Shown piece by piece: positions 1-64,000 of a DNA stretch of 64,000 nt. The notes beneath the pieces are model-generated. The model searched no databases. It worked only from the letters and a program-made list of their open reading frames with translations, and was not told the DNA's origin. This DNA is from Planctomycetota bacterium. GTDB lineage: Bacteria > Planctomycetota > GCA-002687715 > CAIWVZ01. A program made the position numbers and the translations under genes. The stretch spans positions 416,001 through 480,000 of the forward strand of contig JBGANV010000004.1 in assembly GCA_044222185.1 (NCBI GenBank), in the 5' to 3' direction. How positions within the stretch are numbered: position 1 is the first letter of the stretch; each line of letters opens with the position of its first letter.

Positions 1-2
1 AC

Positions 3-737
3 GCGGCGACGCTGCTCGATGCGTTGCTCGCGCGCTATCCCGACAACGCGCAGTTCTGGTTGCTTCAGGCACACACCTACATCGGGATGAAGCAGCCGAT
101 CAAGGCGGCGGAGAACCTGGAGGTCATCGATCGACTCGGGAAGTCGACGCCCGACAGCCTGCACACGCTCTCGGATCTGTACGTGAACGAAGGCCTGATG
201 GAGCGGGCATGCGACGCCACGACTCGGGCGATCAACGTCGACACGGCGCAGCCGATGGGACGGCCGCTTCGCTCGGCGGAGGTGCTCGCCGCACGTGGCG
301 CACTTGCGCCGGCGCGCGAGATCGTCGCGCACGTGCACACGGTGTGGGGCGGTCGAATGGAGGAAGGCGATCGGCGCAAGCTTCTGAAGCTCGAGGCGCG
401 ACTGAGCCTGGCGGAGGGGGCGAACACTGCTGAGACCGTGGCCGTGCTCGAGGAGATCGTGATGCTCGATCCGTTGGACGGAGAGGCCCTCATGCTCTTG
501 GGGCAGCACTACTCACGCCAGAACCAACCGGACCGGGCGATCCTGTACTACGAGCGGGCGGAGAGCCTCGAGGCATTCGAGGTCAACGCGAAGGTTCGCC
601 ATGCACAGGTGCTCGTGGCGCAGTCGCGGTTTCTCGACGCCATTCCGCTGTTGCGTCGAGCCCAGGAGCTGAAGCCGCGCGAGGACATCGCGCGCTACCT
701 GGAGCAGGTCGAGCGCGCTGCGAAGGCGAAACGCTGA
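3..737 (+). CDS. TPR-repeat protein (5' partial)
   Basis: Frame is open from the window edge; repeated TPR-like helices (e.g. DPLDGEALMLLGQHY, AILYYERA). Confidence 0.85.
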   Translation, partial: AATLLDALLARYPDNAQFWLLQAHTYIGMKQPIKAAENLEVIDRLGKSTPDSLHTLSDLYVNEGLMERACDATTRAINVDTAQPMGRPLRSAEVLAARGALAPAREIVAHVHTVWGGRMEEGDRRKLLKLEARLSLAEGANTAETVAVLEEIVMLDPLDGEALMLLGQHYSRQNQPDRAILYYERAESLEAFEVNAKVRHAQVLVAQSRFLDAIPLLRRAQELKPREDIARYLEQVERAAKAKR

Positions 738-753
738 GGCGAGACGGGGCTGA

Positions 754-1548
754 TCAGAGCGACAGATCGAGGCGGGACATCATGGGACCGCAGATTTCCG
801 TCACGGCGTCGGCGTCAGCGGAAGTCAGATCACGCCGCCAGCGGGCGATACTGCTCGCGGCGGTCGCGCTCGATCCGTGTGTGCGTATCGACGTGTTCGT
901 GGCGATCTCTCGATCGATCGCACCGTCCCATTCGAGTCCGAACCACTCGATGATGCCGCGCGCGGTCAGCGTCGGGTCCGTCACGAGCGCGTCGTAGCGG
1001 ACGACATGCGGGTCACGGATGCGGGGCAGCAGGAACTCGTACGTCTCGCGCCAGATTCTGGCGAGACTCGACACGGTGAGTGTGCGGAGTTGTTCCTCCC
1101 GGGGGCCGTTCCCCACGACGCGTTGCGCCATGATCCGATACGAAACGACCACATCTCGCGGGTCTCGCACGAGCAGGATGATGCGAATCGATGGAGCCCA
1201 TTGCGCTGCCATTCCCACCGCGACGTAGTCCGGCAACTTGTCACCGAAGTACCTGATGGATGGGCCGAAACGACCGGCGTAGTACTCCTCCATGATCGGG
1301 AGGAGGTGGGCCCGAAAGACGTTCCCGAGGAGCGGATGCGTATCGGCACTCACGACGCCGCGCACTCCTGTCCCTGCGTGGGTCTCTCCGTACGGGAGTG
1401 CCACGATCTGGTCGGCGAGGAGGAGCGCATCCAGGATGCGGGCCTCGTTCGTGATCCCGATCTGGGGGTGGGCGTTCAGGAGGTGAAAGAGATACGTCGA
1501 ACCGGACCGGCCTGAGCCGGTGATGAAGAACGGAGTCCTCACGATCAC
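754..1548 (-). CDS. Sulfotransferase family protein
   Basis: 5'-PAPS-binding loop FITGSGRSGST, GDKLP, and LVRDPRDVVVS; likely GTG start at 1548. Confidence 0.85.
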   Translation of the reverse strand: MIVRTPFFITGSGRSGSTYLFHLLNAHPQIGITNEARILDALLLADQIVALPYGETHAGTGVRGVVSADTHPLLGNVFRAHLLPIMEEYYAGRFGPSIRYFGDKLPDYVAVGMAAQWAPSIRIILLVRDPRDVVVSYRIMAQRVVGNGPREEQLRTLTVSSLARIWRETYEFLLPRIRDPHVVRYDALVTDPTLTARGIIEWFGLEWDGAIDREIATNTSIRTHGSSATAASSIARWRRDLTSADADAVTEICGPMMSRLDLSL

Positions 1549-1983
1549 ACGCTTCTTGTGATGGCGTCGAATTGGGCGGGGTGCGTCAACCCGATGCCGA
1601 GATGTCTCGACTCGCAAGTCTGCCAGCGTAGCGTTCTGCCGGTTGGGTGCCCGATGATATCTCCGGGACTCGGATTGCGAGGGGGTGACCCACCGCGGGA
1701 TGGCGACCGATTCGGCTCGCCGGTTACCCATGCAGGAATCTCGGTCGGGCACCTCCGCAGAAACCTCGCCGGTCCAACGGGCAGGCCTCGGTCCTGACGC
1801 CTGGAGCCTCTGCATCTCCGCACTGGCGTTCGACCGAGCGCATCGGTTGTTCTCGGTGGGTGCGAAAAACCACAGGTCGCGAGCGTCATCCTCTTGACGG
1901 AAATACCGCGGAGTGGGGTCGGGCGCGACGCACGCAGTCCAATCGGCTCCTCCGGATCAACTCCCGCGGCGTCGGAGGATGTG

Positions 1984-4488
1984 ATGGGCATGATGACGAT
2001 GGAGGCGATGGCGCACGATGAATCGGGCTCGAATGACTTGGGGGGTGGCGCGCGTGCGCCGCAGGTCTGCTTGAACCTCGTTCAGGGGTTGCCGGGCCAA
2101 CGGGTTCTGCAGGAGACGCTCGTCGCCGCCCGGACCGGGGACATTCACAACCGCGCGCTGTGCTTCTGGCTCGCGGAGATGGACGAACGTGGGTTGTCGG
2201 TCCTTGCCGGGTGTCCGACGACGGTGGATTTCGCACGGCGTCGTCTCGATCTCAGCCGTCGGCAGGCACGTGACCTCATTGCGACGGGGCGTGGGCTCAA
2301 TGAGCTCGAGCGGATCGACGAGGCATTCGCCACCGGGGCGATCTCGTGGTCCAAGACGCGGCTCATCGTTCGTGTGGCTGTTCCGGAAACGGAGATCGAG
2401 TGGCTCGCGCGCGCCATGGCGGTCTCCACGCGCGAGCTCGAGGCCGAGGTCGCAGCGTCAGAGCGAGGCCGCCGTCCACGGGAGGACCGTCTGGGATTGC
2501 CCACGATTCGCACGAGGATCTCGGTGCGCGTCGACCTGGTTCTGAACGAGATGTGGGAGCTGTGCCAACGGAAGGCTGCCGCCGAGTCCAGGGCCGAAGT
2601 GCTGCCGGATGACGTCCTCCGCCTGGTCTGCGAGACGTACCTGCGCGGCGGAGACTCTGCCGGCGGCAAGGATTCCGACCCGGCGGAGGGCAAACGGTCG
2701 AGAGATTCCCTCTTCCGCCTCGTCGTCAGGCGTTGTCCCGACTGCCGAGACGCGCACCTGCTCACGGACGACGGCCCCGCGCCCATCGACGCAAGAGCTG
2801 GCGACGCAATCTCCTGCGATGCGTCAGGTGTCAGTGAAGCGGCCCTGAGGGACTTGGACGAACCGCCCGTTTCAACGACGGCGTCGAATGCGCTGTCGGC
2901 GGTTGCAGTTCCGCTGGCGATCGACGACCCGACGCCGCGCTGGCTGCGTGACCGGGTCTTGGTTCGCGATGGCCTGCATTGCCTCCGGTGCCAGAGCCGG
3001 CAGGAACTGATGGTGCATCATGTGGCGCTCCGATCGCAGGGCGGCCGGACGTCACCTTCCAATTTGATCACGCTTTGTGCCCGGTGTCATGCCCTGGTGC
3101 ACGAAGGGTTGATGCGGGTCGAAGGGGAGGTCCCCGATGGCATTCGGTTCCTCGACCGCGATGGACGCGAGGTCGGAATGGGTGATGCCCTCCGAGAGCC
3201 CGACTGGCGGGTGTTTCGCGTGATGTCGGGTGGCCCGCCCGCCAGCCCGAAGGGCGGCGCACGTGCGCCTTGCGGCGACGACGCCGGAACGGCCGATCGC
3301 GCGCCACAGGCTGCGACCGGGTCTTCTAACGGTGTGGGGGAATCCGCCTCTGAGGTCGTCGGGGTTGGCTCCGCTCGCGATGAGTTGGCATTCGACACTC
3401 TGCCTGATCGTGTCGGTCCGGGTTGGTTCGACCGCCACGCGCATCTGCTGTCGTGGAACGAGAAGCGGCATGCGCTCGAGGTCACACCCGGGCGGGCGGC
3501 CGAGGTGGATCATGCAGATTCTCCGGGTGCCGCGGCACCCCCGACCTCGACGGCGGCCCAGCCCAACCTGTCCTTCGACGCCATCGTCGGGCAGGAGGAA
3601 ATCGTGGGACGGCTCCGGATCGCGGTCGCAGCGGCGACGATCGAGCGGCGTCCGGTGGCGCATGTTCTGTTCACCGGTGGGCCAGGTCTCGGCAAGTCGA
3701 CGTTCGCTCGGGCGCTCGCGGTTGAGGTCGGCACCGTCTGCCATGTCGGATCAGGAACGACCCTTCGTGATCCTCTGGCGCTGGTCGGACTTCTCGTGCG
3801 GATTCGCCCGAACGAGGTGCTCTTCATCGACGAGGTTCACGCCCTGCCGGCCCGCGTCGCAGAGACCCTGTACGAGGCGATGCAGGAACGTACGTTGACC
3901 ATGCCCGTCACGGATGGGGTTCGGACGCGAACGCTCGTGCTCGAGGTGGCACCCTTCACCCTCGTTGGTGCCACGACAGATCCCGAGAAGCTGCCGGCTC
4001 CATTCGTCAGCCGGTTCCCGATTCATGCGGAAGTCTCGGCGTACCCGGTAGCCGAACTGGCTCGGATCGTGACGGGTGCCGCGGCTCAGTCGGGGGTCGC
4101 GATCACCGCGGATGCCGCGGCCCTGCTGGCGGAGGCGGCTGGCGGCGCCCCGCGGCGCGTACTCGGCCATTGGTCGTTCGTGCGCGATTTTGCGCTGGCG
4201 GATTCCTGCGCTGTCGTCGACCGAGACCTCGTGCGGCGGGCATTCGACAAGGCCGGGCTGGATGGCCGTGGGCTTGGCCCGACTCACCGCGCGATCGTCG
4301 AGCGACTCCGAGCGCTTGGCCGGCCGGTCGGCGCCGCGCGCCTCGCCGCCATGATGGGCATTCCGCAGCGCGTGTTCCGCGAGGTATTCGAGGCGGATCT
4401 CCTCCGAAACAGCCTCATCGCCGCGACACCGGCAGGGCTCACCGCGACGGTCGCGGCGCAAGTGCGCCAGCCGGACGAGGACGAATAG
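1984..4488 (+). CDS. DUF222-like + HNH endonuclease + RuvB-like AAA+ ATPase fusion
   Basis: HNH motif CLRC..VHHV..GG..NLITLCARCH (~2980-3103); Walker A GGPGLGKS, Walker B LFIDEVH, FTLVGATT, SRF and GGAPR (~3565-4460); GGAGG upstream of ATG 1984; DUF222 assignment is by resemblance. Confidence 0.85.
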   Translation: MGMMTMEAMAHDESGSNDLGGGARAPQVCLNLVQGLPGQRVLQETLVAARTGDIHNRALCFWLAEMDERGLSVLAGCPTTVDFARRRLDLSRRQARDLIATGRGLNELERIDEAFATGAISWSKTRLIVRVAVPETEIEWLARAMAVSTRELEAEVAASERGRRPREDRLGLPTIRTRISVRVDLVLNEMWELCQRKAAAESRAEVLPDDVLRLVCETYLRGGDSAGGKDSDPAEGKRSRDSLFRLVVRRCPDCRDAHLLTDDGPAPIDARAGDAISCDASGVSEAALRDLDEPPVSTTASNALSAVAVPLAIDDPTPRWLRDRVLVRDGLHCLRCQSRQELMVHHVALRSQGGRTSPSNLITLCARCHALVHEGLMRVEGEVPDGIRFLDRDGREVGMGDALREPDWRVFRVMSGGPPASPKGGARAPCGDDAGTADRAPQAATGSSNGVGESASEVVGVGSARDELAFDTLPDRVGPGWFDRHAHLLSWNEKRHALEVTPGRAAEVDHADSPGAAAPPTSTAAQPNLSFDAIVGQEEIVGRLRIAVAAATIERRPVAHVLFTGGPGLGKSTFARALAVEVGTVCHVGSGTTLRDPLALVGLLVRIRPNEVLFIDEVHALPARVAETLYEAMQERTLTMPVTDGVRTRTLVLEVAPFTLVGATTDPEKLPAPFVSRFPIHAEVSAYPVAELARIVTGAAAQSGVAITADAAALLAEAAGGAPRRVLGHWSFVRDFALADSCAVVDRDLVRRAFDKAGLDGRGLGPTHRAIVERLRALGRPVGAARLAAMMGIPQRVFREVFEADLLRNSLIAATPAGLTATVAAQVRQPDEDE
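2047..2060. repeat. Near-perfect 14-bp palindrome GGCGCGCGTGCGCC
   Basis: One mismatch to the perfect copy at 3256-3269. Confidence 0.7.
3256..3269. repeat. Perfect 14-bp palindrome GGCGCACGTGCGCC
   Basis: Read directly; lies just downstream of the HNH domain. Confidence 0.75.
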
Positions 4489-4605
4489 GGTCAGCTGGGC
4501 GACTGGCGCGGCGGCGCCGGATCGGCCACGGGGGAGGTGTCTCCGCGATCGTTCTCACCGACCCGTGTCGTATGTTGCGGCTTCTGCGGAGTCATCTCAG
4601 TCGGC

Positions 4606-6394
4606 ATGAGCGACATTCCATCGACCCCCGGTTCGACCCAACTCGTCACCCCCGAGGCGCTTCTCGCGCACGCCCTGTTCGTGCGCAACGTCGCCCGGCG
4701 CCTCACGCGCGACCGCGCAGAAGCGGAGGATGTCGAGCAGCCGACGTAGTTGCGGCTCCTCGTGGGAGGGCAGCGGATGATCTCGAATCCTGTCGCTTGG
4801 CTCCAGCAGGTCGTGCGTGGGATGGCACACCGGCTGCGGCGTCGTGAGGGTCGGCGATCGACCCGCGAGTGGATGTCCACCCATCCCGAATCGCTCCCCG
4901 TCGCCAGGCCCATCGAGTTCGGCCGGTCCGACGTGCGCTTCGTGATGCGCCGCAAGACCGCGCGCGCGATTTTTCGTTACCAACGACGACGGCACCCCGC
5001 TGCGCAGCCGCGAAGCGTGCTGCATCCCGGATTCGGAACGCCGGCGCGGCCAGGTGGTCGCGTGGTTCGCCGTCAAGGCGCGCGCCGACGATCAGGCGGA
5101 CGGATCCTGTCGACTCCCCTCGGTCAGCCGCGGACCGGTGTTGATCGGGATCCGCACTCCGAACGGTACGTTCACTCTCGATCATTGGGACGTGCCCGAC
5201 GGCGGCGACGCGAGACACGAGATCCGCATGCCGCGCACGAAGGCGATCGAACTGCGCACCCGCACGCCGAACGGCTCACCCGTCGGAGGCGTGAGCGTCT
5301 CCGTCTGCCTTGCCGATGCCGAGTTCGTCGCGCGAGCCGACTCGGTCACGAACGACGTCTTCGCCACCGACTGGGCCGGCAGCGGCGGCAACGGCGGCGG
5401 CGGAGGCTCGGCCATGATCATGACTCGCGGCGAGACCGATGCCGCGGGAGTGATGACGGTTCAGCTCCCGATCTTGCGACCGCTCTGGTTCGAGGTCGGC
5501 GGCCGGACCGTCGCGGACCTGGTCGGACCGCAGACCGTCTCCTCGACGGTGGACCGCTTGGATCTCATCGTGAGCCTCGGCGCGACGATCGAGGGCACGC
5601 TCACACCGCCCGCGGCCCTGCAGAGGTTCGTCGCGGGGTTCTGCGGGGGTGGGCGGCGCCTCGCCGTGCGACTTCGCGCGTCGGAATCGGACCCGCGGTC
5701 GGTACCCGGGACACGCGCGCTGGACGAGGTTCCCGTGGACGACCTCGGGCGGTTCTCGATCGCGCACGTACCGGTGGGGACGTGGAGCCTCCAACTCGTC
5801 GTGCCGGGCGACATGGACGGTGAAGGATCGATGACGTCGTCCGTCGAGCCGCCCCTCGCGACGCTCACGCTCGCGGGCGACGAATCCGTTCAGCGGGCGT
5901 TCGACCTCACGCCCGTCGCTCCCGTGCGGATCCACGGCCGCGCGACGCTCGACGGCACGGCGCTTGGGGACGGCCTCGTCGTGTTCCGCGCGGCGCGAGT
6001 CGAACAGCGCTCGGGTGTGCCCGCGCGGCTCGCCGTGACCCGCGCGAATGGTGAGTTCACGGCCTTCGCGCTTCCAGGCGCGGTCGCAGCCGAGGGGCGC
6101 CGCGGCACCGAGCGCGCGGTCGGAGTCGCCTGGATTCCAGTCGCCGAGCCGCGTGACCTGCGCGCCGGCACCGACGTGGAGTGGAACCTGGACTTCACGT
6201 CGCCGCCAACCGGCAGGAAGTCGTGCGCAGGAAGTCGTGCGCAGGAAGTCGTGCGCAGGAAGTCGTGCGCCAAACGCGATCGCTCGCTTGGGGCCGAGCG
6301 ACGCGTCGCCTCGGCTCAACCCCGCCGACCCGCCTCTACTTCGCCACCACCCACCGCAGCATCTCGCGGAAACTTGCGGCCTTCCCTTGCATGA
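4606..6394 (+). pseudogene. Degraded ECF sigma factor with C-terminal carboxypeptidase-regulatory-like extension
   Basis: Region-2-like PEALLAHALFVRNVARRL..AEDVEQPT*LRLL..AWL with in-frame TAG at 4747-4749; region 4 missing; apparent frameshift in the T-run near 4970; beta-rich repeats follow. Confidence 0.65.
6213..6268. repeat. Tandem repeat (GCAGGAAGTCGTGC) x4
   Basis: Four exact 14-bp copies read directly. Confidence 0.97.
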
Positions 6395-7640
6395 GAATGC
6401 CCGTTCGGAAGATCTTGCCGGCGGCCCAGACGAAGAGGACGGTCGTAGCTGCGCAGATCACGAGCGACAGTGCCACCTGCCAAAGGGGTGGGGCGGGCTG
6501 AAGCGTGAGCCGCAACAGCATGAGCGTCGGTGCCGACAGTGGGAAAAGTGACGCGGCCACGGCGAACGCGCTGTCGGGACTCTTGATCACGGCAGTCCAG
6601 GCGAACATCGGCATGACGATGATGAGCATGGCGGGCGTCATCAGCGTCTGCGCATCCTTCAGCTCCGTGCACGCGGAACCGATGGCGATGAACATGGAGC
6701 CGAACAGGAACACGGCGAGCAGGAGATAGACGATGAACCACGCGAGCACGGAGGGCGGAACCGCATCGGCGTATCCGTGGTACGCGGCGAGGGCGTAACC
6801 ACCGCTCAGATACAACGCCGCGAGCAGGCCCGAGATGCCGACGCTCGAAACGAGCTTGCCCATCATCAACTGAAACGGCGTGACGGAGCCCAGCAAGACC
6901 TCGCTGATCCGGCTCATCTTCTCTTCGAGCACGCCGTTGAGGAGCTGCGGCGACGACGACATCACGATGAAGAACATCACGCCCATGAGGATCGCCGGGA
7001 TGATGAACGTGAGCACGACGTTCACCGCCTTCGCGGGCTCGATTTCGCCGGAGGGCGTTCGGGTGAGCAGCCCACGCTGATCCGCCTCGACCCGCGCCTC
7101 GAGCTTGGCGACGAGCAGGGGATCGGTGATGCCGGCCGCCGCATAGCGCGCCTCCTTGAGTGTCACGTTCGCGATCTGCTCGATCCAATGAAGGAGATCG
7201 CGATAGCTCGGCGTGTCCGAGTAGTAGACGATCTTCGGCTCGACGAGGCCCGTCTTCGGCGACGTCTCCTCGGAGAACTCCGCGAACGCGAAGAGCTTCC
7301 CGGCGCGGATTTCGTCCGAGAGTTCCAACCGCACGTCGTCCGGCGATTTCTCGCCGGGATCGACGACGCGTCCCTTGAACTTGGCGAGCTCGGGTTTGGC
7401 CATCTCGTCGATCTTCTTCGAACGCATCTGCGTCGCCATGAGGAGTGGCGCCGCGATCTTGCCCGTGCGATCGACCACCGCGAACTGGCGTTCGGTGACG
7501 TCCACGTGCTTCTCGGTGATCACCTGGACGACGATGGAGATCGTCGTCATCAGCGGCGCCATCAGGAGGCCGATGATGAACCCCTTGCTGCGAATCGCTG
7601 TGCCGAACTCGGATCTGGCGACGACGGCGATCTTGTTCAT
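6336..7640 (-). CDS. ABC-2 type exporter permease (NatB/YhaP-like)
   Basis: MNKIAVVARSEF start, EEKMSRISEVLL..LMMGK motif, multiple TM helices. Confidence 0.92.
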   Translation of the reverse strand: MNKIAVVARSEFGTAIRSKGFIIGLLMAPLMTTISIVVQVITEKHVDVTERQFAVVDRTGKIAAPLLMATQMRSKKIDEMAKPELAKFKGRVVDPGEKSPDDVRLELSDEIRAGKLFAFAEFSEETSPKTGLVEPKIVYYSDTPSYRDLLHWIEQIANVTLKEARYAAAGITDPLLVAKLEARVEADQRGLLTRTPSGEIEPAKAVNVVLTFIIPAILMGVMFFIVMSSSPQLLNGVLEEKMSRISEVLLGSVTPFQLMMGKLVSSVGISGLLAALYLSGGYALAAYHGYADAVPPSVLAWFIVYLLLAVFLFGSMFIAIGSACTELKDAQTLMTPAMLIIVMPMFAWTAVIKSPDSAFAVAASLFPLSAPTLMLLRLTLQPAPPLWQVALSLVICAATTVLFVWAAGKIFRTGILMQGKAASFREMLRWVVAK

Positions 7641-8542
7641 CGGACTTCCTCCGGCTGCGGGCGTGCGATGCGCACGAAGATGTCGTGGAGCGACGGGCGC
7701 GTGACCTCGAAATGGTGGACCTGCCCCGCAGCGATGAGGCGCTGAAGGAATTGCTGGGGATCGGAGGTGAGCCGCACTTCCTGCAACTGCCCGTAGTCGT
7801 TCACGGATTCCACTCCGGGGAAGCCGGTCAGTGCCGTGCCATCGAGCGCCGCCCGGATTCGCACGGTGTCGAGGCCGTAGCGCGCCTGGATGTCGTCGAG
7901 CGTGCCATCGAGCACCTTGTTGCCCTTGAAGATCATGAAGATGCGGTCGCACATCTTCTCCGCCATCGCCATGTCGTGAGTGCTGAACACGACCGTCGTT
8001 CCGCGGCGGCGCATCTCGATGATCGCGTCCCGCATGGCTTCCATGTTCACGGGATCGAGCCCCGAGAACGGCTCATCGAGGATCAGGAGCTTGGGCTCGC
8101 TGATCACCGTTCCGATGAACTGGATCTTCTGCGCCATGCCCTTCGAGAGCGCGTCGATCTTGTGGTCCGCCCATTTGGCGAGCCCCAGCGTATCGAGCCA
8201 GCCCTCGATCTTGCGGTCGAGGTCCGGCGGGTCGAACCCCTTCAAACGTGCGAAGTACCGCAGAAGGCGGCGGATCTTCATCTTCTTGTAGAGACCGCGC
8301 TCTTCGGGCAGGTAGCCGATCTGGTCGTGGGCCGCGCGCGTCCCGCGCTCGCCGCGCACGACGATCTCCCCGCGGTCGGGGAGGATGATGTGCATGATCA
8401 TCCGCAAGGTCGTCGATTTGCCGGAGCCGTTGGGCCCGATGAACCCGTACACCGACCCTTCGGGAACGGTCAGGCTCAAGTCGTTGACGGCGACGTGACC
8501 CTCGAAGGTCTTCGTGACGTTGGCCAGATGTATGGCGTCCAA
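7637..8542 (-). CDS. ABC transporter ATP-binding protein (NatA/YhaQ-like)
   Basis: GPNGSGKST, LSKGM, ILDEPFSGLD; TTG start at 8542 after AAGGAG. Confidence 0.93.
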   Translation of the reverse strand: MDAIHLANVTKTFEGHVAVNDLSLTVPEGSVYGFIGPNGSGKSTTLRMIMHIILPDRGEIVVRGERGTRAAHDQIGYLPEERGLYKKMKIRRLLRYFARLKGFDPPDLDRKIEGWLDTLGLAKWADHKIDALSKGMAQKIQFIGTVISEPKLLILDEPFSGLDPVNMEAMRDAIIEMRRRGTTVVFSTHDMAMAEKMCDRIFMIFKGNKVLDGTLDDIQARYGLDTVRIRAALDGTALTGFPGVESVNDYGQLQEVRLTSDPQQFLQRLIAAGQVHHFEVTRPSLHDIFVRIARPQPEEVR

Positions 8543-8704
8543 TCCGGTCTCCTTGGCGTTCAGCCGGTATCGATTCGAAACCGGCACGAGTCATTCGGGC
8601 GCGTGCGGCGCGTGTCCGGCACCTGCCCGTCGGCGATCTGGAGGCATGCGGCCCCGAGTGTTCGTGACTCGAAGCGCCGCACTCCTTCGCCGCGAAATTC
8701 CCGG

Positions 8705-9622
8705 TCAAACCTCGATCCGCATCAGGTCGTGCGCCATGAGCAGGTCCGGGAAGACTTCGCGTCCTTCGATCTCGAGCTGGGCCAGCGCGGGGCCATCGTA
8801 GCGGGTCGAGAAGTGCGTCGCGACGAACTTCCGCGCTCCCGCCTCCCGGGCGATCGTGGCCGCGTGGCGGATCGTCGAGTGCTTGCGCAAGATCGCCATC
8901 TCGAGCAGTTCGTCGCTGAACGTGGCCTCGTGGATCAAGAGGTCCACGTCTTCCGCGAGCTTGCGTGCGTTCACGCAGAACGCCGTGTCGGTCACGTAGG
9001 CCATCGACTTGCCCGGGCGCGGTTCGCCGATGAGCTGGTCGGGGTGGATCACCGTCCCGTCGTCGAGCGTGATCGTCTCGCCCCGTTGCAGGCGGCCGCG
9101 TTCGGGCCCGAATGGGACGCCGAGGGCATCGGCCTTCTCGGCGTCGAAGCGTCCGGGCCGATCCTTCTCCTGGAATCGGTACCCGAACGCCGGGATCGAA
9201 TGGTCGAGTGGCGTCGTCTGAACGTAGTACTCGTCGTTCTCGAGGATCACGCCCGAGTAGTTGGCCGGGATCTCGTGGATCTGCAAGTCGAATCCGAGCC
9301 GCGCGGGACGCGGGAACCCGACCACGAACTCGACGAACCGTTTGATTCCCTTGGGCCCCCAGATCTCGAGCGGCGTGTCCCGTTGCCCGAGGTTCATCGT
9401 CGAGATGAAACCGCCGAGGCCGAAGATGTGGTCGCCGTGGAGGTGGGTGATGAAGATGTGACCGAATTTCCGGCGCGGAAGGTCGGCCTTCATGAAACGA
9501 AACTGGGTTCCCTCACCGCAATCGAAGAGGAAGACCTCGCCGTTGCGCAAAAGGGCGGTCGCGCTGAGCCAGCGCCGCAGCGTCGGGGCTGCGCTGCTCG
9601 TTCCGAGAATCACGACTTCCAT
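8705..9622 (-). CDS. rnz: Ribonuclease Z
   Basis: LFDCGEGTQ, THLHGDH, exosite GVPFGP, DLLIHEATF, THFSTRY. Confidence 0.95.
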   Translation of the reverse strand: MEVVILGTSSAAPTLRRWLSATALLRNGEVFLFDCGEGTQFRFMKADLPRRKFGHIFITHLHGDHIFGLGGFISTMNLGQRDTPLEIWGPKGIKRFVEFVVGFPRPARLGFDLQIHEIPANYSGVILENDEYYVQTTPLDHSIPAFGYRFQEKDRPGRFDAEKADALGVPFGPERGRLQRGETITLDDGTVIHPDQLIGEPRPGKSMAYVTDTAFCVNARKLAEDVDLLIHEATFSDELLEMAILRKHSTIRHAATIAREAGARKFVATHFSTRYDGPALAQLEIEGREVFPDLLMAHDLMRIEV

Positions 9623-9807
9623 GGCGAGGACCGCCCGCAGGCGGGGTTGCATCATAGGACTGCGCCGCATGATCGAAAGGCGCGTGTGCCGGCTTTCGCT
9701 TCCCGGCGCCGCACGCGTGGCCTACAGTTCGGTCGGTGCTCCTTGGGACGTCCGTGCGTCGCGCCGCGATGCCACTCCTGAGTTCCCGTGTTTTCGAGGT
9801 CAAACGC

Positions 9808-11064
9808 ATGTCGATCGCCTTGCGATCTGCCGTCATCTCTCTGGCCCTGATGGCCGCGCTCCCCGCGCAGTCCGCACCTGAGAACCCGGGCTCGAGAACG
9901 GCGTCCACCCGCACGATCACGGTCCCCGGGCTCGCGGGCGGCAACGCATCCGTCTCCGCGTTGGTGACATACCCGGCAACCAGCGCAGCGGCAAACGCGC
10001 CCCTGGACCTGAGTGCGTGCCCGTGCCCGGTCATCGTGTTCGGCCATGGGTTCTCGCTGACCGCGGACCTCTACGCCACGCTCTACTCACACTGGGCGAG
10101 CCAGGGCTGGGTCGTCGTCGCGCCGACGACCGAGCAGGGACTCTTCGCCGGCAACCTCCCAAGGTTCATCCTGGACATGGAAGCCGCCCTCATCGGGTTG
10201 CGGACGGCGTCGCAGGCATCGGGGAATCCGCTGCTCGGCGCCGTCACGCCCGCAGTGCGCGCGATCGCCGCGGGACACTCCTTTGGGGGCGCGGGCGCGC
10301 TCGTCGCCGGTTCGACTCGCCCCGACCTCTTCGCGGCCGTGGTCACCCTCGCTGCCACGTCCACGTCACCGCAGGGGGTCGACATCCTCGGCGCCGCCGC
10401 GGGCTCCTCCCTTCCTGCGCTCCACGTGGGCGCCTCGACCGACACGATCGTGCCGCCTCCCCAGAACCTGGACCCGATCTACGCCGCGACCCCTGCGACT
10501 CGGATCCTCGTCGAGATCTCGGGCGGCACGCACAGCTACTTCCACGAGGCGTGGTACCTCGATCGCCTGACCGAATCCCCGGGCGCGATCACCGTGGCGC
10601 AACAACAGCTCCTGGTCCGCCGCTACGCGACGGCGTTCATGCAGTGGCAGGCCCGCGGGGACGTGCGCTGGCTCGACGCGCTCGTCGGACCCGCTGCCCG
10701 GAGCGACGCGCGGCTTTCGCGTCATCAACTGGCGCTGGGTGCTCCTGTCCTGTTCGCCGAAGCACCGCCCGCGAGCGGACAGACGTACGTCGTGCATCCC
10801 CAGTGGGCCGCCGGCGATGGGGTCGTATTCGCCCTGTCGTTCATCGCCGCCGACGTCCCGACGCCGTTCGGGGCGCTCCTCGTCGACCCCATGACGGCCA
10901 CGATCATCGACCTGGGGACGACGAATCCGCAGGGATTTGCCACGCTTTCCGCGACCATGCCCGGGGGCGCGCCCTACCAGGGCCTCACGGCATTCAGCCA
11001 ATGCCTGATGCTCCATTCGGGGACACTCCGGCTTTCGAACCTGTTGACGACGACGATCCCATGA
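9808..11064 (+). CDS. Secreted alpha/beta hydrolase (chlorophyllase/cutinase-like) with C-terminal accessory domain
   Basis: Signal peptide; GHSFGG nucleophile, DTIVP acid, GGTHSYF His. Confidence 0.85.
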   Translation: MSIALRSAVISLALMAALPAQSAPENPGSRTASTRTITVPGLAGGNASVSALVTYPATSAAANAPLDLSACPCPVIVFGHGFSLTADLYATLYSHWASQGWVVVAPTTEQGLFAGNLPRFILDMEAALIGLRTASQASGNPLLGAVTPAVRAIAAGHSFGGAGALVAGSTRPDLFAAVVTLAATSTSPQGVDILGAAAGSSLPALHVGASTDTIVPPPQNLDPIYAATPATRILVEISGGTHSYFHEAWYLDRLTESPGAITVAQQQLLVRRYATAFMQWQARGDVRWLDALVGPAARSDARLSRHQLALGAPVLFAEAPPASGQTYVVHPQWAAGDGVVFALSFIAADVPTPFGALLVDPMTATIIDLGTTNPQGFATLSATMPGGAPYQGLTAFSQCLMLHSGTLRLSNLLTTTIP

Positions 11065-11636
11065 GAATCACCGCACACCTGTGTCTCCGACTTCGCCGGT
11101 TCGCGGTGCTGTGCGCCCTCGCGGCGTCTCTCGTCGCCTGCGGCAGCACCTACGCGCGGCGCGACCCCTTGGGCGAGATGTTCCCGACGGTCTCGGGCAG
11201 ATCCCTCGCGGGACAGCCACGCAGCCTTCCGGCGGACTTCCGCGGCGAGCCCGTCCTGTTGTTCATCGGGTTCGAGCAGCAGACCCAGTTCGACATCGAT
11301 CGCTGGTTGCTCGCCCTCGACCAGGCCGGAGTGCACATCACGATCTACGAGCTTCCGACGATCCCCGGGCTCCTCCCTGGCCTGTTCGCCTCGAAGATCG
11401 ATGAGGGCATGCGCAACGGAATTCCCTCGGAAGAGTGGGCCATCGTCGTCACGATCTACGACGACGCCGACACCGTCGCCCAGTTCGTCGGCAACGCCAA
11501 CGGGCTTCCGGCGCGCGTCGTGCTCCTCGACCGCACCGGGAGGGTGGCGTTCTTTCACGATCGGGGATTCTCGGTGAACACGCTGAAGAACCTGACCGAG
11601 GCCATCGGTCGGTGTGCGCCTCGCGCGTCAGAATGA
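11061..11636 (+). CDS. Putative lipoprotein, thioredoxin-like fold
   Basis: Lipobox-like LVAC; FPTVSGRSL..LP.DF.G; VVLLDRTGRV. Confidence 0.75.
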   Translation: MRITAHLCLRLRRFAVLCALAASLVACGSTYARRDPLGEMFPTVSGRSLAGQPRSLPADFRGEPVLLFIGFEQQTQFDIDRWLLALDQAGVHITIYELPTIPGLLPGLFASKIDEGMRNGIPSEEWAIVVTIYDDADTVAQFVGNANGLPARVVLLDRTGRVAFFHDRGFSVNTLKNLTEAIGRCAPRASE

Positions 11637-11685
11637 CGCCGAGTTCGGCTTCTCGGCCCCGGATCCCTGCCGTACAGTTTCGCCC

Positions 11686-12726
11686 ATGAGCGAAACACCC
11701 GTGCGTCTCACGTCTCTCTCGCCCGGCGGCGGTTGAGCCTGCAAGATCGGTCCCAGTGACCTGGCGCAGGTCCTGCGCCACGTACCGCTGATGAGCGATC
11801 CGAACGTCCTCGTCGGAATCGAAACCGGTGACGATGCGGCGGTGTATCGCACTCCGTCCGGTGATTTGATCGTCGCGACGCTGGATTTCTTCACACCCAT
11901 CGTCGACGACCCTTACGACTTCGGCCGGGTTGCGGCGGCGAACTCGCTCTCCGACGTGTACGCCATGGGCGGCCGGCCCCTCTTCGCGCTCTCGATCGTC
12001 GCCTATCCCGTGAAGCAGGGCATGGAAACGCTGGGGCGCATCATGGAAGGCGGGTCGGCGATCGCGCGCGAGGCGGGGATCCCGATCCTGGGCGGCCACT
12101 CGATCGACGACCCGGTGCCCAAGTTCGGCCTCGTCGGCATCGGCGTGGTCGACCCGAAGAACCTGGCCGCGAACCGGGGCGCGCTCCCCGGCGATGCGCT
12201 GTATCTGACGAAGCCCCTCGGTTCGGGCGCCATGACGGGGGCGATCAAGAAAGGCCTCCTTTCATCGGAGGACGTCGCCCTCGTGACGAAGGTCATGGCG
12301 ACGCTCAACAAGGCCGGGGCGGAAGCCATGAACGAAGTGGGCGTCAGCGCGGCCACGGACGTGACGGGTTTCGGATTGCTCGGCCATCTCCAAAAGATCA
12401 TGGCTGCCTCGGGCACCGAGGCGCACGTGCGCCTCTCCGAACTCCCGATCATGCCGGCTGCGCGGCGTCTGTACGAGCAGGGCGCCGTGCCCGGCGGCAC
12501 GAAGCGGAACCTGGAGTACTACGGCGGCTCGCTCAAGTCCGACCTCCCGCTCACGGACGCCGACAAGTTCGCCATCGCGGACGCGCAGACGAGCGGCGGC
12601 CTGCTGGTCTCTATCCCGTCGGCGCGGGCCGCCGCGTTCGAGGCGGCCCTTCGCGTTCGCGGCGTCCCGGTCCACCGCATCGGCGACGTCTATTGCGGAG
12701 AGCCGGGGGTCGTCCGCGTCGTCTGA
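11686..12726 (+). CDS. selD: Selenide, water dikinase (selenophosphate synthetase), selenocysteine-containing
   Basis: MSETPVRLTSLSPGGG-TGA-ACKI (TGA at 11734-11736, in frame with ORF 11791); DDAAVY, DFFTP, ANSLSDVYAMGG, TDVTGFGLLGH, DAQTSGGLL. Confidence 0.95.
11762..11780 (+). promoter_or_regulatory. Putative bacterial SECIS hairpin
   Basis: TGGCGCAG-GTC-CTGCGCCA stem-loop with its loop ~33 nt after the UGA; resembles the GCAGGUCUGC apex of the fdhF SECIS. Confidence 0.7.
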
Positions 12727-12801
12727 CCCGGGCCACCGCGACGCGGCGCCCGGAGTAAGATCGCGCCGGCTCCCTGCGACCGCCGGGTGAGAGTGCGCGC
12801 G

Positions 12802-15693
12802 ATGCCGATGCCGGAAGACGACCTCCCGGATCTCCTCGAAGAGATCTTCGAACGCCGCGACCGCGGGGAGGATCGGACCTCCGATGGCGGCGGAGATCGC
12901 GGGCCGGAGTTCTCGTCGATCCTCGCGCGTGCGCTCGATCTCGAGCGGCTCCTCCTGGACGGAGCCGGCCCGGGAGAGGGATCGATTGTCGGCCCTTACC
13001 GGCTGGTCACCTGCCTCGGGCGCGGCGGCATGGGAACGGTGTGGCGAGCGGCGGACCTGGAGGTCGGCCGCTTCGTGGCGTTGAAGCTGATCTCCGTCGA
13101 TCCGCTGGACCCGGACCGATCGCTCGGACGCGCGATCCGCGAAGCCGAGGCAGCGGGCCGGCTCGACCATCCGAACATCGTCGGCGTCCATGCGGCCGGC
13201 AGCGCGGGCGCGCTCCGTTACATCGCCATGGATCTCGTCGACGGCGGATCCCTCGCACAGGCCATCACGCGATCGCGGGAGGCCAGCACGCCGCTCGAAG
13301 TCTCCTGGGTCGCGGGAATCGCCGCCGACGTCGCAAATGCCCTCGCGCATGCGCATCGAGCGGGAGTCATCCACCGGGACGTGAAGCCAGGCAACATCCT
13401 CTTGACCTCCACGGGACATGCGCGGCTCACGGACTTCGGCCTCGCCTCCGTCGAGGGTTCGCCGCGGCTCACGGCGTCCGGCGACCGGCTCGGTACCGCG
13501 TATTACAGGGCGCCGGAGGTCATCCTCGGGCATGTTCCTCGCGGCGACGCATCGGCGGACGTCTACGCGCTCGGCGTCACGCTCTTCGAGTGCCTCGCGC
13601 TGCAGCGTCCGTTCGAGGGACGCACGGCTTCCGAGGTCGACCTGGCCGTCGTCGCCGGTGCCGCACCGCAGCTGCGAAAACTGCGGGCCGAGGTTCCTCG
13701 CGATCTCGAGACGATCGTCTCGACGGCGATGGACCGGGATCCCAGGCGACGCTATGCGTCGAGTGCGGATCTCGCGGACGACCTCCATCGTTTCCTCACG
13801 TTCCGCCCGATTCGCGCACGTCCGCCGTCCTGGGCGCGGCGGGCGGCGCTCCTCGCGCGTCGCCGACCCATCGCTGCGTTCACTTCGGTCGCGGCGCTGA
13901 TCGCCTGCTGCTGGTTCGGTCTGACGATGCTCGCCGACCACCGGCGTCGCACCGAGTCGGTTGCGCGCGAGCGGTCTGCCGCCGAAGCTGCATGGGACGC
14001 GGGCGAATTCCGACTCGCCGCCATGCATCACGAGCGCCTGTTGGCACTCGTTCCCGACGACGTGATTTCCCTGGATCGGGTCCGACAGGTCCGCCGCGAG
14101 GACGCCCTCGATCGCGCGTTCCTCCACGCGGGGATGTTCGTCGGGTGGGGGAGGCTCGCTTCGGGCGACCTTCCCCGCGCTCGCGAGGCACTGGCCCAGG
14201 CGGAGTCGTGTGGAGATGCCGATGGGACGGTGGCGGTGTTGCGCGTGCTCGTCGAACTCACGTTCCGCCATGACGAGGAGGCGCGCGGCCTCCTGCCGGC
14301 GGCGCAGGCGCGCACGCACCCGATCGTCGGGAGGCGGTTGTCGAATCTCGTGACGCGCGTAAGCCGCGGTCCACCCGACTCGGCTCCCGTCGCGGATCTG
14401 GACGACGGCGCGACCCCGGCGACGGACCTCCAACTCGCCGTGATCCTCGCCGTGGACGGACATCACCAGGAGGCCTCGCGACATGCGGAGCGCGTCCTGA
14501 GATCGGCCCCACGATCTCTCTGGCCTCTGGTGTTCTTCGCGGCGACCGATTCGGCGCGCCACGACTTTCGCACGGCGGTAGCGCGTGCGACGCACGGGCT
14601 CTCGCTTCGACCCGACTTCTACCCGTTGATCCACCTGCGACTCCACGCGCTCTGCCGCCTCGGGGCGTTCGACCTCGCCCAGCTCGATCTGGAGCGCCTC
14701 GGCGCGCTGGCACCTCGCTGCACGTACCTCGCGTCGCGACTGATGTTCCTCTGGATCACCGATCGGCGCGCCGAGGCGCGCCTCGCGGCCGACGAGGCCG
14801 TCGCCGAATGCCCCGACGATCCGGCCATCGCGGGGAACGCGTCGGAGGTCTTCTCCGCATCGCGGGACCTGGACCGCGCATGGGCGCTGGCGGAGCGCGC
14901 GATGACGCTCTCCGGCGGGGCGACCGACGACATGCTGAGGGCTGCCAAGGTCCGCCGGCGCCAGGGACGCGAGGCGGAGGCCCGAATCCTCTTCGAGCGA
15001 GCCTATGGGCTTGCACCGGAGACGCGTTCCGAGCGCATCGAATACGCCCACTGCCTGGGCATGCTCGGCGACACCGCCGGTGCGCGTCGCGAGATGGATG
15101 CGTTGCTCGCCGTCGACCCGCGGGACGTCGAAGCGCTCTGCGCGCGCGGCCGGCTCCGCGGCATCGTCACGGGCGATCCGAAGGGAGCCGAGGAGGATCT
15201 CACCCGGGCCTCGCAACTTCGCCCCGACGACACGGCCCTGCTGGCGGAGGTCCACGGCGTCGCGGCCCTGGCGCGGACCGGCACGGTCGAGGGCTACGCC
15301 CACGCGGTCGTCGCCGCGGCAGTGGCCCCGCGATCCGAGCGTCGTCTCGTGACCGAGTCGGCGCGAGTCGCCTCGGCCTTCGTGGCCGCGGCGTCGGACG
15401 AGCACGAGGACGTCTCGGCGCTCGAACTGTGCGCGGTCGCCGCGCGGGCGATGGCGGGCAGGGATCGCGACCTGGCGCTCCACAACTTCGAGCGTGCCGC
15501 GGCCCGGCAAGGCCTGCCTGCGGCGAGCACCGACGCTGCGACCCGGCTCGCGACCACCCTCGAACTCGGCCGCCTCGCGGAGCAATTGGGCCGGATCGAG
15601 GACGCGCGCCGTCAGTTCGGCGACGCGCTCCGGATCGAGTCCCGCTGCGTGTCGGCCGCCGACGCGCTGAGGCGTTGCGGGGGACGCCCATGA
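12802..15693 (+). CDS. Ser/Thr protein kinase with TPR repeats
   Basis: LGRGGMGTV, VALK, HRDVKPGN, DFG, APE; hydrophobic segment followed by TPRs. Confidence 0.92.
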   Translation: MPMPEDDLPDLLEEIFERRDRGEDRTSDGGGDRGPEFSSILARALDLERLLLDGAGPGEGSIVGPYRLVTCLGRGGMGTVWRAADLEVGRFVALKLISVDPLDPDRSLGRAIREAEAAGRLDHPNIVGVHAAGSAGALRYIAMDLVDGGSLAQAITRSREASTPLEVSWVAGIAADVANALAHAHRAGVIHRDVKPGNILLTSTGHARLTDFGLASVEGSPRLTASGDRLGTAYYRAPEVILGHVPRGDASADVYALGVTLFECLALQRPFEGRTASEVDLAVVAGAAPQLRKLRAEVPRDLETIVSTAMDRDPRRRYASSADLADDLHRFLTFRPIRARPPSWARRAALLARRRPIAAFTSVAALIACCWFGLTMLADHRRRTESVARERSAAEAAWDAGEFRLAAMHHERLLALVPDDVISLDRVRQVRREDALDRAFLHAGMFVGWGRLASGDLPRAREALAQAESCGDADGTVAVLRVLVELTFRHDEEARGLLPAAQARTHPIVGRRLSNLVTRVSRGPPDSAPVADLDDGATPATDLQLAVILAVDGHHQEASRHAERVLRSAPRSLWPLVFFAATDSARHDFRTAVARATHGLSLRPDFYPLIHLRLHALCRLGAFDLAQLDLERLGALAPRCTYLASRLMFLWITDRRAEARLAADEAVAECPDDPAIAGNASEVFSASRDLDRAWALAERAMTLSGGATDDMLRAAKVRRRQGREAEARILFERAYGLAPETRSERIEYAHCLGMLGDTAGARREMDALLAVDPRDVEALCARGRLRGIVTGDPKGAEEDLTRASQLRPDDTALLAEVHGVAALARTGTVEGYAHAVVAAAVAPRSERRLVTESARVASAFVAAASDEHEDVSALELCAVAARAMAGRDRDLALHNFERAAARQGLPAASTDAATRLATTLELGRLAEQLGRIEDARRQFGDALRIESRCVSAADALRRCGGRP

Positions 15694-16310
15694 CGGACGA
15701 CGCCGTCGACATCACGACGATCGAGCGCGCGCAGCGTGGCGACGACGCGGCCCGTGACGCCCTCTTTCGCGGCAGCTACGAGGCCGTCGTCGCGCTGGTG
15801 AAGTCCGGCATGTCCAACTTCCTCCGGTCGCGGGAGGAATCGGCGGACGTGGCGCAATCCGTGTTTCGCCAGATCATCGTCTCGGATGCCTTCGTCCGTG
15901 CGCAGTTCACCGGGCCGGACGCGTTCAACCGGTGGTTGACGGCCGTGGTGCAGAACAAGCTCGTCGATCACGCGCGGACGTTTGCAGCGGCAAAGCGGGG
16001 GTCCGGCACCGTGGGCTCGCTCGGCCCGCCCACCGATTCCGAGGGATCGGCGGGAGCTCCGACCGGCGTCGCGGATCCTCGCGGCATCTCGCCGCTCTCG
16101 GCAGCGGAGCAATCGGAGACGGTCCGCCTCGTTCGCGAGATGCTGCCCGAGCTGCCCTCGGACGACCACCGCGCCGTGATCGAGATGCACTACTTCGCGC
16201 GGCTGGGAACCCCCGAGATCGCGGCGCGGCTGCGCGTCGACGAGAGGCGCGTTCGGCGCCTGCGCGCCGAAGCGCTGGCCATGCTGGCCCAGCGGTTCGA
16301 CGTGCGGTGA
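15690..16310 (+). CDS. ECF sigma factor coupled to the upstream kinase
   Basis: DVAQSVF, FNRWL..NKL, region-4 EIAARL; ATGA overlap with the kinase stop. Confidence 0.88.
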   Translation: MTDDAVDITTIERAQRGDDAARDALFRGSYEAVVALVKSGMSNFLRSREESADVAQSVFRQIIVSDAFVRAQFTGPDAFNRWLTAVVQNKLVDHARTFAAAKRGSGTVGSLGPPTDSEGSAGAPTGVADPRGISPLSAAEQSETVRLVREMLPELPSDDHRAVIEMHYFARLGTPEIAARLRVDERRVRRLRAEALAMLAQRFDVR

Positions 16311-16328
16311 CGATGGGTTGCCGCCGCT

Positions 16329-17990
16329 TCAGAACGGGCAGGGCGTCGGGACGGTCGCCGTGTACTCGACGGTCCACGAACGATCGAGGAACGACGTGCG
16401 GGCGGCGTTCCGCAGGAAGAACACGAGGTCGAGCGCCAGGCCCGGCGGCACGCACCCAAGACAGAGGTCGACCCGCGCCGATCCCTGCGGATCGAGCGAC
16501 TGCGTGAGCGTCGCGCTGGGCTCGACGGTGGACAGCCAATTGAAGAGCGCGTCCATCCCGAGCCCGAAGAATGGTCCGATTCCGTTGGAGGGTGTCGTCG
16601 ACACGAAGAAGCTCTCGACGTTCGCAGCGTTCGGCGGGCCCGCGTTGAGGATGATCGTGAGCCCGGAGCCGGTCCACGTGGCGTTGATGCGCGCGTCCAG
16701 GCGATCGCCCAGGCCCGCGCCGTCCGCGAAGTTGGCGTTCACGGCCCCCATGGTGCGGCCGAAGACACCCCTCCAGTCGGCGCCCGTGTTCGTGTCGACG
16801 GGCATCCCGACGGTCGCGAGTCGCCGGGCGATGGCGCCGTCTCCGTTCGTCTGGCAGGTGCGGCCGGCGATCCCCGTGAAATCCTGCCAGTGGGACGGCG
16901 CCCGCGGGTTGTTGTGCGCGACGCCGGGAACTTCGGGCAGCTGCTCGCACGGTGGGAGGGCGGCGTCGAACCCGGAGGTGCGCACGATGTCCACGAGACG
17001 TGCATTGTTGTCGTAGAGCGCGCAGTCGTACTCCTCGCGCTCGAAGGGAAGATCGCCGCCAGCCGCCAAGGCCAGGTTCACGTAGGGCACCGCCAGTGGT
17101 TTCTCCGGCGGCGGTGCGGCGCCGTCGCCGATCACGAGGAAGCCGAAGGCCGGGATGACGATCGGGCCCGGGAACGGCCGGATCACTTCGTGGGTCCCGC
17201 CGTGGCGGTCGCTGCAGAGCAGGAACCAGCCCTGCAGGTTGATCCCGACCGGCGTCCGGTTGAAGAGCTCCACGTAGTCCGGTGCATCGTCGATCTCGCT
17301 GACCATGACGTTGCCTGCGAATGAGCCGTCGCCGCCGACGATGCCGTTCAGGCCACGGGAGTCCACGCCGCGCGTCGTGTTGCTGCTGCGATTCTCCCAG
17401 CCCATGCTGCGGTCGGGTTGCTCGGTCCAGTCGAATCCGCCGTCGGAGTCGAGCCCCCAGACGCGTTCGACGCCCACGGCGTTGGCGGCCGCGAACGTCC
17501 CGCGCGTCGCCATTCCGAAGAACGTGCCCGGGAGCGGGCCTCCGGCTAGCGCGGGCGCGGCGCCGATGCTGCTCGAGATCACCACCTTGTCGACGGCTCC
17601 TCCGCCGGCGTTCAGGAGCGCAACCTCGAGCGCTTGCGTCGTCGTCGTGACGGACGGAAGTATCGAGAAGACCTGCGTTGGCGGGACGACTTCGCCGAGA
17701 ACCAGCGCGCTCGACTCCCGGACGACGACGCTCTCGCCGGATTGGAGCACCGTCCCCGCGGGGAACACGGCGATGACCGGCGCCGGCATGGGATCGTGCT
17801 GCCACACGACGCGCCACCCGGTGATCGTCACGGGGGCGCAGTCGAAGTTCGTGATCTCGACGCAGTCGGGGTCGCCGTAGCTGACCTCCGTGATCATCAC
17901 CTTGCGGAACGGGTTCGTCTGGGTCGACTGCGCGGCGGTCGGGATGGCGGCGAGGACGGCGAAGACGAGGCTGAGCGTGCGTGATGCCAT
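16329..17990 (-). CDS. Secreted protein with two lamin-tail-like domains
   Basis: Signal peptide; VMITEV..DCVEITN and VMVSEI..DYVELFN repeats. Confidence 0.8.
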   Translation of the reverse strand: MASRTLSLVFAVLAAIPTAAQSTQTNPFRKVMITEVSYGDPDCVEITNFDCAPVTITGWRVVWQHDPMPAPVIAVFPAGTVLQSGESVVVRESSALVLGEVVPPTQVFSILPSVTTTTQALEVALLNAGGGAVDKVVISSSIGAAPALAGGPLPGTFFGMATRGTFAAANAVGVERVWGLDSDGGFDWTEQPDRSMGWENRSSNTTRGVDSRGLNGIVGGDGSFAGNVMVSEIDDAPDYVELFNRTPVGINLQGWFLLCSDRHGGTHEVIRPFPGPIVIPAFGFLVIGDGAAPPPEKPLAVPYVNLALAAGGDLPFEREEYDCALYDNNARLVDIVRTSGFDAALPPCEQLPEVPGVAHNNPRAPSHWQDFTGIAGRTCQTNGDGAIARRLATVGMPVDTNTGADWRGVFGRTMGAVNANFADGAGLGDRLDARINATWTGSGLTIILNAGPPNAANVESFFVSTTPSNGIGPFFGLGMDALFNWLSTVEPSATLTQSLDPQGSARVDLCLGCVPPGLALDLVFFLRNAARTSFLDRSWTVEYTATVPTPCPF

Positions 17991-18137
17991 GGGATGCTCC
18001 TCTGGGGGACGAGGAGTCAACGGAATCCCTGGGCAGGCCGGCAGAAAACTCCGGAAATGCCGGCGGCGGGGTGCCCCGGCTCTGGTTCGGCTGCAGACCG
18101 GGCCCCACTCCGGGGCAGGACTCGCGCGGTCCGCGCC

Positions 18138-19457
18138 CTACTTCAGCGTCATCGGCGCCCAGGTCTTGGGCGTCGTCGCCAGGTTGGCGTCGCCGGGGAA
18201 GCTGCGCACGTCCGTCGTGCGGGCGCCGTTTGCCTGGAACGCGATCCGGCCCTTGCGCGGAAGCTCGCCGGGCAGGAACCGCGACAGGTCCAGGCCGATC
18301 TCCGCCGTCCAGTGCTTCTTGTCCTCGGTCTTGGCGAACGCCGTGATGCCCTTGTCGTCCGTGTCCTCCCAGCCCTTCAGACCGCCCCGCTGGACGATGA
18401 TGGGCGCCCGTTGTGGGTTCTTCGGACAGAACGAGATGCGGTAGCAGTGCTGGTCCGGTGTTCGCGCGGCCTTGCCGCTGCCGTCGATGAAGACGACGAC
18501 TTCGTTCAGGCGGATGTATCGCTCGGGAATGTCGAAGGCGACGTCCAGTCGCTTCGTCGTGTGCGAGATGCGGACCGTCGCGTCCGACGAGTTCGGGATC
18601 GGGATCTTCGCGACCGCCGGGTTCGACGCCTCGCCATCACTCAAGTCTCCGTCGATGATGACCGTCTTGCCTTCGCCCACTTCGAGTGCGGGGGGCGTGC
18701 TCAGCGCGGTGTCCAGCCAGGTCACGATCGACGCTTCGATCGACGTGACCCGGCCGAGCATGAACGTCCCGTGGATGTCCGTGCCCGGGACGACGCGCAG
18801 TTCGGCGTCGTCGTACGCGAGAACCTGCTTCAACTGTTTGGGGCCTTTTCCCGACTCCTCCTCCGACGTGAGGATCAGGACGGGGCGGGGGGGCATGGCC
18901 TTGGCGTGTTCCAGGCTCGGCACTCCCAGGTAGTCGACGCCCGGTGTCATGAGCACGAGCGCCCGTGGACGATCCTTCGACCGCGTCGCCAGGTGGATCG
19001 CGACTGACGCTCCGACGCTCGCACCCACGACTCCGATCTTCCCAGCCGGGGCGCCGCGCTCGACGAGGAGCTTCATTCCCGCGTCCACGTCCATCCACAT
19101 CTTCAGGAACGGATTGGGCTCGGGCACGCTCGCGGTTCCGCGTTCGATCGACACCGGCTTGCCGTCCTTGTCGTTCACCGAGTCGCCGTGGCCGCGCGGG
19201 TCGATCGCGAGTGCGAGATATCCGGCGAGGGCGAGCCGGGTCTGGAGACCGGCGAAGGCGCCGCGGCTCGACTTGTACATCGGAACGAGGACGATGCCGC
19301 CCGCGGGAGGTCCGTTCGGCCGGGCCAGCGTCCCGATGATGGGCTGGCCGTCTTCCGCGGTCATGGTCACCCGCTCCTGCGCGAGCGACGCGCCAGCGGT
19401 CAGGAGAACGAGGCCGAGTGCGAGCGGGAATGGAAGCCGTGTGCAGGTTCGTGTCAT
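18138..19457 (-). CDS. Secreted alpha/beta hydrolase with C-terminal CBM9/DOMON-like domain
   Basis: DPRGHGDS, GASVG, HGT; C-terminal IDGDLSD..WTAEI. Confidence 0.8.
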   Translation of the reverse strand: MTRTCTRLPFPLALGLVLLTAGASLAQERVTMTAEDGQPIIGTLARPNGPPAGGIVLVPMYKSSRGAFAGLQTRLALAGYLALAIDPRGHGDSVNDKDGKPVSIERGTASVPEPNPFLKMWMDVDAGMKLLVERGAPAGKIGVVGASVGASVAIHLATRSKDRPRALVLMTPGVDYLGVPSLEHAKAMPPRPVLILTSEEESGKGPKQLKQVLAYDDAELRVVPGTDIHGTFMLGRVTSIEASIVTWLDTALSTPPALEVGEGKTVIIDGDLSDGEASNPAVAKIPIPNSSDATVRISHTTKRLDVAFDIPERYIRLNEVVVFIDGSGKAARTPDQHCYRISFCPKNPQRAPIIVQRGGLKGWEDTDDKGITAFAKTEDKKHWTAEIGLDLSRFLPGELPRKGRIAFQANGARTTDVRSFPGDANLATTPKTWAPMTLK

Positions 19458-19630
19458 GGGATCGACTGCCGGGTGCTCCCCGAGCGGGCGGGATCATACC
19501 GCATCAGGCCTTCGCGCTGACGGGGATGCCCGGACGAGGCTGCCGGTGCCTGAGTCGTCGACCACCGCGCGCACGTCGCCCGCGCCTCCGTGCACACGGA
19601 GCGTGATCCGGGCCGGAGGGCGCCGACCCC

Positions 19631-20005
19631 TCAGGCGGGTCCGCCGACCTTGAGTGGGTCTCCAGGCTTGGGAAGGCCGGATCCGCAGAACAGGCAATGC
19701 GTCCGTCGTCCCCGGTTGCGCCGACCGCAGTCGTCGCAGGTCACCATCATCGCCCGCAGTCGTCCGTCGAGCCTGCCGTCGAGCACGTCGTATTCGCGGA
19801 TGCGCTCGAGGAGGTCTTCCTCGGTGACGTCCTGCTGATCGGGGCGCAGGCTCCACATGGCCATCGCCGCAAGCACGAGGCGATCCACGGTCTCTTCCAA
19901 TTCGCCGATGCGCGCACGCATGGCTTCCTCGGACTGCTCGATCCGTCGCGAATCGGTCCCACGTTCGTTGTGGCGCCGCTCCTGAAACCAGTTCCAGAAC
20001 TTCAT
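19631..20005 (-). CDS. Small coiled-coil/zinc-ribbon hypothetical protein
   Basis: CDDC..CLFCG and DVLDGRLDG; GGAGAGG upstream. Confidence 0.75.
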   Translation of the reverse strand: MKFWNWFQERRHNERGTDSRRIEQSEEAMRARIGELEETVDRLVLAAMAMWSLRPDQQDVTEEDLLERIREYDVLDGRLDGRLRAMMVTCDDCGRRNRGRRTHCLFCGSGLPKPGDPLKVGGPA

Positions 20006-20407
20006 CCGGACCTCTCCTTCCGATACGTCGTCACGTCTGAGGCGACGGGACTCACGACCTCTTGCCATCGGCACGCAACCCTTCGGAAACGGAGTCCGGG
20101 TTGCCGCCGGGGTTCCCGCGGCCGCGCCCCGTGCTCCGGGTCATACCGATGATTCGCCGCCGGCATGGTCGTGGACGGGGCCGCGGGATTTGTTGCGTCG
20201 ATCGAGGACATTTCCTCATTTCGCGGCGGCGCCGACAGGCGAACGTGAACGTGCGCGGGAGGATTGCCTTGGTGGTGGCGAAGCCAGCCACGCCTGCGTG
20301 CGCGGCCGGCATCGAACCCAACCCGCGGCAACAGCTCCTTCCGCTCGGAACATCGCGGCCCGATGGCTGCGAGGGAACCGGAAGACGCTCGTCAGAAAGG
20401 AATGGCC

Positions 20408-21907
20408 ATGAGAACCATCAAGCTTCTCGCCGTGCTCGTCCTCGTCACGAGTCTCGTCGGCGCGCAGGCCACCTCATCGATCCAGGAAGGAGTCTTCACG
20501 TCACAACCCGCTTCGACCGGCCTCATCGCCAACGACCTGCCGGAAACGGTGACGATGACGTTCGCGAAACTCTCGAAGCCGGGCGCTCCGTGGATGCAGG
20601 CACGCTTCACGGAAGTCTGGCTGCAAAACGGGGCGTTCATCCGCCTCTGCGGAAACCGCGTTCAGTCGACGATCACCGCGGGCATCCCCGGCAATCCGGT
20701 CGTGCTGTCGGAGAGGATGCGAGGTGATCGCATACTCGTCGAAGTCGTCCTTCCGCAGAACGGCGTGGCGAGCGTGACGATGTCGGGCTTCGACAGCGGC
20801 ATTCCGCCGATGCCGACGGCGAGCGACTCGCTGTGCGACCTGCACTGGGGACAGGATCACCGGCTGTACTCGGTCGACTCCAAGGTCGGCCGCATGCTCG
20901 TCACGACCGCGACCGGCGTGAACGTCTTCACGGCATTCCTGGTCGACGACAGCGTGTTGCTGACTGCCGGGCACTGCCTCGCTGGCGCCGTCGCGGTGAC
21001 GATGGAATTCAACTGCCCGCTGTCGGACGCGATGGGCAACATCATGCCGTGCGGCCCGCAGGACGTGTACGTGGCCGACATGCAGACGCTGTTTGCCGTG
21101 GACAACGGCGTTTGCGAGGACTACGGCGGGTTCCGTTGCTTCAACAACGTGCTGACCAATCTTCCGCCGGGCCTCGTTCAGAGCCACAACGCGACCAAGA
21201 TCCCGCCGCTCCCGATCACGCTCGTCGAGGTGAACGGTTACGGGCCAGTCGTGCCGGCGACCGGCGTGAACATGGTCTTCAATCGGACGCTCCGCACGCA
21301 CGTCGATGCCCTCGTTCCAGCGCCCCCGGGCTGCCTGTGGTACGAGGTCGACACGGCGGAGTTAGGCAACGACGGGTCGCCGGTCCACGACGTGTTCGAT
21401 GAACACGTCATCGGCATCCACACCATGGGCGGATGCAACGAGCTGGGCGTGCGGAACAAGGGAACGCCGATCGACAACCCGGGGCTCGTCGCACACGCGG
21501 CGGCTCTCGGCGTCGTCATCCCGACCCCGACGGTTCCGCCTTCGACCCACAAGATCTTCATGTGGCAGGGCAGCGGTGATGCGCCGATCTACGGACAAGT
21601 CTCGGGCGTGCCGGCTCATGCCGAGCTGTTCAACGTGTTCTCGCTGCTTCCGGCGAATCCCACGGGAAGCGGCCCGCTCTTCGGTCTGAACGACGGCATC
21701 GGCAGCGCCGATCCACTGGCGCAGGCCGCGTCGCCGCTCGGCACGCCGCCATTCCACGTCATGGCGGATCAGAATGGTCGCTACCTGCTCTGGGTGCCGA
21801 CAGCCGCCCCATCGCTGACGCTGAACATGGACATGATCTCCGTCGCGCTGCTCCCAGGCGGCGGAATCTCCGTGTCCGATGCCATCAACGTGACCGTGCG
21901 CCTCTGA
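20408..21907 (+). CDS. Secreted trypsin-like (S1) protease homolog, probably inactive
   Basis: Signal peptide; LLTAGHC, EDYG, DT..GNDGSPV (Ser to Asp), VIGIHT. Confidence 0.8.
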   Translation: MRTIKLLAVLVLVTSLVGAQATSSIQEGVFTSQPASTGLIANDLPETVTMTFAKLSKPGAPWMQARFTEVWLQNGAFIRLCGNRVQSTITAGIPGNPVVLSERMRGDRILVEVVLPQNGVASVTMSGFDSGIPPMPTASDSLCDLHWGQDHRLYSVDSKVGRMLVTTATGVNVFTAFLVDDSVLLTAGHCLAGAVAVTMEFNCPLSDAMGNIMPCGPQDVYVADMQTLFAVDNGVCEDYGGFRCFNNVLTNLPPGLVQSHNATKIPPLPITLVEVNGYGPVVPATGVNMVFNRTLRTHVDALVPAPPGCLWYEVDTAELGNDGSPVHDVFDEHVIGIHTMGGCNELGVRNKGTPIDNPGLVAHAAALGVVIPTPTVPPSTHKIFMWQGSGDAPIYGQVSGVPAHAELFNVFSLLPANPTGSGPLFGLNDGIGSADPLAQAASPLGTPPFHVMADQNGRYLLWVPTAAPSLTLNMDMISVALLPGGGISVSDAINVTVRL

Positions 21908-22005
21908 CTCCGGTCGGCATGCGTCGCCTCGGCGTCGCATGAGTGCGCGCGCCCCCGTTCACGGGTTCCCGTGTACGGGGGCGCTTTCGTCGAACGAACC
22001 CGCCG

Positions 22006-22509
22006 TCACACTTGGGCGAGCCCCGCGCGGATCGCGAACCGCACCAGGTCCATGCGCGACTCGACTCCGAGCTTGCGCAAGATGTGCGCCTGGTGGGCGT
22101 CGATGGTCTTCACACTGAGGAACAGCGCGGCGGCGATCTGCTTGCGGGCGAGTCCGCGACCGATCAGGCGCAGAACCTCGAGTTCGCGTCGGGTGAGGGT
22201 CGTCCGGCTCGGAGCCGGCGGGGCGGCGCCGGGGGTCGCGAGTTCGGGCGCTGCCGACTCGTCCACGTGGAGCTGGTTCACGAACGCGCGGATGCGCCCG
22301 ACGTCCGTCCGGATGGCGTCGAGGTGGCCGCTCCGTTCGCTGGCGGCCGTGGCCGAGTCCTTCAGGGCATCGACGTGCGATTGAATGTCGGTGAGGAGTT
22401 CCGCCGGATCCGACGGCTCGTTCGAGGTCGCAGGTTTCGGATGGACCGCCGGCTCGCTGGAAACGATGCCGAATCGTGTGATCGCTTCGAGCGTGCGTGG
22501 TTCGATCAT
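22006..22509 (-). CDS. LuxR-type HTH regulator without receiver domain
   Basis: LTRRELEVLRLIGRG..IAAALFLSVKTIDAH..KLG. Confidence 0.85.
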   Translation of the reverse strand: MIEPRTLEAITRFGIVSSEPAVHPKPATSNEPSDPAELLTDIQSHVDALKDSATAASERSGHLDAIRTDVGRIRAFVNQLHVDESAAPELATPGAAPPAPSRTTLTRRELEVLRLIGRGLARKQIAAALFLSVKTIDAHQAHILRKLGVESRMDLVRFAIRAGLAQV

Positions 22510-22771
22510 GACCGGACCCCTCCGAGCGCTGGCTGCCACGTGCCTGCGCACATCGGTCATAGCGGCCCGTCGGGAACGGTCGCACTCGGAGATGTGCGCA
22601 GCTCGCGCATCGTGCGGATCGCGCCACGCCGATCGGCCTTTGTGCGCATGCGGCGGGCAACCTCCGTGACGGCGGGTGGTTCAGGCGCGGCTCGCCAGTG
22701 GCGTCGCGAATCCAAGAAGACGCGATCTCGATCGTGTCGCTTTTGGCGACTTCCGCCACGGAGCACCAGCC

Positions 22772-24259
22772 ATGAACGTCCGCGGTTGCACGCGCGGATT
22801 TGCGGTTTCAGCGATCGTCCTGGCCGCCTGGGGTCTTCCGGCACAGACGTCGCGCCCCGTGGACTCGGCGCCGGCGCCGAACGGCACCTTCGTACGTGTC
22901 ACCTGGGATCACGGTGAGTCCGTCGAGATCCATGGCGACGGAATCGGGAGGTTCACGAGGCATGCGGACGACGGGTGGGTCGTCCGCCAGGTTCAGATGA
23001 CGCCGGACGCCGTCACCGCGCTGGGGCTGGAGGCGGAGCGCATCGGCTTCTTCGACCTTCCGAACTTCGTCCATCGCGAGTGGGCCCACTCGTCTGAGTT
23101 CATCATCGAAGTGCACTTCCGAGGGCTCGAGCACCGCGTGAGGATCGACTCGCGCAGCAAGTCGGTGCCCGACGAACTCTGGGCGTTCAAGAAGCGGATC
23201 TACGAGGTGTCGGGAGCCGAGGTGTTCAGACATCTGCCCGCGCCGTTCGTCCCGATCGACCCCGTCATCCGTGATCCGACGGGTGATTGGATCGCGCGCC
23301 ACACGGACGCGGACGGCATCCCGCGGGGCTCGGCGATCCGCGCTCTCTGCGACTCCCGCCCGTCCCAGGCTTGTGGCGGAGTGGGCGATCCGGCGCTCGA
23401 CCTGGGGACGGCCGCGCTCGCGTCCTCGTCGCGCCGCATGGACGCGAAGGCGCAGCGTGCGGCGCTGGCGCGACTGCGGTTCTTCCTGGCGCAACAACGG
23501 GCGGACGGTTCGTTCGGGGATCCCTCGCAGGAGTTCGCGTCGCTCACGCAGGTCTGGGTGACGGCGGCGCCCTGGCAGTTTCACGCGAACGAGCCGCGGG
23601 CCGCGACGCATCGTGCGATCCGACGGAGCGTGGAGTTCGTCGCGGCGCGGCTCCGCCCGGACGGCGCGTGGGCTGGTCCCGCGCGCCTGGACGACGGCGA
23701 CCTGATCTCCACGACGTGGGCCTTGTTCGTGATGAACGCCGCCCGCGGCGCTGGGATTCCCGTCGACGAAGAGGCCGAGGCGCGCGCGCGGCGGTTCGTC
23801 CTCGGCGCGAGTTCCGAGGGTCCGTCTGCGGGGGGAACGGATTCGTCTCCCGTGACGGCACCGCTGCGGGAGTTTCGTCGCGCCGGCATGCGCATCTGCG
23901 CTGCCCGCTGGGGCGGCGCCAGAATCGAGGATGCCGCCGTGCAGCGCGATCTCGAACGGCTCATGGCCGTGTCTCGGCCCTGGAGCGCGGCGCGTGCGGG
24001 GGTCGACTGGAACGCGCTGTGGTTCGGCGTGATGGCGACGGAGTCCACCACGGGCGGGCCCGATCGATGGCGCGACGAAATGCGCGAGTTTCTGTCGCGG
24101 AGCGCCGCTGCGCACGGCTGTGCCGCGGGGAGCTTCGAGCCTTCGGGGCCGCTCGCGGACGCATTCGGTCGCCTCGGGTCGACGGCGATGGCGCGCCTGT
24201 GCGAGGCGGCGCTCCTTCACAGGGGGTCGTCGTCAGCTCCGCGGAAATCGGGTGGCTGA
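22772..24259 (+). CDS. Secreted protein with prenyltransferase/squalene-cyclase-like repeats
   Basis: Signal peptide; FLAQQRADGSF, RPDGAW, GRLGSTAM. Confidence 0.7.
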   Translation: MNVRGCTRGFAVSAIVLAAWGLPAQTSRPVDSAPAPNGTFVRVTWDHGESVEIHGDGIGRFTRHADDGWVVRQVQMTPDAVTALGLEAERIGFFDLPNFVHREWAHSSEFIIEVHFRGLEHRVRIDSRSKSVPDELWAFKKRIYEVSGAEVFRHLPAPFVPIDPVIRDPTGDWIARHTDADGIPRGSAIRALCDSRPSQACGGVGDPALDLGTAALASSSRRMDAKAQRAALARLRFFLAQQRADGSFGDPSQEFASLTQVWVTAAPWQFHANEPRAATHRAIRRSVEFVAARLRPDGAWAGPARLDDGDLISTTWALFVMNAARGAGIPVDEEAEARARRFVLGASSEGPSAGGTDSSPVTAPLREFRRAGMRICAARWGGARIEDAAVQRDLERLMAVSRPWSAARAGVDWNALWFGVMATESTTGGPDRWRDEMREFLSRSAAAHGCAAGSFEPSGPLADAFGRLGSTAMARLCEAALLHRGSSSAPRKSGG

Positions 24260-24273
24260 CGCCGCGTCGCGAA

Positions 24274-25428
24274 TCAGCGCGCCTTCTTCGGTGGAACGAG
24301 CAGGTCCTTCAGCCCGACGAGCGCCGAGGCCAACGGCAGGATGTCGATGCCGTCGTCATGCATCGAGCGAGTCCCCGGGTGAAGGAGACAGGCCCTCGCT
24401 TCCGGGTAGTCGGCGCGGAATGCGCGCAGACCCGCCGTGTCCTCGGCACGGACGCGGGCCGTACGGGCCACTTCGATCGCGACGAACCCGTTCTCGCCGT
24501 AGAGGACGAAGTCGACTTCGTGGCCCTGCGCCGTGCGCCAATGGCTCAACGTGAATCCGAGATCGTGGTAGTCGTTGATGGCGCAGAGCTGCTGCATCAC
24601 GAGCGTCTCCAGCGCCGGTCCGTCGATTTCCTCCGCCGAATCGAGGGGACCTCGCGGACGGATCGCCCGGAAAACCCCGGCATCGAAGAAGTAGAACTTC
24701 GGGTGGGCTGCCATGCGTCGCTTGGCGCGCCGCGTGAAGACCGGAACCCGCACGCCGAGCAGGAGGTCGTCGAGGATCTGGAAGTAGTTCTCCGCGACCT
24801 TCGATCCGACGGAGGCGTCGCGCCCGACTCCGGCCATGTTGAGCTGTGCACCCTGCGAGAAGCTCGCGGCCTCGAGGAAGCGACTGAAGGCCGCCAGGTT
24901 CCGCGTCAATCCTTCCTGCTGGACCTCCTCGCGCAGGTAGGTCGTGACGTAGCTCTTGAGGTAGTCCGCCGGCGCGTCCGTCGTGCATGCGAACGGCAGA
25001 CAACCAAATCGGACGGCTCGGCGAAGATCGAACGTGTCGCCGAGTTCGCTCGCGGTCAGCGGGTACATGTGTCGGGTGAGCGCGCGTCCGGCAAGCAGAT
25101 TCACGCCTTTCTGGCGAAGCTTGCGGGCGCTCGATCCGGTCATCGCAAACTTGAGTTTCCGTTTCTCGATCAGGCGGTGGACCTCGTTCAGGAGTTCGGG
25201 GACTCGCTGGACTTCGTCGATCACCACCCAGCCCCGGTGGTCCTTGGGGATCATGGCGTCGAGTCGAGAGGGATCGGCGACGAGCGGCGAGAACACGCCC
25301 GCATCCAGGAGGTCGAACCTCAGGGCGTCGGGCATGACCTGTTGGAGCCAGACCGTCTTGCCTGTTCCCCTCGGACCGAGGAGGAAGAAGCTCTGACGGT
25401 CCGGCGGCTGCAGCAATCGCGAATACAT
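24274..25428 (-). CDS. AAA_14/DUF4143 ATPase with C-terminal PD-(D/E)xK-like domain
   Basis: GPRGTGKT, IDEVQR, TGSS, LAGR, PKFYFFDAG, EVDFV..AIEV. Confidence 0.9.
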   Translation of the reverse strand: MYSRLLQPPDRQSFFLLGPRGTGKTVWLQQVMPDALRFDLLDAGVFSPLVADPSRLDAMIPKDHRGWVVIDEVQRVPELLNEVHRLIEKRKLKFAMTGSSARKLRQKGVNLLAGRALTRHMYPLTASELGDTFDLRRAVRFGCLPFACTTDAPADYLKSYVTTYLREEVQQEGLTRNLAAFSRFLEAASFSQGAQLNMAGVGRDASVGSKVAENYFQILDDLLLGVRVPVFTRRAKRRMAAHPKFYFFDAGVFRAIRPRGPLDSAEEIDGPALETLVMQQLCAINDYHDLGFTLSHWRTAQGHEVDFVLYGENGFVAIEVARTARVRAEDTAGLRAFRADYPEARACLLHPGTRSMHDDGIDILPLASALVGLKDLLVPPKKAR

Positions 25429-25429
25429 G

Positions 25430-25456
25430 ATTCGTTTTTACCATGCAAAAACGAAT
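25430..25456 (-). promoter_or_regulatory. AT-rich inverted repeat (putative operator) overlapping a likely leaderless promoter
   Basis: ATTCGTTTTT-N7-AAAAACGAAT, 1 nt from the ATG of the AAA gene. Confidence 0.6.
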
Positions 25457-25517
25457 TTGCGATTCGGAATTGCAAGGGGCCGCCGACCGGGAAGTCGAAG
25501 GCGCTGCCTATCCGTGA

Positions 25518-25841
25518 TCACCCTGCGCGCCGGTCATCCGCACGAGAATCGAGGGCTTCGTGCAAGAGGTCGATCGCCTTCAGCACGCGGTGCGTGCCCG
25601 CCGTCGAATGCGCCCCGTGGGCGAAGAGTCCGACGGAGAGCGTCACGTAGACGAGGACCGCGGCGATGAGGATCAGCCAGTGCGTTCGATCGCCGAAGTT
25701 CATGAGCAGCAGGTAGGAGACGAGGCATGCGGCCTCGACCACTCCGGCGAGGCCGATCAGCCGCTTGAAGGTCCGTTCGTTCTTCTCGATCTGGCGGAGG
25801 GCGTTTTCGCGGACGTTCGAGCCGGGTTCGGGCGCAGCCAT
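25518..25841 (-). CDS. Small two-TM membrane protein (possible anti-sigma)
   Basis: Two hydrophobic helices; directly downstream of an ECF gene, with AAGGA RBS. Confidence 0.75.
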   Translation of the reverse strand: MAAPEPGSNVRENALRQIEKNERTFKRLIGLAGVVEAACLVSYLLLMNFGDRTHWLILIAAVLVYVTLSVGLFAHGAHSTAGTHRVLKAIDLLHEALDSRADDRRAG

Positions 25842-25844
25842 GGT

Positions 25845-26399
25845 TCAGTCCTTTCGTCGGATGTCGGCGGCCGCCTTGCGCAACGAGGCCAGCCCGTATC
25901 CGAGTCGCGATTTCACCGTGCCGAGCGGGAGGTCCAACGTCTCGGCGACGTCGTCCAGGGCCATCTCCTCGAGGAAATGGAGGACGATCACGACGCGGCT
26001 CGCGGGCGAGAGCTCGTCGAGGAGGACCGGCAGCCGGTCGCGGTACTCGTCGACGGACGACGGGAGCGCTTCGGGGGCCGGCAAGAGATCGATCTCCGCA
26101 TCCACGTGCGCGCGTGCGCGGGCCCGGCTTGCGCTCGTGAGTCTGCGCGTCGCCGCACGTGCGGCGATGCGCCAGGCCCAAGGGCGAAAGAGCGCGGGAT
26201 CCCGGAGCCATCGGAGCTTCGCGTGGATCGCGAGGAAGGTCTCTTGCAGGACGTCCTCGGCTTCGTGGGAATCACCCACGAGACGCGAGACGAGTCGGTG
26301 GAGGCCGGCCTGCGCGTCGCGGAGGAGGGCGTCGAAGGCGGCGCCATCGCCCGTCTGGGCGAGCAGAACCCACCGGCTGATCGTCGTCGGAGGCGTCAT
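25845..26399 (-). CDS. ECF sigma factor
   Basis: AEDVLQETFL, FRPW, LDLPLGTVKSRL. Confidence 0.9.
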   Translation of the reverse strand: MTPPTTISRWVLLAQTGDGAAFDALLRDAQAGLHRLVSRLVGDSHEAEDVLQETFLAIHAKLRWLRDPALFRPWAWRIAARAATRRLTSASRARARAHVDAEIDLLPAPEALPSSVDEYRDRLPVLLDELSPASRVVIVLHFLEEMALDDVAETLDLPLGTVKSRLGYGLASLRKAAADIRRKD

Positions 26400-26448
26400 C
26401 GTCGTTCCGATGAGAGAGAGCCTCGGCGTGGCCGGAAGGTTCGAACGT

Positions 26449-27282
26449 TCAGATGGTTTCGAGCGGAACGTCTCCGGAGGGCGGCGGGAACGCGCGATCG
26501 AGCGTCGTGCGATCGGTCGCATCCAATTTGAGGCCGCCGGCCGCGGCATTGTCGCGGACGTGCGCCGGGGTTGAGGCCTTCGGGATCGTGACTACGCCCG
26601 GGTCCCGGATCGTCCACGCGAGCGCCACCTGCGCGGGAGTGACGCCGTGCCGACGGGCGACCTGCGCGCAGGCGGTCGTCAGGTCGATCCGCCCCTGTTC
26701 CAGTGGCGAGTACGCCATCACCGTCACCTGGCGCCGCCGGCACTCGGGCAGGAGACGCCGCTCGATGCCGCGTCGCGTGAGGTTGTAGAGCACCTGGTTC
26801 GACGTCAGATCGGCGCCGCCCGCGAGCGTCATCGTCTTCGTCATGAGGTTGACGTCGAAGTTGCTCACGCCCCAGCTGCGGATCTTGCCGGCGCCGAGGA
26901 GTTCGGTGAAGGCGCGCACGGTCTCCTGGAGCGGGTGAACGCCTTCCCAATGGAGCAGATAGATGTCGATGCGATCGGTGCGGAGGCGCTTGAGACTCTG
27001 CTCGCATGCCGCGAGGGTGCCTCGGTAGGACGCGTTCTGCGGCAGCACCTTGCTGACGAGGATCACGCCGTCGCGATGGCCCGCGATCGCTTCGCCGACG
27101 ACGGACTCGGCGCCGCCGTCCGCATACATCTCGGCGGTGTCGATGAGCGTCATGCCGAGATCGATGCCAAGCTGGAGCGCAGTGATCTCCCGCGACCGCG
27201 CCGCCGGATCCACGCCCATCTCCCACGTCCCCTGTCCGATCACCGGGACGACGATTCCGTTCCGGAGTGTGACCGTACGCAT
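26449..27282 (-). CDS. Aldo/keto reductase
   Basis: GQGTW, IDTAEMY, SLKRLRTDRIDIYLLHW, GVSNF, AYSPL, IPKA. Confidence 0.95.
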   Translation of the reverse strand: MRTVTLRNGIVVPVIGQGTWEMGVDPAARSREITALQLGIDLGMTLIDTAEMYADGGAESVVGEAIAGHRDGVILVSKVLPQNASYRGTLAACEQSLKRLRTDRIDIYLLHWEGVHPLQETVRAFTELLGAGKIRSWGVSNFDVNLMTKTMTLAGGADLTSNQVLYNLTRRGIERRLLPECRRRQVTVMAYSPLEQGRIDLTTACAQVARRHGVTPAQVALAWTIRDPGVVTIPKASTPAHVRDNAAAGGLKLDATDRTTLDRAFPPPSGDVPLETI

Positions 27283-27331
27283 GGCGGACGTTGTACCCGA
27301 AGTTGGCGCGGTGTGTGGCCGGACTCACTCG

Positions 27332-29254
27332 CTACTTGCCGGAATCGTCCGGATCGTCGCCCGGCCGCGAGTCGACTTTGCGCGGCGGGTCGAGCCGGAT
27401 CGTCACGGTCGCGCCGTTTTCGGGGATTTTGAAGTCCGGCGAGTCGAAACGGCGGCCATTACCGTCGACGACGGTGAGCCGGACGACAGTCGCGTACAGG
27501 CCGGTCACGACTGCGCGGCCATCGATGACCCTCTGGAAGAATGACGACGGCGATTCCCCGCGCGCGCACTCGAGATAACACGACCCGGACTTGACTGGTT
27601 CTCCGTGTTCGTCGATCACGGCCAGTGTGAAGCCGTGCGAAGGCGGAAGCGTCGGGATGAGTGTCCGTGCCGCTCCGGGCGGCAGGGTGACCCGTTGCGA
27701 CCACAGGGCTTCGCCCAAGAGGCTGTCATACACCTCGACGATCCATTCCGTCTTCGGGCGTACGAACACTCCACCCCAGCCGTCACCGAATTGCATGTCC
27801 GCCGCGACACTCGGGTCGGTCCCTGTCACGCGGACCACGCACGGCGTCGGGCCGAGTGTGCTTTCGGGCAGTGGGATGTTCAGGCGTGCGTACCGCTGAA
27901 CGACGACCACATGTTCCGAGACATCAGCCGGCGTGAGCTCGACCATCTCGCGTGCCGCCATGCGTTCATCCACCCACACCCGACATGGCGCGAGGACCAT
28001 CGCATCCGTACGCCCATCGGGGTCGGTCGGCCGCGCGCAAACCCTGTGAGTGGTTTCGCCGGGCGGCGCCTCGCTTTTGATTTCATACACCTCTGCGCCT
28101 TCGACTGGCTCCCCCCGGTCATCGACGACCACGATCGGGACGCGGCTGGGCATCGTCACGACGATGTCGGCCAGATCTCGCGCGCGCATGTCGACGAGTC
28201 CGATCGGGACGGTGTTCAGCGACAACGGTTCACGCGTGCAGCGATACTCGAACCGAAGTGTGCCGAGACCCATCGGGACATCGCCGAGCGGGAAGCGGAA
28301 CGTCCCATCGGATGGCGGTTCCGTCGTGTACCGCTTCCGCGTTTCGTCTGCGCACTCGATCGCGAGTTCGACCGTGACCTTCCCGGCGACGGGCGAGCCT
28401 GTACTTGCATCCACCAGTCGGCCGTGCAGCACCGGCTCGGGTTGGACTGGAATCGTCGCGGCCGCTGCCGCGGCAGACAGCTTCAGGCATCGACCGTGGA
28501 GCGTCAGCCCGTCGGTCCCCGTGGCGAGGATGTGCGGCGGATCCACGTAGACGTCGAGTTCATCCGTTGGGTCGACTTCTTCGATCGAGAACGTCCCGTC
28601 GTTTTCAGTCCAGCCGCTCGATGACACCGGCGGGCGCCGCGGGTCTCCATCGGGCCCACGGTGAACGGTTGCGTGCCAGGACACCGGCTGGTCCGGCGGC
28701 TTTCCCTCCACCGTGAACGCCGCCGTGAAGGCGTGACCGATCGGAACCACGACGCGCCGGCGTGTTGCGCCTTCGGCCAGCGGCTCGCGGAAAACCCGCA
28801 TGCCATGGGCCGCGTTCAGCGCGATCTCGATGGTGTTCGGTCCCGCTCCCGGCTCGACCCAGGCGACGCCGTGGTCGTCGGTCCATTCCTGGTCCGGCAG
28901 TCCCACGTCCGCCGGCACCTCCGGCACGAGCCGCACGAGCATGTTGGCCACGGGCTTGCCGTCGGCGAACACGGCCTCGATGCGAACCTTGCCCTCGGTC
29001 TCGGCCTCGCCGCCATCGGCCGTGAGCTGATCCAGCGAGTCATCGAAGGGAATGGCGGTCACGACCGGTGCGGTCGGCGCCGGACGTGAGGCGGGCCTGG
29101 GCGCACGTCGTGGCGGGCCTGGGATCTGCGGGGCCGCATTCGGCAGCCGCGGCCGGACCGACGGGCTCGCCCCCTCGGGCGGGACGAGCAGCCACACGGC
29201 CACCGCCGCGGCAGCGAGGATGAGTGCCAGAACCGCCAGAATCCGGATGCCCAT
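27332..29254 (-). CDS. Membrane-anchored protein with carboxypeptidase-regulatory-like repeats
   Basis: N-terminal TM and Pro-rich linker; repeated VD..G.PV.GA / TD.DG motifs. Confidence 0.75.
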   Translation of the reverse strand: MGIRILAVLALILAAAAVAVWLLVPPEGASPSVRPRLPNAAPQIPGPPRRAPRPASRPAPTAPVVTAIPFDDSLDQLTADGGEAETEGKVRIEAVFADGKPVANMLVRLVPEVPADVGLPDQEWTDDHGVAWVEPGAGPNTIEIALNAAHGMRVFREPLAEGATRRRVVVPIGHAFTAAFTVEGKPPDQPVSWHATVHRGPDGDPRRPPVSSSGWTENDGTFSIEEVDPTDELDVYVDPPHILATGTDGLTLHGRCLKLSAAAAAATIPVQPEPVLHGRLVDASTGSPVAGKVTVELAIECADETRKRYTTEPPSDGTFRFPLGDVPMGLGTLRFEYRCTREPLSLNTVPIGLVDMRARDLADIVVTMPSRVPIVVVDDRGEPVEGAEVYEIKSEAPPGETTHRVCARPTDPDGRTDAMVLAPCRVWVDERMAAREMVELTPADVSEHVVVVQRYARLNIPLPESTLGPTPCVVRVTGTDPSVAADMQFGDGWGGVFVRPKTEWIVEVYDSLLGEALWSQRVTLPPGAARTLIPTLPPSHGFTLAVIDEHGEPVKSGSCYLECARGESPSSFFQRVIDGRAVVTGLYATVVRLTVVDGNGRRFDSPDFKIPENGATVTIRLDPPRKVDSRPGDDPDDSGK

Positions 29255-29463
29255 GGAAGTCGCCCCACCAGACGTCGGAACGCGATCATGGTGACGAGGG
29301 TGCCGATGTGGGCCGCCTGAGTCCTTTGGCGACCCCGGATCCGCGCAGAAAGTCCGTCGCCGGACCCTGTCGGCAGCGGCGGGGAGGTTGGTAGCGTGGC
29401 GCCCCGCCAAGGCCGGCGATCGGCTTTGCCCGCGGGACCTTCCAACCCGCTCCCGGAGCCTCC

Positions 29464-30648
29464 ATGCGTCGCGTCGTCATCACGCATGCCGTTCGGACCC
29501 CGATCGGCAAGTTCCTGGGCCAGTTCAGCGACGTCTCCGCCGTGGATCTCGGCGTCGCGGCGATCACCGGCCTGCTGAAGGGCGCCGGCGTGCCGGCCAC
29601 CGCCGTCGACATGTCGATCCTGGGGTGCGCCCGCCAGGCCGCTCTCGGTCCCAACCCCGGTCGCCAGGCCGCCGTACGCGCCGGCATCCCCGTGGAGAAG
29701 CCGGCCTGGACGATCAACCTGGCGTGCGGTTCCGGGCTGTGGGCCGTCGTCCAGGCGGCGCAGAACATCCAACTCGGGGACGCCGACGTCGTCCTGTGCG
29801 GCGGGTTCGAGAACATGACCCGCGTGCCGTTCCTCCTGCCGCAGATGCGGAAGGGCTATCGGATGGGCCATTCGCCGCTCGTCGACGGCATGTACCAGGA
29901 CGGGTTCCACTGCCCGCTGGCGAACCAGCTCATGGGGGAGACGGCCGACACTCTCGCCCGCCAGTATTCGATCTCCCGCGAGGAGCAGGACGCCTACGCC
30001 GTCCGCTCCCAGAACCGGTACGAGGCGGCGAAGAAGAAGAACCTCTGGCGGGACGAGATCGTTCCCGTCGCCGTGCCTCAGAAATCGGGTCCGGTGACGG
30101 TGGAGGTCGACGAGCATCCGCGTGATGGCGTGACGGCCCCAGACCTCGCCAAGCTCGGGCCGGTATTCGACCCGAAGAACGGCTTCGTGACGGCGGGCAA
30201 CGCGTCGGGGATCGCCGACGGGGCGGCGGCCGTGCTCGTCATGTCCGAGGACGCGGCGAAGGCGCGCGGGCTGAAGCCGCTGGCGGTCATCGAGGGATGG
30301 CAGGCGGCGGGTGTGGATCCCAAGGTGATGGGGCTCGGCCCCGTGCCCGCGACGCGGAAGCTCATGGACAAGCTCGGTCGCAAGGTCGACCAGTACGACG
30401 TCATCGAGCTGAACGAGGCATTCGCGGCGCAGGTCATCGCGTGCGACCGCGAGCTCCACCTCGATCCGGAGCGAGTGAACGTCAACGGCGGGTCGATCGC
30501 CATCGGGCATCCGATCGGATGCACGGGGGCGCGAATCGTGAGCACGCTGCTGCGCGAGGCGCGGCGGCGCGCGGCGCGGCTTGCGCTCGCGACGCTGTGC
30601 ATCAGCGGCGGGCAGGGGATCTCGGTGTCGTTCGAGATGGTCAGATGA
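29464..30648 (+). CDS. Thiolase (acetyl-CoA C-acyltransferase)
   Basis: NLACGSG, NEAFA, GHPIG, LCISGG. Confidence 0.95.
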   Translation: MRRVVITHAVRTPIGKFLGQFSDVSAVDLGVAAITGLLKGAGVPATAVDMSILGCARQAALGPNPGRQAAVRAGIPVEKPAWTINLACGSGLWAVVQAAQNIQLGDADVVLCGGFENMTRVPFLLPQMRKGYRMGHSPLVDGMYQDGFHCPLANQLMGETADTLARQYSISREEQDAYAVRSQNRYEAAKKKNLWRDEIVPVAVPQKSGPVTVEVDEHPRDGVTAPDLAKLGPVFDPKNGFVTAGNASGIADGAAAVLVMSEDAAKARGLKPLAVIEGWQAAGVDPKVMGLGPVPATRKLMDKLGRKVDQYDVIELNEAFAAQVIACDRELHLDPERVNVNGGSIAIGHPIGCTGARIVSTLLREARRRAARLALATLCISGGQGISVSFEMVR

Positions 30649-30728
30649 ACGGCGCGGGGGAGTGCGGGCTCGGCAGCGGAGGCGGTGTGATGATCGGAGG
30701 GGCGGTCGGCGGGACGATGTCGGCCGGA

Positions 30729-30760
30729 CCGGTCCTCCTCGCTTCGCTGCGGTGGACCGG
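30729..30760. repeat. Intergenic REP-like hairpin
   Basis: CCGGTCC...CGCTTCGCTGCG...GGACCGG imperfect inverted repeat. Confidence 0.45.
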
Positions 30761-30891
30761 CGATCCTGCCGCTCGCCGGCGCTGTGCGCCGCTCGAGTGG
30801 CGCTCCGTCGGTTCGCGACGGTCGAGCCGGACTTCGCGCTTTCAGCAATCGTTTTCCGTGTGATTCGTCAAACCCAAATCAAACACCAGCC

Positions 30892-31884
30892 ATGAAAACT
30901 CGAGCGATCATTCCCGTGCTTCTGTTCCTGGTCAGCGTCTCACCCGTGCGCGCGCAAGGCGGCGGCGAGACCCGGTCGCCCGGCTACGCGATCACCCTCT
31001 CATCGCCTCGCACGTTCATCGCCGGCTTCGAGTCACTTCCGCTGAAACTCACGGTGACGAACGAGTCGAAGGCGCCGTCGATGACGCTGAAGCGCGGCGA
31101 CCTGGTGACGGCGAAGTCGTTCATCGGCGCAGGCTACGACCGCAAGGGGCAATGGATGCGGGTCGAATCGGAAGCCGGATCCGGAAGCGTCGATCTCCTC
31201 CCTGGCGAGACCTGGTCGACGAACGTGCAACTGGCGTTGCCCGAGGCCGTGGCCAAGAACCCGGGGCCCGTCACCGTTCAGTGGATCGGCAACGGGGACA
31301 TGAAGGACATCCGCAGCAACGAGCTCACCGTCTCGATCCGCGTGGAGAAGAACCCGGTCGTCACCCTCGAGACGACGGAGGGCCCCATCGTCTTCGAGCT
31401 GTGGCCCGAGAAGGCGCCGAACCACGTCGCCAACCTGGTTTCGTTGGCCCGCGCGGGTTTCTACGACGGCCTCTCGTTCCACCGCGTGATCTCGGGGTTC
31501 ATGATCCAGACCGGTTGTCCCAAGGGCGACGGCATGGGTGACCCGGGCTACAAGATCCCCGCCGAGTTCAACGAGGAAACCTTCGTGAAGGGAACCATCG
31601 GCATGGCGCGCCGTGGTGACAGCGTGGACTCGGCCGGCAGCCAGTTCTTCATCTGCGTCGCGGATCGCAAGGATCTGGACAAGCAATACACGGCCTTCGG
31701 CAAGGTGCTCGAAGGTCAGGACACGGCGGACAAGATCTCGAACGTCCCGCGCGACACCGAACACGGCGACAAGCCGTTCAAGCCGGTGCTCATGCGCAAG
31801 GTGACGGTCGCTACGCCGCCCGACTACAAACTGCCCGAAATCAAGAAGGTGGGCGCCGTCGCCGCCGAGACCAAGAAAGGGTGA
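30892..31884 (+). CDS. Exported cyclophilin-type peptidyl-prolyl isomerase
   Basis: Signal peptide; FYDGLSFHRVISGFMIQTG, MAR..SAGSQFFI, YTAFGKV. Confidence 0.93.
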   Translation: MKTRAIIPVLLFLVSVSPVRAQGGGETRSPGYAITLSSPRTFIAGFESLPLKLTVTNESKAPSMTLKRGDLVTAKSFIGAGYDRKGQWMRVESEAGSGSVDLLPGETWSTNVQLALPEAVAKNPGPVTVQWIGNGDMKDIRSNELTVSIRVEKNPVVTLETTEGPIVFELWPEKAPNHVANLVSLARAGFYDGLSFHRVISGFMIQTGCPKGDGMGDPGYKIPAEFNEETFVKGTIGMARRGDSVDSAGSQFFICVADRKDLDKQYTAFGKVLEGQDTADKISNVPRDTEHGDKPFKPVLMRKVTVATPPDYKLPEIKKVGAVAAETKKG

Positions 31885-31887
31885 GCC

Positions 31888-32682
31888 ATGCGCACCTGTG
31901 AGAACCTCCTCCTCGAACGCGACGGCGGCGTCCTCGTCGTCAAGATCAACCGGCCGGCGAAGCTGAACGCTCTCTCGCGCGCGACGCTCCAAGAGATCCG
32001 CGGGGTCATGGGTGACGTGGCGGCGGACGCCTCCATCGGCGCCGTCGTGATCACGGGAGGCCCCACGGAGAAACGCCCCTCGTTCGTCGCGGGGGCGGAC
32101 ATCGCCGAGCTCGCCGAGATGGGCATGCTGTCGGCACGGGATCACGCGATCCTCGGGCAGTCGGCGTTCCAGGCGGTGGAGGCTTCGCCGGTGCCGGTGA
32201 TCGCGGCCATCAACGGGTTCGCGCTCGGCGGTGGTCTCGAACTCGCCATGTCGTGTCACATCCGATACGCCGCGAACGTGGCGACGATGGGTCAGCCGGA
32301 GATCAACCTGGGGATCATCCCCGGGTTCGCCGGCACGCAGCGCCTGCCGCGGCTCGTGGGCCAGGGCGTGGCACTCGAGCTGCTGCTCTCGGGCGATGCG
32401 ATCAACGCCGAGACGGCGCTTCGCATCGGCCTCGTCAACAAGGTCTGCGAGCCCACCGAGCTGATGGCCGCCGTGATGGAGCTGGCGAAGAAGCTCGCGT
32501 CGAAGGCGCCCATCGCCCGCAAGCTCATCCTCGACGCGGTGATTCGCGGGATGTCCATGCCGTTCCTCGCGGCGCAATCACTGGAGGCCGACCTCTTCGG
32601 CGTCGCCGGCGGGACGGAGGACACGAAGGACGGACTGCGTGCGTTCCTCGAGAAGCGTCAGGCGACGTGGAAAGGCAAGTGA
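31888..32682 (+). CDS. Enoyl-CoA hydratase (crotonase)
   Basis: FVAGADI, NGFALGGGLE, QPEINLGIIPGFAGTQRL. Confidence 0.95.
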   Translation: MRTCENLLLERDGGVLVVKINRPAKLNALSRATLQEIRGVMGDVAADASIGAVVITGGPTEKRPSFVAGADIAELAEMGMLSARDHAILGQSAFQAVEASPVPVIAAINGFALGGGLELAMSCHIRYAANVATMGQPEINLGIIPGFAGTQRLPRLVGQGVALELLLSGDAINAETALRIGLVNKVCEPTELMAAVMELAKKLASKAPIARKLILDAVIRGMSMPFLAAQSLEADLFGVAGGTEDTKDGLRAFLEKRQATWKGK

Positions 32683-32683
32683 G

Positions 32684-33889
32684 ATGAGCCGAAACGAGAT
32701 CATCATCGCCGGCGGCAAGCGCACGGCGATGGCCGAGTATTGCGGGACGCCCGGCTTCGGGTTGTTCAAGGACGTGTCGGCGACCGAACTCGGCGCCCAC
32801 GCGATCCGCGGCGCCCTCGAGGACGCGGGCGTGAAGCCCGACCAGGTCGAGCACGTCGTGATGGGCAACGCCATGCAGACGGCGGTGGACGCGCACTACG
32901 GCGCGCGACACTCGGCGCTGAAGGCGGGGATCCCCGTCGAGGTGCCCGCGCTCACCGTCAATCGCATCTGCGGGTCGGGCATTCAGAGCGTGGTGAACGC
33001 CGCGCAGATGCTGCTCCTCGACGAAGCGAGCGTCACCGTTGCCGGCGGCATGGAAAACATGAGCCAGGCGCCGTTCTGCCTCTACGGCAACGAGATGCGC
33101 GTCGGCATCCGATTCGGTTCGCAGCCCAAGCTCACGGACTACCTGTTCCAGGGGCTTCACGACACGTTCTGCAACAGCTTCATGGCGCAGACGGCGGAGA
33201 AGGCGGCGCGTGAAGTGGGCGTCTCACGCGCCGAGGGCGACGAGTACGCGTTCCGCAGCCACCAGCTCGGCTCGAAGGCGGCTGCCGCGGGTCGCTTCGA
33301 TCGCGAGATCGTGGCCGTCAAGGTGAAGCAGGGGCGCAAGGAAGTCGCCGTCACGCGGGACGACCACATCAAGCCGGAGACGACGCTGGAAGCGCTCGCG
33401 GGGCTCCGGCCGGCGTTCGGCGACGACGGACTCGTCACGGCCGGCAACGCGTCCGGGATCGTCGACGGCGCGGCCGCCCTCGTCGTGACGACCGCCGCCA
33501 AGGCTTCGGCGCTGGGGTTGAAGACGCGGGCTCGCATCACCGCGTGGCACATCGCCGGGATCCGTCCCGACATCATGGCCCTGGGCCCGGTCCCCGCCAT
33601 CGAAGGCCTGTTCAAGAAGACGGGACTGTCGGCCAAGGACGTCGACCTCTTCGAGATCAACGAAGCGTTCGCGCCCCAGGTCGTCGCCTGCGAGAAGGCG
33701 CTGAAGCTCGACCGCAGCCGCTTGAACGTCAACGGCGGCGCCGTGGCGCTGGGGCATCCGCTGGGTGCATCCGGCACGCGGCTCCTGATCACGCTCATGC
33801 ACGAGATGGAGATCCGCGGCGTCAAGCGCGGGATCGCGTCGGCGTGCATCGGCGGCGGTCAGGGCATCGCCATGATGATCGAGCGCTGA
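32684..33889 (+). CDS. Thiolase (acetyl-CoA C-acyltransferase)
   Basis: NRICGSG, NEAFA, GHPLG, ACIGGGQG. Confidence 0.95.
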   Translation: MSRNEIIIAGGKRTAMAEYCGTPGFGLFKDVSATELGAHAIRGALEDAGVKPDQVEHVVMGNAMQTAVDAHYGARHSALKAGIPVEVPALTVNRICGSGIQSVVNAAQMLLLDEASVTVAGGMENMSQAPFCLYGNEMRVGIRFGSQPKLTDYLFQGLHDTFCNSFMAQTAEKAAREVGVSRAEGDEYAFRSHQLGSKAAAAGRFDREIVAVKVKQGRKEVAVTRDDHIKPETTLEALAGLRPAFGDDGLVTAGNASGIVDGAAALVVTTAAKASALGLKTRARITAWHIAGIRPDIMALGPVPAIEGLFKKTGLSAKDVDLFEINEAFAPQVVACEKALKLDRSRLNVNGGAVALGHPLGASGTRLLITLMHEMEIRGVKRGIASACIGGGQGIAMMIER

Positions 33890-33895
33890 ACCGCT

Positions 33896-33919
33896 GGCGC
33901 CGCACGATCGTGCGGCGCC
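33896..33919. repeat. Perfect 24-bp palindrome
   Basis: GGCGCCGCACGA|TCGTGCGGCGCC just after the thiolase stop. Confidence 0.85.
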
Positions 33920-33943
33920 GCCCTCACCAAACTGGATCCATTT

Positions 33944-35944
<2,001 letters not shown>

Positions 35945-36177
35945 CCGGCGGTCGAACGCGGCCGTCGGGGCCGGTGCACGCCGTCCACATCGCCGATCGC
36001 ACTCGGAGGTCGCGTTTTCCTCCTCCAAGAGCATGAGGCCCGCTCATGCGCACGCGGCGTCGTCAAGATGCCGCGGCTGGCACGTCGACAGTCTCAGGTG
36101 GGACCGGCACGGTAGACGCCGCGCCGGGTTGGAGCGGAACTCGCTCGAACCGGAAGTCCCGTGGAGGCGGAGGGATC

Positions 36178-36834
36178 ATGTCGACGACTCAGGCGGTCGG
36201 CGCTGGCGAGATGGCGAACGTGCGTGCGCGGACCAACCCGCTCACGACACGCAAGGTGCGCATGGCCCCGAGCTTCTTCCGACGTCGTCGTTTCATCGTG
36301 GACTGGCGGTTCCAGCTCGGGCTGGCGGGCGTGATGATGTCGCTCGTCGGGCTCTTCGGTCTCCTGGTCGGGCTCGCGCTCTTCCTTCCGCCCGCGCTCG
36401 AGTATCTCGCCGTGAGTGAGAACCCGGCCATGGCGGCTCAGGCGGCCGAGCGTGTGCTGTACTTCGATGCGGCGTTCTGGCCGGCAGTGTTGTTAGGCGC
36501 AGCGACCGTCTTCGTGATGGTCATCCGGACGTCGCATCGGATCGCCGGACCCCTCTACCGGATGAAGAAGGTGATCGGCGAAGTGTCGGCGGGCTTCGTT
36601 CCCCCGCAATTCAAGCTGCGCTCGGGCGATTATCTCCAGGACGAAGCCGTCTGCGTGAATCGCATGCTGGCGGTACTCCGCGAGCACGCGAGTGATCTCG
36701 CCGAGATGCGCCACGCCATCCAGGACGTACGCGACCGGCTCGACGCGCGTGAGGATGACCCGGTCGCGAAGGACGCTTCGAAGGTGCTGGCGAAGGCCTC
36801 CGAGAAGCTCACTCTCTTCATGGTGCGGTCATGA
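36178..36834 (+). CDS. Two-TM membrane protein with HAMP-like segment
   Basis: RRRRFIVDWRFQ, SHRIAGPLYR, LRSGD; start uncertain. Confidence 0.8.
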   Translation: MSTTQAVGAGEMANVRARTNPLTTRKVRMAPSFFRRRRFIVDWRFQLGLAGVMMSLVGLFGLLVGLALFLPPALEYLAVSENPAMAAQAAERVLYFDAAFWPAVLLGAATVFVMVIRTSHRIAGPLYRMKKVIGEVSAGFVPPQFKLRSGDYLQDEAVCVNRMLAVLREHASDLAEMRHAIQDVRDRLDAREDDPVAKDASKVLAKASEKLTLFMVRS

Positions 36835-37604
36835 GCGGGCGTGCTTCCGCATCGCACCGGGCCGGTCAACGAGGGTTGACCCTGGTGGAGATCATCATCG
36901 TGATTTCCATCGTCGGCGTCGTGATCGGCATGGCGATCCCCACCTACACCAAGATCGTCGGCAGCTCGTCGAAGACGAAGGGCGTCAACGACATGACGAC
37001 GATCATGACGGCCATCGACACGTACAAGAAGGAGCACGGCTATCTGCCGCGTTCACTCGTGGAGCTGGGACTGGATCATCTACGCGATCCATGGGGACGA
37101 CCCTACGTGTACGTGCCGCTGTCGGAGACTGCGCCGATCGGCGGACCGAACGCGAATGCAGACGGCAACGACGGCGAAAACGGGAACGCGGGCGAAGCCG
37201 GCAGCGAGAGCACCAACGCGGCCGAGAGTGGGAACGCACACGGCAGCGGCGGAAGCAGTGGCTACGGAAGCGTGAACTCGAACACGATCAGCAGCATCAT
37301 CTCGAATGAAAACGCGAATGCCGGAAGCTCCGGATCCACGAACGCCAGCACAAGCTACGCTGCGTCGAGCGAACCCAGGGCCGAGCGTGGCGGCCCGTCA
37401 CCAGCGAACGGCGGCCCCATGCCGACGATCAACATCGGGAGGGCACGGAAGGACCACAACCTCGTCCCGATCAACGGCGACTACGACCTGTACAGCGTCG
37501 GTGCGGACGGAAAGAGCGCTCCCGCGCTCACCGCAGAGGTGAGTCAGGACGACCTCGTCCGCGCCAACAACGGCGCGTTCGTCGGGTTCGCGCGAGACTA
37601 CTGA
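36831..37604 (+). CDS. Prepilin-type (GspG-like) pseudopilin with low-complexity insert
   Basis: RG|LTLVEII cleavage/methylation site, DPWGRPY, YDLYSVGADG. Confidence 0.9.
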   Translation: MSGRASASHRAGQRGLTLVEIIIVISIVGVVIGMAIPTYTKIVGSSSKTKGVNDMTTIMTAIDTYKKEHGYLPRSLVELGLDHLRDPWGRPYVYVPLSETAPIGGPNANADGNDGENGNAGEAGSESTNAAESGNAHGSGGSSGYGSVNSNTISSIISNENANAGSSGSTNASTSYAASSEPRAERGGPSPANGGPMPTINIGRARKDHNLVPINGDYDLYSVGADGKSAPALTAEVSQDDLVRANNGAFVGFARDY

Positions 37605-37634
37605 GCGGGACGCACGGGAGTCTCCGGCACGACC

Positions 37635-40262
37635 ATGCTTCGCATCCCAAGGCTGATCTCGGAACAATTCGTGCGCAGCCGGCTCGCCCGGCGGGTCTTC
37701 GGTCTCGTCGTCGCCTGCGCGCTCGTTCCGCTCGCCCTGTTCGCCGTCGTGACGCAGTTGCAGGTGGGCGACGAGATCCGGGCACGTGCCGAGGCGCTCG
37801 TCCGGCACGAAGCCAAGATGTCCGGCGTCATCTTCTACGAGCGCTTGATCGTCCTCCTCTCCGACATGCGGACGCTCGCCAGCGATCTGAGGACGCGCGG
37901 CGGCGTCGACGCGGCCAGTCTCTCGCAGGAGTTGAGCGAGCTGTGGCGCGCGCGCGTCACATCGCTCGGGGTTGGGAGTTCGGACGGGTACTCCCGCGCA
38001 TTCATCGGAGCCAGGTTCTCGTTGCCGGAGTTCGACGCCGCGCAGCGCCAGCATCTGGCCCGCGGACCCGAGTTGCTCGTGTTGCGACCGGGGAACGTGA
38101 CGAATCCCCTCCAGCTCGTGATGACCTTCGACGATGCAAGGAGGGGCCGGTGCTACCTCGTCGCGGAGCCGAGCCCCGCATTCATCTGGAACCCGGACGG
38201 ATGGTTCACGCCGGACAGCGCGGTCGCCGTCATGTCGCCGTCTGGCGCCGGGCTGTTCACCTCGGTCGACGACCCGCCGCCGACGACCGTGATGGCGCAG
38301 GCGATCGAGAAGGATCCGTCCCAGGGAGCGCTGGCGTTCGGGGACGGTGACCGCGCCGAAGTCGGTGCCTACCGGACGTTGTTCCTCGAGCCCCACCTCG
38401 GGACGAATCTCCTCATCGTCCAGCATCGGCCAGTGCGTGACATCGAGGCGCCACTGTCGTCGTTCCGCTTCTGGTTCATCCAGGTAGCGACGCTGGCACT
38501 GCTCGGTGTCGCATTCGCGAGTTCCAAGATGATCCGCAGGATCCTCGCGCCGGTCGATCAGCTGCTCGCCGCGACGCAGCGAGTGGCACAGAAGGACTTC
38601 GAGTCCCGCGTGGCGATCACGTCACGGGACGAGCTCGGCGACCTGGGTCGGTCGTTCAACGAGATGACGGCGTCGCTCGCGCGCCATGAGAACGTCATGA
38701 CGGCGGTCAACGACATCGGCAGCACGCTCGGACGCACGCGCGACCCGGCGTCGATGATCGAGCAGATCGTCGGTGCCGGCGCGACGCTGTTCAACGCTGA
38801 TGGTGCCGCGGTCTACCTCAATGGAAGCGACGGGGTGCTCGGCCTTGCGCGCATGCGCATCGCGTCCCTCGACCTCACCATCGCCGGCAACTCGCCGGAG
38901 GCCGAGCGTCTCGAAACGGGCGCGTGTTCGCGCGTGCTTCACTCGATCGTCAGCGTCGAAGACGTGTACCGCCAGGATCCAGTGGCGTTCGAGCCGCAGC
39001 GCAAGCTCGACGAGGTCCTCGGCTACCACACGCGTTCGTTGCTCAACGTGCCCATGCGGGATCACGAAGGCGAACTGATCGGCGTCCTCCGCCTGTTCAA
39101 CGCCCGGAACCCCGAGACCGGCGAGGTCGTCACGTTCTCCGGGGAGGCCCTCCAACTCGCGGAGTCGCTCGCGGCACAGGCGGCCATCGCCGTGACGAAC
39201 AACAAGCTCGTCGCGGAGTTCAAGAACCTGTTCGACTCGCTGATTCAACTGCTCGCGGTCGCCATCGACGAGAAGTCGCCCTACACGGGCGGACACTGCA
39301 GGCGCGTTCCCGAAATCACCATGCTGATCGCGGATGCCGTCAGCCGTACGGCCACCGGCCCGTTTCGCGAGGTGTCGTTCTCGCCCGACGAGCTGTACGA
39401 GCTCAAGGTGGCCGCGCTGCTTCACGACTGCGGCAAGGTCGCGACCCCCGTCCACGTCGTCGACAAGGCGACTAAGCTCGAGACGATTCACGACCGGATC
39501 GAACTCGTGGACACGCGCTTCGAGGTCGTGCGGCGGGATCTCGAGCTTCGCGCCCTGGGCGAGGTGCGGCGGGAGTCCAGAAGCGGCGAGTCGGGCCGTG
39601 CCCCGAGCGCGCGACACGAGGAGGCCATCCGTCAGCTCGAGAGCGACCGCGCGTTCCTCCGCAAGGCGAACATCGGTTCGGAGTTCATGACGGCCGAGCA
39701 TCGGGAACGCGTTCGCGACATCTCACGCCGCTATCGGTGGCGCAACGTCGCGGGCGAGGAGGTCGATTTCCTCACGGCGGACGAGATCGAGAACCTCACC
39801 ATCCCCAAGGGCACGCTCAACCAGACGGAACGCGAGATCATCAATCTCCACGTCACGTCGACGATCCGCATGCTCCAGGCGCTGCCCTACCCGCGTGCGC
39901 TGCGGCGCGTGCCCGAGATCGCGGGCGCGCACCACGAGCGCATGGACGGCAAGGGGTATCCGCACGGATTGCGGCGCGACGACATCTCCCTTCAAGGCCG
40001 GATTCTCGGCCTCGCCGACATCTTCGAGGCGCTGACGGCCAAGGATCGCCCCTACAAGCCGGGCAAGAAGCTCAGCGAAGTCATGACGATCATGGGGCAC
40101 ATGGCGAACGAGGGGCACGTCGATCGGGACCTGTTCCGCCTGTTCGTCGAACAGCGCGTCTACCTGGATTACGCGCGGAGCATGCTCGATCCCGAGCAGG
40201 TCGACGCCGTGGACGTCGCGCGGATACCGAGCCTCGAGCAGCCCGAGTTCGCGTTCTCCTGA
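37635..40262 (+). CDS. Membrane HAMP-GAF-HD-GYP cyclic dinucleotide phosphodiesterase
   Basis: Two TMs, HAMP DELGDLGRSFNEM, GAF GYHTRSLLNVPM, LLHDCGK, HHERMDGKGYP. Confidence 0.93.
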   Translation: MLRIPRLISEQFVRSRLARRVFGLVVACALVPLALFAVVTQLQVGDEIRARAEALVRHEAKMSGVIFYERLIVLLSDMRTLASDLRTRGGVDAASLSQELSELWRARVTSLGVGSSDGYSRAFIGARFSLPEFDAAQRQHLARGPELLVLRPGNVTNPLQLVMTFDDARRGRCYLVAEPSPAFIWNPDGWFTPDSAVAVMSPSGAGLFTSVDDPPPTTVMAQAIEKDPSQGALAFGDGDRAEVGAYRTLFLEPHLGTNLLIVQHRPVRDIEAPLSSFRFWFIQVATLALLGVAFASSKMIRRILAPVDQLLAATQRVAQKDFESRVAITSRDELGDLGRSFNEMTASLARHENVMTAVNDIGSTLGRTRDPASMIEQIVGAGATLFNADGAAVYLNGSDGVLGLARMRIASLDLTIAGNSPEAERLETGACSRVLHSIVSVEDVYRQDPVAFEPQRKLDEVLGYHTRSLLNVPMRDHEGELIGVLRLFNARNPETGEVVTFSGEALQLAESLAAQAAIAVTNNKLVAEFKNLFDSLIQLLAVAIDEKSPYTGGHCRRVPEITMLIADAVSRTATGPFREVSFSPDELYELKVAALLHDCGKVATPVHVVDKATKLETIHDRIELVDTRFEVVRRDLELRALGEVRRESRSGESGRAPSARHEEAIRQLESDRAFLRKANIGSEFMTAEHRERVRDISRRYRWRNVAGEEVDFLTADEIENLTIPKGTLNQTEREIINLHVTSTIRMLQALPYPRALRRVPEIAGAHHERMDGKGYPHGLRRDDISLQGRILGLADIFEALTAKDRPYKPGKKLSEVMTIMGHMANEGHVDRDLFRLFVEQRVYLDYARSMLDPEQVDAVDVARIPSLEQPEFAFS

Positions 40263-40383
40263 GTCCTCGCTGGAGCGCGCTCTCACCGCTGGCCGCGCTG
40301 GCGCTGAATGCGGATTGAAGGCGCCCGCGCCGATGCCAGAATCGCCGGCCTGCAGAAGCCAAGTGCGCGACGACGGGGAGACC

Positions 40384-40575
40384 ATGGAGGTTCGATTCGA
40401 TTGCGTGTTCGAGGGGAAGAGGATCTTCCAGGTCGTCCATTCCCAGAGTGACGCGGCGCTGTTCACCGGTACCGCAGCGCAGTGCAAGCGATTCCTCGAG
40501 ATCCATCACGAGAAGGCTGATCGGGCGAGCGGGGTGAGGCGACCCGGGACATCCGATCTCTCGACGGAAGGTTGA
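40384..40575 (+). CDS. Small hypothetical protein (63 aa)
   Basis: GGGGAG RBS before ATG; protein-like composition (MEVRFDCVFEGKRIFQVV..). Confidence 0.5.
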   Translation: MEVRFDCVFEGKRIFQVVHSQSDAALFTGTAAQCKRFLEIHHEKADRASGVRRPGTSDLSTEG

Positions 40576-40841
40576 CGAGGCAGTGCGGCGGTGCGGGCTC
40601 CGGCTGGGGCGCGCCCTCCGACAAAAGAGCCGGCGAAGTTTGTTGCGCCGCCGAAGCGGCCACTGTAGTCTCGCGCCCCGTTGCTCCGGCCCGCCGCGGG
40701 CCGCTGCGTTTGAAGAGGGATGGACCTGGGGTTCGCATCGCCGCGTTGTGGCGACCGAAATGGCGTGGCATCGCTACGTGCGGGTTTCTCGTACGGACTG
40801 GCCAAACCAGGGCTTGTCGCATTCAACCGGAGTCGATGGGA

Positions 40842-42833
40842 ATGGCTCAGCCCGTTGCGCGCCGTGCGTTCGATCGCGTGCTGGTGATCATGTTCGAGAA
40901 CCAGTATCGCGGCTACGTCCTCGCCAATGCCTACATGCGCCAGTTGGCGAAGCGCGGGATCCAGCTCGGCAACTCGTTCGGGGTGATGCACCCCTCGCAG
41001 ACGAACTACATCGCGTCGATCGCGGGCGCGCTCTGCAACGTGACGAACGACGAAGTCCCGAAGCTGCTCACGGAGAAGACGCTTGCGGACCTCGTGCACG
41101 AGGCTCCGGGACGCCTAAGGTGGAAGGCCTACATGGACAGCTACGTCCCGGAGGCCACGCCCTGGACGCCGACCTTCACGCCGCGCGACGCACCTCCGTA
41201 CTACGTCAAGCACAACCCGTTTGCCTCGTTCGCGTCGGTCGTGCGCAACGAGGCGATGTGGCGATGCATCGACAACGAAGCCGGGTTCTTCGCCGACGTG
41301 CTGAACGGAACGCTGCCCGAGTTCTCCTGGTTCTCGCCGAACATCTGGAACGATGGCCACTGGCTCGACGGCACCACCGAAGAGTCCGTCCCTCGGGCGC
41401 CGGCCCTCGTCGACCAGGCCGCTCGGTGGCTCGAACGGTTCTTCAACCGGCTGCGGTTTCCCGGCGCCGACTCCCACCTTCCACCGGGGACCCTCGTCGT
41501 CGTGACGTTCGACGAGGCCGATTTCGAGGCCGACGATCTCCCAGAGCAGGCGTCGGCCTACGACGGCCCGAATCAGATCTACACCGTGCTGCTCGGTGAT
41601 CGCATCCGCCCCGGTTTCGAAGAGGAGGGCTTCAATCACTACAGCATGCTTCGGACGATCGAGATCAACTTCGGTCTGGGGCACCTCGGCCGCAACGACG
41701 CGGGGGCGAACTGGTTTCAGTTCCTCTGGGGGCGCCGTTTTCGATGGGGCCCGAGTCGGGAAACCCCGATCCACGGCGGTGGTGGTGTCTGCGCCGCAGG
41801 GCTCGGAGCGGCGCTCTTCGTCGCTCATGTGGGGGCTGATGGGGTCGTCCGCGTGAGAACGTATGCGGATGGGGCCTGGTCGGCCGCGGAGGACGTCCCG
41901 GTCGATGGGCGCGGTGGCGTCGCCATGGCGAGTACGTTTGAGCAGGTCGTGCTCGTCGCGTGTTCGGCCGGTGGAGCCGTTCATGCGACGACCTGGGATC
42001 CGCAGCATGGTTGGTCTGCACCGTCGGCGCGGCTGGACGGGCGGCGGATCACTGGCGTCGCCGCAGCCTCGTTCGACGGCGAACGGCGGATCATGCTGGC
42101 GATGAAGGACGATGCCGGGGGCATCGAGGCTCGCACGTGGCGGGGAGGGTCCTGGGGCCCGGCGGCCCCTGTCGGAGCCGTGCGATCCGAGGGCGCGATG
42201 ACGCTTGGCGCCTTGGGCGCGTCGCTCTACCTGATCGTCTCCGTCCCCGGCGAGAAGACCCTTCAAGTCGTGTCGTACAACTCGGCGGCGTTCAACGTTG
42301 TCACGGTCGCGAAGAACCCATACGGCGGCCCACAAGACGACACGACGGTCGATGAGTGGTCACCGTGCGCGTTTCCCGTGGCGCACTTCTCTTCGTGGCC
42401 GCAGCGGAACGAGTCGCGCGCGCCAACGACGCGAGCCTATGAAGCGGGCGGTCCTCTGGCGACCGCCACGCTCGACGGCGTCCTGCATCTGGTCCATCCG
42501 GGGGCGGCGAATTCGCTTCTACTCACGGAGACGTTCTCGATCGCCGGTTTGATGACGCCCTCGCAACCGGTCTCCTACAAGAGCCGGAGCGCCGCGAATT
42601 CGAGCAACGGGTTCGGAACCCTGGCCGAGGCCGGCTGGAGCAAGCAGGCAGCCCTGTTCGGGTCGCGGTGCGGGGCACGAGGTGCACTTGCCCTCGGGCG
42701 TGCCGATGGGCAGATCGTCCTCCTCTCGCGGGCCGAGGCTGGTTCCGCGGTGGAAATCCGCGTCGGACGGTACGTCGACGACGCGCAGCCCGAGCGTGTG
42801 TACGACGGGCATCGATCGAAGGAATGCCAATGA
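40842..42833 (+). CDS. Phosphoesterase (acid phosphatase/phospholipase C family) + beta-propeller-like C-terminus
   Basis: VIMFEN, HPSQTNY, YVKHNPF, NDGH, VTFDE, NHYSMLRTIE; Trp-ending blade-like repeats; no signal peptide seen. Confidence 0.88.
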   Translation: MAQPVARRAFDRVLVIMFENQYRGYVLANAYMRQLAKRGIQLGNSFGVMHPSQTNYIASIAGALCNVTNDEVPKLLTEKTLADLVHEAPGRLRWKAYMDSYVPEATPWTPTFTPRDAPPYYVKHNPFASFASVVRNEAMWRCIDNEAGFFADVLNGTLPEFSWFSPNIWNDGHWLDGTTEESVPRAPALVDQAARWLERFFNRLRFPGADSHLPPGTLVVVTFDEADFEADDLPEQASAYDGPNQIYTVLLGDRIRPGFEEEGFNHYSMLRTIEINFGLGHLGRNDAGANWFQFLWGRRFRWGPSRETPIHGGGGVCAAGLGAALFVAHVGADGVVRVRTYADGAWSAAEDVPVDGRGGVAMASTFEQVVLVACSAGGAVHATTWDPQHGWSAPSARLDGRRITGVAAASFDGERRIMLAMKDDAGGIEARTWRGGSWGPAAPVGAVRSEGAMTLGALGASLYLIVSVPGEKTLQVVSYNSAAFNVVTVAKNPYGGPQDDTTVDEWSPCAFPVAHFSSWPQRNESRAPTTRAYEAGGPLATATLDGVLHLVHPGAANSLLLTETFSIAGLMTPSQPVSYKSRSAANSSNGFGTLAEAGWSKQAALFGSRCGARGALALGRADGQIVLLSRAEAGSAVEIRVGRYVDDAQPERVYDGHRSKECQ

Positions 42834-45800
42834 GCACACCAAAGCAAGGCCGAGCGGCTCGAGATCCGTTGGAGTCGGCGTCGAGGACCGCGGCAGATCT
42901 GTCCACGGAACGGGCCCGGATGACGCACGATGCGGTCTGGCGCCTGGTGCAGCGTGGGCTGGTCTATCCGTCGCCGAATGCGATCTTCATCACGTTCTTC
43001 CGCAGTCGCAAGGCGTCGCCGCTGACGAAGGGGACCCTCGGCCAGGTGGTTCGTGGAACCCGCGCGCGGATCCATGCGGACTTCGGCAAGGCTCACACGA
43101 CGGCGATCCTGGGAGTCGGTTTCGATCTCTGGCGCGAGCTCTCCGCTCGGGACGGGACGTCGGTTCCCCTCGGGATGCAGCTCCACTCCGATGGTGAGAA
43201 AGCGGGCGGGGAGTCGTCCGACGGCGTGTTCGCGCGGCCGGGGACGGTTTTCGTCGACTCTGGCGCCGACCTGTGGTTCCACGTCAAGAGCGACAACCCC
43301 AAGCATTGCCAGGGCCTTCTCGAGTACTTGCGTCACGTGCTCGAGGTCGAGCTCGCGTGCATGGACCCGGCGCGGACCGTGTGGCAGGCGGCGGCGACCA
43401 AGTCCAACGCACCGGACCATCGGGGTGGCAAGGTGTTGGGCAGCCGGTTCTCCGAGAACCTCAACAACGCGACCGATCCCATCACGATCCAGCAGCAGAC
43501 GATCGTCGGGTTCGAGGATCCGACGCACATCGGTGGATCTTTCGTGTTGGCCCAGCGATTCGTGATCAACTGGGGGCAGATCCTCGCGATGGCTCCGCAG
43601 CACGTCGAAGACCTGGTGGGGCGCTCGACGGACGACCGGCTCGTCCCGTCCCACGATGACCGGAGCCACATCAAACGCGCTCGGGCGTTCGACGAGCACG
43701 GGAACGCCATGTCGGTCCTGCGGTTGGGCCTGCCATATGGTCGCTCGTCCGCGATCGAGAGCGACGACCTGCTCGCGAAGGGCGCGAGCCGTCGCGACGA
43801 GGAAGGTCTGTACTTCGCCGGGTACGCCAAGAGCGCGGCGGCGCTCGAGCGGATCATGGAGCAGCAGATCGGCGACGTCCCAGGGTTCATGTCCGACCGC
43901 TTGCTGGGGCACGTCCGCGCCAACCTCGGTGGCTTCTACTACGTCCCGAGCCTGCCCGATCTGGGGATCGAACCCGAGTCCGCGTCGTCGTGGCGGCGGT
44001 TCCCTGGGGTCGACTGGTCACGTCTGGATCGCCACTTCGACCAGACGTCGCCCAACGGCTACATGCACTACAACCACAAGGAGTACTTGTTCCGGATGGC
44101 GACGATGACGGCCGAGGAGCGAGCGACGTTCCTCCCGCCATCGCACCGCGTGCTCACTCTGCTCGCGGGCGTGTTCTCGCGCTGGCAGGACAACTGGTAC
44201 TTCGATCGCTCCCAGAAGGAGTTCTCCCACCTCCGCGTCTACCTCGAGCGCGAAGACGGACGCGAGGTGGCCGAGAAGGTCATGAGCCTCTCGATCGCCG
44301 AGCGCGGCGGCTGGGCGACCAAGGTCCTGCTGGGGCGCGTCCTCGTCAGCGACGAGTACGGGTTCCGGGGACGACGAAAGGATGGTCGCGGGAACCTCGT
44401 CAACGGTGCGGACACCTACCGGATCCACCCCAGCGAAATCCTCGTGGGTTCCATGCCGAATCTGGGCCTCGGCCAGGGAAAGCACCTCATCGATTTCGCG
44501 CGAGAGAGCGAACGGCTCGAGAACTTCTTCGACAACCTGAGCTATGCCTCGGGCGTCGGCCACATCGTCCCGCACTATGCGACGGCGCTGCGCGTCGGGC
44601 TCGGCCGGCTGACGGCCGACGTCGCCGCGCGGCGCGATCGGGCAAAGTCCGAGAGCAAGCGGCAGTTCTACGCCGGCGCGGTCCTCGCGCTGGAGGGCGT
44701 CGCCGAGCATTGTCGTGCGTTTGCACGGCTCGCCGCCAAGATGGCGGACGGCATGGGCCCGGGGCAGTCTGCGGAGCGGAGCAACCTTCAGGAGATCCGC
44801 GACCGGATGAACCGGATCGCCGAGACGGCACCCGCGACGTTCGTCGAAGGTGCGCAGCTCCTGTTCACCCTGCACTCGTGCCTCCATCACGCGGGCGAAC
44901 CGACCGCGATCGGGCGGATCGATCAACTCCTGCATCCGCTCTACGAGGCGGACGTCCGGGCCGGGCGCATAGACGAGAGCCTTGCGCAGGAAATCATCGA
45001 CTGCTTCTGGGTCAAGGTCGGCGAGAAGGCGCAGCTCAACCGGCAGTTCGTCGAGGATCACCAGGTCTTCGGGAACATGGCCATGGGAGGGGCGTCGGGG
45101 AACTACCCCCAGGGCTCCTCGCTGAATCAGTGGATCCAACAGGTGACCGTGGGCGGGACGATCGCCGACGACACGCCCGGCGCCGGGACACCGGCCTACA
45201 ACGACATCACCTGTCTGTGCCTCCGCGCCGCGCGACGGCTGCCGCTGAATGCACCGTGCCTTTCGCTCCGGATGCGGCCGGACATGCCGCAGGAACTGCT
45301 CCGCGAGGCCGCGCTCGCCATCCTCTCGGGTGGTGCCCACCCGGTCCTCGTTTCCGATGCGAAGGTCATTCCGGGGTTGGCGCAAAGCGGCGACGACGTC
45401 GGCCGCGGCACGCACGAAACGGCGTCGACGCCAGTCGCGGAGAAGGCCGCGGGGCTCTGGAACAGCAGGGTCCGCTTGCGAGATGCGCGCGATTACGCGT
45501 GTGACGGCTGTTACGAGCCGCAACTCACCGGCACGAGTTGGTTCACGCTGGGCGGAATGCCGTCCACGCAGCCGCTCGAGGCGGCCCTCAACCAGGGAAA
45601 GACGTGGCAGAGTGCGGGCCCCGTGTGGTTCCGTGGGCAGAAGGTGTCCTTCACCTCGGAGCCGGCGCGCGACATCCCGAGCTTCGAGCGCTTGCTCGAC
45701 CTCTACATCGAGCACCTGAAGTGGATGTACGCCAAGCAGGTCGACGGGCAGCTCGGACTCTTCGGCAGGATGAACTCCGTCTGCCCCGCTCCGCTGTTGT

Positions 45801-46750
45801 CGGTGTTCATCGAAGACTGCATCGACAAGGGGCTCGACTACTATGAGGGCGGCGCCCGCTACAACGTCGTGGCTCCGTGCTTCAGCGGGCTCTCGACGCT
45901 GATCGACTCGCTTTGGGCGATCCGCGCCATGGTGTTCGACGAGCGAACGGCGACGACGTCGCTCCCCGAACTGGTGACGGCGCTGCTCTGCAACTGGGGT
46001 GAGAACATGGCGGAGCCGTTCATCAGCACGCTCGAGGGGTCGGCGCGCATCGAAGCCCGTGCCGAGCGATTCCGCCAGCTCCGCGCCGTCGCCATGGCCC
46101 AGCCGAAGTTCGGGCGCGGGAATGCAGACGTCGATCGGTTCGGCGACGCAATCGTCGGCCGCATCGCTGCGGCAGCCGTCGACGTCTTCGTGAATCCGGC
46201 CGAGCGGACCGCGGCGAAGATGCTCGGTTTCGCGCAGCGCCTCGGGACCAAGGAGATGCCGTTCGGCGGGTTCCAAATCCAACCGGGCGTGGGTTCGTTC
46301 GAGAACTACCTCGACTGGGGGAACATGTCCGGCGCCTCGGCGGACGGGCGTCGCAGCGGCGATCCGTTCGCCTCCGACATCAGCCCGGCGCCGGGCTACG
46401 GCGATCGCGCGATCGACTCGCGCGAGGCTCCGATCATCCGTGTGATGGAGGGGTACTCGGGCCCCGGCATCGAGGCGATGTGGGACGGCGCTCCTGTCGA
46501 TCTGAACATCCGAGAGGACTTCCCGCTCGAATCGCTGGTCGCAGCGCTCGGCGCCTTCGCGCAAGGACGCGGGTCGTCGTTGATGACGATCACCTGCGCG
46601 GATGCGGCGACGATGGCGCAGGCGGCGCGAGACCCGGAGAAGTACGATTTGCTCCGAGTCCGCATGGGCGGTTGGACCGAGTTCTTCGTCGTGATGTTCC
46701 CGGCGCATCAGGCCCAGCACCAACGTCGCCCCATCAGCACCGTGGAGTGA
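42830..46750 (+). CDS. Dyp-type peroxidase / glycyl-radical enzyme (PFL superfamily) fusion
   Basis: DyP: DLWFHVKS, GGSFVLAQRF, SHIKRA, LRLGLPYG, GLYFAGY, GGFYYVPS; GRE: GRIDQLLHP, DGCYEP, PKFG, ASADGR, RVRMGGWTEFF. Confidence 0.9.
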   Translation: MSTPKQGRAARDPLESASRTAADLSTERARMTHDAVWRLVQRGLVYPSPNAIFITFFRSRKASPLTKGTLGQVVRGTRARIHADFGKAHTTAILGVGFDLWRELSARDGTSVPLGMQLHSDGEKAGGESSDGVFARPGTVFVDSGADLWFHVKSDNPKHCQGLLEYLRHVLEVELACMDPARTVWQAAATKSNAPDHRGGKVLGSRFSENLNNATDPITIQQQTIVGFEDPTHIGGSFVLAQRFVINWGQILAMAPQHVEDLVGRSTDDRLVPSHDDRSHIKRARAFDEHGNAMSVLRLGLPYGRSSAIESDDLLAKGASRRDEEGLYFAGYAKSAAALERIMEQQIGDVPGFMSDRLLGHVRANLGGFYYVPSLPDLGIEPESASSWRRFPGVDWSRLDRHFDQTSPNGYMHYNHKEYLFRMATMTAEERATFLPPSHRVLTLLAGVFSRWQDNWYFDRSQKEFSHLRVYLEREDGREVAEKVMSLSIAERGGWATKVLLGRVLVSDEYGFRGRRKDGRGNLVNGADTYRIHPSEILVGSMPNLGLGQGKHLIDFARESERLENFFDNLSYASGVGHIVPHYATALRVGLGRLTADVAARRDRAKSESKRQFYAGAVLALEGVAEHCRAFARLAAKMADGMGPGQSAERSNLQEIRDRMNRIAETAPATFVEGAQLLFTLHSCLHHAGEPTAIGRIDQLLHPLYEADVRAGRIDESLAQEIIDCFWVKVGEKAQLNRQFVEDHQVFGNMAMGGASGNYPQGSSLNQWIQQVTVGGTIADDTPGAGTPAYNDITCLCLRAARRLPLNAPCLSLRMRPDMPQELLREAALAILSGGAHPVLVSDAKVIPGLAQSGDDVGRGTHETASTPVAEKAAGLWNSRVRLRDARDYACDGCYEPQLTGTSWFTLGGMPSTQPLEAALNQGKTWQSAGPVWFRGQKVSFTSEPARDIPSFERLLDLYIEHLKWMYAKQVDGQLGLFGRMNSVCPAPLLSVFIEDCIDKGLDYYEGGARYNVVAPCFSGLSTLIDSLWAIRAMVFDERTATTSLPELVTALLCNWGENMAEPFISTLEGSARIEARAERFRQLRAVAMAQPKFGRGNADVDRFGDAIVGRIAAAAVDVFVNPAERTAAKMLGFAQRLGTKEMPFGGFQIQPGVGSFENYLDWGNMSGASADGRRSGDPFASDISPAPGYGDRAIDSREAPIIRVMEGYSGPGIEAMWDGAPVDLNIREDFPLESLVAALGAFAQGRGSSLMTITCADAATMAQAARDPEKYDLLRVRMGGWTEFFVVMFPAHQAQHQRRPISTVE

Positions 46751-46753
46751 GCG

Positions 46754-48154
46754 ATGACCAACAAGAACGCAGTCAGCACGTACCTCGTGGAATCAATTCC
46801 CATCGGTCTCGAGGATCTCCGTGGGACGATGGGAGTGCAGTACACCGAGGACGTCCTCGTGCGGCTGGTCCGCGGCGCGAAAGAGTCCATCGACCTCACT
46901 GCGATGTACTGGAACCTCCTGCCGGATCCGGACGGTGACGACGAGAAGGGGTTCACGGCGCAGCAATTCGACGCCATGGGCGCCGCGACCGGCCGCAACC
47001 TCTTCGAGGCCCTTCGCGACGCGGCGCGCCGCAAGGTGCGGATCCGGATCGTCGAAAGCCCAGGATTCTCGGGGAAGAGGCAGGAGTCGACCGACCTCAA
47101 GGAGGCCTTCCCAGACTGCGTGACCGTCCGCCAGATATCGATGAACGACTGGTATGGCGGCGGGATCATGCATCAGAAGATCTGGGTGTTCGATGCCTGC
47201 CACGTCTACGTCGGCTCCGCCAATATGGACTGGAAGTCCATCATGCAGGTCAAGGAGATGGGCGTCGTCGTCGAGAATTTGCCCCCGTTCGCGCAGGACG
47301 TGACCCGGTACTTCGAAGGGTGGTGGGCGTTCTGCGCGCTGAAGCCGGCCACGGCCGTCGCGTTCGATCCGAGGGCGGGTGTGGAGCGCCTGGTGCCGCC
47401 CTGGTCGGCGCTGCTCCACGAAGCCCAGCGAAAGCCATCGCCCTTCGACGACGATCGTTTTCGCTCGGACGCGAACCGCTCGAAGCCCCTGTCGGTCCCG
47501 TTGGATGGTCAGACCGCCGGCTTCTTCTTGACTGGGTCGCCCGACGAAGTGCGTGGTCGAGGCAGGACGCTCGATGCGGACGGATTGGTCTACACGATCG
47601 ACGATGCGAAGAAGTCGATCTGCGTGAGCGTGATGGACTTCGGGCCCATGAGCCTGTACTCGCGGGCGCCACTGGGGCCCGGCGCCACGCGGGGGATTCC
47701 GACGGACACTCCCGTTTGGTGGCCGCAGCTGTTCGACGCCCTCCTCTCGGCGGTCCTGACGAGGAACGTCCACGTCCGCCTCCTGGTCAGCAAGTGGGCT
47801 CACACCTCTCCACTGATCGAGCCGTTTCTCGCGGCCTTGCAGCACGCGGCGGACGCCGGCCGTGTGGATCCTCGAATGTCGAGCGGCCAGCTCGAGATCA
47901 AGCTGTTCGTCATCCCGGGCTGGGACCAGACCGCAGGGACTCACCGGCGCTACCCGGGCCACAGCCGCGTCAACCACACGAAGTACATCGTGACGGACCG
48001 GCGCATCAACATCGGGACGTCGAACATGACGTGGGACTACTTTGCGGCAACCGCCGGCGGCAGCGTGAACACGGACCACGTCGGCCTCGTGTGCAGCTTG
48101 CAGGCCGTGTTCGACCGCGACTGGGGATCGAGCTACGCGTATCGGTTGGCCTGA
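46754..48154 (+). CDS. Phospholipase D superfamily, PLD3/PLD4/poxvirus K4L-like
   Basis: LVESIP; two HKD motifs HQKIWVFD..GSANMDW and HTKYIVTD..GTSN. Confidence 0.9.
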   Translation: MTNKNAVSTYLVESIPIGLEDLRGTMGVQYTEDVLVRLVRGAKESIDLTAMYWNLLPDPDGDDEKGFTAQQFDAMGAATGRNLFEALRDAARRKVRIRIVESPGFSGKRQESTDLKEAFPDCVTVRQISMNDWYGGGIMHQKIWVFDACHVYVGSANMDWKSIMQVKEMGVVVENLPPFAQDVTRYFEGWWAFCALKPATAVAFDPRAGVERLVPPWSALLHEAQRKPSPFDDDRFRSDANRSKPLSVPLDGQTAGFFLTGSPDEVRGRGRTLDADGLVYTIDDAKKSICVSVMDFGPMSLYSRAPLGPGATRGIPTDTPVWWPQLFDALLSAVLTRNVHVRLLVSKWAHTSPLIEPFLAALQHAADAGRVDPRMSSGQLEIKLFVIPGWDQTAGTHRRYPGHSRVNHTKYIVTDRRINIGTSNMTWDYFAATAGGSVNTDHVGLVCSLQAVFDRDWGSSYAYRLA

Positions 48155-48160
48155 ACGCGT

Positions 48161-48180
48161 CGCCGCACCATGGTGCGGCG
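48161..48180. repeat. Perfect 20-bp palindrome
   Basis: CGCCGCACCA|TGGTGCGGCG just after the PLD stop. Confidence 0.85.
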
Positions 48181-48221
48181 TCGGAACGGCGGTCGAACCG
48201 CTGGCACAGTGAGGATGAATC

Positions 48222-50225
48222 ATGGCGAAACGAACTCAGACGCCTGGAAAGCGCAGCGGGAAGGCGAGGAGTAGGACGGCCGCCGCCACGGGCGCGCCCA
48301 GGCCTCGCTCGCAATCGGGCCACAAGCCTTGGCTGGACGTTGCCGCGCCGGCGACGCGCGCGCTGCGGATCTACACACAGGACCCGAGTGCCGGGACCTA
48401 CGTCGGCAACCTAAGCACCGTTCACGTGCCGTGGGAGGCGGTGAGGCCCGGGCCCGTCGGCTCCAAGGTCGCCGTCGTCGATTACGACGCGTCGAATCGC
48501 TGCTACTACACCCCGATCGACCTCGATCATCCCTTCGTGCTGGCTCGCGACGGCGTCGACCCCTCCGAGTCGGATCCGCGGTTCCATCAGCAGATGGTCT
48601 ACGCCGTCGCGACGCGGACCATCGAGATGTTCGAGGCCGCGCTGGGGCGGAAGATCCGATGGCGACGTGCGGATCGCTTCTCCGACAAGTCCAACGAGCA
48701 GCAGTGGCACAAGACGGACGACATCGAGGTCCTCCATCTCTACCCCCATGCGATGCAGGAGGCGAACGCCTATTACAGTCCGCAGGCCCACGGCATCCTG
48801 TTTGGATACTTCACGGCGAACACGACGCGGCAAGGGCGCAACCTGCCGGGGCAGCGGGTCTTCACGTGCCTCTCGCACGACATCATCGCCCACGAAGTGA
48901 CGCACGCGATCATCGACGGGATCCGCACGTACTTCACCGAGGCGACGAATCCGGATGTCCTTGCATTCCACGAGGGCATCGCCGATGTCGCGGCGCTGTT
49001 CGCCCATTTCACGCAACGTGATGCCTTGTTCGAGACGATCAGGAAGACGGGCGGACGCTTGTACCAGGCGGACCTGGATGCGGATGCCTGTGGCAGCGAC
49101 CGTTCCGGTCACATGATCGCGGCCCAACGTCGCGAGGTGAATCCGTTGATCCAGCTCGCGCAGCAGTTCGGGGAAGCGCGGGGCACGGGACGCGGGCTTC
49201 GTTCAGCCTTGAGCACGCCGCCGTCGCCGGACGACATCGAAAAAAAGCCGACCGAGCCGCACACGCGAGGCGCCATCCTCGTCGCGGCCGTCTTCGATGC
49301 CTTCTTCTCGGTCTACGCGCGCAAGAGCGCCGACTTGTTCCGCATCTTCCACGCTGGCGGCGGGCGCCCCGACCAGGACGAGGTGCCAGCGCCGCTCGCG
49401 GAGCAACTCGCGCGCACGGCCACGGACCTCTCCCAGCGTTTCTTCCGGCTCTGCGTCCGGGCTCTCGACTACTGTCCGCCGGTCGACATCACGTTCGGCG
49501 ACTACTTGCGCGCCCTGATCACCGTCGGCACCGAGCTTCACCCGGAGGATCCCGATCGCATCCGTGACGCGCTCATGCAGGGCTTCCGGCTGCGCGGGAT
49601 CTTCCCGGAGAGCGCGAGTTTCTTCTCCGAGGACGCGTTGCGGTGGCCCCCCATGTTGCCTGGGATGCTCCCGCCGATCGGAGCACGGACGATCGGCGAT
49701 CCGCAGACCGGACGCAGCCTCGTCACTGGGCTGGTCTTCGGCGGGCCCAACGGCCTCACGCGACGCGAGAAGGACATCAACGGCCGCGTCCTGCGGGCCT
49801 ACATGAAGGAGAACGCCGCGGCGCTGGGCCTCGATCCGAAGTTGCCGGTCTCCGTCCCCTCGTTCCATCCGATGTTTCGGTCGGGGGATGACGGACGGAC
49901 CCGCGCCGAGATGGTGGTCGAGGTCGTGCAGCTGAGACGGGCGCCGTTCGATCCGGCGGTGACCGGGGTTGGGGAGTTCCCATTCCGCGGAGGCGCGACT
50001 GTGATCATTTCGGCACCGGAGGTTGCGCCTGATTCCTCGGGAAGCCTCACGGCGAAGGACCCGGAGATCCGCTTCGTGATCGGGAAACCGATTTCTGGGC
50101 CGGGAGGTGTCCAGCGCGAGTCCGCTCAGCGGCACTTCACGCTGTCCCTGGGCCTCGCGCAGGGGCACTGTGACGATGCCCGGCACTTCCAGGTGAACTT
50201 CGCATTGTTGCATGGAGACGGCTGA
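48222..50225 (+). CDS. Gluzincin metallopeptidase (M4/M36-like)
   Basis: NAYYS, DIIAHEVTHA, third-ligand FHEGIAD, EPH. Confidence 0.85.
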   Translation: MAKRTQTPGKRSGKARSRTAAATGAPRPRSQSGHKPWLDVAAPATRALRIYTQDPSAGTYVGNLSTVHVPWEAVRPGPVGSKVAVVDYDASNRCYYTPIDLDHPFVLARDGVDPSESDPRFHQQMVYAVATRTIEMFEAALGRKIRWRRADRFSDKSNEQQWHKTDDIEVLHLYPHAMQEANAYYSPQAHGILFGYFTANTTRQGRNLPGQRVFTCLSHDIIAHEVTHAIIDGIRTYFTEATNPDVLAFHEGIADVAALFAHFTQRDALFETIRKTGGRLYQADLDADACGSDRSGHMIAAQRREVNPLIQLAQQFGEARGTGRGLRSALSTPPSPDDIEKKPTEPHTRGAILVAAVFDAFFSVYARKSADLFRIFHAGGGRPDQDEVPAPLAEQLARTATDLSQRFFRLCVRALDYCPPVDITFGDYLRALITVGTELHPEDPDRIRDALMQGFRLRGIFPESASFFSEDALRWPPMLPGMLPPIGARTIGDPQTGRSLVTGLVFGGPNGLTRREKDINGRVLRAYMKENAAALGLDPKLPVSVPSFHPMFRSGDDGRTRAEMVVEVVQLRRAPFDPAVTGVGEFPFRGGATVIISAPEVAPDSSGSLTAKDPEIRFVIGKPISGPGGVQRESAQRHFTLSLGLAQGHCDDARHFQVNFALLHGDG

Positions 50226-50227
50226 AC

Positions 50228-51706
50228 ATGGCGACGCGAAAGACCCGTTCCTCTTTGAAGTCGCCGGCCACGAAAAAGCCGGCCTCGTCCCCGCGCGCAC
50301 CGCGCAGGACGGGCGCGAAGGCTGCGGCTCGTGGACCCGGTCGCAAGGTGAGCTCGGCGCGCGGTTCCGTCCGCGTGCGCATGTACCGCGTCGGGTTCGG
50401 CGACTTCTTCCTCTTGACGGTGCCGGGCAACGACGGGCCGGCGCACATCCTTATCGACTGCGGCGTTCACGCCGCGAACATCGGGACGATGGACGCATGC
50501 GTCAAGGACCTCGTGAAGGCTACGGGCAACAAGCTCGCGCTGGTGATCGTCACGCACTACCACGCCGATCACATCTCGGGTTTCGCATCGAACTACGATG
50601 ATTTCGCGAAGTTCGATCACATCGGCGCCGTTTGGATCACCAATCGGCTCGACCCGAGCGACACCGGCAAGTCGAAGTTCCTCGCGCAACTGACGTCCGT
50701 GGCGCAGCAGTTGCAACTGCACCTGGGCGTGAGAGACGACGACGCGGCCGTCGAGGCGCGGTCCAAGGTCGAGAACGCGCTTGGTGTGGCCGCAGGTGGA
50801 GGGTCGAACGCCAAGGCGCTCCAACTCCTGCGGAGCGGCTTCAAATCCAAACCTCCCGTGCACTACTACCAGGGAGGGGACACCCCGTACCTGCCGCCGG
50901 AGCTCGATGGCGCGATCGAGGCCGAGATCCTCGCTCCATCGCCGAAGGACTCCGGTGGCGAGTTTGCTGCGAGCGACAACAAGACGGAGCAATATCTCGC
51001 GGCGGTCGGCGCCGACGGGCTCGAGGATCAGACTCGCGTGCAGCCGTTCGAGAAGGACTGGCCCGCGACGGCCGCGTCCTATCCTCCTGAGGCCTTCGAC
51101 GAGTTCGACTCGGGAATGGTCCGCGGGAGCAAGGCCCGGAACGCGGACGGTGCGCGTGCGATGGAGTCGTTGCTCGAGACGATGCAGCCGGACGTGCTCG
51201 CGGCCACCGCCGACAAGCTCGATGGCACACTGAACAACCAGAGCCTCGTCGTCCTATTCACGTGCCAGGGCAAGAAGCTTCTTTTCGTGGGCGACGCGCA
51301 GTGGGGCAACTGGGCCTACTGGCTCTACGGCAAGGCTGTCACAGGCAAAGACCCGGGAATCACCGACCGCGCGAAGCAGATCCTCGGCTCCATCGATTTC
51401 TACAAGGTGGGGCACCACGGCAGCACGAATGCGACGCCGATCCCGGCCGTCGCGGCCTTGAACAGCAGCTGCGCAGCCATGTGCTCGACGGCAACCGGCG
51501 CCTACGGTGATTCCAAGAAAGGCACGGAGGTCCCGCGCACCGTCCTGATCGAGAGCCTGGAGAAACAGCTGAAGAATCGACTCGTCCGCAGTGACTGGGT
51601 TGCCGCCTCCGGCGTCAAACCCGATCCGGAAGCGCTCGAAGAGATCCGGACGCTTCCCACCGGGTTTTCGACGCCCGGCGACCTGTACATCGACTTCACG
51701 CTCTGA
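50228..51706 (+). CDS. MBL-fold metallo-hydrolase (ComEC/Rec2-like)
   Basis: VGFGDFFLL, LIDCG, THYHADHISG, NNQSLV, LFVGDA, KVGHHGS. Confidence 0.9.
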   Translation: MATRKTRSSLKSPATKKPASSPRAPRRTGAKAAARGPGRKVSSARGSVRVRMYRVGFGDFFLLTVPGNDGPAHILIDCGVHAANIGTMDACVKDLVKATGNKLALVIVTHYHADHISGFASNYDDFAKFDHIGAVWITNRLDPSDTGKSKFLAQLTSVAQQLQLHLGVRDDDAAVEARSKVENALGVAAGGGSNAKALQLLRSGFKSKPPVHYYQGGDTPYLPPELDGAIEAEILAPSPKDSGGEFAASDNKTEQYLAAVGADGLEDQTRVQPFEKDWPATAASYPPEAFDEFDSGMVRGSKARNADGARAMESLLETMQPDVLAATADKLDGTLNNQSLVVLFTCQGKKLLFVGDAQWGNWAYWLYGKAVTGKDPGITDRAKQILGSIDFYKVGHHGSTNATPIPAVAALNSSCAAMCSTATGAYGDSKKGTEVPRTVLIESLEKQLKNRLVRSDWVAASGVKPDPEALEEIRTLPTGFSTPGDLYIDFTL

Positions 51707-52036
51707 GCAGTCTGCCGACTCCATCTCGGTCGCTGCTTTCGGCGCGTGGCGGTCCGCCCCTGGGACGCCACATCGCGGTTTGAAACGACCTGATCGGCCT
51801 CCGTCAGGTCGCTGGCGCATGCCCCGCGCCGATTTCCTGCGAGGAGAAATGCAGGCTCCGAGAAGCCGCGAGTTGTCCCGAATGCAACGGCGCGATGCAG
51901 AGGCCCGGCGCGCCGGGCGAAGTTTCCGCGTTGCTGCTCGCGCCGATGACCACGTTTCCGCGGCGGCGTGAAGAAACCTGTCGCGCCGCGCGATCCATCC
52001 CGCTCGAACCTCCTGGATCGAAGAGGAGGCTCACCG

Positions 52037-52591
52037 ATGGAAGATCGCGAATGGACTCCGCTCGTCGATGAACTGCGAGCGGGGCGGATTGCAGCTTGGA
52101 ACGTGGCGTGCGAGGAGCTTCGACCGCGTGTCGTCGCCTACGTGGAGCGTCTCGGCGCCGATCGGCACGGTGCGGAAGACGTGGCGCAGGACGTGTTGGG
52201 CACCGTGTACGGGAAGCTCGATCGACTGAAGCGATCACGTCGCTTCTTGTCCTGGGTGATGGCCATCGCGCGGAACCGCCTGCGCTCGCGCGTGCGCGCC
52301 CGCCGTCCCACCGAAGAGCTGAGCGAGGAGATCGCGATGCCGACGGCCAACGGGCTCGATCGGATCTTCGGCGACGATCTGCGTCGTGCGGTGATGCGGG
52401 AAGTCCGACAGCTGGCCGAGCCCACACGGCGGATGGTCGAGCTTCGGCTGTTCGAGGATTGCGCTCCCCACGAGATCTCTCTTCGACTCGGGCTGCCCTG
52501 CGCCTTGGTCCGCCGTCGCTCGCACGACGCCATGTGCATGCTGCGCCGTCGACTGGCGCGCCGCATCGGCCATGGCCCCGAGTCCTCCTGA
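52037..52591 (+). CDS. ECF sigma factor
   Basis: GGAGG RBS; AEDVAQDV, FLSWVMAIARN, region-4 EISLRLG. Confidence 0.88.
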   Translation: MEDREWTPLVDELRAGRIAAWNVACEELRPRVVAYVERLGADRHGAEDVAQDVLGTVYGKLDRLKRSRRFLSWVMAIARNRLRSRVRARRPTEELSEEIAMPTANGLDRIFGDDLRRAVMREVRQLAEPTRRMVELRLFEDCAPHEISLRLGLPCALVRRRSHDAMCMLRRRLARRIGHGPESS

Positions 52592-52659
52592 ACACCTGAT
52601 TCGGCCGGCCGCGGGGTCGGCTTCGTTTCGCCAAGTTCGTGAACATCTGGAGTCGTGAC

Positions 52660-53400
52660 ATGAAATCGATCGCTCTGTTCTTGTCGTTCGTGTTCGTCGT
52701 TCCATCCGTGGCGCTCGCGCAAGACAACGCCAAGTCCATGCTGGACGTGGCGGCGAAGAAGGCAGCCTCCGGCAAAGGCAAGGTCGGTGAGGAGCTGAAC
52801 GGCATCCTCAAGGAAGCGGCGGGGCTCTATGACCAGGTCGCCGCGAAGTTCCCCGCGGCGCAGACGGAGTGTGCACATGCCCATCTGGAGGCCGGGCGTC
52901 TGCGCAAGCGCGTCGGGGATCTCGCGGGCGCCGAGGCATCGTTGAAGCTCACGGCCGCGGTGGCGGCCGAGCCCAAGTTCGCGTCAGAAGCCCTGCACGA
53001 CCTGGCGACGATCTATCGGAAGACGAAGCGGGCTGCGGAGGCGCAGCAGGCACTCGAGCGGATCGTCTCGGAGTTCCGCAACGAACCCCGCCAGAGAGCG
53101 GAAGCGCTGAGCCGTCTGGCGGCCATGCACCGCGCCGCGAAGAAGCCGGATCTCGCCGAGGCGTCGCTCCGCCAGATCCTCAGTGACCACGGTGATCTGT
53201 GGAGTGCATCCACGGAGGCCCTCGACGATCTGGTGGCCCTCCAGATCGCTCAGGGCCAGGAGGCGGAAGCCAAGAAGACCCTCGCCGCGCAGGGCGAAGC
53301 GTTGAAGACCCGTTTCCACGGGACGCGCCACGAAGGGCGGTTGAAGGTCGTCCTGGATCGGATCGCGCTTCGGTTCAAACTCGACGATGACGGTGAGTGA
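52660..53400 (+). CDS. Secreted TPR protein
   Basis: Signal peptide ending ALA; TPR-like helices. Confidence 0.8.
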   Translation: MKSIALFLSFVFVVPSVALAQDNAKSMLDVAAKKAASGKGKVGEELNGILKEAAGLYDQVAAKFPAAQTECAHAHLEAGRLRKRVGDLAGAEASLKLTAAVAAEPKFASEALHDLATIYRKTKRAAEAQQALERIVSEFRNEPRQRAEALSRLAAMHRAAKKPDLAEASLRQILSDHGDLWSASTEALDDLVALQIAQGQEAEAKKTLAAQGEALKTRFHGTRHEGRLKVVLDRIALRFKLDDDGE

Positions 53401-54934
53401 GAGGCGTACGACCGTCGCGAGCGGGCCGCCGATCCGCGCCATCGGGGTGTGGGCGTTGATCCTTGCCGCCGTGCTGGTGGCCGGTTCCTTCGAGCCTGGC
53501 GACGGCGACACGGACGAAGCGGCGCCGCAGCCGCCAGCGTTCGTCGACGCGCAGCCGCCGCCGTCGTTGCCGTCGGACATCGTCGCGGCCCTGCGGCGCG
53601 TGGCCGTCGCACGCGAGGTCGTCGCGCGCGGTGGACCGCCGCCCAGGGCCTTTGGCGCTGATGCGCAGGTGGCGGCCGAATGGGCCGCGGAGCGCATGCC
53701 CCTCGACGAGTCGGGGAGCGCGCGTGCAGCGCTCGAGCTTCTGTGTGAAGCCGAGCGGGAGTTGGCCGGTGCGGTCGCGACGTCCGCGCGCGCGGCCGCG
53801 CACGGCGCTCGCGACGAGGCCGTCCGTTGGGCCGTCGGCTGGGGCGGCGGTGACGCGGTCGAACGTCTCGTGAGAACCCTGGACACTCCCGAGACGGTGC
53901 GGTTGCACGACGCGCTCACGGAGCGGTGCCGGGATGTCGATCGGGGCCTCGTAGCAGCGATCATCCTCGCTCGTGCGCGCGCCGGCGACGCGGACGTCGA
54001 GGGCGTGGTGGTGGACGCCCTGTCGCTGGACGACGGTGACGTCCTCGCGATCGCTGCGGAGGCAGCGTCGTGGCTGGGCCCGCTCCGCCCCGTCCCGGCG
54101 TTGCGGCGAGCGCTCGGGCGCACGCATTCGACTGCCGCTGCGTGGGCGATCGCGCGGGCGCTCGGCCCCGATCTCGACCGGAGCGATCTGCAGGGGCTCG
54201 TGTCGCGGCGCGACGTTCCGGCGGAGGATCTCGCGCGGGTGATCGCGTCCGCCTCGCGACGGGAGCCGCCGACGCCGATGCGGGCGGAGGCGTGGGCGCT
54301 CGTCCGCGCGCTGTTGGACGCGGAACGTGAGCCGTCGACGGCTGCTGGATGGACGCGCCTCGCCGCACGGGGCGTGACGCCGCTGGATCTGCGCGTCGCG
54401 GAGCGGTCGCGTGTTGCCGGTGATGTCGTGCGCCTGGCGATCGACGCCGAACTCACGGAGCTTCGGGCGGCCTCGACACGTCCGCCGCCCTCCGATGGCG
54501 CATCGACGACCGAGGCGTCGTGGATCCCGCTCGCGCGCGTCGCCTGGGAGCGGAGGGCGCGCCTCTCAGCCCGGCTGATCGAGTCGATGGTTGCGACTCC
54601 GGATCGCGTCGAGGCGTGCCTGGTGTTGGCCCAGCTCGGTCTTCGTCGGGGATTCGACGCGCTGAGCGAGATGGCCACCCGGCCAGGGGACCTGGGTCGC
54701 GCGGTGGTGGCCCTGCGGGCGCTTCGCCAAATCGCCGTCGTCGCGCCGGATGATGCGAAGGTCGGCGACCCCGAGGCCTGGGCGCCGCTCGCATCGTGGA
54801 TCCGCCGCGATGGCATTCCGGGAATCGAGGACGCGCTCGTCCGCAACGGGGTCATCACCGCGGCGGAAGCGGCGGAACGGAAGCAACCGGTGGTTCAGCC
54901 GCTGCCGTCGAGCGCGTCGACCCGCGCGAGGTAG
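53387..54934 (+). CDS. Membrane-anchored HEAT-like helical repeat protein
   Basis: N-terminal TM; Ala/Leu/Arg helical repeats; overlaps the upstream stop. Confidence 0.6.
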   Translation: MTVSERRTTVASGPPIRAIGVWALILAAVLVAGSFEPGDGDTDEAAPQPPAFVDAQPPPSLPSDIVAALRRVAVAREVVARGGPPPRAFGADAQVAAEWAAERMPLDESGSARAALELLCEAERELAGAVATSARAAAHGARDEAVRWAVGWGGGDAVERLVRTLDTPETVRLHDALTERCRDVDRGLVAAIILARARAGDADVEGVVVDALSLDDGDVLAIAAEAASWLGPLRPVPALRRALGRTHSTAAAWAIARALGPDLDRSDLQGLVSRRDVPAEDLARVIASASRREPPTPMRAEAWALVRALLDAEREPSTAAGWTRLAARGVTPLDLRVAERSRVAGDVVRLAIDAELTELRAASTRPPPSDGASTTEASWIPLARVAWERRARLSARLIESMVATPDRVEACLVLAQLGLRRGFDALSEMATRPGDLGRAVVALRALRQIAVVAPDDAKVGDPEAWAPLASWIRRDGIPGIEDALVRNGVITAAEAAERKQPVVQPLPSSASTRAR

Positions 54935-56295
54935 GCGGCCTTGTCGAATTTCCGCCCCGTGCTCGCACCGCTCATGAAGCGGATCATCCCGAAGATCGGT
55001 CGCGCGGGGCCCCACGGGCGATCGTGGACGCCGCCGATTCCCCAGGCGATGCCGCAGTAGCCGTTGGGGTCTCGGCCGTCGAGTTCGAACGCGTCGTTCA
55101 TCGCGATGGCGATGGAGTAGGCGTCTTCCGGCGACGCCGTCCACTCGAGGATCTTCTTCACCCAGTACATGCGGAGGTAACCCTGCATGTGACCGGAGAG
55201 GACCATCTCTCGTTGCGTCGCGTTCCACAGGTCGTCGTGAGTGCGGGCCTCGCGCAGCTCCGCGGCGTCGTAGAGGTAGGGACGGGGATCCGCTCGATGC
55301 TGATCGAGCGTCTTCTGCGCCCACGACGGCGCGCCGGCGAGGGTGTCGTATTGCGGGTTGCGCAGGACGTAGTTGATCGCAAGCTCCCGCCGCACGAGGA
55401 ACTCCTCCAGGAAGGCCTCGATGTCCACGGCGGGTGCGCCCGACTCGTGCACCGCCCACGCCACCTGTTGCGGGCCCAGATGCCCGAAGTGCAGGTAGGG
55501 CGAGAGGCGGCTCGTGCCGAGGAGATCGGGCTTGTTGCGCGTCGTCGCGTAACCGGCGAGCCGCTCTTCGAGGAACTGGTCGAGGGCCCGCCGGGCTGCC
55601 GTCGGCCCTGGATCGAACGTGGTGACGGGCGCCACCGAGCGGTCGATCTTCCAACCCTTCGGGACCGATGCCTTCGCCGGGTCCTCGCCCCGTATTGCAA
55701 ACGACGCTGGGACCCGCGCCCGCGTGCGGGTCGGCTTCGTGAGCCACGACGCCAGGACGCGGTGGTACTTGGGTCGAAGGGTGCGGGCCGCGTACTCGGC
55801 CTTCGGGAAGTGCGCGGAGGGGACGAGGCACTCGGTGTCGACGGTCACCAGCGGAACAGCGAGCCTCTCGGCCGCGAGTTGGCGCCATCGCTCCGTCTCA
55901 CGCAGCGGGTTCTCGTCGCCGACGACGAGCGCCGGGCGGACTTCGTCGCAGAAGTCGCGGAGATCGTGCGCGGGGAACGGGCGGTACACGAAGCGGCATC
56001 CGCGGGATTCGACCTCGCGGGCCAGGTCGGGGATGCCGCCGAAGAGGAACGTGTAGGCACGCAGGTTCGCCCGGGGGAAGAACGGGACCGGGGCGAGGAA
56101 GACGATGACCGGCAATCCGCGGGCATTTGCCAGCTCGATGGCCAGATCGAGTGCCGGGTTGCCGTCCGCGCGCTGAGCGCGCTGCATCCAGTAGACGACG
56201 CAGCGGGCGCCGTCGGACTCGGGTCCGTCGCGACGCAGGCGGAGGCGGGGATCGGCCGTCACGCGCCGTGCGAGCGCCGAAGTTCCAAAGGTCAC
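54895..56295 (-). CDS. phrB: Deoxyribodipyrimidine photolyase, class II
   Basis: VVYWMQRAQR..NPAL, SRLSPYLHFG, MQGYLRMYWVKKILEW, DGRDPNGY, HDRPW; start uncertain. Confidence 0.93.
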   Translation of the reverse strand: MTFGTSALARRVTADPRLRLRRDGPESDGARCVVYWMQRAQRADGNPALDLAIELANARGLPVIVFLAPVPFFPRANLRAYTFLFGGIPDLAREVESRGCRFVYRPFPAHDLRDFCDEVRPALVVGDENPLRETERWRQLAAERLAVPLVTVDTECLVPSAHFPKAEYAARTLRPKYHRVLASWLTKPTRTRARVPASFAIRGEDPAKASVPKGWKIDRSVAPVTTFDPGPTAARRALDQFLEERLAGYATTRNKPDLLGTSRLSPYLHFGHLGPQQVAWAVHESGAPAVDIEAFLEEFLVRRELAINYVLRNPQYDTLAGAPSWAQKTLDQHRADPRPYLYDAAELREARTHDDLWNATQREMVLSGHMQGYLRMYWVKKILEWTASPEDAYSIAIAMNDAFELDGRDPNGYCGIAWGIGGVHDRPWGPARPIFGMIRFMSGASTGRKFDKAAYLARVDALDGSG

Positions 56296-56446
56296 GGTGG
56301 ATGTGGGTGCGGCCGGGCGGGATGTGGGATGCACGCGGGGTTCTATCAGTCGGCACCTGGCGCCGTCCTGCGCACGCGACCAAAGTTCACCGCTGGGCCA
56401 CGGCGGGGACGCCGATACCATGGACCTCAGATCCGGGGGAAATCAC

Positions 56447-57481
56447 ATGTCTTGCAGGGCCATCACGTGCCTCGCGCTCACGATCGCGGTCTCGTGGGCG
56501 CAGGACGCACCGCGCCCGGCCGAGGTCGTCGAGACCCGGCCGTTGCGCACCATGCCGGAGGCGATCCATCGCACGGCGCTGCCGCAGTCCGGGCTCGGTC
56601 TCGCCGCGGGGTATCCGGGCGACGTCAACATCCGCAAGGATCGTCGCGTGCTGTTCTCGGAGGACTTCGAGGGCAAGGATCCGTTCCGCAACTGGACGGA
56701 CGTGAAGGGCGGTGACGGCGTGCGGCTCGTCGAAGACGGGACGCACGCGGGCAAGCGCTCCGTGTCCATCGCCGCCGACCTGTCGCGCGACGACGGCGGA
56801 CACCTCTTTCGCCGCCTCGCGTTCGGTGAAGACTCGGTGTACGTGCGCTTCTACGTGAAGTTCGTGGCGCCGGTGGAATACGTGCATCACTTCGTCACGC
56901 TGTCGGCTGACGATCCGCCGCAGAAGTTTCCGGCTGGCGGCGCGGGCGTGTGCCCCGATGGTGGCCGACGGTTCTCGACGGCCATCGAGCCGTTCGGCTA
57001 CCACGGGAAGGCCGCGGCGCCGGGGAACTGGAGGCTCGCGTCCTATTGGTGCGAGATGGGGATCTCCTCCGACCTGAAGTACTGGGGGAACGCCTTCGAA
57101 CCCGAGACGCCGATTCCGGCCGTTGCCGACACCTGGACCTGCGTCGAGTTCATGATTCGTGCGAACACCACGGCCACGTCGTCCGACGGCGCGCAGGCGT
57201 TCTGGATCAACGGTGAGTCCGGGACGGCCTTCGAGGGTTATCGCTGGCGCACGAACCCCAAGCTCAAGCTGAACGGCGTGTGGTTCCTGTATTTCATGTC
57301 GGCCGACGGCGCGAAGATGCACGGCTCGCTCGAACCGCGGCGCCAGACGTCCGTCCTGTTCGACGACATCGTCGTGGCGCGCGAGTACATCGGCCCGCAA
57401 ACGGCTCCGCCGCCGGAACCCGAACCGCCCAAGCCTGAAGGCGACGGCAAGGACGGCGACAACCACTCGGCATCGCGCTGA
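56447..57481 (+). CDS. Secreted protein, ConA/polysaccharide-lyase-like fold
   Basis: Signal peptide; FSEDFE, YVRFYVKF, WTCVEFMI, FWING, FDDIVVA..YIGP. Confidence 0.75.
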   Translation: MSCRAITCLALTIAVSWAQDAPRPAEVVETRPLRTMPEAIHRTALPQSGLGLAAGYPGDVNIRKDRRVLFSEDFEGKDPFRNWTDVKGGDGVRLVEDGTHAGKRSVSIAADLSRDDGGHLFRRLAFGEDSVYVRFYVKFVAPVEYVHHFVTLSADDPPQKFPAGGAGVCPDGGRRFSTAIEPFGYHGKAAAPGNWRLASYWCEMGISSDLKYWGNAFEPETPIPAVADTWTCVEFMIRANTTATSSDGAQAFWINGESGTAFEGYRWRTNPKLKLNGVWFLYFMSADGAKMHGSLEPRRQTSVLFDDIVVAREYIGPQTAPPPEPEPPKPEGDGKDGDNHSASR

Positions 57482-57503
57482 TCGTGCCCGGAGGCCTTGG
57501 CGC

Positions 57504-57914
57504 CTATTCGAACACGAAGTCGATCGGCGCGTCGATGTCCGGATGGATGCTCCGGTGCACGGGGCATCCGTGGGCGGCGGCCATGAGCGCCTTGTGATCC
57601 TCGTCCGACAGCCGCATGGGGAACTTCACCGTGACGGGCAGCCGGGCGATGCGCCGCGGCGCCTCCGCAGTCATGTGCTTCTCGACCTTCACGGTGATTC
57701 CGCGCAGGTCGATGCCACGCCGCTCCGCGACCATCGACATGATCGTGACGACGCAGGTCCCGAGCGCCGTGGCCATCAGGTCGGTGGGCGAGAACGCACT
57801 CCCGTCACCGCCGTTGTCCTTCGGCGCCGTCGTCTGAAGCTCTGAGCCGCTGGGCCCGTGCTTCGCCTTGCACGACGTCTTGCCCAGATAGTTGACCTGG
57901 ATTTCCACTACCAT
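57504..57914 (-). CDS. OsmC family protein
   Basis: FSPTDLMATALGTC..GCPVHRSI. Confidence 0.92.
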   Translation of the reverse strand: MVVEIQVNYLGKTSCKAKHGPSGSELQTTAPKDNGGDGSAFSPTDLMATALGTCVVTIMSMVAERRGIDLRGITVKVEKHMTAEAPRRIARLPVTVKFPMRLSDEDHKALMAAAHGCPVHRSIHPDIDAPIDFVFE

Positions 57915-58002
57915 GGCGTGCTCCTGGATCGGACCCGCAGCCCGCGGATCGGTGGGACAATCCGCGGTGGAGCACGCGCCGGCAAGGGGCGCTGGCGTCA
58001 GC

Positions 58003-58653
58003 TCACCGATCCATCATTTCCGGATGGGCGTCCCCGCGGGACATGCGCCACGAGTGGTAGGCGATCTCGATCGCGTCGACGGACTTCTGGGATTCTTCAC
58101 GTACCCAGCGGTCGCGTTCGTCGTGGCAGTGGGCCCTGAGAGCGTCGAGCGCCGGATAGCCGTGGTGGCCCATGCGGCCGAGAGCCATGGCGGCAAACCG
58201 CCGGACGTAGGCGTCCGTGTCGTCCATGGCGCGGGTGAGAGCCGGAACGGCTTCGAGGAACGCCGGCTCGCCGATGTGGTAGAGGGTGAACGCGGCCTGG
58301 CGTCGCACGGGCACGTCGGGATCGGCGAGGCAAGCGGAGAGCTTGGGCGACGCGGGCAGGGCCTCGGCGCGGTAATTCGCGAGCGTGGAGATGGCTGAGT
58401 ACCGCACGTCGGAGTCGGCGTCCGCGAGCTCGGGCTCGACGGCCGGAATCGCCGAGGGTCCCATCTTGGTGAGCGCCGCGACGGCCGCATCCCGGGTCGC
58501 GCGGTCCTTCGTGTGGAAGTCCTTCGCCCAGTCGGCCGCCGAGCGCCCCTCGGCGACGGGGCGCGACTCGGCATCGGCTTCGGCCGTCGTCTCGCACGCG
58601 GAAGTGAAACCGAGCCCTGCCACCAGGACTACGAACGCGAGTCGATTGATCAT
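58003..58653 (-). CDS. HEAT-repeat lipoprotein
   Basis: Lipobox-like TSAC; repeated L.D.D..VR..AA..L. Confidence 0.85.
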   Translation of the reverse strand: MINRLAFVVLVAGLGFTSACETTAEADAESRPVAEGRSAADWAKDFHTKDRATRDAAVAALTKMGPSAIPAVEPELADADSDVRYSAISTLANYRAEALPASPKLSACLADPDVPVRRQAAFTLYHIGEPAFLEAVPALTRAMDDTDAYVRRFAAMALGRMGHHGYPALDALRAHCHDERDRWVREESQKSVDAIEIAYHSWRMSRGDAHPEMMDR

Positions 58654-58835
58654 GTCCTTCAACGTCCAAGCTCCCTTGAGCGCGCCATCCTATGTCTCGA
58701 GGACAGTTATCGGAATGCGGAGCCGCCCGACCGCACCCGGGATCGCCGGGGATACGGCCTGAGACTTCCACGAGACGGTGGCGCAGGGTCGTACAGCCGC
58801 TTGTCGCCGCCGCCTGGACGGTGCATCTTGCGGAC

Positions 58836-59336
58836 ATGAGCCTTGCTGCCACGACTTTTGGCGAGCTGTACTCGGTGAACTGGGGCTCCTTGCGCGCCAC
58901 GTGCCGGGACGTCAGCGAGGACGAGGCGCGCATCCGCCCCGGCGGACGCCAGAACCCGATCCACTGGCTTGCGGGCCACGTCGCTGCATACCGAGCCCAC
59001 GTCTTGAAGCGCCTCGACGCGCCGCTCGACGTCGGCCTGGAGCTCGCTCGCCACTTCGGGAAGGACACCCAACCGGGCGAGACGGGCACGACGCCCACCC
59101 TCGCCGAGATCCTCGCAGCGTGCGCCAGGCTGCACGAAGCGCTCCTGGCACGCCTCAAGACCCTGGGTGACGACGCGCTCTCCGTGAAGACGCCCACCCC
59201 GGGCGGCCGTGAGATGCCCGTCGTGTCGTTCTTCTATTTCCACGAGACGTACCACATCGGCCAGATCGGTTACGCCCGCACCTGGCTGGGCAAGGCGCCC
59301 CTGGTCCCCAAGGGCCCGGTGGCGGGCGCGTCCTGA
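58836..59336 (+). CDS. DinB family protein
   Basis: NPIHWLAGH..FHETYHIGQI. Confidence 0.88.
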   Translation: MSLAATTFGELYSVNWGSLRATCRDVSEDEARIRPGGRQNPIHWLAGHVAAYRAHVLKRLDAPLDVGLELARHFGKDTQPGETGTTPTLAEILAACARLHEALLARLKTLGDDALSVKTPTPGGREMPVVSFFYFHETYHIGQIGYARTWLGKAPLVPKGPVAGAS

Positions 59337-59380
59337 ATCCGACGCCGCACTGCGGCATCGAGAACCGGATCGGCTGAAGC

Positions 59381-60520
59381 ATGCACGTGTTCATCCTGGG
59401 TCGGGCCGAGCGGGCCGAGCGTATCGACCTCCTTCGTCGCGACACGCTCGAGTTTCGCAGTCGCCGCGGCCTGCGGCACGTGGATCGGATCCTCGTCGAA
59501 GCTCTGCCCAAGGTCGCTCCGACGCGCGCCCTGACGGGGCTCGACTCCGAGGGCTCGGTCGCCCTGGCGCTGAACGCCATCCATCCCCAGACGCGCGCCA
59601 CCTGGTTTCACTTGGATGCGTACGTTGCCGATCGCGTCGCGGGGAACCTGCGCACGCATGGCGCCGACCCGGCGATCGCCGTCGTCGCGCCGGATCTCCC
59701 GGGTCACCAACCGGCCGGCGACGTGACGCCGGAATTCGACCTCATCGCCCTGCCGTTTCCGGCGGGCGGCGAGGCGCTCTTCGCCCGGGAACTCGTCGAG
59801 GAGGCGCACGATCTCCTGCTCGAAGGTGGCAAGCTCATCGCGGCGACGGACCGATCACCGGAGTGGACGGCCAGAGTGGCCCGCGAGGTCTTCGGCAAGA
59901 TCGACATCGTGAAGGCCGAGGGCGGTGGGGCCGTCATCCACTGCGTGCGCCGGTCGATGAAGCGCGCGTGGAAGGATCACAGTCACGTCGTTCACCTCGA
60001 ACAGGGCGAGCGCACGCTGGCGTTCCGCACGCGGCCCGGGGTGTTCTCCTACGGTCACGTGGACCGAGGAACGAAGGCGCTCCTCGACGTGGCGAGAATC
60101 CCCAATCGCTCACGGATCCTGGACATCGGCTGCGGCTACGGAGTCCTCGGGATCGCCACGGCCGTGGCGTGCGGCGGATCGACGGTGCTCGTGGACTCGA
60201 ACGCCCGCGCCGTGCAGCTTGCGGGGGAGAACGCCGCGACCTCCGGTGTGGCCGACGCCAGGGCGATCCTCGTGGCCGATGCGCCGCGCTTCGACGAGAC
60301 GGGGTTCGACGCCGTGCTCGCAAACCCGCCCTACTTCGCCGACTACCGCATCGCCGAATCGTTCATCGAAGGCGCGTGGCGCGCGCTAAAAGCGGGCGGA
60401 TCCCTCTGGCTCGTCGCGAAGGCCATCGACGAGCACATGACGCGCGTCGAGGATCGCTTCGGCGTGGCGCACGTGGAGGAGTGCGACGGCTACGGCGTGA
60501 TCCACGCGACGCGGGCCTGA
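59381..60520 (+). CDS. Class I SAM methyltransferase, RsmC/RlmG-like
   Basis: PGVFS..VDRGT..LL, LDIGCGYG, NPPY. Confidence 0.9.
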   Translation: MHVFILGRAERAERIDLLRRDTLEFRSRRGLRHVDRILVEALPKVAPTRALTGLDSEGSVALALNAIHPQTRATWFHLDAYVADRVAGNLRTHGADPAIAVVAPDLPGHQPAGDVTPEFDLIALPFPAGGEALFARELVEEAHDLLLEGGKLIAATDRSPEWTARVAREVFGKIDIVKAEGGGAVIHCVRRSMKRAWKDHSHVVHLEQGERTLAFRTRPGVFSYGHVDRGTKALLDVARIPNRSRILDIGCGYGVLGIATAVACGGSTVLVDSNARAVQLAGENAATSGVADARAILVADAPRFDETGFDAVLANPPYFADYRIAESFIEGAWRALKAGGSLWLVAKAIDEHMTRVEDRFGVAHVEECDGYGVIHATRA

Positions 60521-60530
60521 GCGGAGCGGC

Positions 60531-60552
60531 CGCGGCAGCAAGCGCTGCCGCG
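60531..60552. terminator. Hairpin between convergent genes
   Basis: CGCGGCAGC-AAGC-GCTGCCGCG 9-bp stem; no U-tract. Confidence 0.45.
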
Positions 60553-60566
60553 ACGCGCGAGACGCC

Positions 60567-62714
60567 TCAGATCACGACCATGTTGAGGATGTAGGCGCGG
60601 GTCGTCGTCGCCGTGCCGAAGATCAGCTGCTGCTGGATGAAGAGCAGCCAGGACTGGCCGGGGATCGTGAGGCCGCCTTCATTGACGAGGATGGCCGAGT
60701 TGAAGCCGATGCCCGGGCTGCCGCCGTTCGGCCACGCGAACGGGAACGGCGTGACGCCGTCGTCGTCGTTCGTGGCGACGAGCGGGTTGCCGCCCGAGGC
60801 GTACAGGGCGATGAACGGGTTGTAGACGCCGTTCGCCGCGGCGCCCGTCTCGAAGAGCGAGTCGACGAGCGAGTACTGCGACGTTCCCGTCTGCACCTTC
60901 ACGCCGAGCACCTCGATGTAGATGTTCTGCCCGGCGCTGACCGGGATGCCGACGATCGTGCCCGGCGGGCTGCCGGTCGTGCCCGTCGCGCCGTAGGTCT
61001 GCGTGTTCGGCGTGCCGGCAGCGCCGCCCGTCGGAACCGCGGACACCGTGCCGCTCTTCACGAACAGAAGTTCGGGAAGGATGCCCACGGGCGCGAAGAA
61101 CGAGTTGTCCCAGGTCAGGCTCGTACGGCCCGAGGCGTTGTCCGTGACCGTCACGGAGTGGCCGCCGATCAAGAACCGCGGGTTCGTCGTCGCCAGGTTC
61201 GGGATGGTGAACGTGAGCGTCGTCGCGTTCGTCGGCGTCGCGGTCACGGTGACCGGCGAATACAGGCCGTGGATCGGCGTCAGCGTGATCGTGCAGGGGC
61301 CGGCCGGGAAGTTGTTGCCGGAAATGTCGATGGCCGTGCCGGCAGCCTTGGCGTTGACCTGGAGGCCCGCCGAGTTGAACTGCTTCACCGACGGGGCGTT
61401 CGTGATGACGTGGACGTTCAGCATGTAGTCGCCCGTGGCGAACGCCGCCGGGACGACCGAACCGACGAGGACCTGGTAGGAGTCGGTGACGCGGGCTTGG
61501 AACGTGAGCTTGGGATTGAAGCCCGGGCCGCTGTCGTCGTCGCCGTGGATGAGGAAGTTGTTGGTGCCCGTCGAGTCGTAGGTGAGCGGCAGGCCGTTCC
61601 CGATCTCGATGAAGTTCAGGAGAAGGTCTGCACCCTGCGTCGCGCCGGGGTTGAACGTGCGGCCGTACCCGTCGAGCAGCGTCGTGCGACCGACGTTCAT
61701 CGAGAACGCCTCGACGGTGACGACGTCGCCCGCGTTCAGCGTCATCGTGTAGGTGTGGACCGCGGTGGCCGAGATCAGCGCGTTCGTGACCGTCGCGTAC
61801 TTGTCGGTCGTCGAGTACGGGCTCGTCGTCAGCGTCAATGTGTTGGCGACGCCCGTGACCGCCGTGGGGCCGTTGGGATTGATCACGGCGAGGAACGTGC
61901 GCATCTCGTCGGGATCGGATTCGGACGGATATCCTGGCGCCGTGGAATCTTCGTAGGTCACCGGGCCGGAGCCCGCACCGAGCGGCACGGAGAAGTTCAG
62001 CGAGGGCGAGTTGACGGGGAGCGTGGCTCCACCGTTGCCGTTCGCCGGGTTGAACCGCGTGAAATTCGCGACGCCGCCCGAGCCGCCGGACGTGGAGAGG
62101 GAAACCGGCGTGAACTCACCGGCGAAGTTCGGCGTGATCGATGCGATGCCGGGGTGAACTTCGAGCTGGACTGCGTTGCTGAGGCGCAGCGAGTTGAAGG
62201 CCGCCGGATCGAGGATGGCTGTCTGAAGCGTCCAGCAGGTGTTGTTGATGCCGGGGACGTTCGCCAGGTTCATCGAGAGCTGGAAGACGAACTGGGGGCT
62301 CGGCGTCGCGATGAACGGGTTCGGGATCCCGAAGTTGAAGAGACCGATGCCATCGGCGATCGCGCCGAACGGCACGGAGAAGTCGAGCCACACGTCTCCC
62401 GATCCCGGAATCGACTGCGGGCCTGCGACGGGCGGGCCCGCCGTGTAGACGATCGAGAGCGGAAGTCCCGCGGAGCCCGAGACGTTCGTCAACTGCATCG
62501 TGATCGGACCCAGTGCCGACGACACCGCGATGTTGTCCTGCGCCGTCGGGGTGAACAGGCTGTTGGCCGTCGAGTTCGTCTGCGTGAAGACGTTGAACTC
62601 GTTGCCGGTGACGGTCGTGTTGTTCAGGAAGGCCGTCGGCGGCGTATTCGGGCATTGCGCCGCGACCACCCAGGCGAGGGCGAGCGCGAACGGAACGGAG
62701 AGGGATCGTGACAT
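60567..62714 (-). CDS. Secreted Thr/Gly/Asn-rich beta-sandwich surface protein (IPT/PPC-like domains)
   Basis: Signal peptide; DDDSG and NDDDG PPC-like motifs, IDISGNNF IPT-like motif. Confidence 0.8.
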   Translation of the reverse strand: MSRSLSVPFALALAWVVAAQCPNTPPTAFLNNTTVTGNEFNVFTQTNSTANSLFTPTAQDNIAVSSALGPITMQLTNVSGSAGLPLSIVYTAGPPVAGPQSIPGSGDVWLDFSVPFGAIADGIGLFNFGIPNPFIATPSPQFVFQLSMNLANVPGINNTCWTLQTAILDPAAFNSLRLSNAVQLEVHPGIASITPNFAGEFTPVSLSTSGGSGGVANFTRFNPANGNGGATLPVNSPSLNFSVPLGAGSGPVTYEDSTAPGYPSESDPDEMRTFLAVINPNGPTAVTGVANTLTLTTSPYSTTDKYATVTNALISATAVHTYTMTLNAGDVVTVEAFSMNVGRTTLLDGYGRTFNPGATQGADLLLNFIEIGNGLPLTYDSTGTNNFLIHGDDDSGPGFNPKLTFQARVTDSYQVLVGSVVPAAFATGDYMLNVHVITNAPSVKQFNSAGLQVNAKAAGTAIDISGNNFPAGPCTITLTPIHGLYSPVTVTATPTNATTLTFTIPNLATTNPRFLIGGHSVTVTDNASGRTSLTWDNSFFAPVGILPELLFVKSGTVSAVPTGGAAGTPNTQTYGATGTTGSPPGTIVGIPVSAGQNIYIEVLGVKVQTGTSQYSLVDSLFETGAAANGVYNPFIALYASGGNPLVATNDDDGVTPFPFAWPNGGSPGIGFNSAILVNEGGLTIPGQSWLLFIQQQLIFGTATTTRAYILNMVVI

Positions 62715-62898
62715 GGGGATCTCCGAAAGCGGGAGCGTTCCTCTGATGGAAGCAGCGGCTGTTCGCCGCTGGGTGAAGTTCAAGCGCGTCGAGTCTATGA
62801 AGCGCGAGGCCGGACCTGCAAGGTCCTGGCACGATCGGAGATCGGTCTCGTGTGGACCGCGTGGCGCTGGGGATCGGTGGCGGCCGACGCAGGAATGG

Positions 62899-64000
62899 TC
62901 AGCCGAGGTGGGCGCGCGCGCTGTCTCCCATCGGAAGTCCCTCGGGGAAATAGTCTTTCCACCGCCGGTCGACCGTCTCCGCCGTACGTGAGTCGCAGAT
63001 TAACTCGGCGGGGTGGTGAGGTTTCTTGCGCGCGTCGATGACGACAGGGGGTGTCCATGACGGGTGGTTGCGCACCAGTTCGAGGCTCGCGGCGTGGATG
63101 TCCGCGGCGGGTTCGAAGCGCGTGAATGTCGTCCAGAGGAACGATGCTTCGGATCGGACGGCCTCGGCGACATCGTCCACGAGTACGACCAGCGGCCACT
63201 TCGCAAACGACGACGTTCGTGCGACCCGCCGTCCGGCATCGGGTTCGGCGGCGAACGAAGGCCCCGAGACGACGAGACATCCGGGACACCAGGCACGGGC
63301 GTCTTCGACCTCGGGCGGGAGAGCGCCATCGAACACGGCCGGCAGCGCGCGGATTGCGGGGCCGACTCCCAGGAGCACGCCCTTGCTGCCTTCGTTCACC
63401 TTGGGGCCGCAGTAGTCGAGCGTGTCCATGGAGAGGTTGCCGAAGACGTAGAGGTCCGAGCGGAAATCGGCGCGCGCAAGCACGTGCTCGAGCACGCGAC
63501 GGAAGTCGCGCAACGGAACGGACTCGTCCAGGACGAGCAGGAATTTCGTGAGCGAGAGCTGGCCCTCGCCGAGTATGCGGAACGCGCTCGCCATCGCCTC
63601 GCGCTTGTAGCGCTGCGCGACCACGGCGGCAGAAAGCGAGTGGTAGCCCGTCTCGCCGTAGGACCACAGATCGCGCACGGCGGGCATCACGACCGGGAAT
63701 AGCGGCGACAACAGCTCCTGGAGGAAGTCTCCGATGAAGAAGTCCTCCTGGCGCGGCTTGCCGACGACGGTCGCGGGGAGGATCGCATCGCGTCGGTGAT
63801 AGATCGTCCGCGGACGGAACACCGGATAGTCGTGCGTGAGCGAGTAGTAGCCGTAGTGATCGCCGAACGGGCCCTCGGGGCGACGCTCGTGCGGGCGCAC
63901 CTCACCGACCAGGGCGAACTCGGCCTCCGCGGGCACGGGCAGGGTCGTTTCCGGGACGCGCACGAGTGGCAGTTTCTCGCCGAGGACGAGCGAGGCGAGC
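62899..64000 (-). CDS. UbiD family decarboxylase (5' partial)
   Basis: EGPFGDHYGYY, TVVGKPRQED, DTLDY, IDAR. Confidence 0.92.
   Translation of the reverse strand, partial: LASLVLGEKLPLVRVPETTLPVPAEAEFALVGEVRPHERRPEGPFGDHYGYYSLTHDYPVFRPRTIYHRRDAILPATVVGKPRQEDFFIGDFLQELLSPLFPVVMPAVRDLWSYGETGYHSLSAAVVAQRYKREAMASAFRILGEGQLSLTKFLLVLDESVPLRDFRRVLEHVLARADFRSDLYVFGNLSMDTLDYCGPKVNEGSKGVLLGVGPAIRALPAVFDGALPPEVEDARAWCPGCLVVSGPSFAAEPDAGRRVARTSSFAKWPLVVLVDDVAEAVRSEASFLWTTFTRFEPAADIHAASLELVRNHPSWTPPVVIDARKKPHHPAELICDSRTAETVDRRWKDYFPEGLPMGDSARAHLG

What the first reader, a model, noticed from the sequence alone, without database searches (positions are those of the whole stretch)
42830..46750. Dyp-type peroxidase fused to a glycyl-radical enzyme, with no radical-SAM activase nearby
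Seen: one ~1300-aa ORF. The N-terminal DyP domain keeps the proximal His (SHIKRA, codon 43667) and distal Arg (LRLGLPYG). The C-terminal GRE keeps the Cys loop DGCYEP (Cys at 45509) and Gly loop RVRMGGW (46661-46675). No CxxxCxxC activase ORF is visible in the window. Known: GREs normally need a cognate radical-SAM activase and are cleaved by O2, and CxEP loops typify eliminases such as CutC, HypD and diol dehydratases. Inference: the heme domain may install the Gly/Cys radical using H2O2, or protect it from oxidants, which would give a self-activating or O2-tolerant GRE. I recall such fusions from comparative genomics, including fungi, but know of no biochemical characterisation.
Basis: partly seen in the sequence, partly recalled or inferred. 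Interest (0 to 1): 0.92.

Follow-up and report, generated by a model that had tools for sequence, protein, structure and literature searches.

The report
Heme peroxidase fused to glycyl-radical enzyme
This gene joins a heme peroxidase to a complete oxygen-sensitive-type radical enzyme in an aerobic bacterium that has no gene for the usual activating enzyme, which suggests the heme part starts the radical chemistry.

Summary
Window 42830-46750 (+) encodes a 1306-aa protein: a class-P (B-type) DyP heme domain, then a complete eliminase-type glycyl-radical enzyme (GRE). Across 116 family members the proximal His, distal Arg, GRE Cys and Glu are invariant or nearly so. The radical Gly is kept in 113 of 116.

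The host genome (93.8% complete, aerobic) has no GRE activase. 34 of 43 other carrier genomes also lack one. Where an activase exists, it usually sits beside a separate canonical GRE (8 of 9 genomes).

New here: a sister clade of stand-alone GREs has the same unusual Gly loop (RMGGW). In 22 of 22 informative loci, a separate DyP gene of a different class (EfeB-like) follows it directly. So GRE and DyP were joined twice independently. PLD-like genes are the only recurrent further neighbour.

The architecture is already in print ("DyP-PFL", DyP subclass P2) but uncharacterised. Both papers assume a conventional activase.

Best reading, inferred and about 50% likely: heme plus peroxide installs the protein radical in place of a radical-SAM activase. 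The substrate is unknown and is neither choline nor glycerol. The heme-to-Gly geometry could not be measured.

The parts
42830..46750 (+). DyP-GRE fusion gene, 1306 aa (stop included). The ATG overlaps the stop of the upstream gene (ATGA).
42950..43957 (+). DyP-type heme peroxidase domain (about res 41-376), class P / B-type. Distal Glu209 at 43454-43456, proximal His280 at 43667-43669, distal Arg298 at 43721-43723.
   Evidence: TIGR01413 over cut-off. PDB alignments to TyrA, DypB, YfeX and encapsulin DyPs. Conservation 116/116 for each of the three residues.
43958..44518 (+). Low-confidence linker (about res 376-406), then the family-specific N-terminal part of the GRE fold. It is rich in invariant Trp/Tyr (W396, Y414, Y419, W452, W456, Y457, W495, Y510).
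   Evidence: pLDDT dip at model residues 270-300. Foldseek aligns about 950 columns to whole GRE chains. Aromatic conservation.
44519..46171 (+). PFL-like barrel (res 564-1114). Includes His578 (GVGH), the GEP motif (res 689-691), and the Cys loop DGCYEP with Cys894 (45509-45511) and Glu896 (45515-45517).
46466..46690 (+). Divergent glycyl-radical domain (res 1213-1287). Gly loop RVRMGGW at 46655-46675, putative radical Gly1281 at 46670-46672, followed by near-invariant Trp1282.
   Evidence: Gly_radical HMM below cut-off. Aligned to VRVAGY of solved dehydratases. G1281 113/116, W1282 113/116.
40572..42833 (+). Upstream gene, PLC/acid-phosphatase-family phosphoesterase. The ORF is given from the first TTG; the likely start is near 40836. 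Its stop overlaps the fusion's start. It is the same neighbour in 5 related loci.
   Evidence: Pfam PF04185 E 1e-15
46754..48154 (+). Downstream PLD-like gene with two HKD-type domains, 3 nt after the fusion's stop. Conserved in 5 related loci.
48222..50225 (+). 667-aa gene with no Pfam or NCBIfam family. Conserved in 3 related loci.
50228..51706 (+). MBL-fold gene, 2 nt after the previous stop. Conserved in 3 related loci.

Best explanation
SHOWN. The gene encodes a member of the catalogued but uncharacterised 'DyP-PFL' family (DyP subclass P2). An N-terminal class-P DyP heme domain keeps the proximal His, the distal Arg and an invariant distal Glu. It is joined to a complete GRE of the 1,2-eliminase type, with the Cys-x-Glu loop and a Gly loop of the family-specific form R-x-R-M-G-G-W.

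The family lives mainly in aerobes and in some eukaryotes. It usually occurs in genomes without any GRE activase. It belongs to one clade of GREs that is always partnered with a DyP, either fused or as the next gene.

INFERRED. The DyP heme reacts with H2O2 (or another peroxide) to give a high-valent heme. That oxidising equivalent is passed, probably through conserved Trp/Tyr residues, to the Gly1281/Cys894 pair. A thiyl radical can then start a radical 1,2-elimination on a small hydroxylated substrate without a radical-SAM activase.

The radical may be made on demand rather than stored, which would make the enzyme usable in air.

The substrate is unknown. The recurrent PLD-like and phosphoesterase neighbours suggest it is released from a phosphodiester.
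For: Conservation:
- Both catalytic sets are conserved in 116 sequences: His280 116, Arg298 116, Glu209 116, Cys894 116, Glu896 115, Gly1281 113, Trp1282 113.

Host genome:
- It has 3 heme-copper oxidase genes and no NrdD.
- This is its only PFL-like gene.
- It has no activase. Best scores are TIGR02494 23 bits against a cut-off of 174, and TIGR02493 27.5 against 232. The best activase-like ORF is QueE-like. TIGR04337 scores 28 against 220.

Other carrier genomes:
- Activase-like genes occur in 9 of 43: 7 over the cut-off, plus fragments in G001 and G027.
- In 8 of those 9 a canonical full-length GRE is present, next to the activase where contigs allow.
- The four complete chromosomes (Archangium minus, Cystobacter fuscus, Corallococcus coralloides, Saccharopolyspora spinosa) have none.

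Sister clade of stand-alone GREs:
- It has the same Gly loop.
- A DyP gene follows on the same strand, -4 to +113 nt away, in 22 of 22 loci that have a complete GRE 3' end and at least 60 nt beyond it.
- These DyPs are EfeB-like and show no BLASTP similarity to the fused domain (E 0.34).
- The one examined (L051) has no Tat signal.
- They keep Asp, His and Arg in 19 of 19.

Phylogeny and structure:
- Fused and stand-alone forms make one clade (SH-aLRT 100) apart from 5 canonical GREs of the same genomes.
- AF2 gives a single rigid model, pTM 0.89, with a whole GRE fold, TM 0.75-0.78 to dehydratases and CutC.

Literature and chemistry:
- In the fungus Chaetomium the fused gene was the peroxidase gene most induced by H2O2 and peracetic acid (PMC5041501, passages read).
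- Recalled knowledge, not from a call: DyPs form Tyr/Trp radicals by long-range electron transfer. Class I ribonucleotide reductase feeds a Cys in a GRE-like barrel from a metal site.
Against: - No chemistry was tested, and heme binding itself is only inferred from motifs.
- The distal acid is Glu rather than the canonical Asp. A distant fused clade (L045, L046, L048, L050) aligns His and Gly at the distal Glu and Arg positions. Peroxidase activity may therefore be altered.
- The heme-to-Gly distance and any Trp/Tyr relay could not be measured because coordinates are not given to scripts.
- 9 of 43 carrier genomes do have an activase-like gene. In one (L039/G032) a pflB-pflA pair lies about 6 kb from the fusion. 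In G020 an activase was found without a canonical GRE.
- Most carrier genomes are incomplete MAGs, and the host genome is 93.8% complete.
- An unrecognised kind of activase among the 38 radical-SAM genes of the host cannot be excluded.
- A glycyl radical in an aerobic cytoplasm would be cleaved by O2 unless it is shielded or transient.
Confidence: 0.5

Rival explanations
1. Per-turnover peroxide chemistry. The protein is in effect a peroxidase or peroxygenase whose substrate pocket is the GRE barrel. Each H2O2 makes one Cys/Gly-centred radical that oxidises or cleaves the substrate. Peroxide is then a co-substrate, and no stable glycyl radical and no redox-neutral chain exist.
For: The obligatory DyP partner, the absence of activases and peroxide induction in a fungus (PMC5041501) fit this as well as the best explanation. 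It also avoids the problem of a stored O2-labile radical in aerobes.
Against: The Gly loop, whose only known role is radical storage, is kept in 113 of 116 fused sequences and is invariant in all 41 aligned stand-alone sequences. The Cys-x-Glu pair of redox-neutral eliminases is kept.
Confidence: 0.2
2. Guardian peroxidase, as proposed in PMC9719856. The GRE is activated conventionally by a radical-SAM enzyme. The DyP only removes H2O2 to protect the radical and the activase.
For: 9 of 43 carrier genomes have an activase-like gene. Zamocky et al. report a putative PFL activase in Chaetomium (PMC5041501). The host has 38 radical-SAM matches of unassigned partner.
Against: - No activase was found in the host or in 34 of 43 other carriers, including four complete chromosomes.
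- Where activases are present, a neighbouring canonical GRE explains them in 8 of 9 genomes.
- No radical-SAM family is among the 25 commonest Pfam families of 125 neighbour ORFs.
- A generic scavenger would not need to be fused, or to be the next gene in 22 of 22 loci, and to be recruited twice from different DyP classes.
Confidence: 0.15
3. The GRE part has lost radical chemistry. It serves as a scaffold, a binding module or a non-radical enzyme for the peroxidase.
For: The Gly_radical HMM is below its cut-off. No equivalog GRE model comes near its cut-off. The substrate-binding residues of CutC and glycerol dehydratase are replaced.
Against: Cys894, Glu896 and Gly1280-Gly1281 are nearly invariant across clades down to 34-38% identity. 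Such conservation of exactly the radical residues is hard to explain otherwise.
Confidence: 0.08
4. Assembly artefact or gene-call artefact joining two genes.
For: None found. The window comes from a metagenome-type assembly. The only run that spans the whole gene is its probable source.
Against: - The same architecture occurs in all but one of the 120 listed homologues.
- It occurs in 4 complete chromosomes.
- Short contigs from other studies bridge the domain junction: X4 record 10 across nt 43957 and X5 record 16 across nt 44029.
Confidence: 0.01

Closest known systems
'DyP-PFL' fusion / DyP subclass P2 (Zamocky et al. 2016, PMC5041501; Biochem Biophys Rep 2022, PMC9719856)
   Same: Same architecture (N-terminal DyP, C-terminal PFL-like) and the same broad spread in bacteria and eukaryotes. 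The window's protein is a member.
   Different: Nothing differs in kind. Both papers leave the function open ('elusive', 'unexplored') and assume a PFL activase. The activase census, the split-operon sister clade and the PLD partner were not found in print with my searches.
B12-independent diol/glycerol dehydratases and choline TMA-lyase CutC (GRE 1,2-eliminases with radical-SAM activases)
   Same: Best sequence and fold matches: 5i2a E 2.7e-43, TM 0.75-0.78. The Cys-x-Glu loop, the Gly loop position and the His of GVGH (GDH His164) are shared.
   Different: - No cognate activase.
- Gly loop is RMGGW instead of RVAGY.
- GDH His281-Ser282 is replaced by Glu-Pro, and GDH Asp447 by Thr906.
- CutC Thr502 and Tyr506 are replaced by Phe905 and Gly909.
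- About 20% identity.
- Hosts are aerobes.
- A heme domain is attached.
Class P (B-type) DyPs: TyrA, YfeX, DypB, encapsulin cargo DyPs
   Same: HMM membership, the proximal His and distal Arg motifs, and length of about 300-340 aa.
   Different: The distal Asp of GxxDG is replaced by an invariant Glu in RFSENLNN. The domain is covalently joined to a 900-aa GRE.
Class I ribonucleotide reductase versus class III (recalled, not from a call)
   Same: The idea is the same: one radical barrel with a Cys loop can be fed either by a glycyl radical made by a radical-SAM activase (anaerobic) or by a metal cofactor through a Tyr/Trp relay (aerobic).
   Different: Class I reductases have lost the Gly loop and use a di-metal subunit, not heme. 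No homology of the radical-generating part.
Coproheme decarboxylase (ChdC/HemQ) of the same CDE superfamily; heme-peroxidase fusions such as linoleate diol synthase/PpoA (first is recalled; second is mentioned in PMC5041501)
   Same: H2O2 at a heme makes a protein Tyr radical that abstracts hydrogen from a substrate. A peroxidase-type domain is fused to a second catalytic domain.
   Different: A different second domain and different chemistry. None involves a GRE.

Membership tests
DyP-type peroxidase (TIGR01413 / PF20628) | HMM match over the curated cut-off | tested here: met
   TIGR01413 110.9 bits against a cut-off of 100.5. PF20628 53 bits against 20.
DyP-type peroxidase | Proximal His and distal Arg | tested here: met
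   His280 and Arg298 align to the TyrA motifs. Both are 116/116 conserved.
DyP-type peroxidase | Distal Asp in the GxxDG motif | tested here: not met
   The motif is RFSEN. Glu209 aligns to the Asp of GFVDG in 9obr. Glu is 116/116.
DyP-type peroxidase | Binds heme b and turns over H2O2 | not testable with these tools
   Needs purified protein.
DyP subclass P2 / DyP-PFL fusion | DyP domain and PFL-like domain in one polypeptide | tested here: met
   Definition from PMC9719856 and PMC5041501 (passages read).
Glycyl radical enzyme | PFL-like ten-stranded barrel | tested here: met
   PF02901 E 2e-101. The AF2 model matches whole GRE chains, TMt 0.75-0.78 over about 950 columns.
Glycyl radical enzyme | C-terminal Gly_radical domain (PF01228) with the RVxG motif | tested here: inconclusive
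   The HMM scores 15.1 and 20.3 bits against a cut-off of 22.2. The Gly aligns to the radical Gly of RVAGY in 5i2a and 1r8w. The variant motif is R-x-R-M-G-G-W.
Glycyl radical enzyme | Catalytic Cys on the Cys loop | tested here: met
   Cys894 aligns to the Cys of GCVEP. 116/116.
Glycyl radical enzyme | Cognate radical-SAM activase encoded in the genome, usually adjacent | tested here: not met
   None in the window. None over cut-off in the host genome, which is 93.8% complete. Absent from 34 of 43 other carrier genomes.
Glycyl radical enzyme | Glycyl radical seen by EPR; O2-dependent chain cleavage at the Gly | not testable with these tools
   Experiment needed.
GRE 1,2-eliminases (GDH, PD, CutC, HypD, IslA) | Cys-x-Glu general-base pair | tested here: met
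   GCYEP. Glu896 is 115/116.
Choline TMA-lyase CutC | Equivalog HMM, and substrate residues Thr502 and Tyr506 (residue names from PDB titles) | tested here: not met
   TIGR04394 147.8 bits against a cut-off of 1050. Thr502 and Tyr506 align to Phe905 and Gly909.
B12-independent glycerol / propanediol dehydratase | His164, His281-Ser282 and Asp447 of GDH (numbering counted on the 1r8w alignment; their roles are recalled) | tested here: not met
   His164 is kept as His578. His281-Ser282 align to Glu-Pro, and Asp447 to Thr906. TIGR01774 scores 223.8 against a cut-off of 678.2.

The most novel reading that the evidence does not exclude
A whole clade of glycyl-radical-type enzymes, in aerobic bacteria and some eukaryotes, has swapped the radical-SAM activase for a DyP heme peroxidase. 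The swap happened twice: once by fusion and once as an operon partner. The result is an oxygen-compatible, peroxide-triggered radical enzyme system. With PLD-like and phosphatase-like partners, it processes a compound released from a phosphodiester, such as a lipid head group or a nucleic-acid-derived sugar. It may act as part of a peroxide-stress or defence response.
Probability: 0.4. Interest if true: 0.92.

Novelty: new variant of a known kind. Interest (0 to 1): 0.8.

Why it matters
Every characterised glycyl radical enzyme needs a dedicated radical-SAM activase and strict anoxia. That requirement limits where this chemistry is thought to occur and how it can be used.

A clade that keeps the Gly/Cys machinery, lives in aerobes, ferns, fungi and echinoderms, lacks activases and is always paired with a heme peroxidase would be a second, independent way of starting GRE chemistry. 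It would be analogous to the aerobic versus anaerobic ribonucleotide reductases.

It is directly testable with one recombinant protein, H2O2 and EPR. If true, it would give air-tolerant radical eliminases for biocatalysis. It would also assign a role to a widespread orphan family and to 'unexplored' DyP subclass P2.

Tried and rejected
- Heme-to-Gly distance: the AF2 model is held only as a model id. Scripts see no coordinates, so no distance or aromatic relay could be measured.
- Complex prediction, DyP domain 38-400 plus heme against Gly domain 1165-1306: no verdict (score 0.00, controls not run). This is not evidence either way.
- Defence-island idea. It was prompted by L051 (deaminase, nuclease-like PLD, HNH-AAA) and by weak DrmC/LmuA/Avs1a-type hits in the window's neighbours. 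PADLOC on 125 neighbour ORFs gave only the generic PLD domain (10 members) and a kinase family (2-3 members). The fusion itself hits nothing in PADLOC. The idea is kept only as part of the novel case.
- HAD-phosphatase identity of the 277-aa partner, and of the C-terminal extension on five stand-alone DyPs. Motifs were seen by eye. There is no Pfam, NCBIfam or PDB sequence hit. The AF2 model is poor (pLDDT 61). Foldseek gave nothing at E <= 0.001. VIA-align's best Z was 6.7, with several HAD phosphatases at Z 5-6.4 among unrelated Rossmann-like folds. Weak lead only.
- Family-wide conserved neighbour in the fused family: none among 45 loci except PLD-like genes in 10.
- Split forms of the fused family: the 95 short hits are mostly contig-end or frame-broken fragments. 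This is no evidence of natural split genes.
- Class-level search for the stand-alone GRE: found in 1 of 301 genomes, the query's own.
- ESM Atlas for the 667-aa and 277-aa neighbours: only unnamed clusters. Weak leads were Peptidase_M36/M4 in 11-29% of members, and DUF2608 at score 0.91.
- RNA evidence: no RNA holder listed. Parts of the gene are without cover in runs X4-X6, which says nothing.
- Promoter/terminator scan, tRNA scan and Rfam: nothing.
- Supplementary files of the two papers were not seen. PMC5041501's Table S4 and tree, and PMC9719856's sequence lists, may hold more on distribution.
- Claims of 'not in print' rest on searches of the held library only.

Full report
**1. What is in the window.**

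A single frame is open from 42668 to 46750 on the + strand. The ATG at 42830 overlaps the TGA of the upstream ORF (ATGA) and follows GAAGGA.

Domain matches:
- Pfam finds PFL-like (res 564-1114, E 2e-101) and Dyp_perox_C (res 212-375, E 4e-14).
- NCBIfam's Dyp_perox_fam is over its cut-off (110.9 against 100.5 bits).
- Every GRE equivalog model is far under its cut-off, for example CutC at 147.8 against 1050 and PFL2-3 at 223.8 against 678.2.
- The Pfam Gly_radical model matches the right place (res 1213-1287) but below its cut-off: 15.1 and 20.3 bits against 22.2.

Alignments to solved structures:
- GCYEPQ falls on GCVEPQ, and VRMGGW on VRVAGY, of propanediol and glycerol dehydratase.
- SHIKRA and LRLGLPYG fall on the proximal-His and distal-Arg motifs of TyrA.

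**2. A large, conserved family.**

A search of 5.8 billion proteins gave 523 hits. Of the 120 listed, all but one (a 905-aa entry) carry both domains at 49-74% identity. The hosts include:
- myxobacteria;
- Pseudonocardiaceae;
- cyanobacteria;
- Chloroflexota;
- Hahella;
- a fern (a 186-Mb contig);
- a brittle star (a 64.7-Mb contig).

Forty-four genomic loci were fetched. They include the complete chromosomes of Archangium minus, Cystobacter fuscus, Corallococcus coralloides and Saccharopolyspora spinosa.

Conservation in 116 aligned sequences (window plus 115 hits of 1200-1450 aa):

| Residue | Conserved in |
|---|---|
| His280 | 116 |
| Arg298 | 116 |
| Glu209 | 116 |
| Cys894 | 116 |
| Glu896 | 115 |
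| Gly1280 | 115 |
| Gly1281 | 113 |
| Trp1282 | 113 |

The canonical enzymes aligned have Tyr where this family has Trp1282. Twenty-eight Trp/Tyr positions are at least 90% aromatic, and many lie in res 396-510 between the two Pfam matches.

A distant fused clade at 35-38% identity (L045, L046, L048, L050) keeps His, Cys, Glu and the Gly loop. At the distal Glu and Arg positions it aligns His and Gly.

The fusion is not a misassembly. Besides the many independent assemblies, short contigs from other studies bridge the junction. The one run that spans everything is probably the window's own source.

**3. No activase.**

The host genome (7.08 Mb, 16 contigs, 93.8% complete) has these features:
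- It has 38 Radical_SAM matches, and none of them lies in the window.
- The best score for the GRE-activase model is 23 bits (cut-off 174). For PflA it is 27.5 bits (cut-off 232).
- The most activase-like ORF is QueE-like.
- The AmmeMemoRadiSam model scores 28 bits against 220.
- This gene is the only PFL-like gene.
- There is no NrdD, and there are three heme-copper oxidase genes, so the host is an aerobe.

In the 43 other carrier genomes:
- TIGR02494 is over its cut-off in 7, and TIGR02493 in 4 of those same 7.
- Two more genomes (G001, G027) have strong fragments.
- So 9 of 43 have an activase-like gene and 34 have none.
- In 8 of the 9, a canonical full-length GRE is present, next to the activase where contigs allow.
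- G020 has an activase with no canonical GRE seen.
- In G032 the pflB-pflA pair lies about 6 kb from the fusion.

Many of these genomes are MAGs, so absence is not proven for each. The four complete chromosomes have none. One of the 43 (G014) is an unpublished genome; without it the count is 33 of 42.

Among 125 neighbour ORFs from 41 loci, no radical-SAM family is among the 25 commonest Pfam families.

**4. A split, permuted sister system.**

In locus L051 the family's GRE is a separate 847-aa gene with the Gly loop RVRMGGWTEFY. Five to twenty nucleotides after it comes a separate DyP gene.

That DyP has these properties:
- It is EfeB-like (class I / A-type; 6jbn E 4e-30) with the canonical Asp, His and Arg.
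- It has no twin-arginine signal.
- It shows no BLASTP similarity to the window's DyP domain (E 0.34).

The stand-alone GRE has 305 relatives. All 120 listed carry PFL-like only and are 626-886 aa long. The named hosts are aerobes such as Ruegeria, Ensifer, Blastomonas, Flavobacterium, Pedobacter and Hymenobacter. In the 41-sequence alignment, Cys, Glu and M-G-G-W are invariant.

Thirty-one metagenome loci were fetched. In every one of the 22 loci (L051 included) that have a complete GRE 3' end and at least 60 nt beyond it, a DyP gene follows on the same strand, between -4 and +113 nt away. The ten remaining loci are cut at or inside the GRE or hold only a fragment.

All 19 full-length partner DyPs keep the distal Asp, the proximal His and the distal Arg.

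A tree of 39 sequences (quick IQ-TREE, 835 columns) puts fused, distant-fused and stand-alone forms in one clade (SH-aLRT 100). That clade is separate from five canonical GREs taken from the same genomes. The stand-alone clade has support 99, the fused clade 100, and fused plus distant-fused 87.

So this GRE clade has been coupled to a DyP twice, with different DyP classes and different gene orders. This is the strongest evidence here that the two work together.

**5. Other partners.**

In the window the genes are packed as an operon, with gaps of -4, 3, 67 and 2 nt:
1. a PLC/acid-phosphatase-family phosphoesterase;
2. the fusion;
3. a PLD-like protein;
4. a 667-aa protein with no family;
5. 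an MBL-fold protein.

No signal peptides were seen.

The flanking genes recur only with the closest homologues (70-74% identity). PLC-like and PLD-like genes each recur in 5 loci, and the other two in 3 loci. These loci come from Alphaproteobacteria, Myxococcales, Solirubrobacteraceae and Acidobacteriaceae MAGs.

None of 40 relatives of the host has the fusion: 4 of the same family, 18 of the same order and 18 of the same phylum. Together these results point to horizontal spread of a cassette.

Across the fused family, the only recurrent neighbour is a PLD-like gene, present in 10 of 45 loci and belonging to two subfamilies. PLDc_2 is the top family in the census, with 11 of 125 ORFs.

In the stand-alone family:
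- A 550-690-aa PLD-like gene is present in 19 of 32 loci.
- A 277-aa protein of no known family is present in 10 by tblastn. In L061 it carries a C-terminal glyoxalase/VOC domain.
- Five partner DyPs carry a 230-aa C-terminal extension.

Both the extension and the 277-aa protein show HAD-phosphatase-like motifs by eye. No HMM supports this, and the fold matches are weak.

**6. Substrate.**

The closest solved enzymes are 1,2-eliminases, and the Cys-x-Glu pair is kept. The pocket differs in these ways:
- GDH His164 is kept as His578.
- GDH His281-Ser282 becomes Glu-Pro in a conserved GEP motif.
- GDH Asp447 becomes Thr906.
- CutC Thr502 and Tyr506 become Phe905 and Gly909 within the conserved W-F-T-L-G-G stretch (W904, F905 and G908 invariant; T906 not measured).

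The protein is therefore not a choline lyase and not a glycerol or propanediol dehydratase. A radical elimination on some other hydroxylated compound is the most economical guess. The PLD-like, PLC-like and possibly phosphatase partners suggest a compound freed from a phosphodiester. This step is inference only.

**7. Structure.**

AF2 on residues 107-1306 (the tool's 1200-residue limit; a 71-row alignment) gave mean pLDDT 85.7 and pTM 0.89. There is a dip at the linker, about res 376-406. Foldseek aligns about 950 columns to whole GRE chains, with TM normalised to target of 0.75-0.78 and 5i2g, CutC and GDH at the top. The GRE fold is therefore complete and starts near residue 400.

The high pTM suggests a fixed arrangement of the two domains. 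I could not read the coordinates, so the heme-Gly geometry remains unknown.

**8. How it most likely works.**

Shown:
- an intact heme-peroxidase motif set;
- an intact GRE radical motif set;
- obligatory DyP partnership in the clade;
- general absence of activases;
- aerobic hosts.

Inferred: peroxide at the heme makes an oxidant that is relayed to Gly1281/Cys894, and the thiyl radical then starts catalysis. The analogy is with class I versus class III ribonucleotide reductase, and with H2O2-driven Tyr-radical chemistry in coproheme decarboxylase of the same superfamily. Both analogies are recalled, not tested here.

I put this at about 0.5. The rivals are:

| Rival | Confidence |
|---|---|
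| DyP as a mere guardian, with an unrecognised activase | 0.15 |
| A non-radical role for the GRE part | 0.08 |
| Artefact | 0.01 |

**9. What is known.**

Two papers name the fusion.
- Zamocky et al. 2016 (PMC5041501, passages read) call it DyP-PFL. They say its significance 'remains elusive', and report a putative PFL activase in Chaetomium. They also report the strongest induction among the peroxidase genes by H2O2 and peracetic acid.
- The 2022 DyP phylogeny (PMC9719856, passages read) lists it as unexplored subclass P2. It suggests the DyP protects PFL and its activase from H2O2.

Nine full-text searches found no biochemical study, no activase census and no mention of the split GRE-DyP operon or its PLD partner. 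Subscription journals and supplements were not searchable.

**10. Verdict.**

It is a GRE variant that works with a heme peroxidase instead of a radical-SAM activase.

Interest 0.8. Novelty: new variant of a known kind.

Noticed in passing
L051:767-4712 and L053-L076 (metagenome loci): A sister family of stand-alone ~850-aa GREs has the RMGGW Gly loop. Each is followed by a separate EfeB-like DyP gene without a Tat signal (checked in L051). This holds in 22 of 22 informative loci.
   Followed up: yes
L054:3193-4872, L073:1596-3659, L069:8774-10426, L017:7941-9965, L045:13888-15840 and others: PLD-like genes (PLDc_2; weak likeness to Nuc/DrmC-type HKD domains) recur beside both the fused form (10 of 45 loci) and the split form (19 of 32 loci). 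Their role is unknown.
   Followed up: partly
L051:5589-6419; L061:3573-4973; L055:8778-9476: A 277-aa protein of no known family lies upstream of the stand-alone GRE in 10 loci by tblastn. In L061 it is fused to a glyoxalase/VOC domain. Five partner DyPs carry a ~230-aa C-terminal extension. Both show HAD-like motifs by eye (DxDx[T/N], TAR, DDD) with only weak fold support (Z up to 6.4).
   Followed up: partly
L045, L046, L048, L050 (fused, 35-38% identity): A distant fused clade includes MAGs labelled Scalindua and Desulfobacca. It keeps the proximal His and all GRE motifs. At the distal Glu and Arg positions of the DyP pocket it aligns His and Gly.
   Followed up: partly
window 40572-51706: A five-gene cassette (PLC-like, DyP-GRE, PLD-like, 667-aa unknown, MBL-fold) is shared at 56-72% protein identity with MAGs of different phyla. 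The DyP-GRE gene was not found in 40 relatives of the host, and the other four genes were not searched there. It looks horizontally transferred.
   Followed up: partly
L051:4672-5589, L053:8864-9802, L072:5554-5886; L051:8300-11593: A cytidine/dCMP-deaminase-like gene follows the DyP in 3 stand-alone loci. L051 also has an endonuclease-like ORF and an HNH plus AAA_21/AAA_15 ATPase downstream. This is a defence-island-like setting in that one locus.
   Followed up: partly
L039 / G032:C157:16587-27239: In Chromobacterium alticapitis the fusion lies about 6 kb from a canonical pflB-pflA pair. This is the only carrier seen where an activase is near the fusion.
   Followed up: no
P0080, P0120, P0150, P0176: Homologues sit on chromosome-scale contigs of a fern (186 Mb), a brittle star (64.7 Mb), amphioxus and another fern. 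This suggests true eukaryotic copies rather than contamination.
   Followed up: no
window 37635-40262 (+): An 875-aa HAMP-GAF-HD/HD_5 (HD-GYP-type) signalling protein lies 310 nt upstream of the cassette. It is not conserved beside the fusion in other loci.
   Followed up: no
window 32639-37604 (+): Three genes lie here: a thiolase gene, an aconitase-family gene whose Aconitase_C match (res 96-144) lies N-terminal to the main domain (res 228-649), and a pseudopilin-like gene (N_methyl, T2SSG).
   Followed up: no
G006:C56, G036:C291, G042:C44: Some carrier genomes hold a second, shorter paralogue of the fused type (open frames of about 950-1220 aa).
   Followed up: no

Follow-up and report, generated by a model that had tools for sequence, protein, structure and literature searches.

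A mobile five-gene block around a DyP-GRE fusion in a Planctomycetota bacterium, possibly a conflict or stress system

The window analyzed here is a stretch of 64,000 nucleotides from a Planctomycetota bacterium. Positions 40842-51706 of the window hold five co-directional genes, designated g1 to g5 (Table 1). Their junctions measure -4, 3, 67, and 2 nt, the first being an ATGA overlap at 42830-42833, and these ORF coordinates bear out the genes and spacing of the original prediction. Alternative starts are possible for g1 (ATG at 40836) and g2 (ATG at 42824, likewise overlapping g1). The g3/g4 boundary, with its hairpin, is the only sizeable gap within the block; no T-run follows the stem, and a terminator scan of the spacer found nothing above chance. 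A hydropathy check of all five proteins revealed no signal peptide or transmembrane segment (maximum Kyte-Doolittle 19-residue mean of 1.64; none in the first 50 residues), in agreement with the earlier statement that signal peptides were not evident. The absence of a transporter, regulator, or activase, also part of that prediction, was confirmed for the block by gene content and profile search, and for the activase it extends to the whole genome. Sensor and immunity genes are likewise absent from the block, which is flanked in the window by ordinary metabolism and signalling genes and by no defence island.

Table 1. Genes, motif sites, and spacer of the block (positions in the window)
Feature	Position	Strand	Basis or remark
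g1, PF04185 phosphoesterase	40842-42833	+	PF04185 profile match, residues 1-300; C-terminal ~350 aa extra
g2, DyP-GRE fusion	42830-46750	+	DyP and PFL-like profile matches
g2 proximal His	43664-43681	+	
g2 Cys-x-Glu	45503-45523	+	
g2 Gly loop	46655-46675	+	
g3, two-HKD enzyme, PLD3/PLD4 type	46754-48154	+	PLDc_2, PLDc_3, PLDc; 3-nt gap after g2
g3 HKD motifs	47171-47194 and 47975-47998	+	
g3-g4 spacer, 67 nt	48155-48221	+	Read from sequence; 8-bp palindromic stem at 48160-48179; GAGGA ribosome-binding site
g4, predicted thermolysin-fold peptidase	48222-50225	+	Fold and motifs; GAGGA ahead of ATG
g4 HExxH	48891-48905	+	
g4 Glu ligand motif	48966-48986	+	
g5, predicted ComEC-like MBL-fold hydrolase	50228-51706	+	Lactamase_B; 2-nt gap after g4
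g5 HxHxDH	50555-50572	+	

The g1 protein matched PF04185 with an E value of 7e-16 and 58.7 bits (cut-off, 23), over profile positions 111-355 only. The C-terminal ~350 aa had no Pfam match, and no solved relative of g1 was reachable by sequence search. The PF04185 family, which is alkaline-phosphatase-like, takes in phospholipases C and acid phosphatase (PLC/AcpA). The two-domain architecture of g1 recurs in ~20 to 25 clusters at 50% identity, and orthologues with 59-64% identity lie immediately upstream of DyP-GRE in L007-L010 and L030.

In g2, a DyP-type haem peroxidase domain (~aa 40-380) is fused to an eliminase-type PFL-like GRE domain (~aa 560-1306). The former scored 111 bits against TIGR01413 (cut-off, 100.5) and matched PF20628 (Dyp_perox_C) with an E value of 4e-14. 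Its SHIKRA and LRLGLPYG motifs correspond to SHIKRV (proximal His) and LRQSMPYG (distal Arg) of the solved protein 2hag, and His280 and Arg298 were invariant among the compared homologues. The distal Asp of DyP-type peroxidases is found in a GXXDG motif. The g2 stretch GSRFSEN, which lies before the start of the solved-DyP alignments, has invariant Arg206, Phe207, Glu209, and Asn210, and no Asp is evident there; peroxidase activity of g2 is therefore not assured. The claim that all five proteins keep their catalytic motifs thus stood for motifs of g2, g3, g4, and g5, but not for the canonical DyP distal Asp, and the residues of g1 have no solved relative for comparison.

The PFL-like barrel of g2 was recognized by PF02901 (E value of 2.1e-101, residues 564-1114), and its best solved matches were glycyl radical 1,2-eliminases, a class that includes propanediol and glycerol dehydratases and choline trimethylamine-lyase (2.4e-44 for the diol dehydratase 5i2a, ~1e-40 for CutC and 1r8w). 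The Cys and Gly loops can both be aligned with those of these enzymes: DGCYEPQ, of the GCxE(P) type, aligns with IGCVEPQ of a solved eliminase, and RVRMGGW, one residue longer, with VRVAGYS of 5i2a. Cys894, Glu896, Gly1280, and Gly1281 were invariant in 16/16 sequences, and the Pfam Gly_radical score (20.4 bits) fell just below the 22.2-bit cut-off. Unlike the known eliminases, g2 scores far under every NCBIfam equivalog cut-off, is fused to a haem peroxidase in lineages that are mostly aerobic, and lies in a block that lacks activase, microcompartment, and aldehyde-processing genes. Indeed, no GRE activase (TIGR02494, TIGR02493) scored above cut-off in the 93.8%-complete host genome (G000) or in the carrier genomes G301, G302, G304, and G305, so that five of the six genomes checked lacked one and G303 alone possessed it. 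One study (PMC5041501) notes DyP-PFL ("DyP B-PFL") fusions in fungal and proteobacterial genomes, regards them as hypothetical proteins whose fusion has a significance that "remains elusive," and draws attention to a putative PFL activase of a fungus with such a protein. The g2 protein has the two-domain architecture described there, and the bacterial genomes without an activase differ in this respect from that fungus. Homologues of DyP-GRE are widespread, with 48-74% identity across phyla, and reach eukaryotes.

The g3 protein contains two HxKxxxxD motifs within its PLDc_2, PLDc_3, and PLDc domains. A phmmer search retrieved solved PLD3 (E value of 1.6e-56) and the PLD4 5'-3' exonucleases (1.5e-49), and g3 is probably a PLD3/PLD4-type HKD enzyme with 5'-3' exonuclease activity. 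It shares both HKD motifs and PLDc_3 with these exonucleases and with the poxvirus nicking-joining enzyme, and its similarity to PLD3/PLD4 is full-length, in two stretches. It differs from PLD3/PLD4 in being bacterial, in lacking an N-terminal signal or membrane anchor, and in belonging to an operon-like block. Assignment to DISARM via DrmC was rejected, as the DrmC score of g3 was 47.5 bits (cut-off, 133) and the partner genes for DrmA, DrmB, and the methylase are absent.

Neither Pfam nor NCBIfam (both at E ≤0.01) matched g4, nor did PADLOC, and a sequence profile found no match in the PDB. However, its AlphaFold model (pLDDT 76, pTM 0.81) gave thermolysin, fungalysin, aureolysin, ProA, and LasB as top Foldseek hits (probability 1.00, target TM-score 0.45-0.61), and the top 30 were all M4 or M36 peptidases. 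The motifs HEVTH and FHEGIAD are present, with H224, E225, H228, and E251 invariant in 20/20 sequences. From its modelled fold, g4 is predicted to be a cytoplasmic thermolysin-fold (M4/M36-like) zinc metallopeptidase; the "M4-like" label given earlier was right for fold and zinc motifs but not for the family sequence models, which g4 did not match. Compared with thermolysin (M4) and fungalysin (M36), g4 shares the fold, HExxH, and the downstream Glu ligand but lacks a signal peptide or propeptide, has an extra C-terminal domain of ~180 aa, and is of a type that is always followed by an MBL gene.

That gene, g5, encodes a Lactamase_B domain with an HYHADH motif. A profile of the g5 family ranked ComEC MBL domains (E values of 1e-11 to 9e-9) ahead of every other solved MBL. 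The ComEC MBL domain is a DNase, and g5 is predicted to be an MBL-fold hydrolase from the ComEC-like branch of nucleases. It starts with a Lys/Arg-rich tail of 47 aa (14 K+R, 0 D+E), and such basic, H1-like tails are common to the block-clade g5 proteins. Hits to LmuA, an RT-associated MBL, and Avs1a of AVAST type 1 came from both PADLOC (4e-20, 3e-10, and 1e-9, respectively) and NCBIfam; they were partial, Avs1a reaching 45.7 bits where 420 are required. In contrast to the systems of these proteins, the block has no STAND NTPase, SMC-like LmuB, or reverse transcriptase; membership in AVAST type 1, Lamassu, and DRT was rejected, since these partners are absent from 36-57 kb of the window and the MBL is under cut-off.

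We examined 80 other DyP-GRE loci for neighbours of the g1-g5 types. Three of them (L009, L010, and L030, from MAGs labelled Myxococcales, Reyranella, and Acidobacteriaceae) have the complete set of five in this order, and partial or analogous arrangements occur in four more places. This counters the objection, raised with the original prediction, that homologues of the five might not be found together in other genomes. L008 has g1-g2-g3, L007 has g1-g2, and L006 has g2-g3; these six loci are the six whose DyP-GRE is at least 70% identical to that of the window. Since the order recurs in other phyla, the arrangement is beyond chance. L006 reads PLD-like, DyP-GRE, g3, S8 subtilase, and MBL, so a different protease holds the g4 position ahead of the same kind of MBL, which matched the LmuA model end to end (5e-48). 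The fourth place is a conjugative Bradyrhizobium plasmid, where g3 (68%), g4 (59%), and g5 (70%) stand behind a 40-residue C-terminal remnant of DyP-GRE. Block flanks are unrelated between loci. Searches for the DyP-GRE fusion in 300 further genomes from the host phylum and in 60 from the family to which G302 belongs found none, and a search for g3 across 400 genomes from the phylum of G303 was likewise negative. Block-linked g4 proteins, together with all metagenome g4 proteins of ~60% identity, form one clade with 100/100 support, which leaves out all 14 g4 proteins taken from loci without g3, and a single divergence pattern runs through the identity matrices of all five genes. The five genes are one mobile, co-evolving, modular unit passed between unrelated bacteria. 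No published description of this block or of a conserved DyP-GRE gene neighbourhood turned up in the literature searched.

The g4-g5 pair also travels separately. At least 8,000 relatives are among the matches listed, and 52 plasmid records contain the pair. It lacks g1-g3 in 9/9 flanked genomic loci and g1 and g2 in 10/10 plasmid contexts, where g3 accompanies it just once, on the Bradyrhizobium plasmid. Thus, the idea that the first three and last two genes are distributed independently applies to the many separate g4-g5 pairs but not to the block-linked g4, which has its own clade, nor to the five co-diverging genes. On plasmids, the cassette lies in defence islands, where a patatin, a PLD, or an ATPase can take the place of its partner. 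The ten plasmid neighbourhoods included a CBASS cyclase in two, DUF1837 plus a helicase in two, SIR2 in one, CHAT plus VapC in one, and integrases, ThiF, or JAB in four. Away from the block, lipases (patatin, DUF2235) adjoin the pair, and in L111 a TIR-NACHT protein follows it. DUF2278 proteins adjoin both DyP-GRE and g4-g5.

DyP-GRE itself stood alone in 60/80 loci, with no partner detected by the seed sequences used, and beside some nuclease or phosphoesterase in 18/80. A 5'-nucleotidase adjoins it in L020, L042, L046, L050, and L081, the last four of which also have an S1/P1 nuclease; an RNase T2 is found in L052 and an NPP phosphodiesterase in L049. The 5'-nucleotidase, S1/P1, and RNase T2 partners, from Bacteroidota, Gammaproteobacteria, and one cyanobacterium, carry clear signal peptides and therefore have the look of scavenging rather than conflict, whereas DyP-GRE is not exported. 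In other lineages, it neighbours cytoplasmic trypsin-EndoNS and trypsin-EEP fusions, which lack signal peptides, and PLD-like proteins. In Acinetobacter and Pedobacter, it occupies a genus-conserved, housekeeping-like neighbourhood between an M23 peptidase and ClpB. ClpB or a KatG-type peroxidase adjoins it in some genomes.

These scavenging partners raise the possibility, unlikely in our judgment, that the block serves nucleic-acid or phosphoester salvage. Nucleases and phosphatases would free nucleosides, sugars, or small alcohols, the GRE would dehydrate or cleave them, and the peptidase and MBL would be further degradative enzymes. The placement of g1 in the PLC/acid-phosphatase family and the proximity of the GRE domain, with its GCxE motif, to diol/glycerol dehydratases and choline lyase agree with such a pathway. 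Yet the five proteins lack the export signals of the scavenging partners elsewhere, the block lacks a transporter, the relatives of g4-g5 lie in defence islands and not in catabolic operons, the unexported trypsin-nuclease fusions fit oddly, and the distribution is sporadic and plasmid-borne. The last two genes invite another explanation, namely, that g1-g2-g3 and a selfish or defence-type g4-g5 cassette became neighbours once and then hitch-hiked on mobile DNA with no joint function. The self-contained and very widespread g4-g5 pair, the retention of g1-g2(-g3) alone in L007 and L008, the survival of g3-g5 after DyP-GRE loss in Bradyrhizobium, and the position of the sole sizeable gap are consistent with it. 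We nevertheless consider it unlikely, given the non-orthologous S8 and MBL pair in the equivalent position in L006, the old and distinct clade of block-linked g4, the parallel divergence of g1 to g5, the recurrence of protease-nuclease partners at other DyP-GRE genes, and the shared DUF2278 neighbours.

Repair of oxidative or radical DNA damage (DNA-protein cross-links, blocked ends) would set four activities beside a peroxide-consuming enzyme: a metalloprotease, a phosphodiesterase of the HKD type, a nuclease of the MBL type, and a phosphatase that cleans ends. These classes presumably have their counterparts in SPRTN, TDP1, SNM1, and PNKP of eukaryotes. The basic, DNA-binding-type tails of g5, the peroxidase domain of g2, and the nearby ClpB or KatG-type peroxidase in some genomes suit this role, which we hold to be improbable: such sporadic or plasmid-borne spread is rare for repair genes, the patatin, CBASS, and SIR2 contexts misfit, and the need for a GRE eliminase is left without explanation. 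Still more improbable is the phospholipid head-group pathway offered by the original prediction, in which a PLD and a PLC-like phosphoesterase would supply the GRE with choline, ethanolamine, or glycerol. Phospholipases C in the g1 family, the PLD superfamily membership of g3, the resemblance of the GRE to choline lyase and glycerol dehydratase, and the patatin and DUF2235 lipases near other g4-g5 pairs point toward it. The evidence gave it little support, however, as g3 belongs specifically with the PLD3/PLD4 exonucleases, the enzymes beside other DyP-GRE genes target nucleic acids or nucleotides and not lipids, a membrane anchor or export signal is absent, and the peptidase and ComEC-like MBL would have no role. 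The conflict or stress system suggested as the other option appears to fit the contexts of the g4-g5 relatives better.

We tentatively favour, as a possibility short of even, a conflict or stress system that is mobile and cytoplasmic, breaks down nucleic acid, and is coupled to peroxide-gated radical chemistry. Several observations stand against it: the conservation of DyP-GRE across phyla is unusual for a conflict gene, the fusion is mostly solitary, with housekeeping-like sites in two genera and exported scavenging partners in others, the block has no sensor, immunity, or regulator gene, and the window flanks are not a defence island. PADLOC has no models for g1, g2, or g4, and its matches to g3 and g5 are partial. 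A bolder proposal, which we regard as quite unlikely, is that the DyP domain stands in for the radical-SAM activase: haem and peroxide would install the glycyl radical, giving a GRE able to work in aerobic cells. Radical chemistry would then lie at the catalytic centre of the mobile conflict system; it might, for example, dehydrate or fragment a nucleotide or nucleic-acid sugar (viperin- or RNR-like), and the other four enzymes would finish the process.

In the conflict or stress system that we favour, the activase-less DyP-GRE fusion and the PF04185 phosphoesterase would constitute one module, the PLD3/PLD4-type exonuclease g3 would be the hinge, and the second module would be a specialised lineage of the common peptidase and ComEC-like MBL cassette, found elsewhere behind interchangeable lipase, nuclease, and ATPase partners. 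The g3 exonuclease and the putatively DNA-binding g5 nuclease would cut nucleic acid, the g1 phosphoesterase would trim phosphorylated ends or nucleotides, and the g4 peptidase may activate or accompany the nucleases. Peroxide consumed at the DyP domain would generate or sustain the glycyl radical; oxidative conditions would thereby gate the GRE eliminase chemistry, and the GRE might act as a trigger or as an additional effector. The block would thus be a defence, abortive-infection-like, or stress-triggered system, possibly linked to phage, whose target is nucleic acid.

The block at 40842-51706 encodes a PF04185 phosphoesterase (g1), a fusion of a DyP peroxidase with a glycyl radical enzyme (DyP-GRE; g2), a PLD3/PLD4-type HKD enzyme (g3), a thermolysin-fold peptidase (g4), and a ComEC-like MBL hydrolase (g5). 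We confirmed that these are five co-directional ORFs, joined by a 4-nt ATGA overlap and then by gaps of 3, 67, and 2 nt. In line with the original prediction, which saw no evident signal peptide, none of the five proteins has a hydrophobic N terminus; none has a transmembrane-grade segment either, and family scans of the block and its flanks placed no regulator, transporter, or activase in it. The upstream flank encodes thiolases, an enoyl-CoA hydratase, an aconitase-family protein, a pilin-like protein, and a HAMP-GAF-HD protein, and the downstream flank a TPR protein and a photolyase-like protein. Since flanking DNA and genes differ between the loci that we compared, the unit starts at g1 and ends at g5. 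A sixth block gene or shared flanking DNA was looked for and not found, the 86-aa ORF upstream of g1 showing no conservation. Scanning 39800-53000 for promoters (sigma-70 consensus) and terminators yielded nothing above shuffled expectation. The gap preceding g1 is likely the promoter or regulatory region of the block, and a palindrome in the g3-g4 spacer could fold, where the two modules meet, into a hairpin for RNA processing or attenuation.

DyP-GRE homologues are spread over many phyla and reach some eukaryotes; of 8000 candidates scored, 523 proteins passed at E ≤1e-3. Taking one genome per species, we obtained 143 relatives, kept the best 80 loci, and searched these by tblastn with the other four proteins (E ≤1e-5). 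Co-occurrence of all five genes elsewhere, on which the original prediction hinged, was found among these best 80 of 143 loci: g1 to g5 stand in the same order in a Myxococcales MAG (L009), a Reyranella MAG (L010), and an Acidobacteriaceae MAG (L030), the last with g1 truncated by the contig end. Shorter sets were present at L008 (g1-g2-g3), L007 (g1-g2), and L006 (g2-g3), and the other 74 of the 80 loci have g2 alone of the five genes. L006 to L010 and L030 are the six loci whose DyP-GRE is ≥70% identical to that of the window. At L006, a different PLD-like protein lies upstream of DyP-GRE, and g3 is followed by an S8 subtilase and a g5-kind MBL protein that matches the full length of the PADLOC LmuA model (5e-48); this locus is an analogous five-gene block with two members replaced non-orthologously. 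Identity matrices for each gene showed L007, L008, L010, L030, and a locus on a Bradyrhizobium quebecense plasmid (L115) to be mutually closer, with the window and L009 as outliers.

A search of 300 other genomes of the host phylum found no DyP-GRE fusion, only plain GREs at ~30% identity. Nor was the fusion found in 60 genomes from the Reyranella MAG's family, or g3 in 400 from the Acidobacteriaceae MAG's phylum; these last two tests are uninformative because the genes are too rare. Among 72,556 plasmids, g3 had one match, on the conjugative plasmid pBq66S1MBa of B. quebecense, where orthologues of g3 (68% identity), g4 (59%), and g5 (70%) lie behind a 40-residue remnant of the DyP-GRE C terminus. 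The remnant is 81 to 93% identical to window residues 1267 to 1306 and lies in the spacer that separates the g3 orthologue from a GMC oxidoreductase gene; it identifies this plasmid region as a block that has decayed. All seven g3 orthologues with visible flanks adjoin DyP-GRE or its remnant, a count biased by the discovery of six of them via DyP-GRE. Indirect linkage came from metagenome clusters with equal-sized longest contigs (14 g3/g4, 5 g3/DyP-GRE, and 3 g4/DyP-GRE pairs). Of 50,697 phage records, one contained g4 and none the DyP-GRE fusion. Altogether, we show that g1 to g5 constitute a discrete, mobile, co-diverging block of cytoplasmic enzymes.

The g1 protein matched PF04185 (E 7e-16) over the C-terminal two thirds of the profile only and has ~350 further residues without a Pfam match. 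Family scans identified g3 as a PLD protein with two HKD motifs and a PLDc_3 domain. Consistent with its PLD3-like label, it matched two solved 5'-3' exonucleases, PLD3 (E 1.6e-56) and PLD4 (1.5e-49), and also the poxvirus nicking-joining enzyme. The g5 protein was assigned to the MBL fold, and a profile of its family found the ComEC MBL domain (1e-11, 2e-9, and 9e-9) ahead of all other solved MBLs. Its PADLOC matches, to MBL-type LmuA, an RT-associated MBL, and Avs1a, were partial. Long Lys/Arg/Ala-rich, histone H1-like tails form the N termini of g5 proteins in the block clade; that of the window has 14 K+R and 0 D+E in 47 residues.

No match to g4 was obtained in Pfam, NCBIfam, or PADLOC. 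When a model built from a 20-sequence alignment (pLDDT 76, pTM 0.81) was compared with the PDB by Foldseek, the top 30 matches were without exception M4 (thermolysin-type) or M36 (fungalysin) peptidases at a probability of ≥0.99, and HExxH and a downstream Glu are invariant in the alignment. The M4-like label given originally thus holds for the fold but not for the sequence family, as g4 failed the test of sequence-defined M4 membership. Some g4 relatives of 1120 to 1250 aa (P0154, P0155, P0176, P0210, P0235, and one at L107) are apparent tandem duplications, with the metal motif degenerate in the N-terminal copy and HExxH intact in the C-terminal one. We rejected long relatives as g4-g5 fusions, P0154 and P0235 being without MBL similarity.

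Glycyl radical enzymes are catalysts of strict anaerobes and require a dedicated radical-SAM activase. The two halves of g2 matched TIGR01413 (DyP; 111 bits versus a cut-off of 100.5) and the PFL-like glycyl radical enzyme domain PF02901 (E 2e-101), and the solved enzymes nearest to the GRE half are propanediol/glycerol dehydratases and choline trimethylamine-lyase (2.4e-44 to 1e-40). Alignment to solved GREs paired DGCYEPQ with IGCVEPQ and RVRMGGW with VRVAGYS; Cys894, Glu896, Gly1280, and Gly1281 do not vary among 16 diverse homologues. The isolated C terminus scored 20.4 bits against Pfam Gly_radical (cut-off, 22.2). The DyP half has an invariant proximal His and distal Arg, both of which align with those of solved DyPs, and the canonical distal Asp is not evident. 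Activase searches with TIGR02494 and TIGR02493 gave nothing above the cut-offs in the genome of the window (7.08 Mb, 93.8% complete). Among five other DyP-GRE genomes, an activase was present only in the Acidobacteriaceae MAG, on a separate contig, and was not found in the Myxococcales MAG, the Reyranella MAG, Acinetobacter nosocomialis, or Pedobacter soli; as a control, 3 of 14 reference genomes scored above the cut-off. Having no activase, the block failed the test of membership in canonical GRE systems. The DyP-GRE family, found mainly in aerobic lineages, keeps the radical Gly and Cys with the activase missing in five of six genomes, and one may ask whether peroxide could drive the formation of a protein glycyl radical here. 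A DyP-PFL fusion appears in an earlier report as a hypothetical protein of unknown significance (PMC5041501), beyond which a full-text literature search returned nothing linking DyP with GREs.

The g4 family is very large, with at least 8000 proteins at E ≤1e-3 (all candidates scored), the best 120 being 42 to 64% identical. In the host phylum, g4 occurs in 10 of 300 other genomes, and g5 directly follows it in all nine flanked loci, often overlapping or within ~10 nt. The original prediction counted independent distribution of the first three and the last two genes as a refutation; the last two are so distributed at those nine loci, which are devoid of g1 to g3, but the block-linked g4 has its own clade. 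We built a g4 tree of 49 rows, leaving out one tandem duplication (L107), one locus that lacks a clean ORF (L110), one S8 fusion (L116), and six partial loci (L087, L089, L090, L092, L093, and L114). One 100/100 clade includes five block-linked g4, 15 metagenome g4 whose clusters match a g3 or DyP-GRE cluster in longest-contig size, and 15 other g4 at ~60% identity, and it shuts out all 14 g4 from loci without g3. Judged by this tree and the identity matrices, the block-linked g4-g5 pair is not a random insertion. A metagenome search with a single g4 sequence as the query retrieved 8 loci only (4 with g5 behind g4, 2 too short, and 2 without g5).

Plasmid records contained g4 in 52 cases, 35 of them conjugative, and we examined 10 neighborhoods. 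Three rhizobial plasmids carry patatin-g4-g5, two of the three with a CBASS cyclase and two with DUF1837 and a helicase, which may represent Hachiman. Two Hymenobacter plasmids have an SMC-like ATPase and then g4-g5 beside a JAB protein, and ThiF, S8, and DUF2235 genes are near g4-g5 on the Hymenobacter APR13 plasmid. An S8/g4 fusion and then an MBL gene lie between SIR2 genes in Methylorubrum, an integrase precedes g4-g5 in Deinococcus (patatin and ThiF protein nearby), DUF2278 follows it in Mesorhizobium, and CHAT and VapC genes are near the decayed block in Bradyrhizobium. Behind g4-g5, L111 encodes a TIR-NACHT protein and L112 a large AAA_16 ATPase. The redox neighbors at L112 and L108 may reflect a peroxide theme or else coincidence. 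GMC oxidoreductases near g4-g5 (L115, L112, and L010) were rejected as a recurrent orthologous partner, with only ~25% mutual identity. No metalloprotease-MBL defense or anti-phage operon was described in the full-text literature searched. The peptidase-MBL pair is a candidate new defense module: it resides in plasmid defense islands, its partners are swappable, and PADLOC 2.0.0 does not contain it.

DyP-GRE has no universal neighbor across the 80 loci. Partner seeds were adjacent ORFs, and Pfam was run on 46 chosen of 782 neighbor ORFs, so the count of loci with a recognizable partner, at least 20 of 80, is a lower bound. All partner matches lie ≤3.7 kb from DyP-GRE, though most loci reach ~10 kb per side. 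Phosphoesterases or nucleases account for 18 of the 20: those of the six block-clade loci, a ~600-aa PLD-like protein shared by four phyla (L006, L034, L044, and L067), 5'-nucleotidase (L020, L042, L046, L050, and L081) with S1/P1 nuclease alongside at the last four, RNase T2 (L052), NPP phosphodiesterase (L049), and fusions of trypsin with EndoNS (L013) or EEP (L033). Two partners fall outside this group, a trypsin-like protein at L043 and a DUF2608 protein at L048. Signal peptides were clear in the 5'-nucleotidase, S1/P1, RNase T2, and DUF2608 partners and not in the trypsin fusions, the PLD-like proteins, or any of 18 DyP-GRE N termini inspected. In Acinetobacter, DyP-GRE has an M23 peptidase on one side and ClpB on the other, an arrangement conserved across the genus. 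On plasmids of Asticcacaulis and Ralstonia, DyP-GRE adjoins a DUF2278 protein, and DUF2278 is a shared partner linking the DyP-GRE and g4-g5 modules; it has no solved relative, and the literature search found no informative paper on it.

Coordinates of features in the window and at comparison loci
Locus	Coordinates	Feature	Remarks
Window	33890-35944	Aconitase-family gene	Aconitase_C swivel domain (residues 114-162) ahead of main Aconitase domain (246-667); set among two thiolases and an enoyl-CoA hydratase
Window	40263-40841	579-nt gap upstream of g1	Sole content is the next feature
Window	40315-40575	ORF of 62-86 aa	Non-conserved
Window	48160-48179	Perfect 8-bp palindrome (cgccgcac catg gtgcggcg)	No T-run behind
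L107	2857-6594	Tandem g4 relative	
L108	2229-5830	S41 peptidase and di-heme cytochrome c peroxidase	Directly downstream of g4-g5
L112	4649-8017	GMC oxidoreductase/alpha-beta hydrolase fusion	Directly upstream of g4-g5
L115	7340-7458	DyP-GRE remnant	
L116 (Methylorubrum extorquens CM4 pCMU01)	5726-8824	1032-aa protein annotated S8 peptidase	Includes g4-like thermolysin-fold region, 40% identity over residues 40-596
L121	4823-5893	DUF2278 protein	L121, L122, and L124: Asticcacaulis/Ralstonia and Mesorhizobium plasmids
L122	10000-10731	DUF2278 protein	
L124	10614-11660	DUF2278 protein	

The block thus combines three nuclease/phosphoesterase-type enzymes, one protease, and one activase-less peroxidase-GRE fusion. 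It failed the tests of membership in AVAST, Lamassu, and DRT systems, with no partner NTPase or RT and scores below the cut-offs, and in DISARM. Because these tests failed, like those of GRE-system and M4 membership, we rate the five-gene combination, known here from genomics alone, as outside known kinds. Of the two functions proposed originally, we tentatively favor a conflict or stress system, which would be aimed at nucleic acid and use peroxide-gated radical chemistry. The g4-g5 relatives keep defense-island company, partners are interchangeable, the protease is replaced non-orthologously (M4-like, S8, or trypsin), the MBL carries basic tails, and the distribution is sporadic and plasmid-borne, all of which argue for this reading.

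The main evidence against a conflict system is that DyP-GRE is highly conserved, mostly solitary, and sometimes in a housekeeping-like setting, and that in other phyla its neighbors include exported scavenging enzymes. The same conservation, solitary setting, and scavenging neighbors keep alive a salvage pathway, which we consider rather unlikely, and, with a somewhat lower probability, modules that merely travel together and have no joint function. Both are likelier than a damage-repair kit, for which we see little chance, and than the phospholipid head-group pathway of the original prediction, which appears most improbable.

For the DyP-GRE fusion, the conserved neighbors identified here provide a first testable context, made up of a PLD3/4-like exonuclease, various nucleases/nucleotidases, and protease-MBL pairs. 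The thermolysin-fold peptidase and ComEC-like MBL pair is itself a very abundant, unnamed cassette. Finally, bacterial cytoplasmic PLD3/4 homologues may illuminate the ancestry of the human lysosomal exonucleases.
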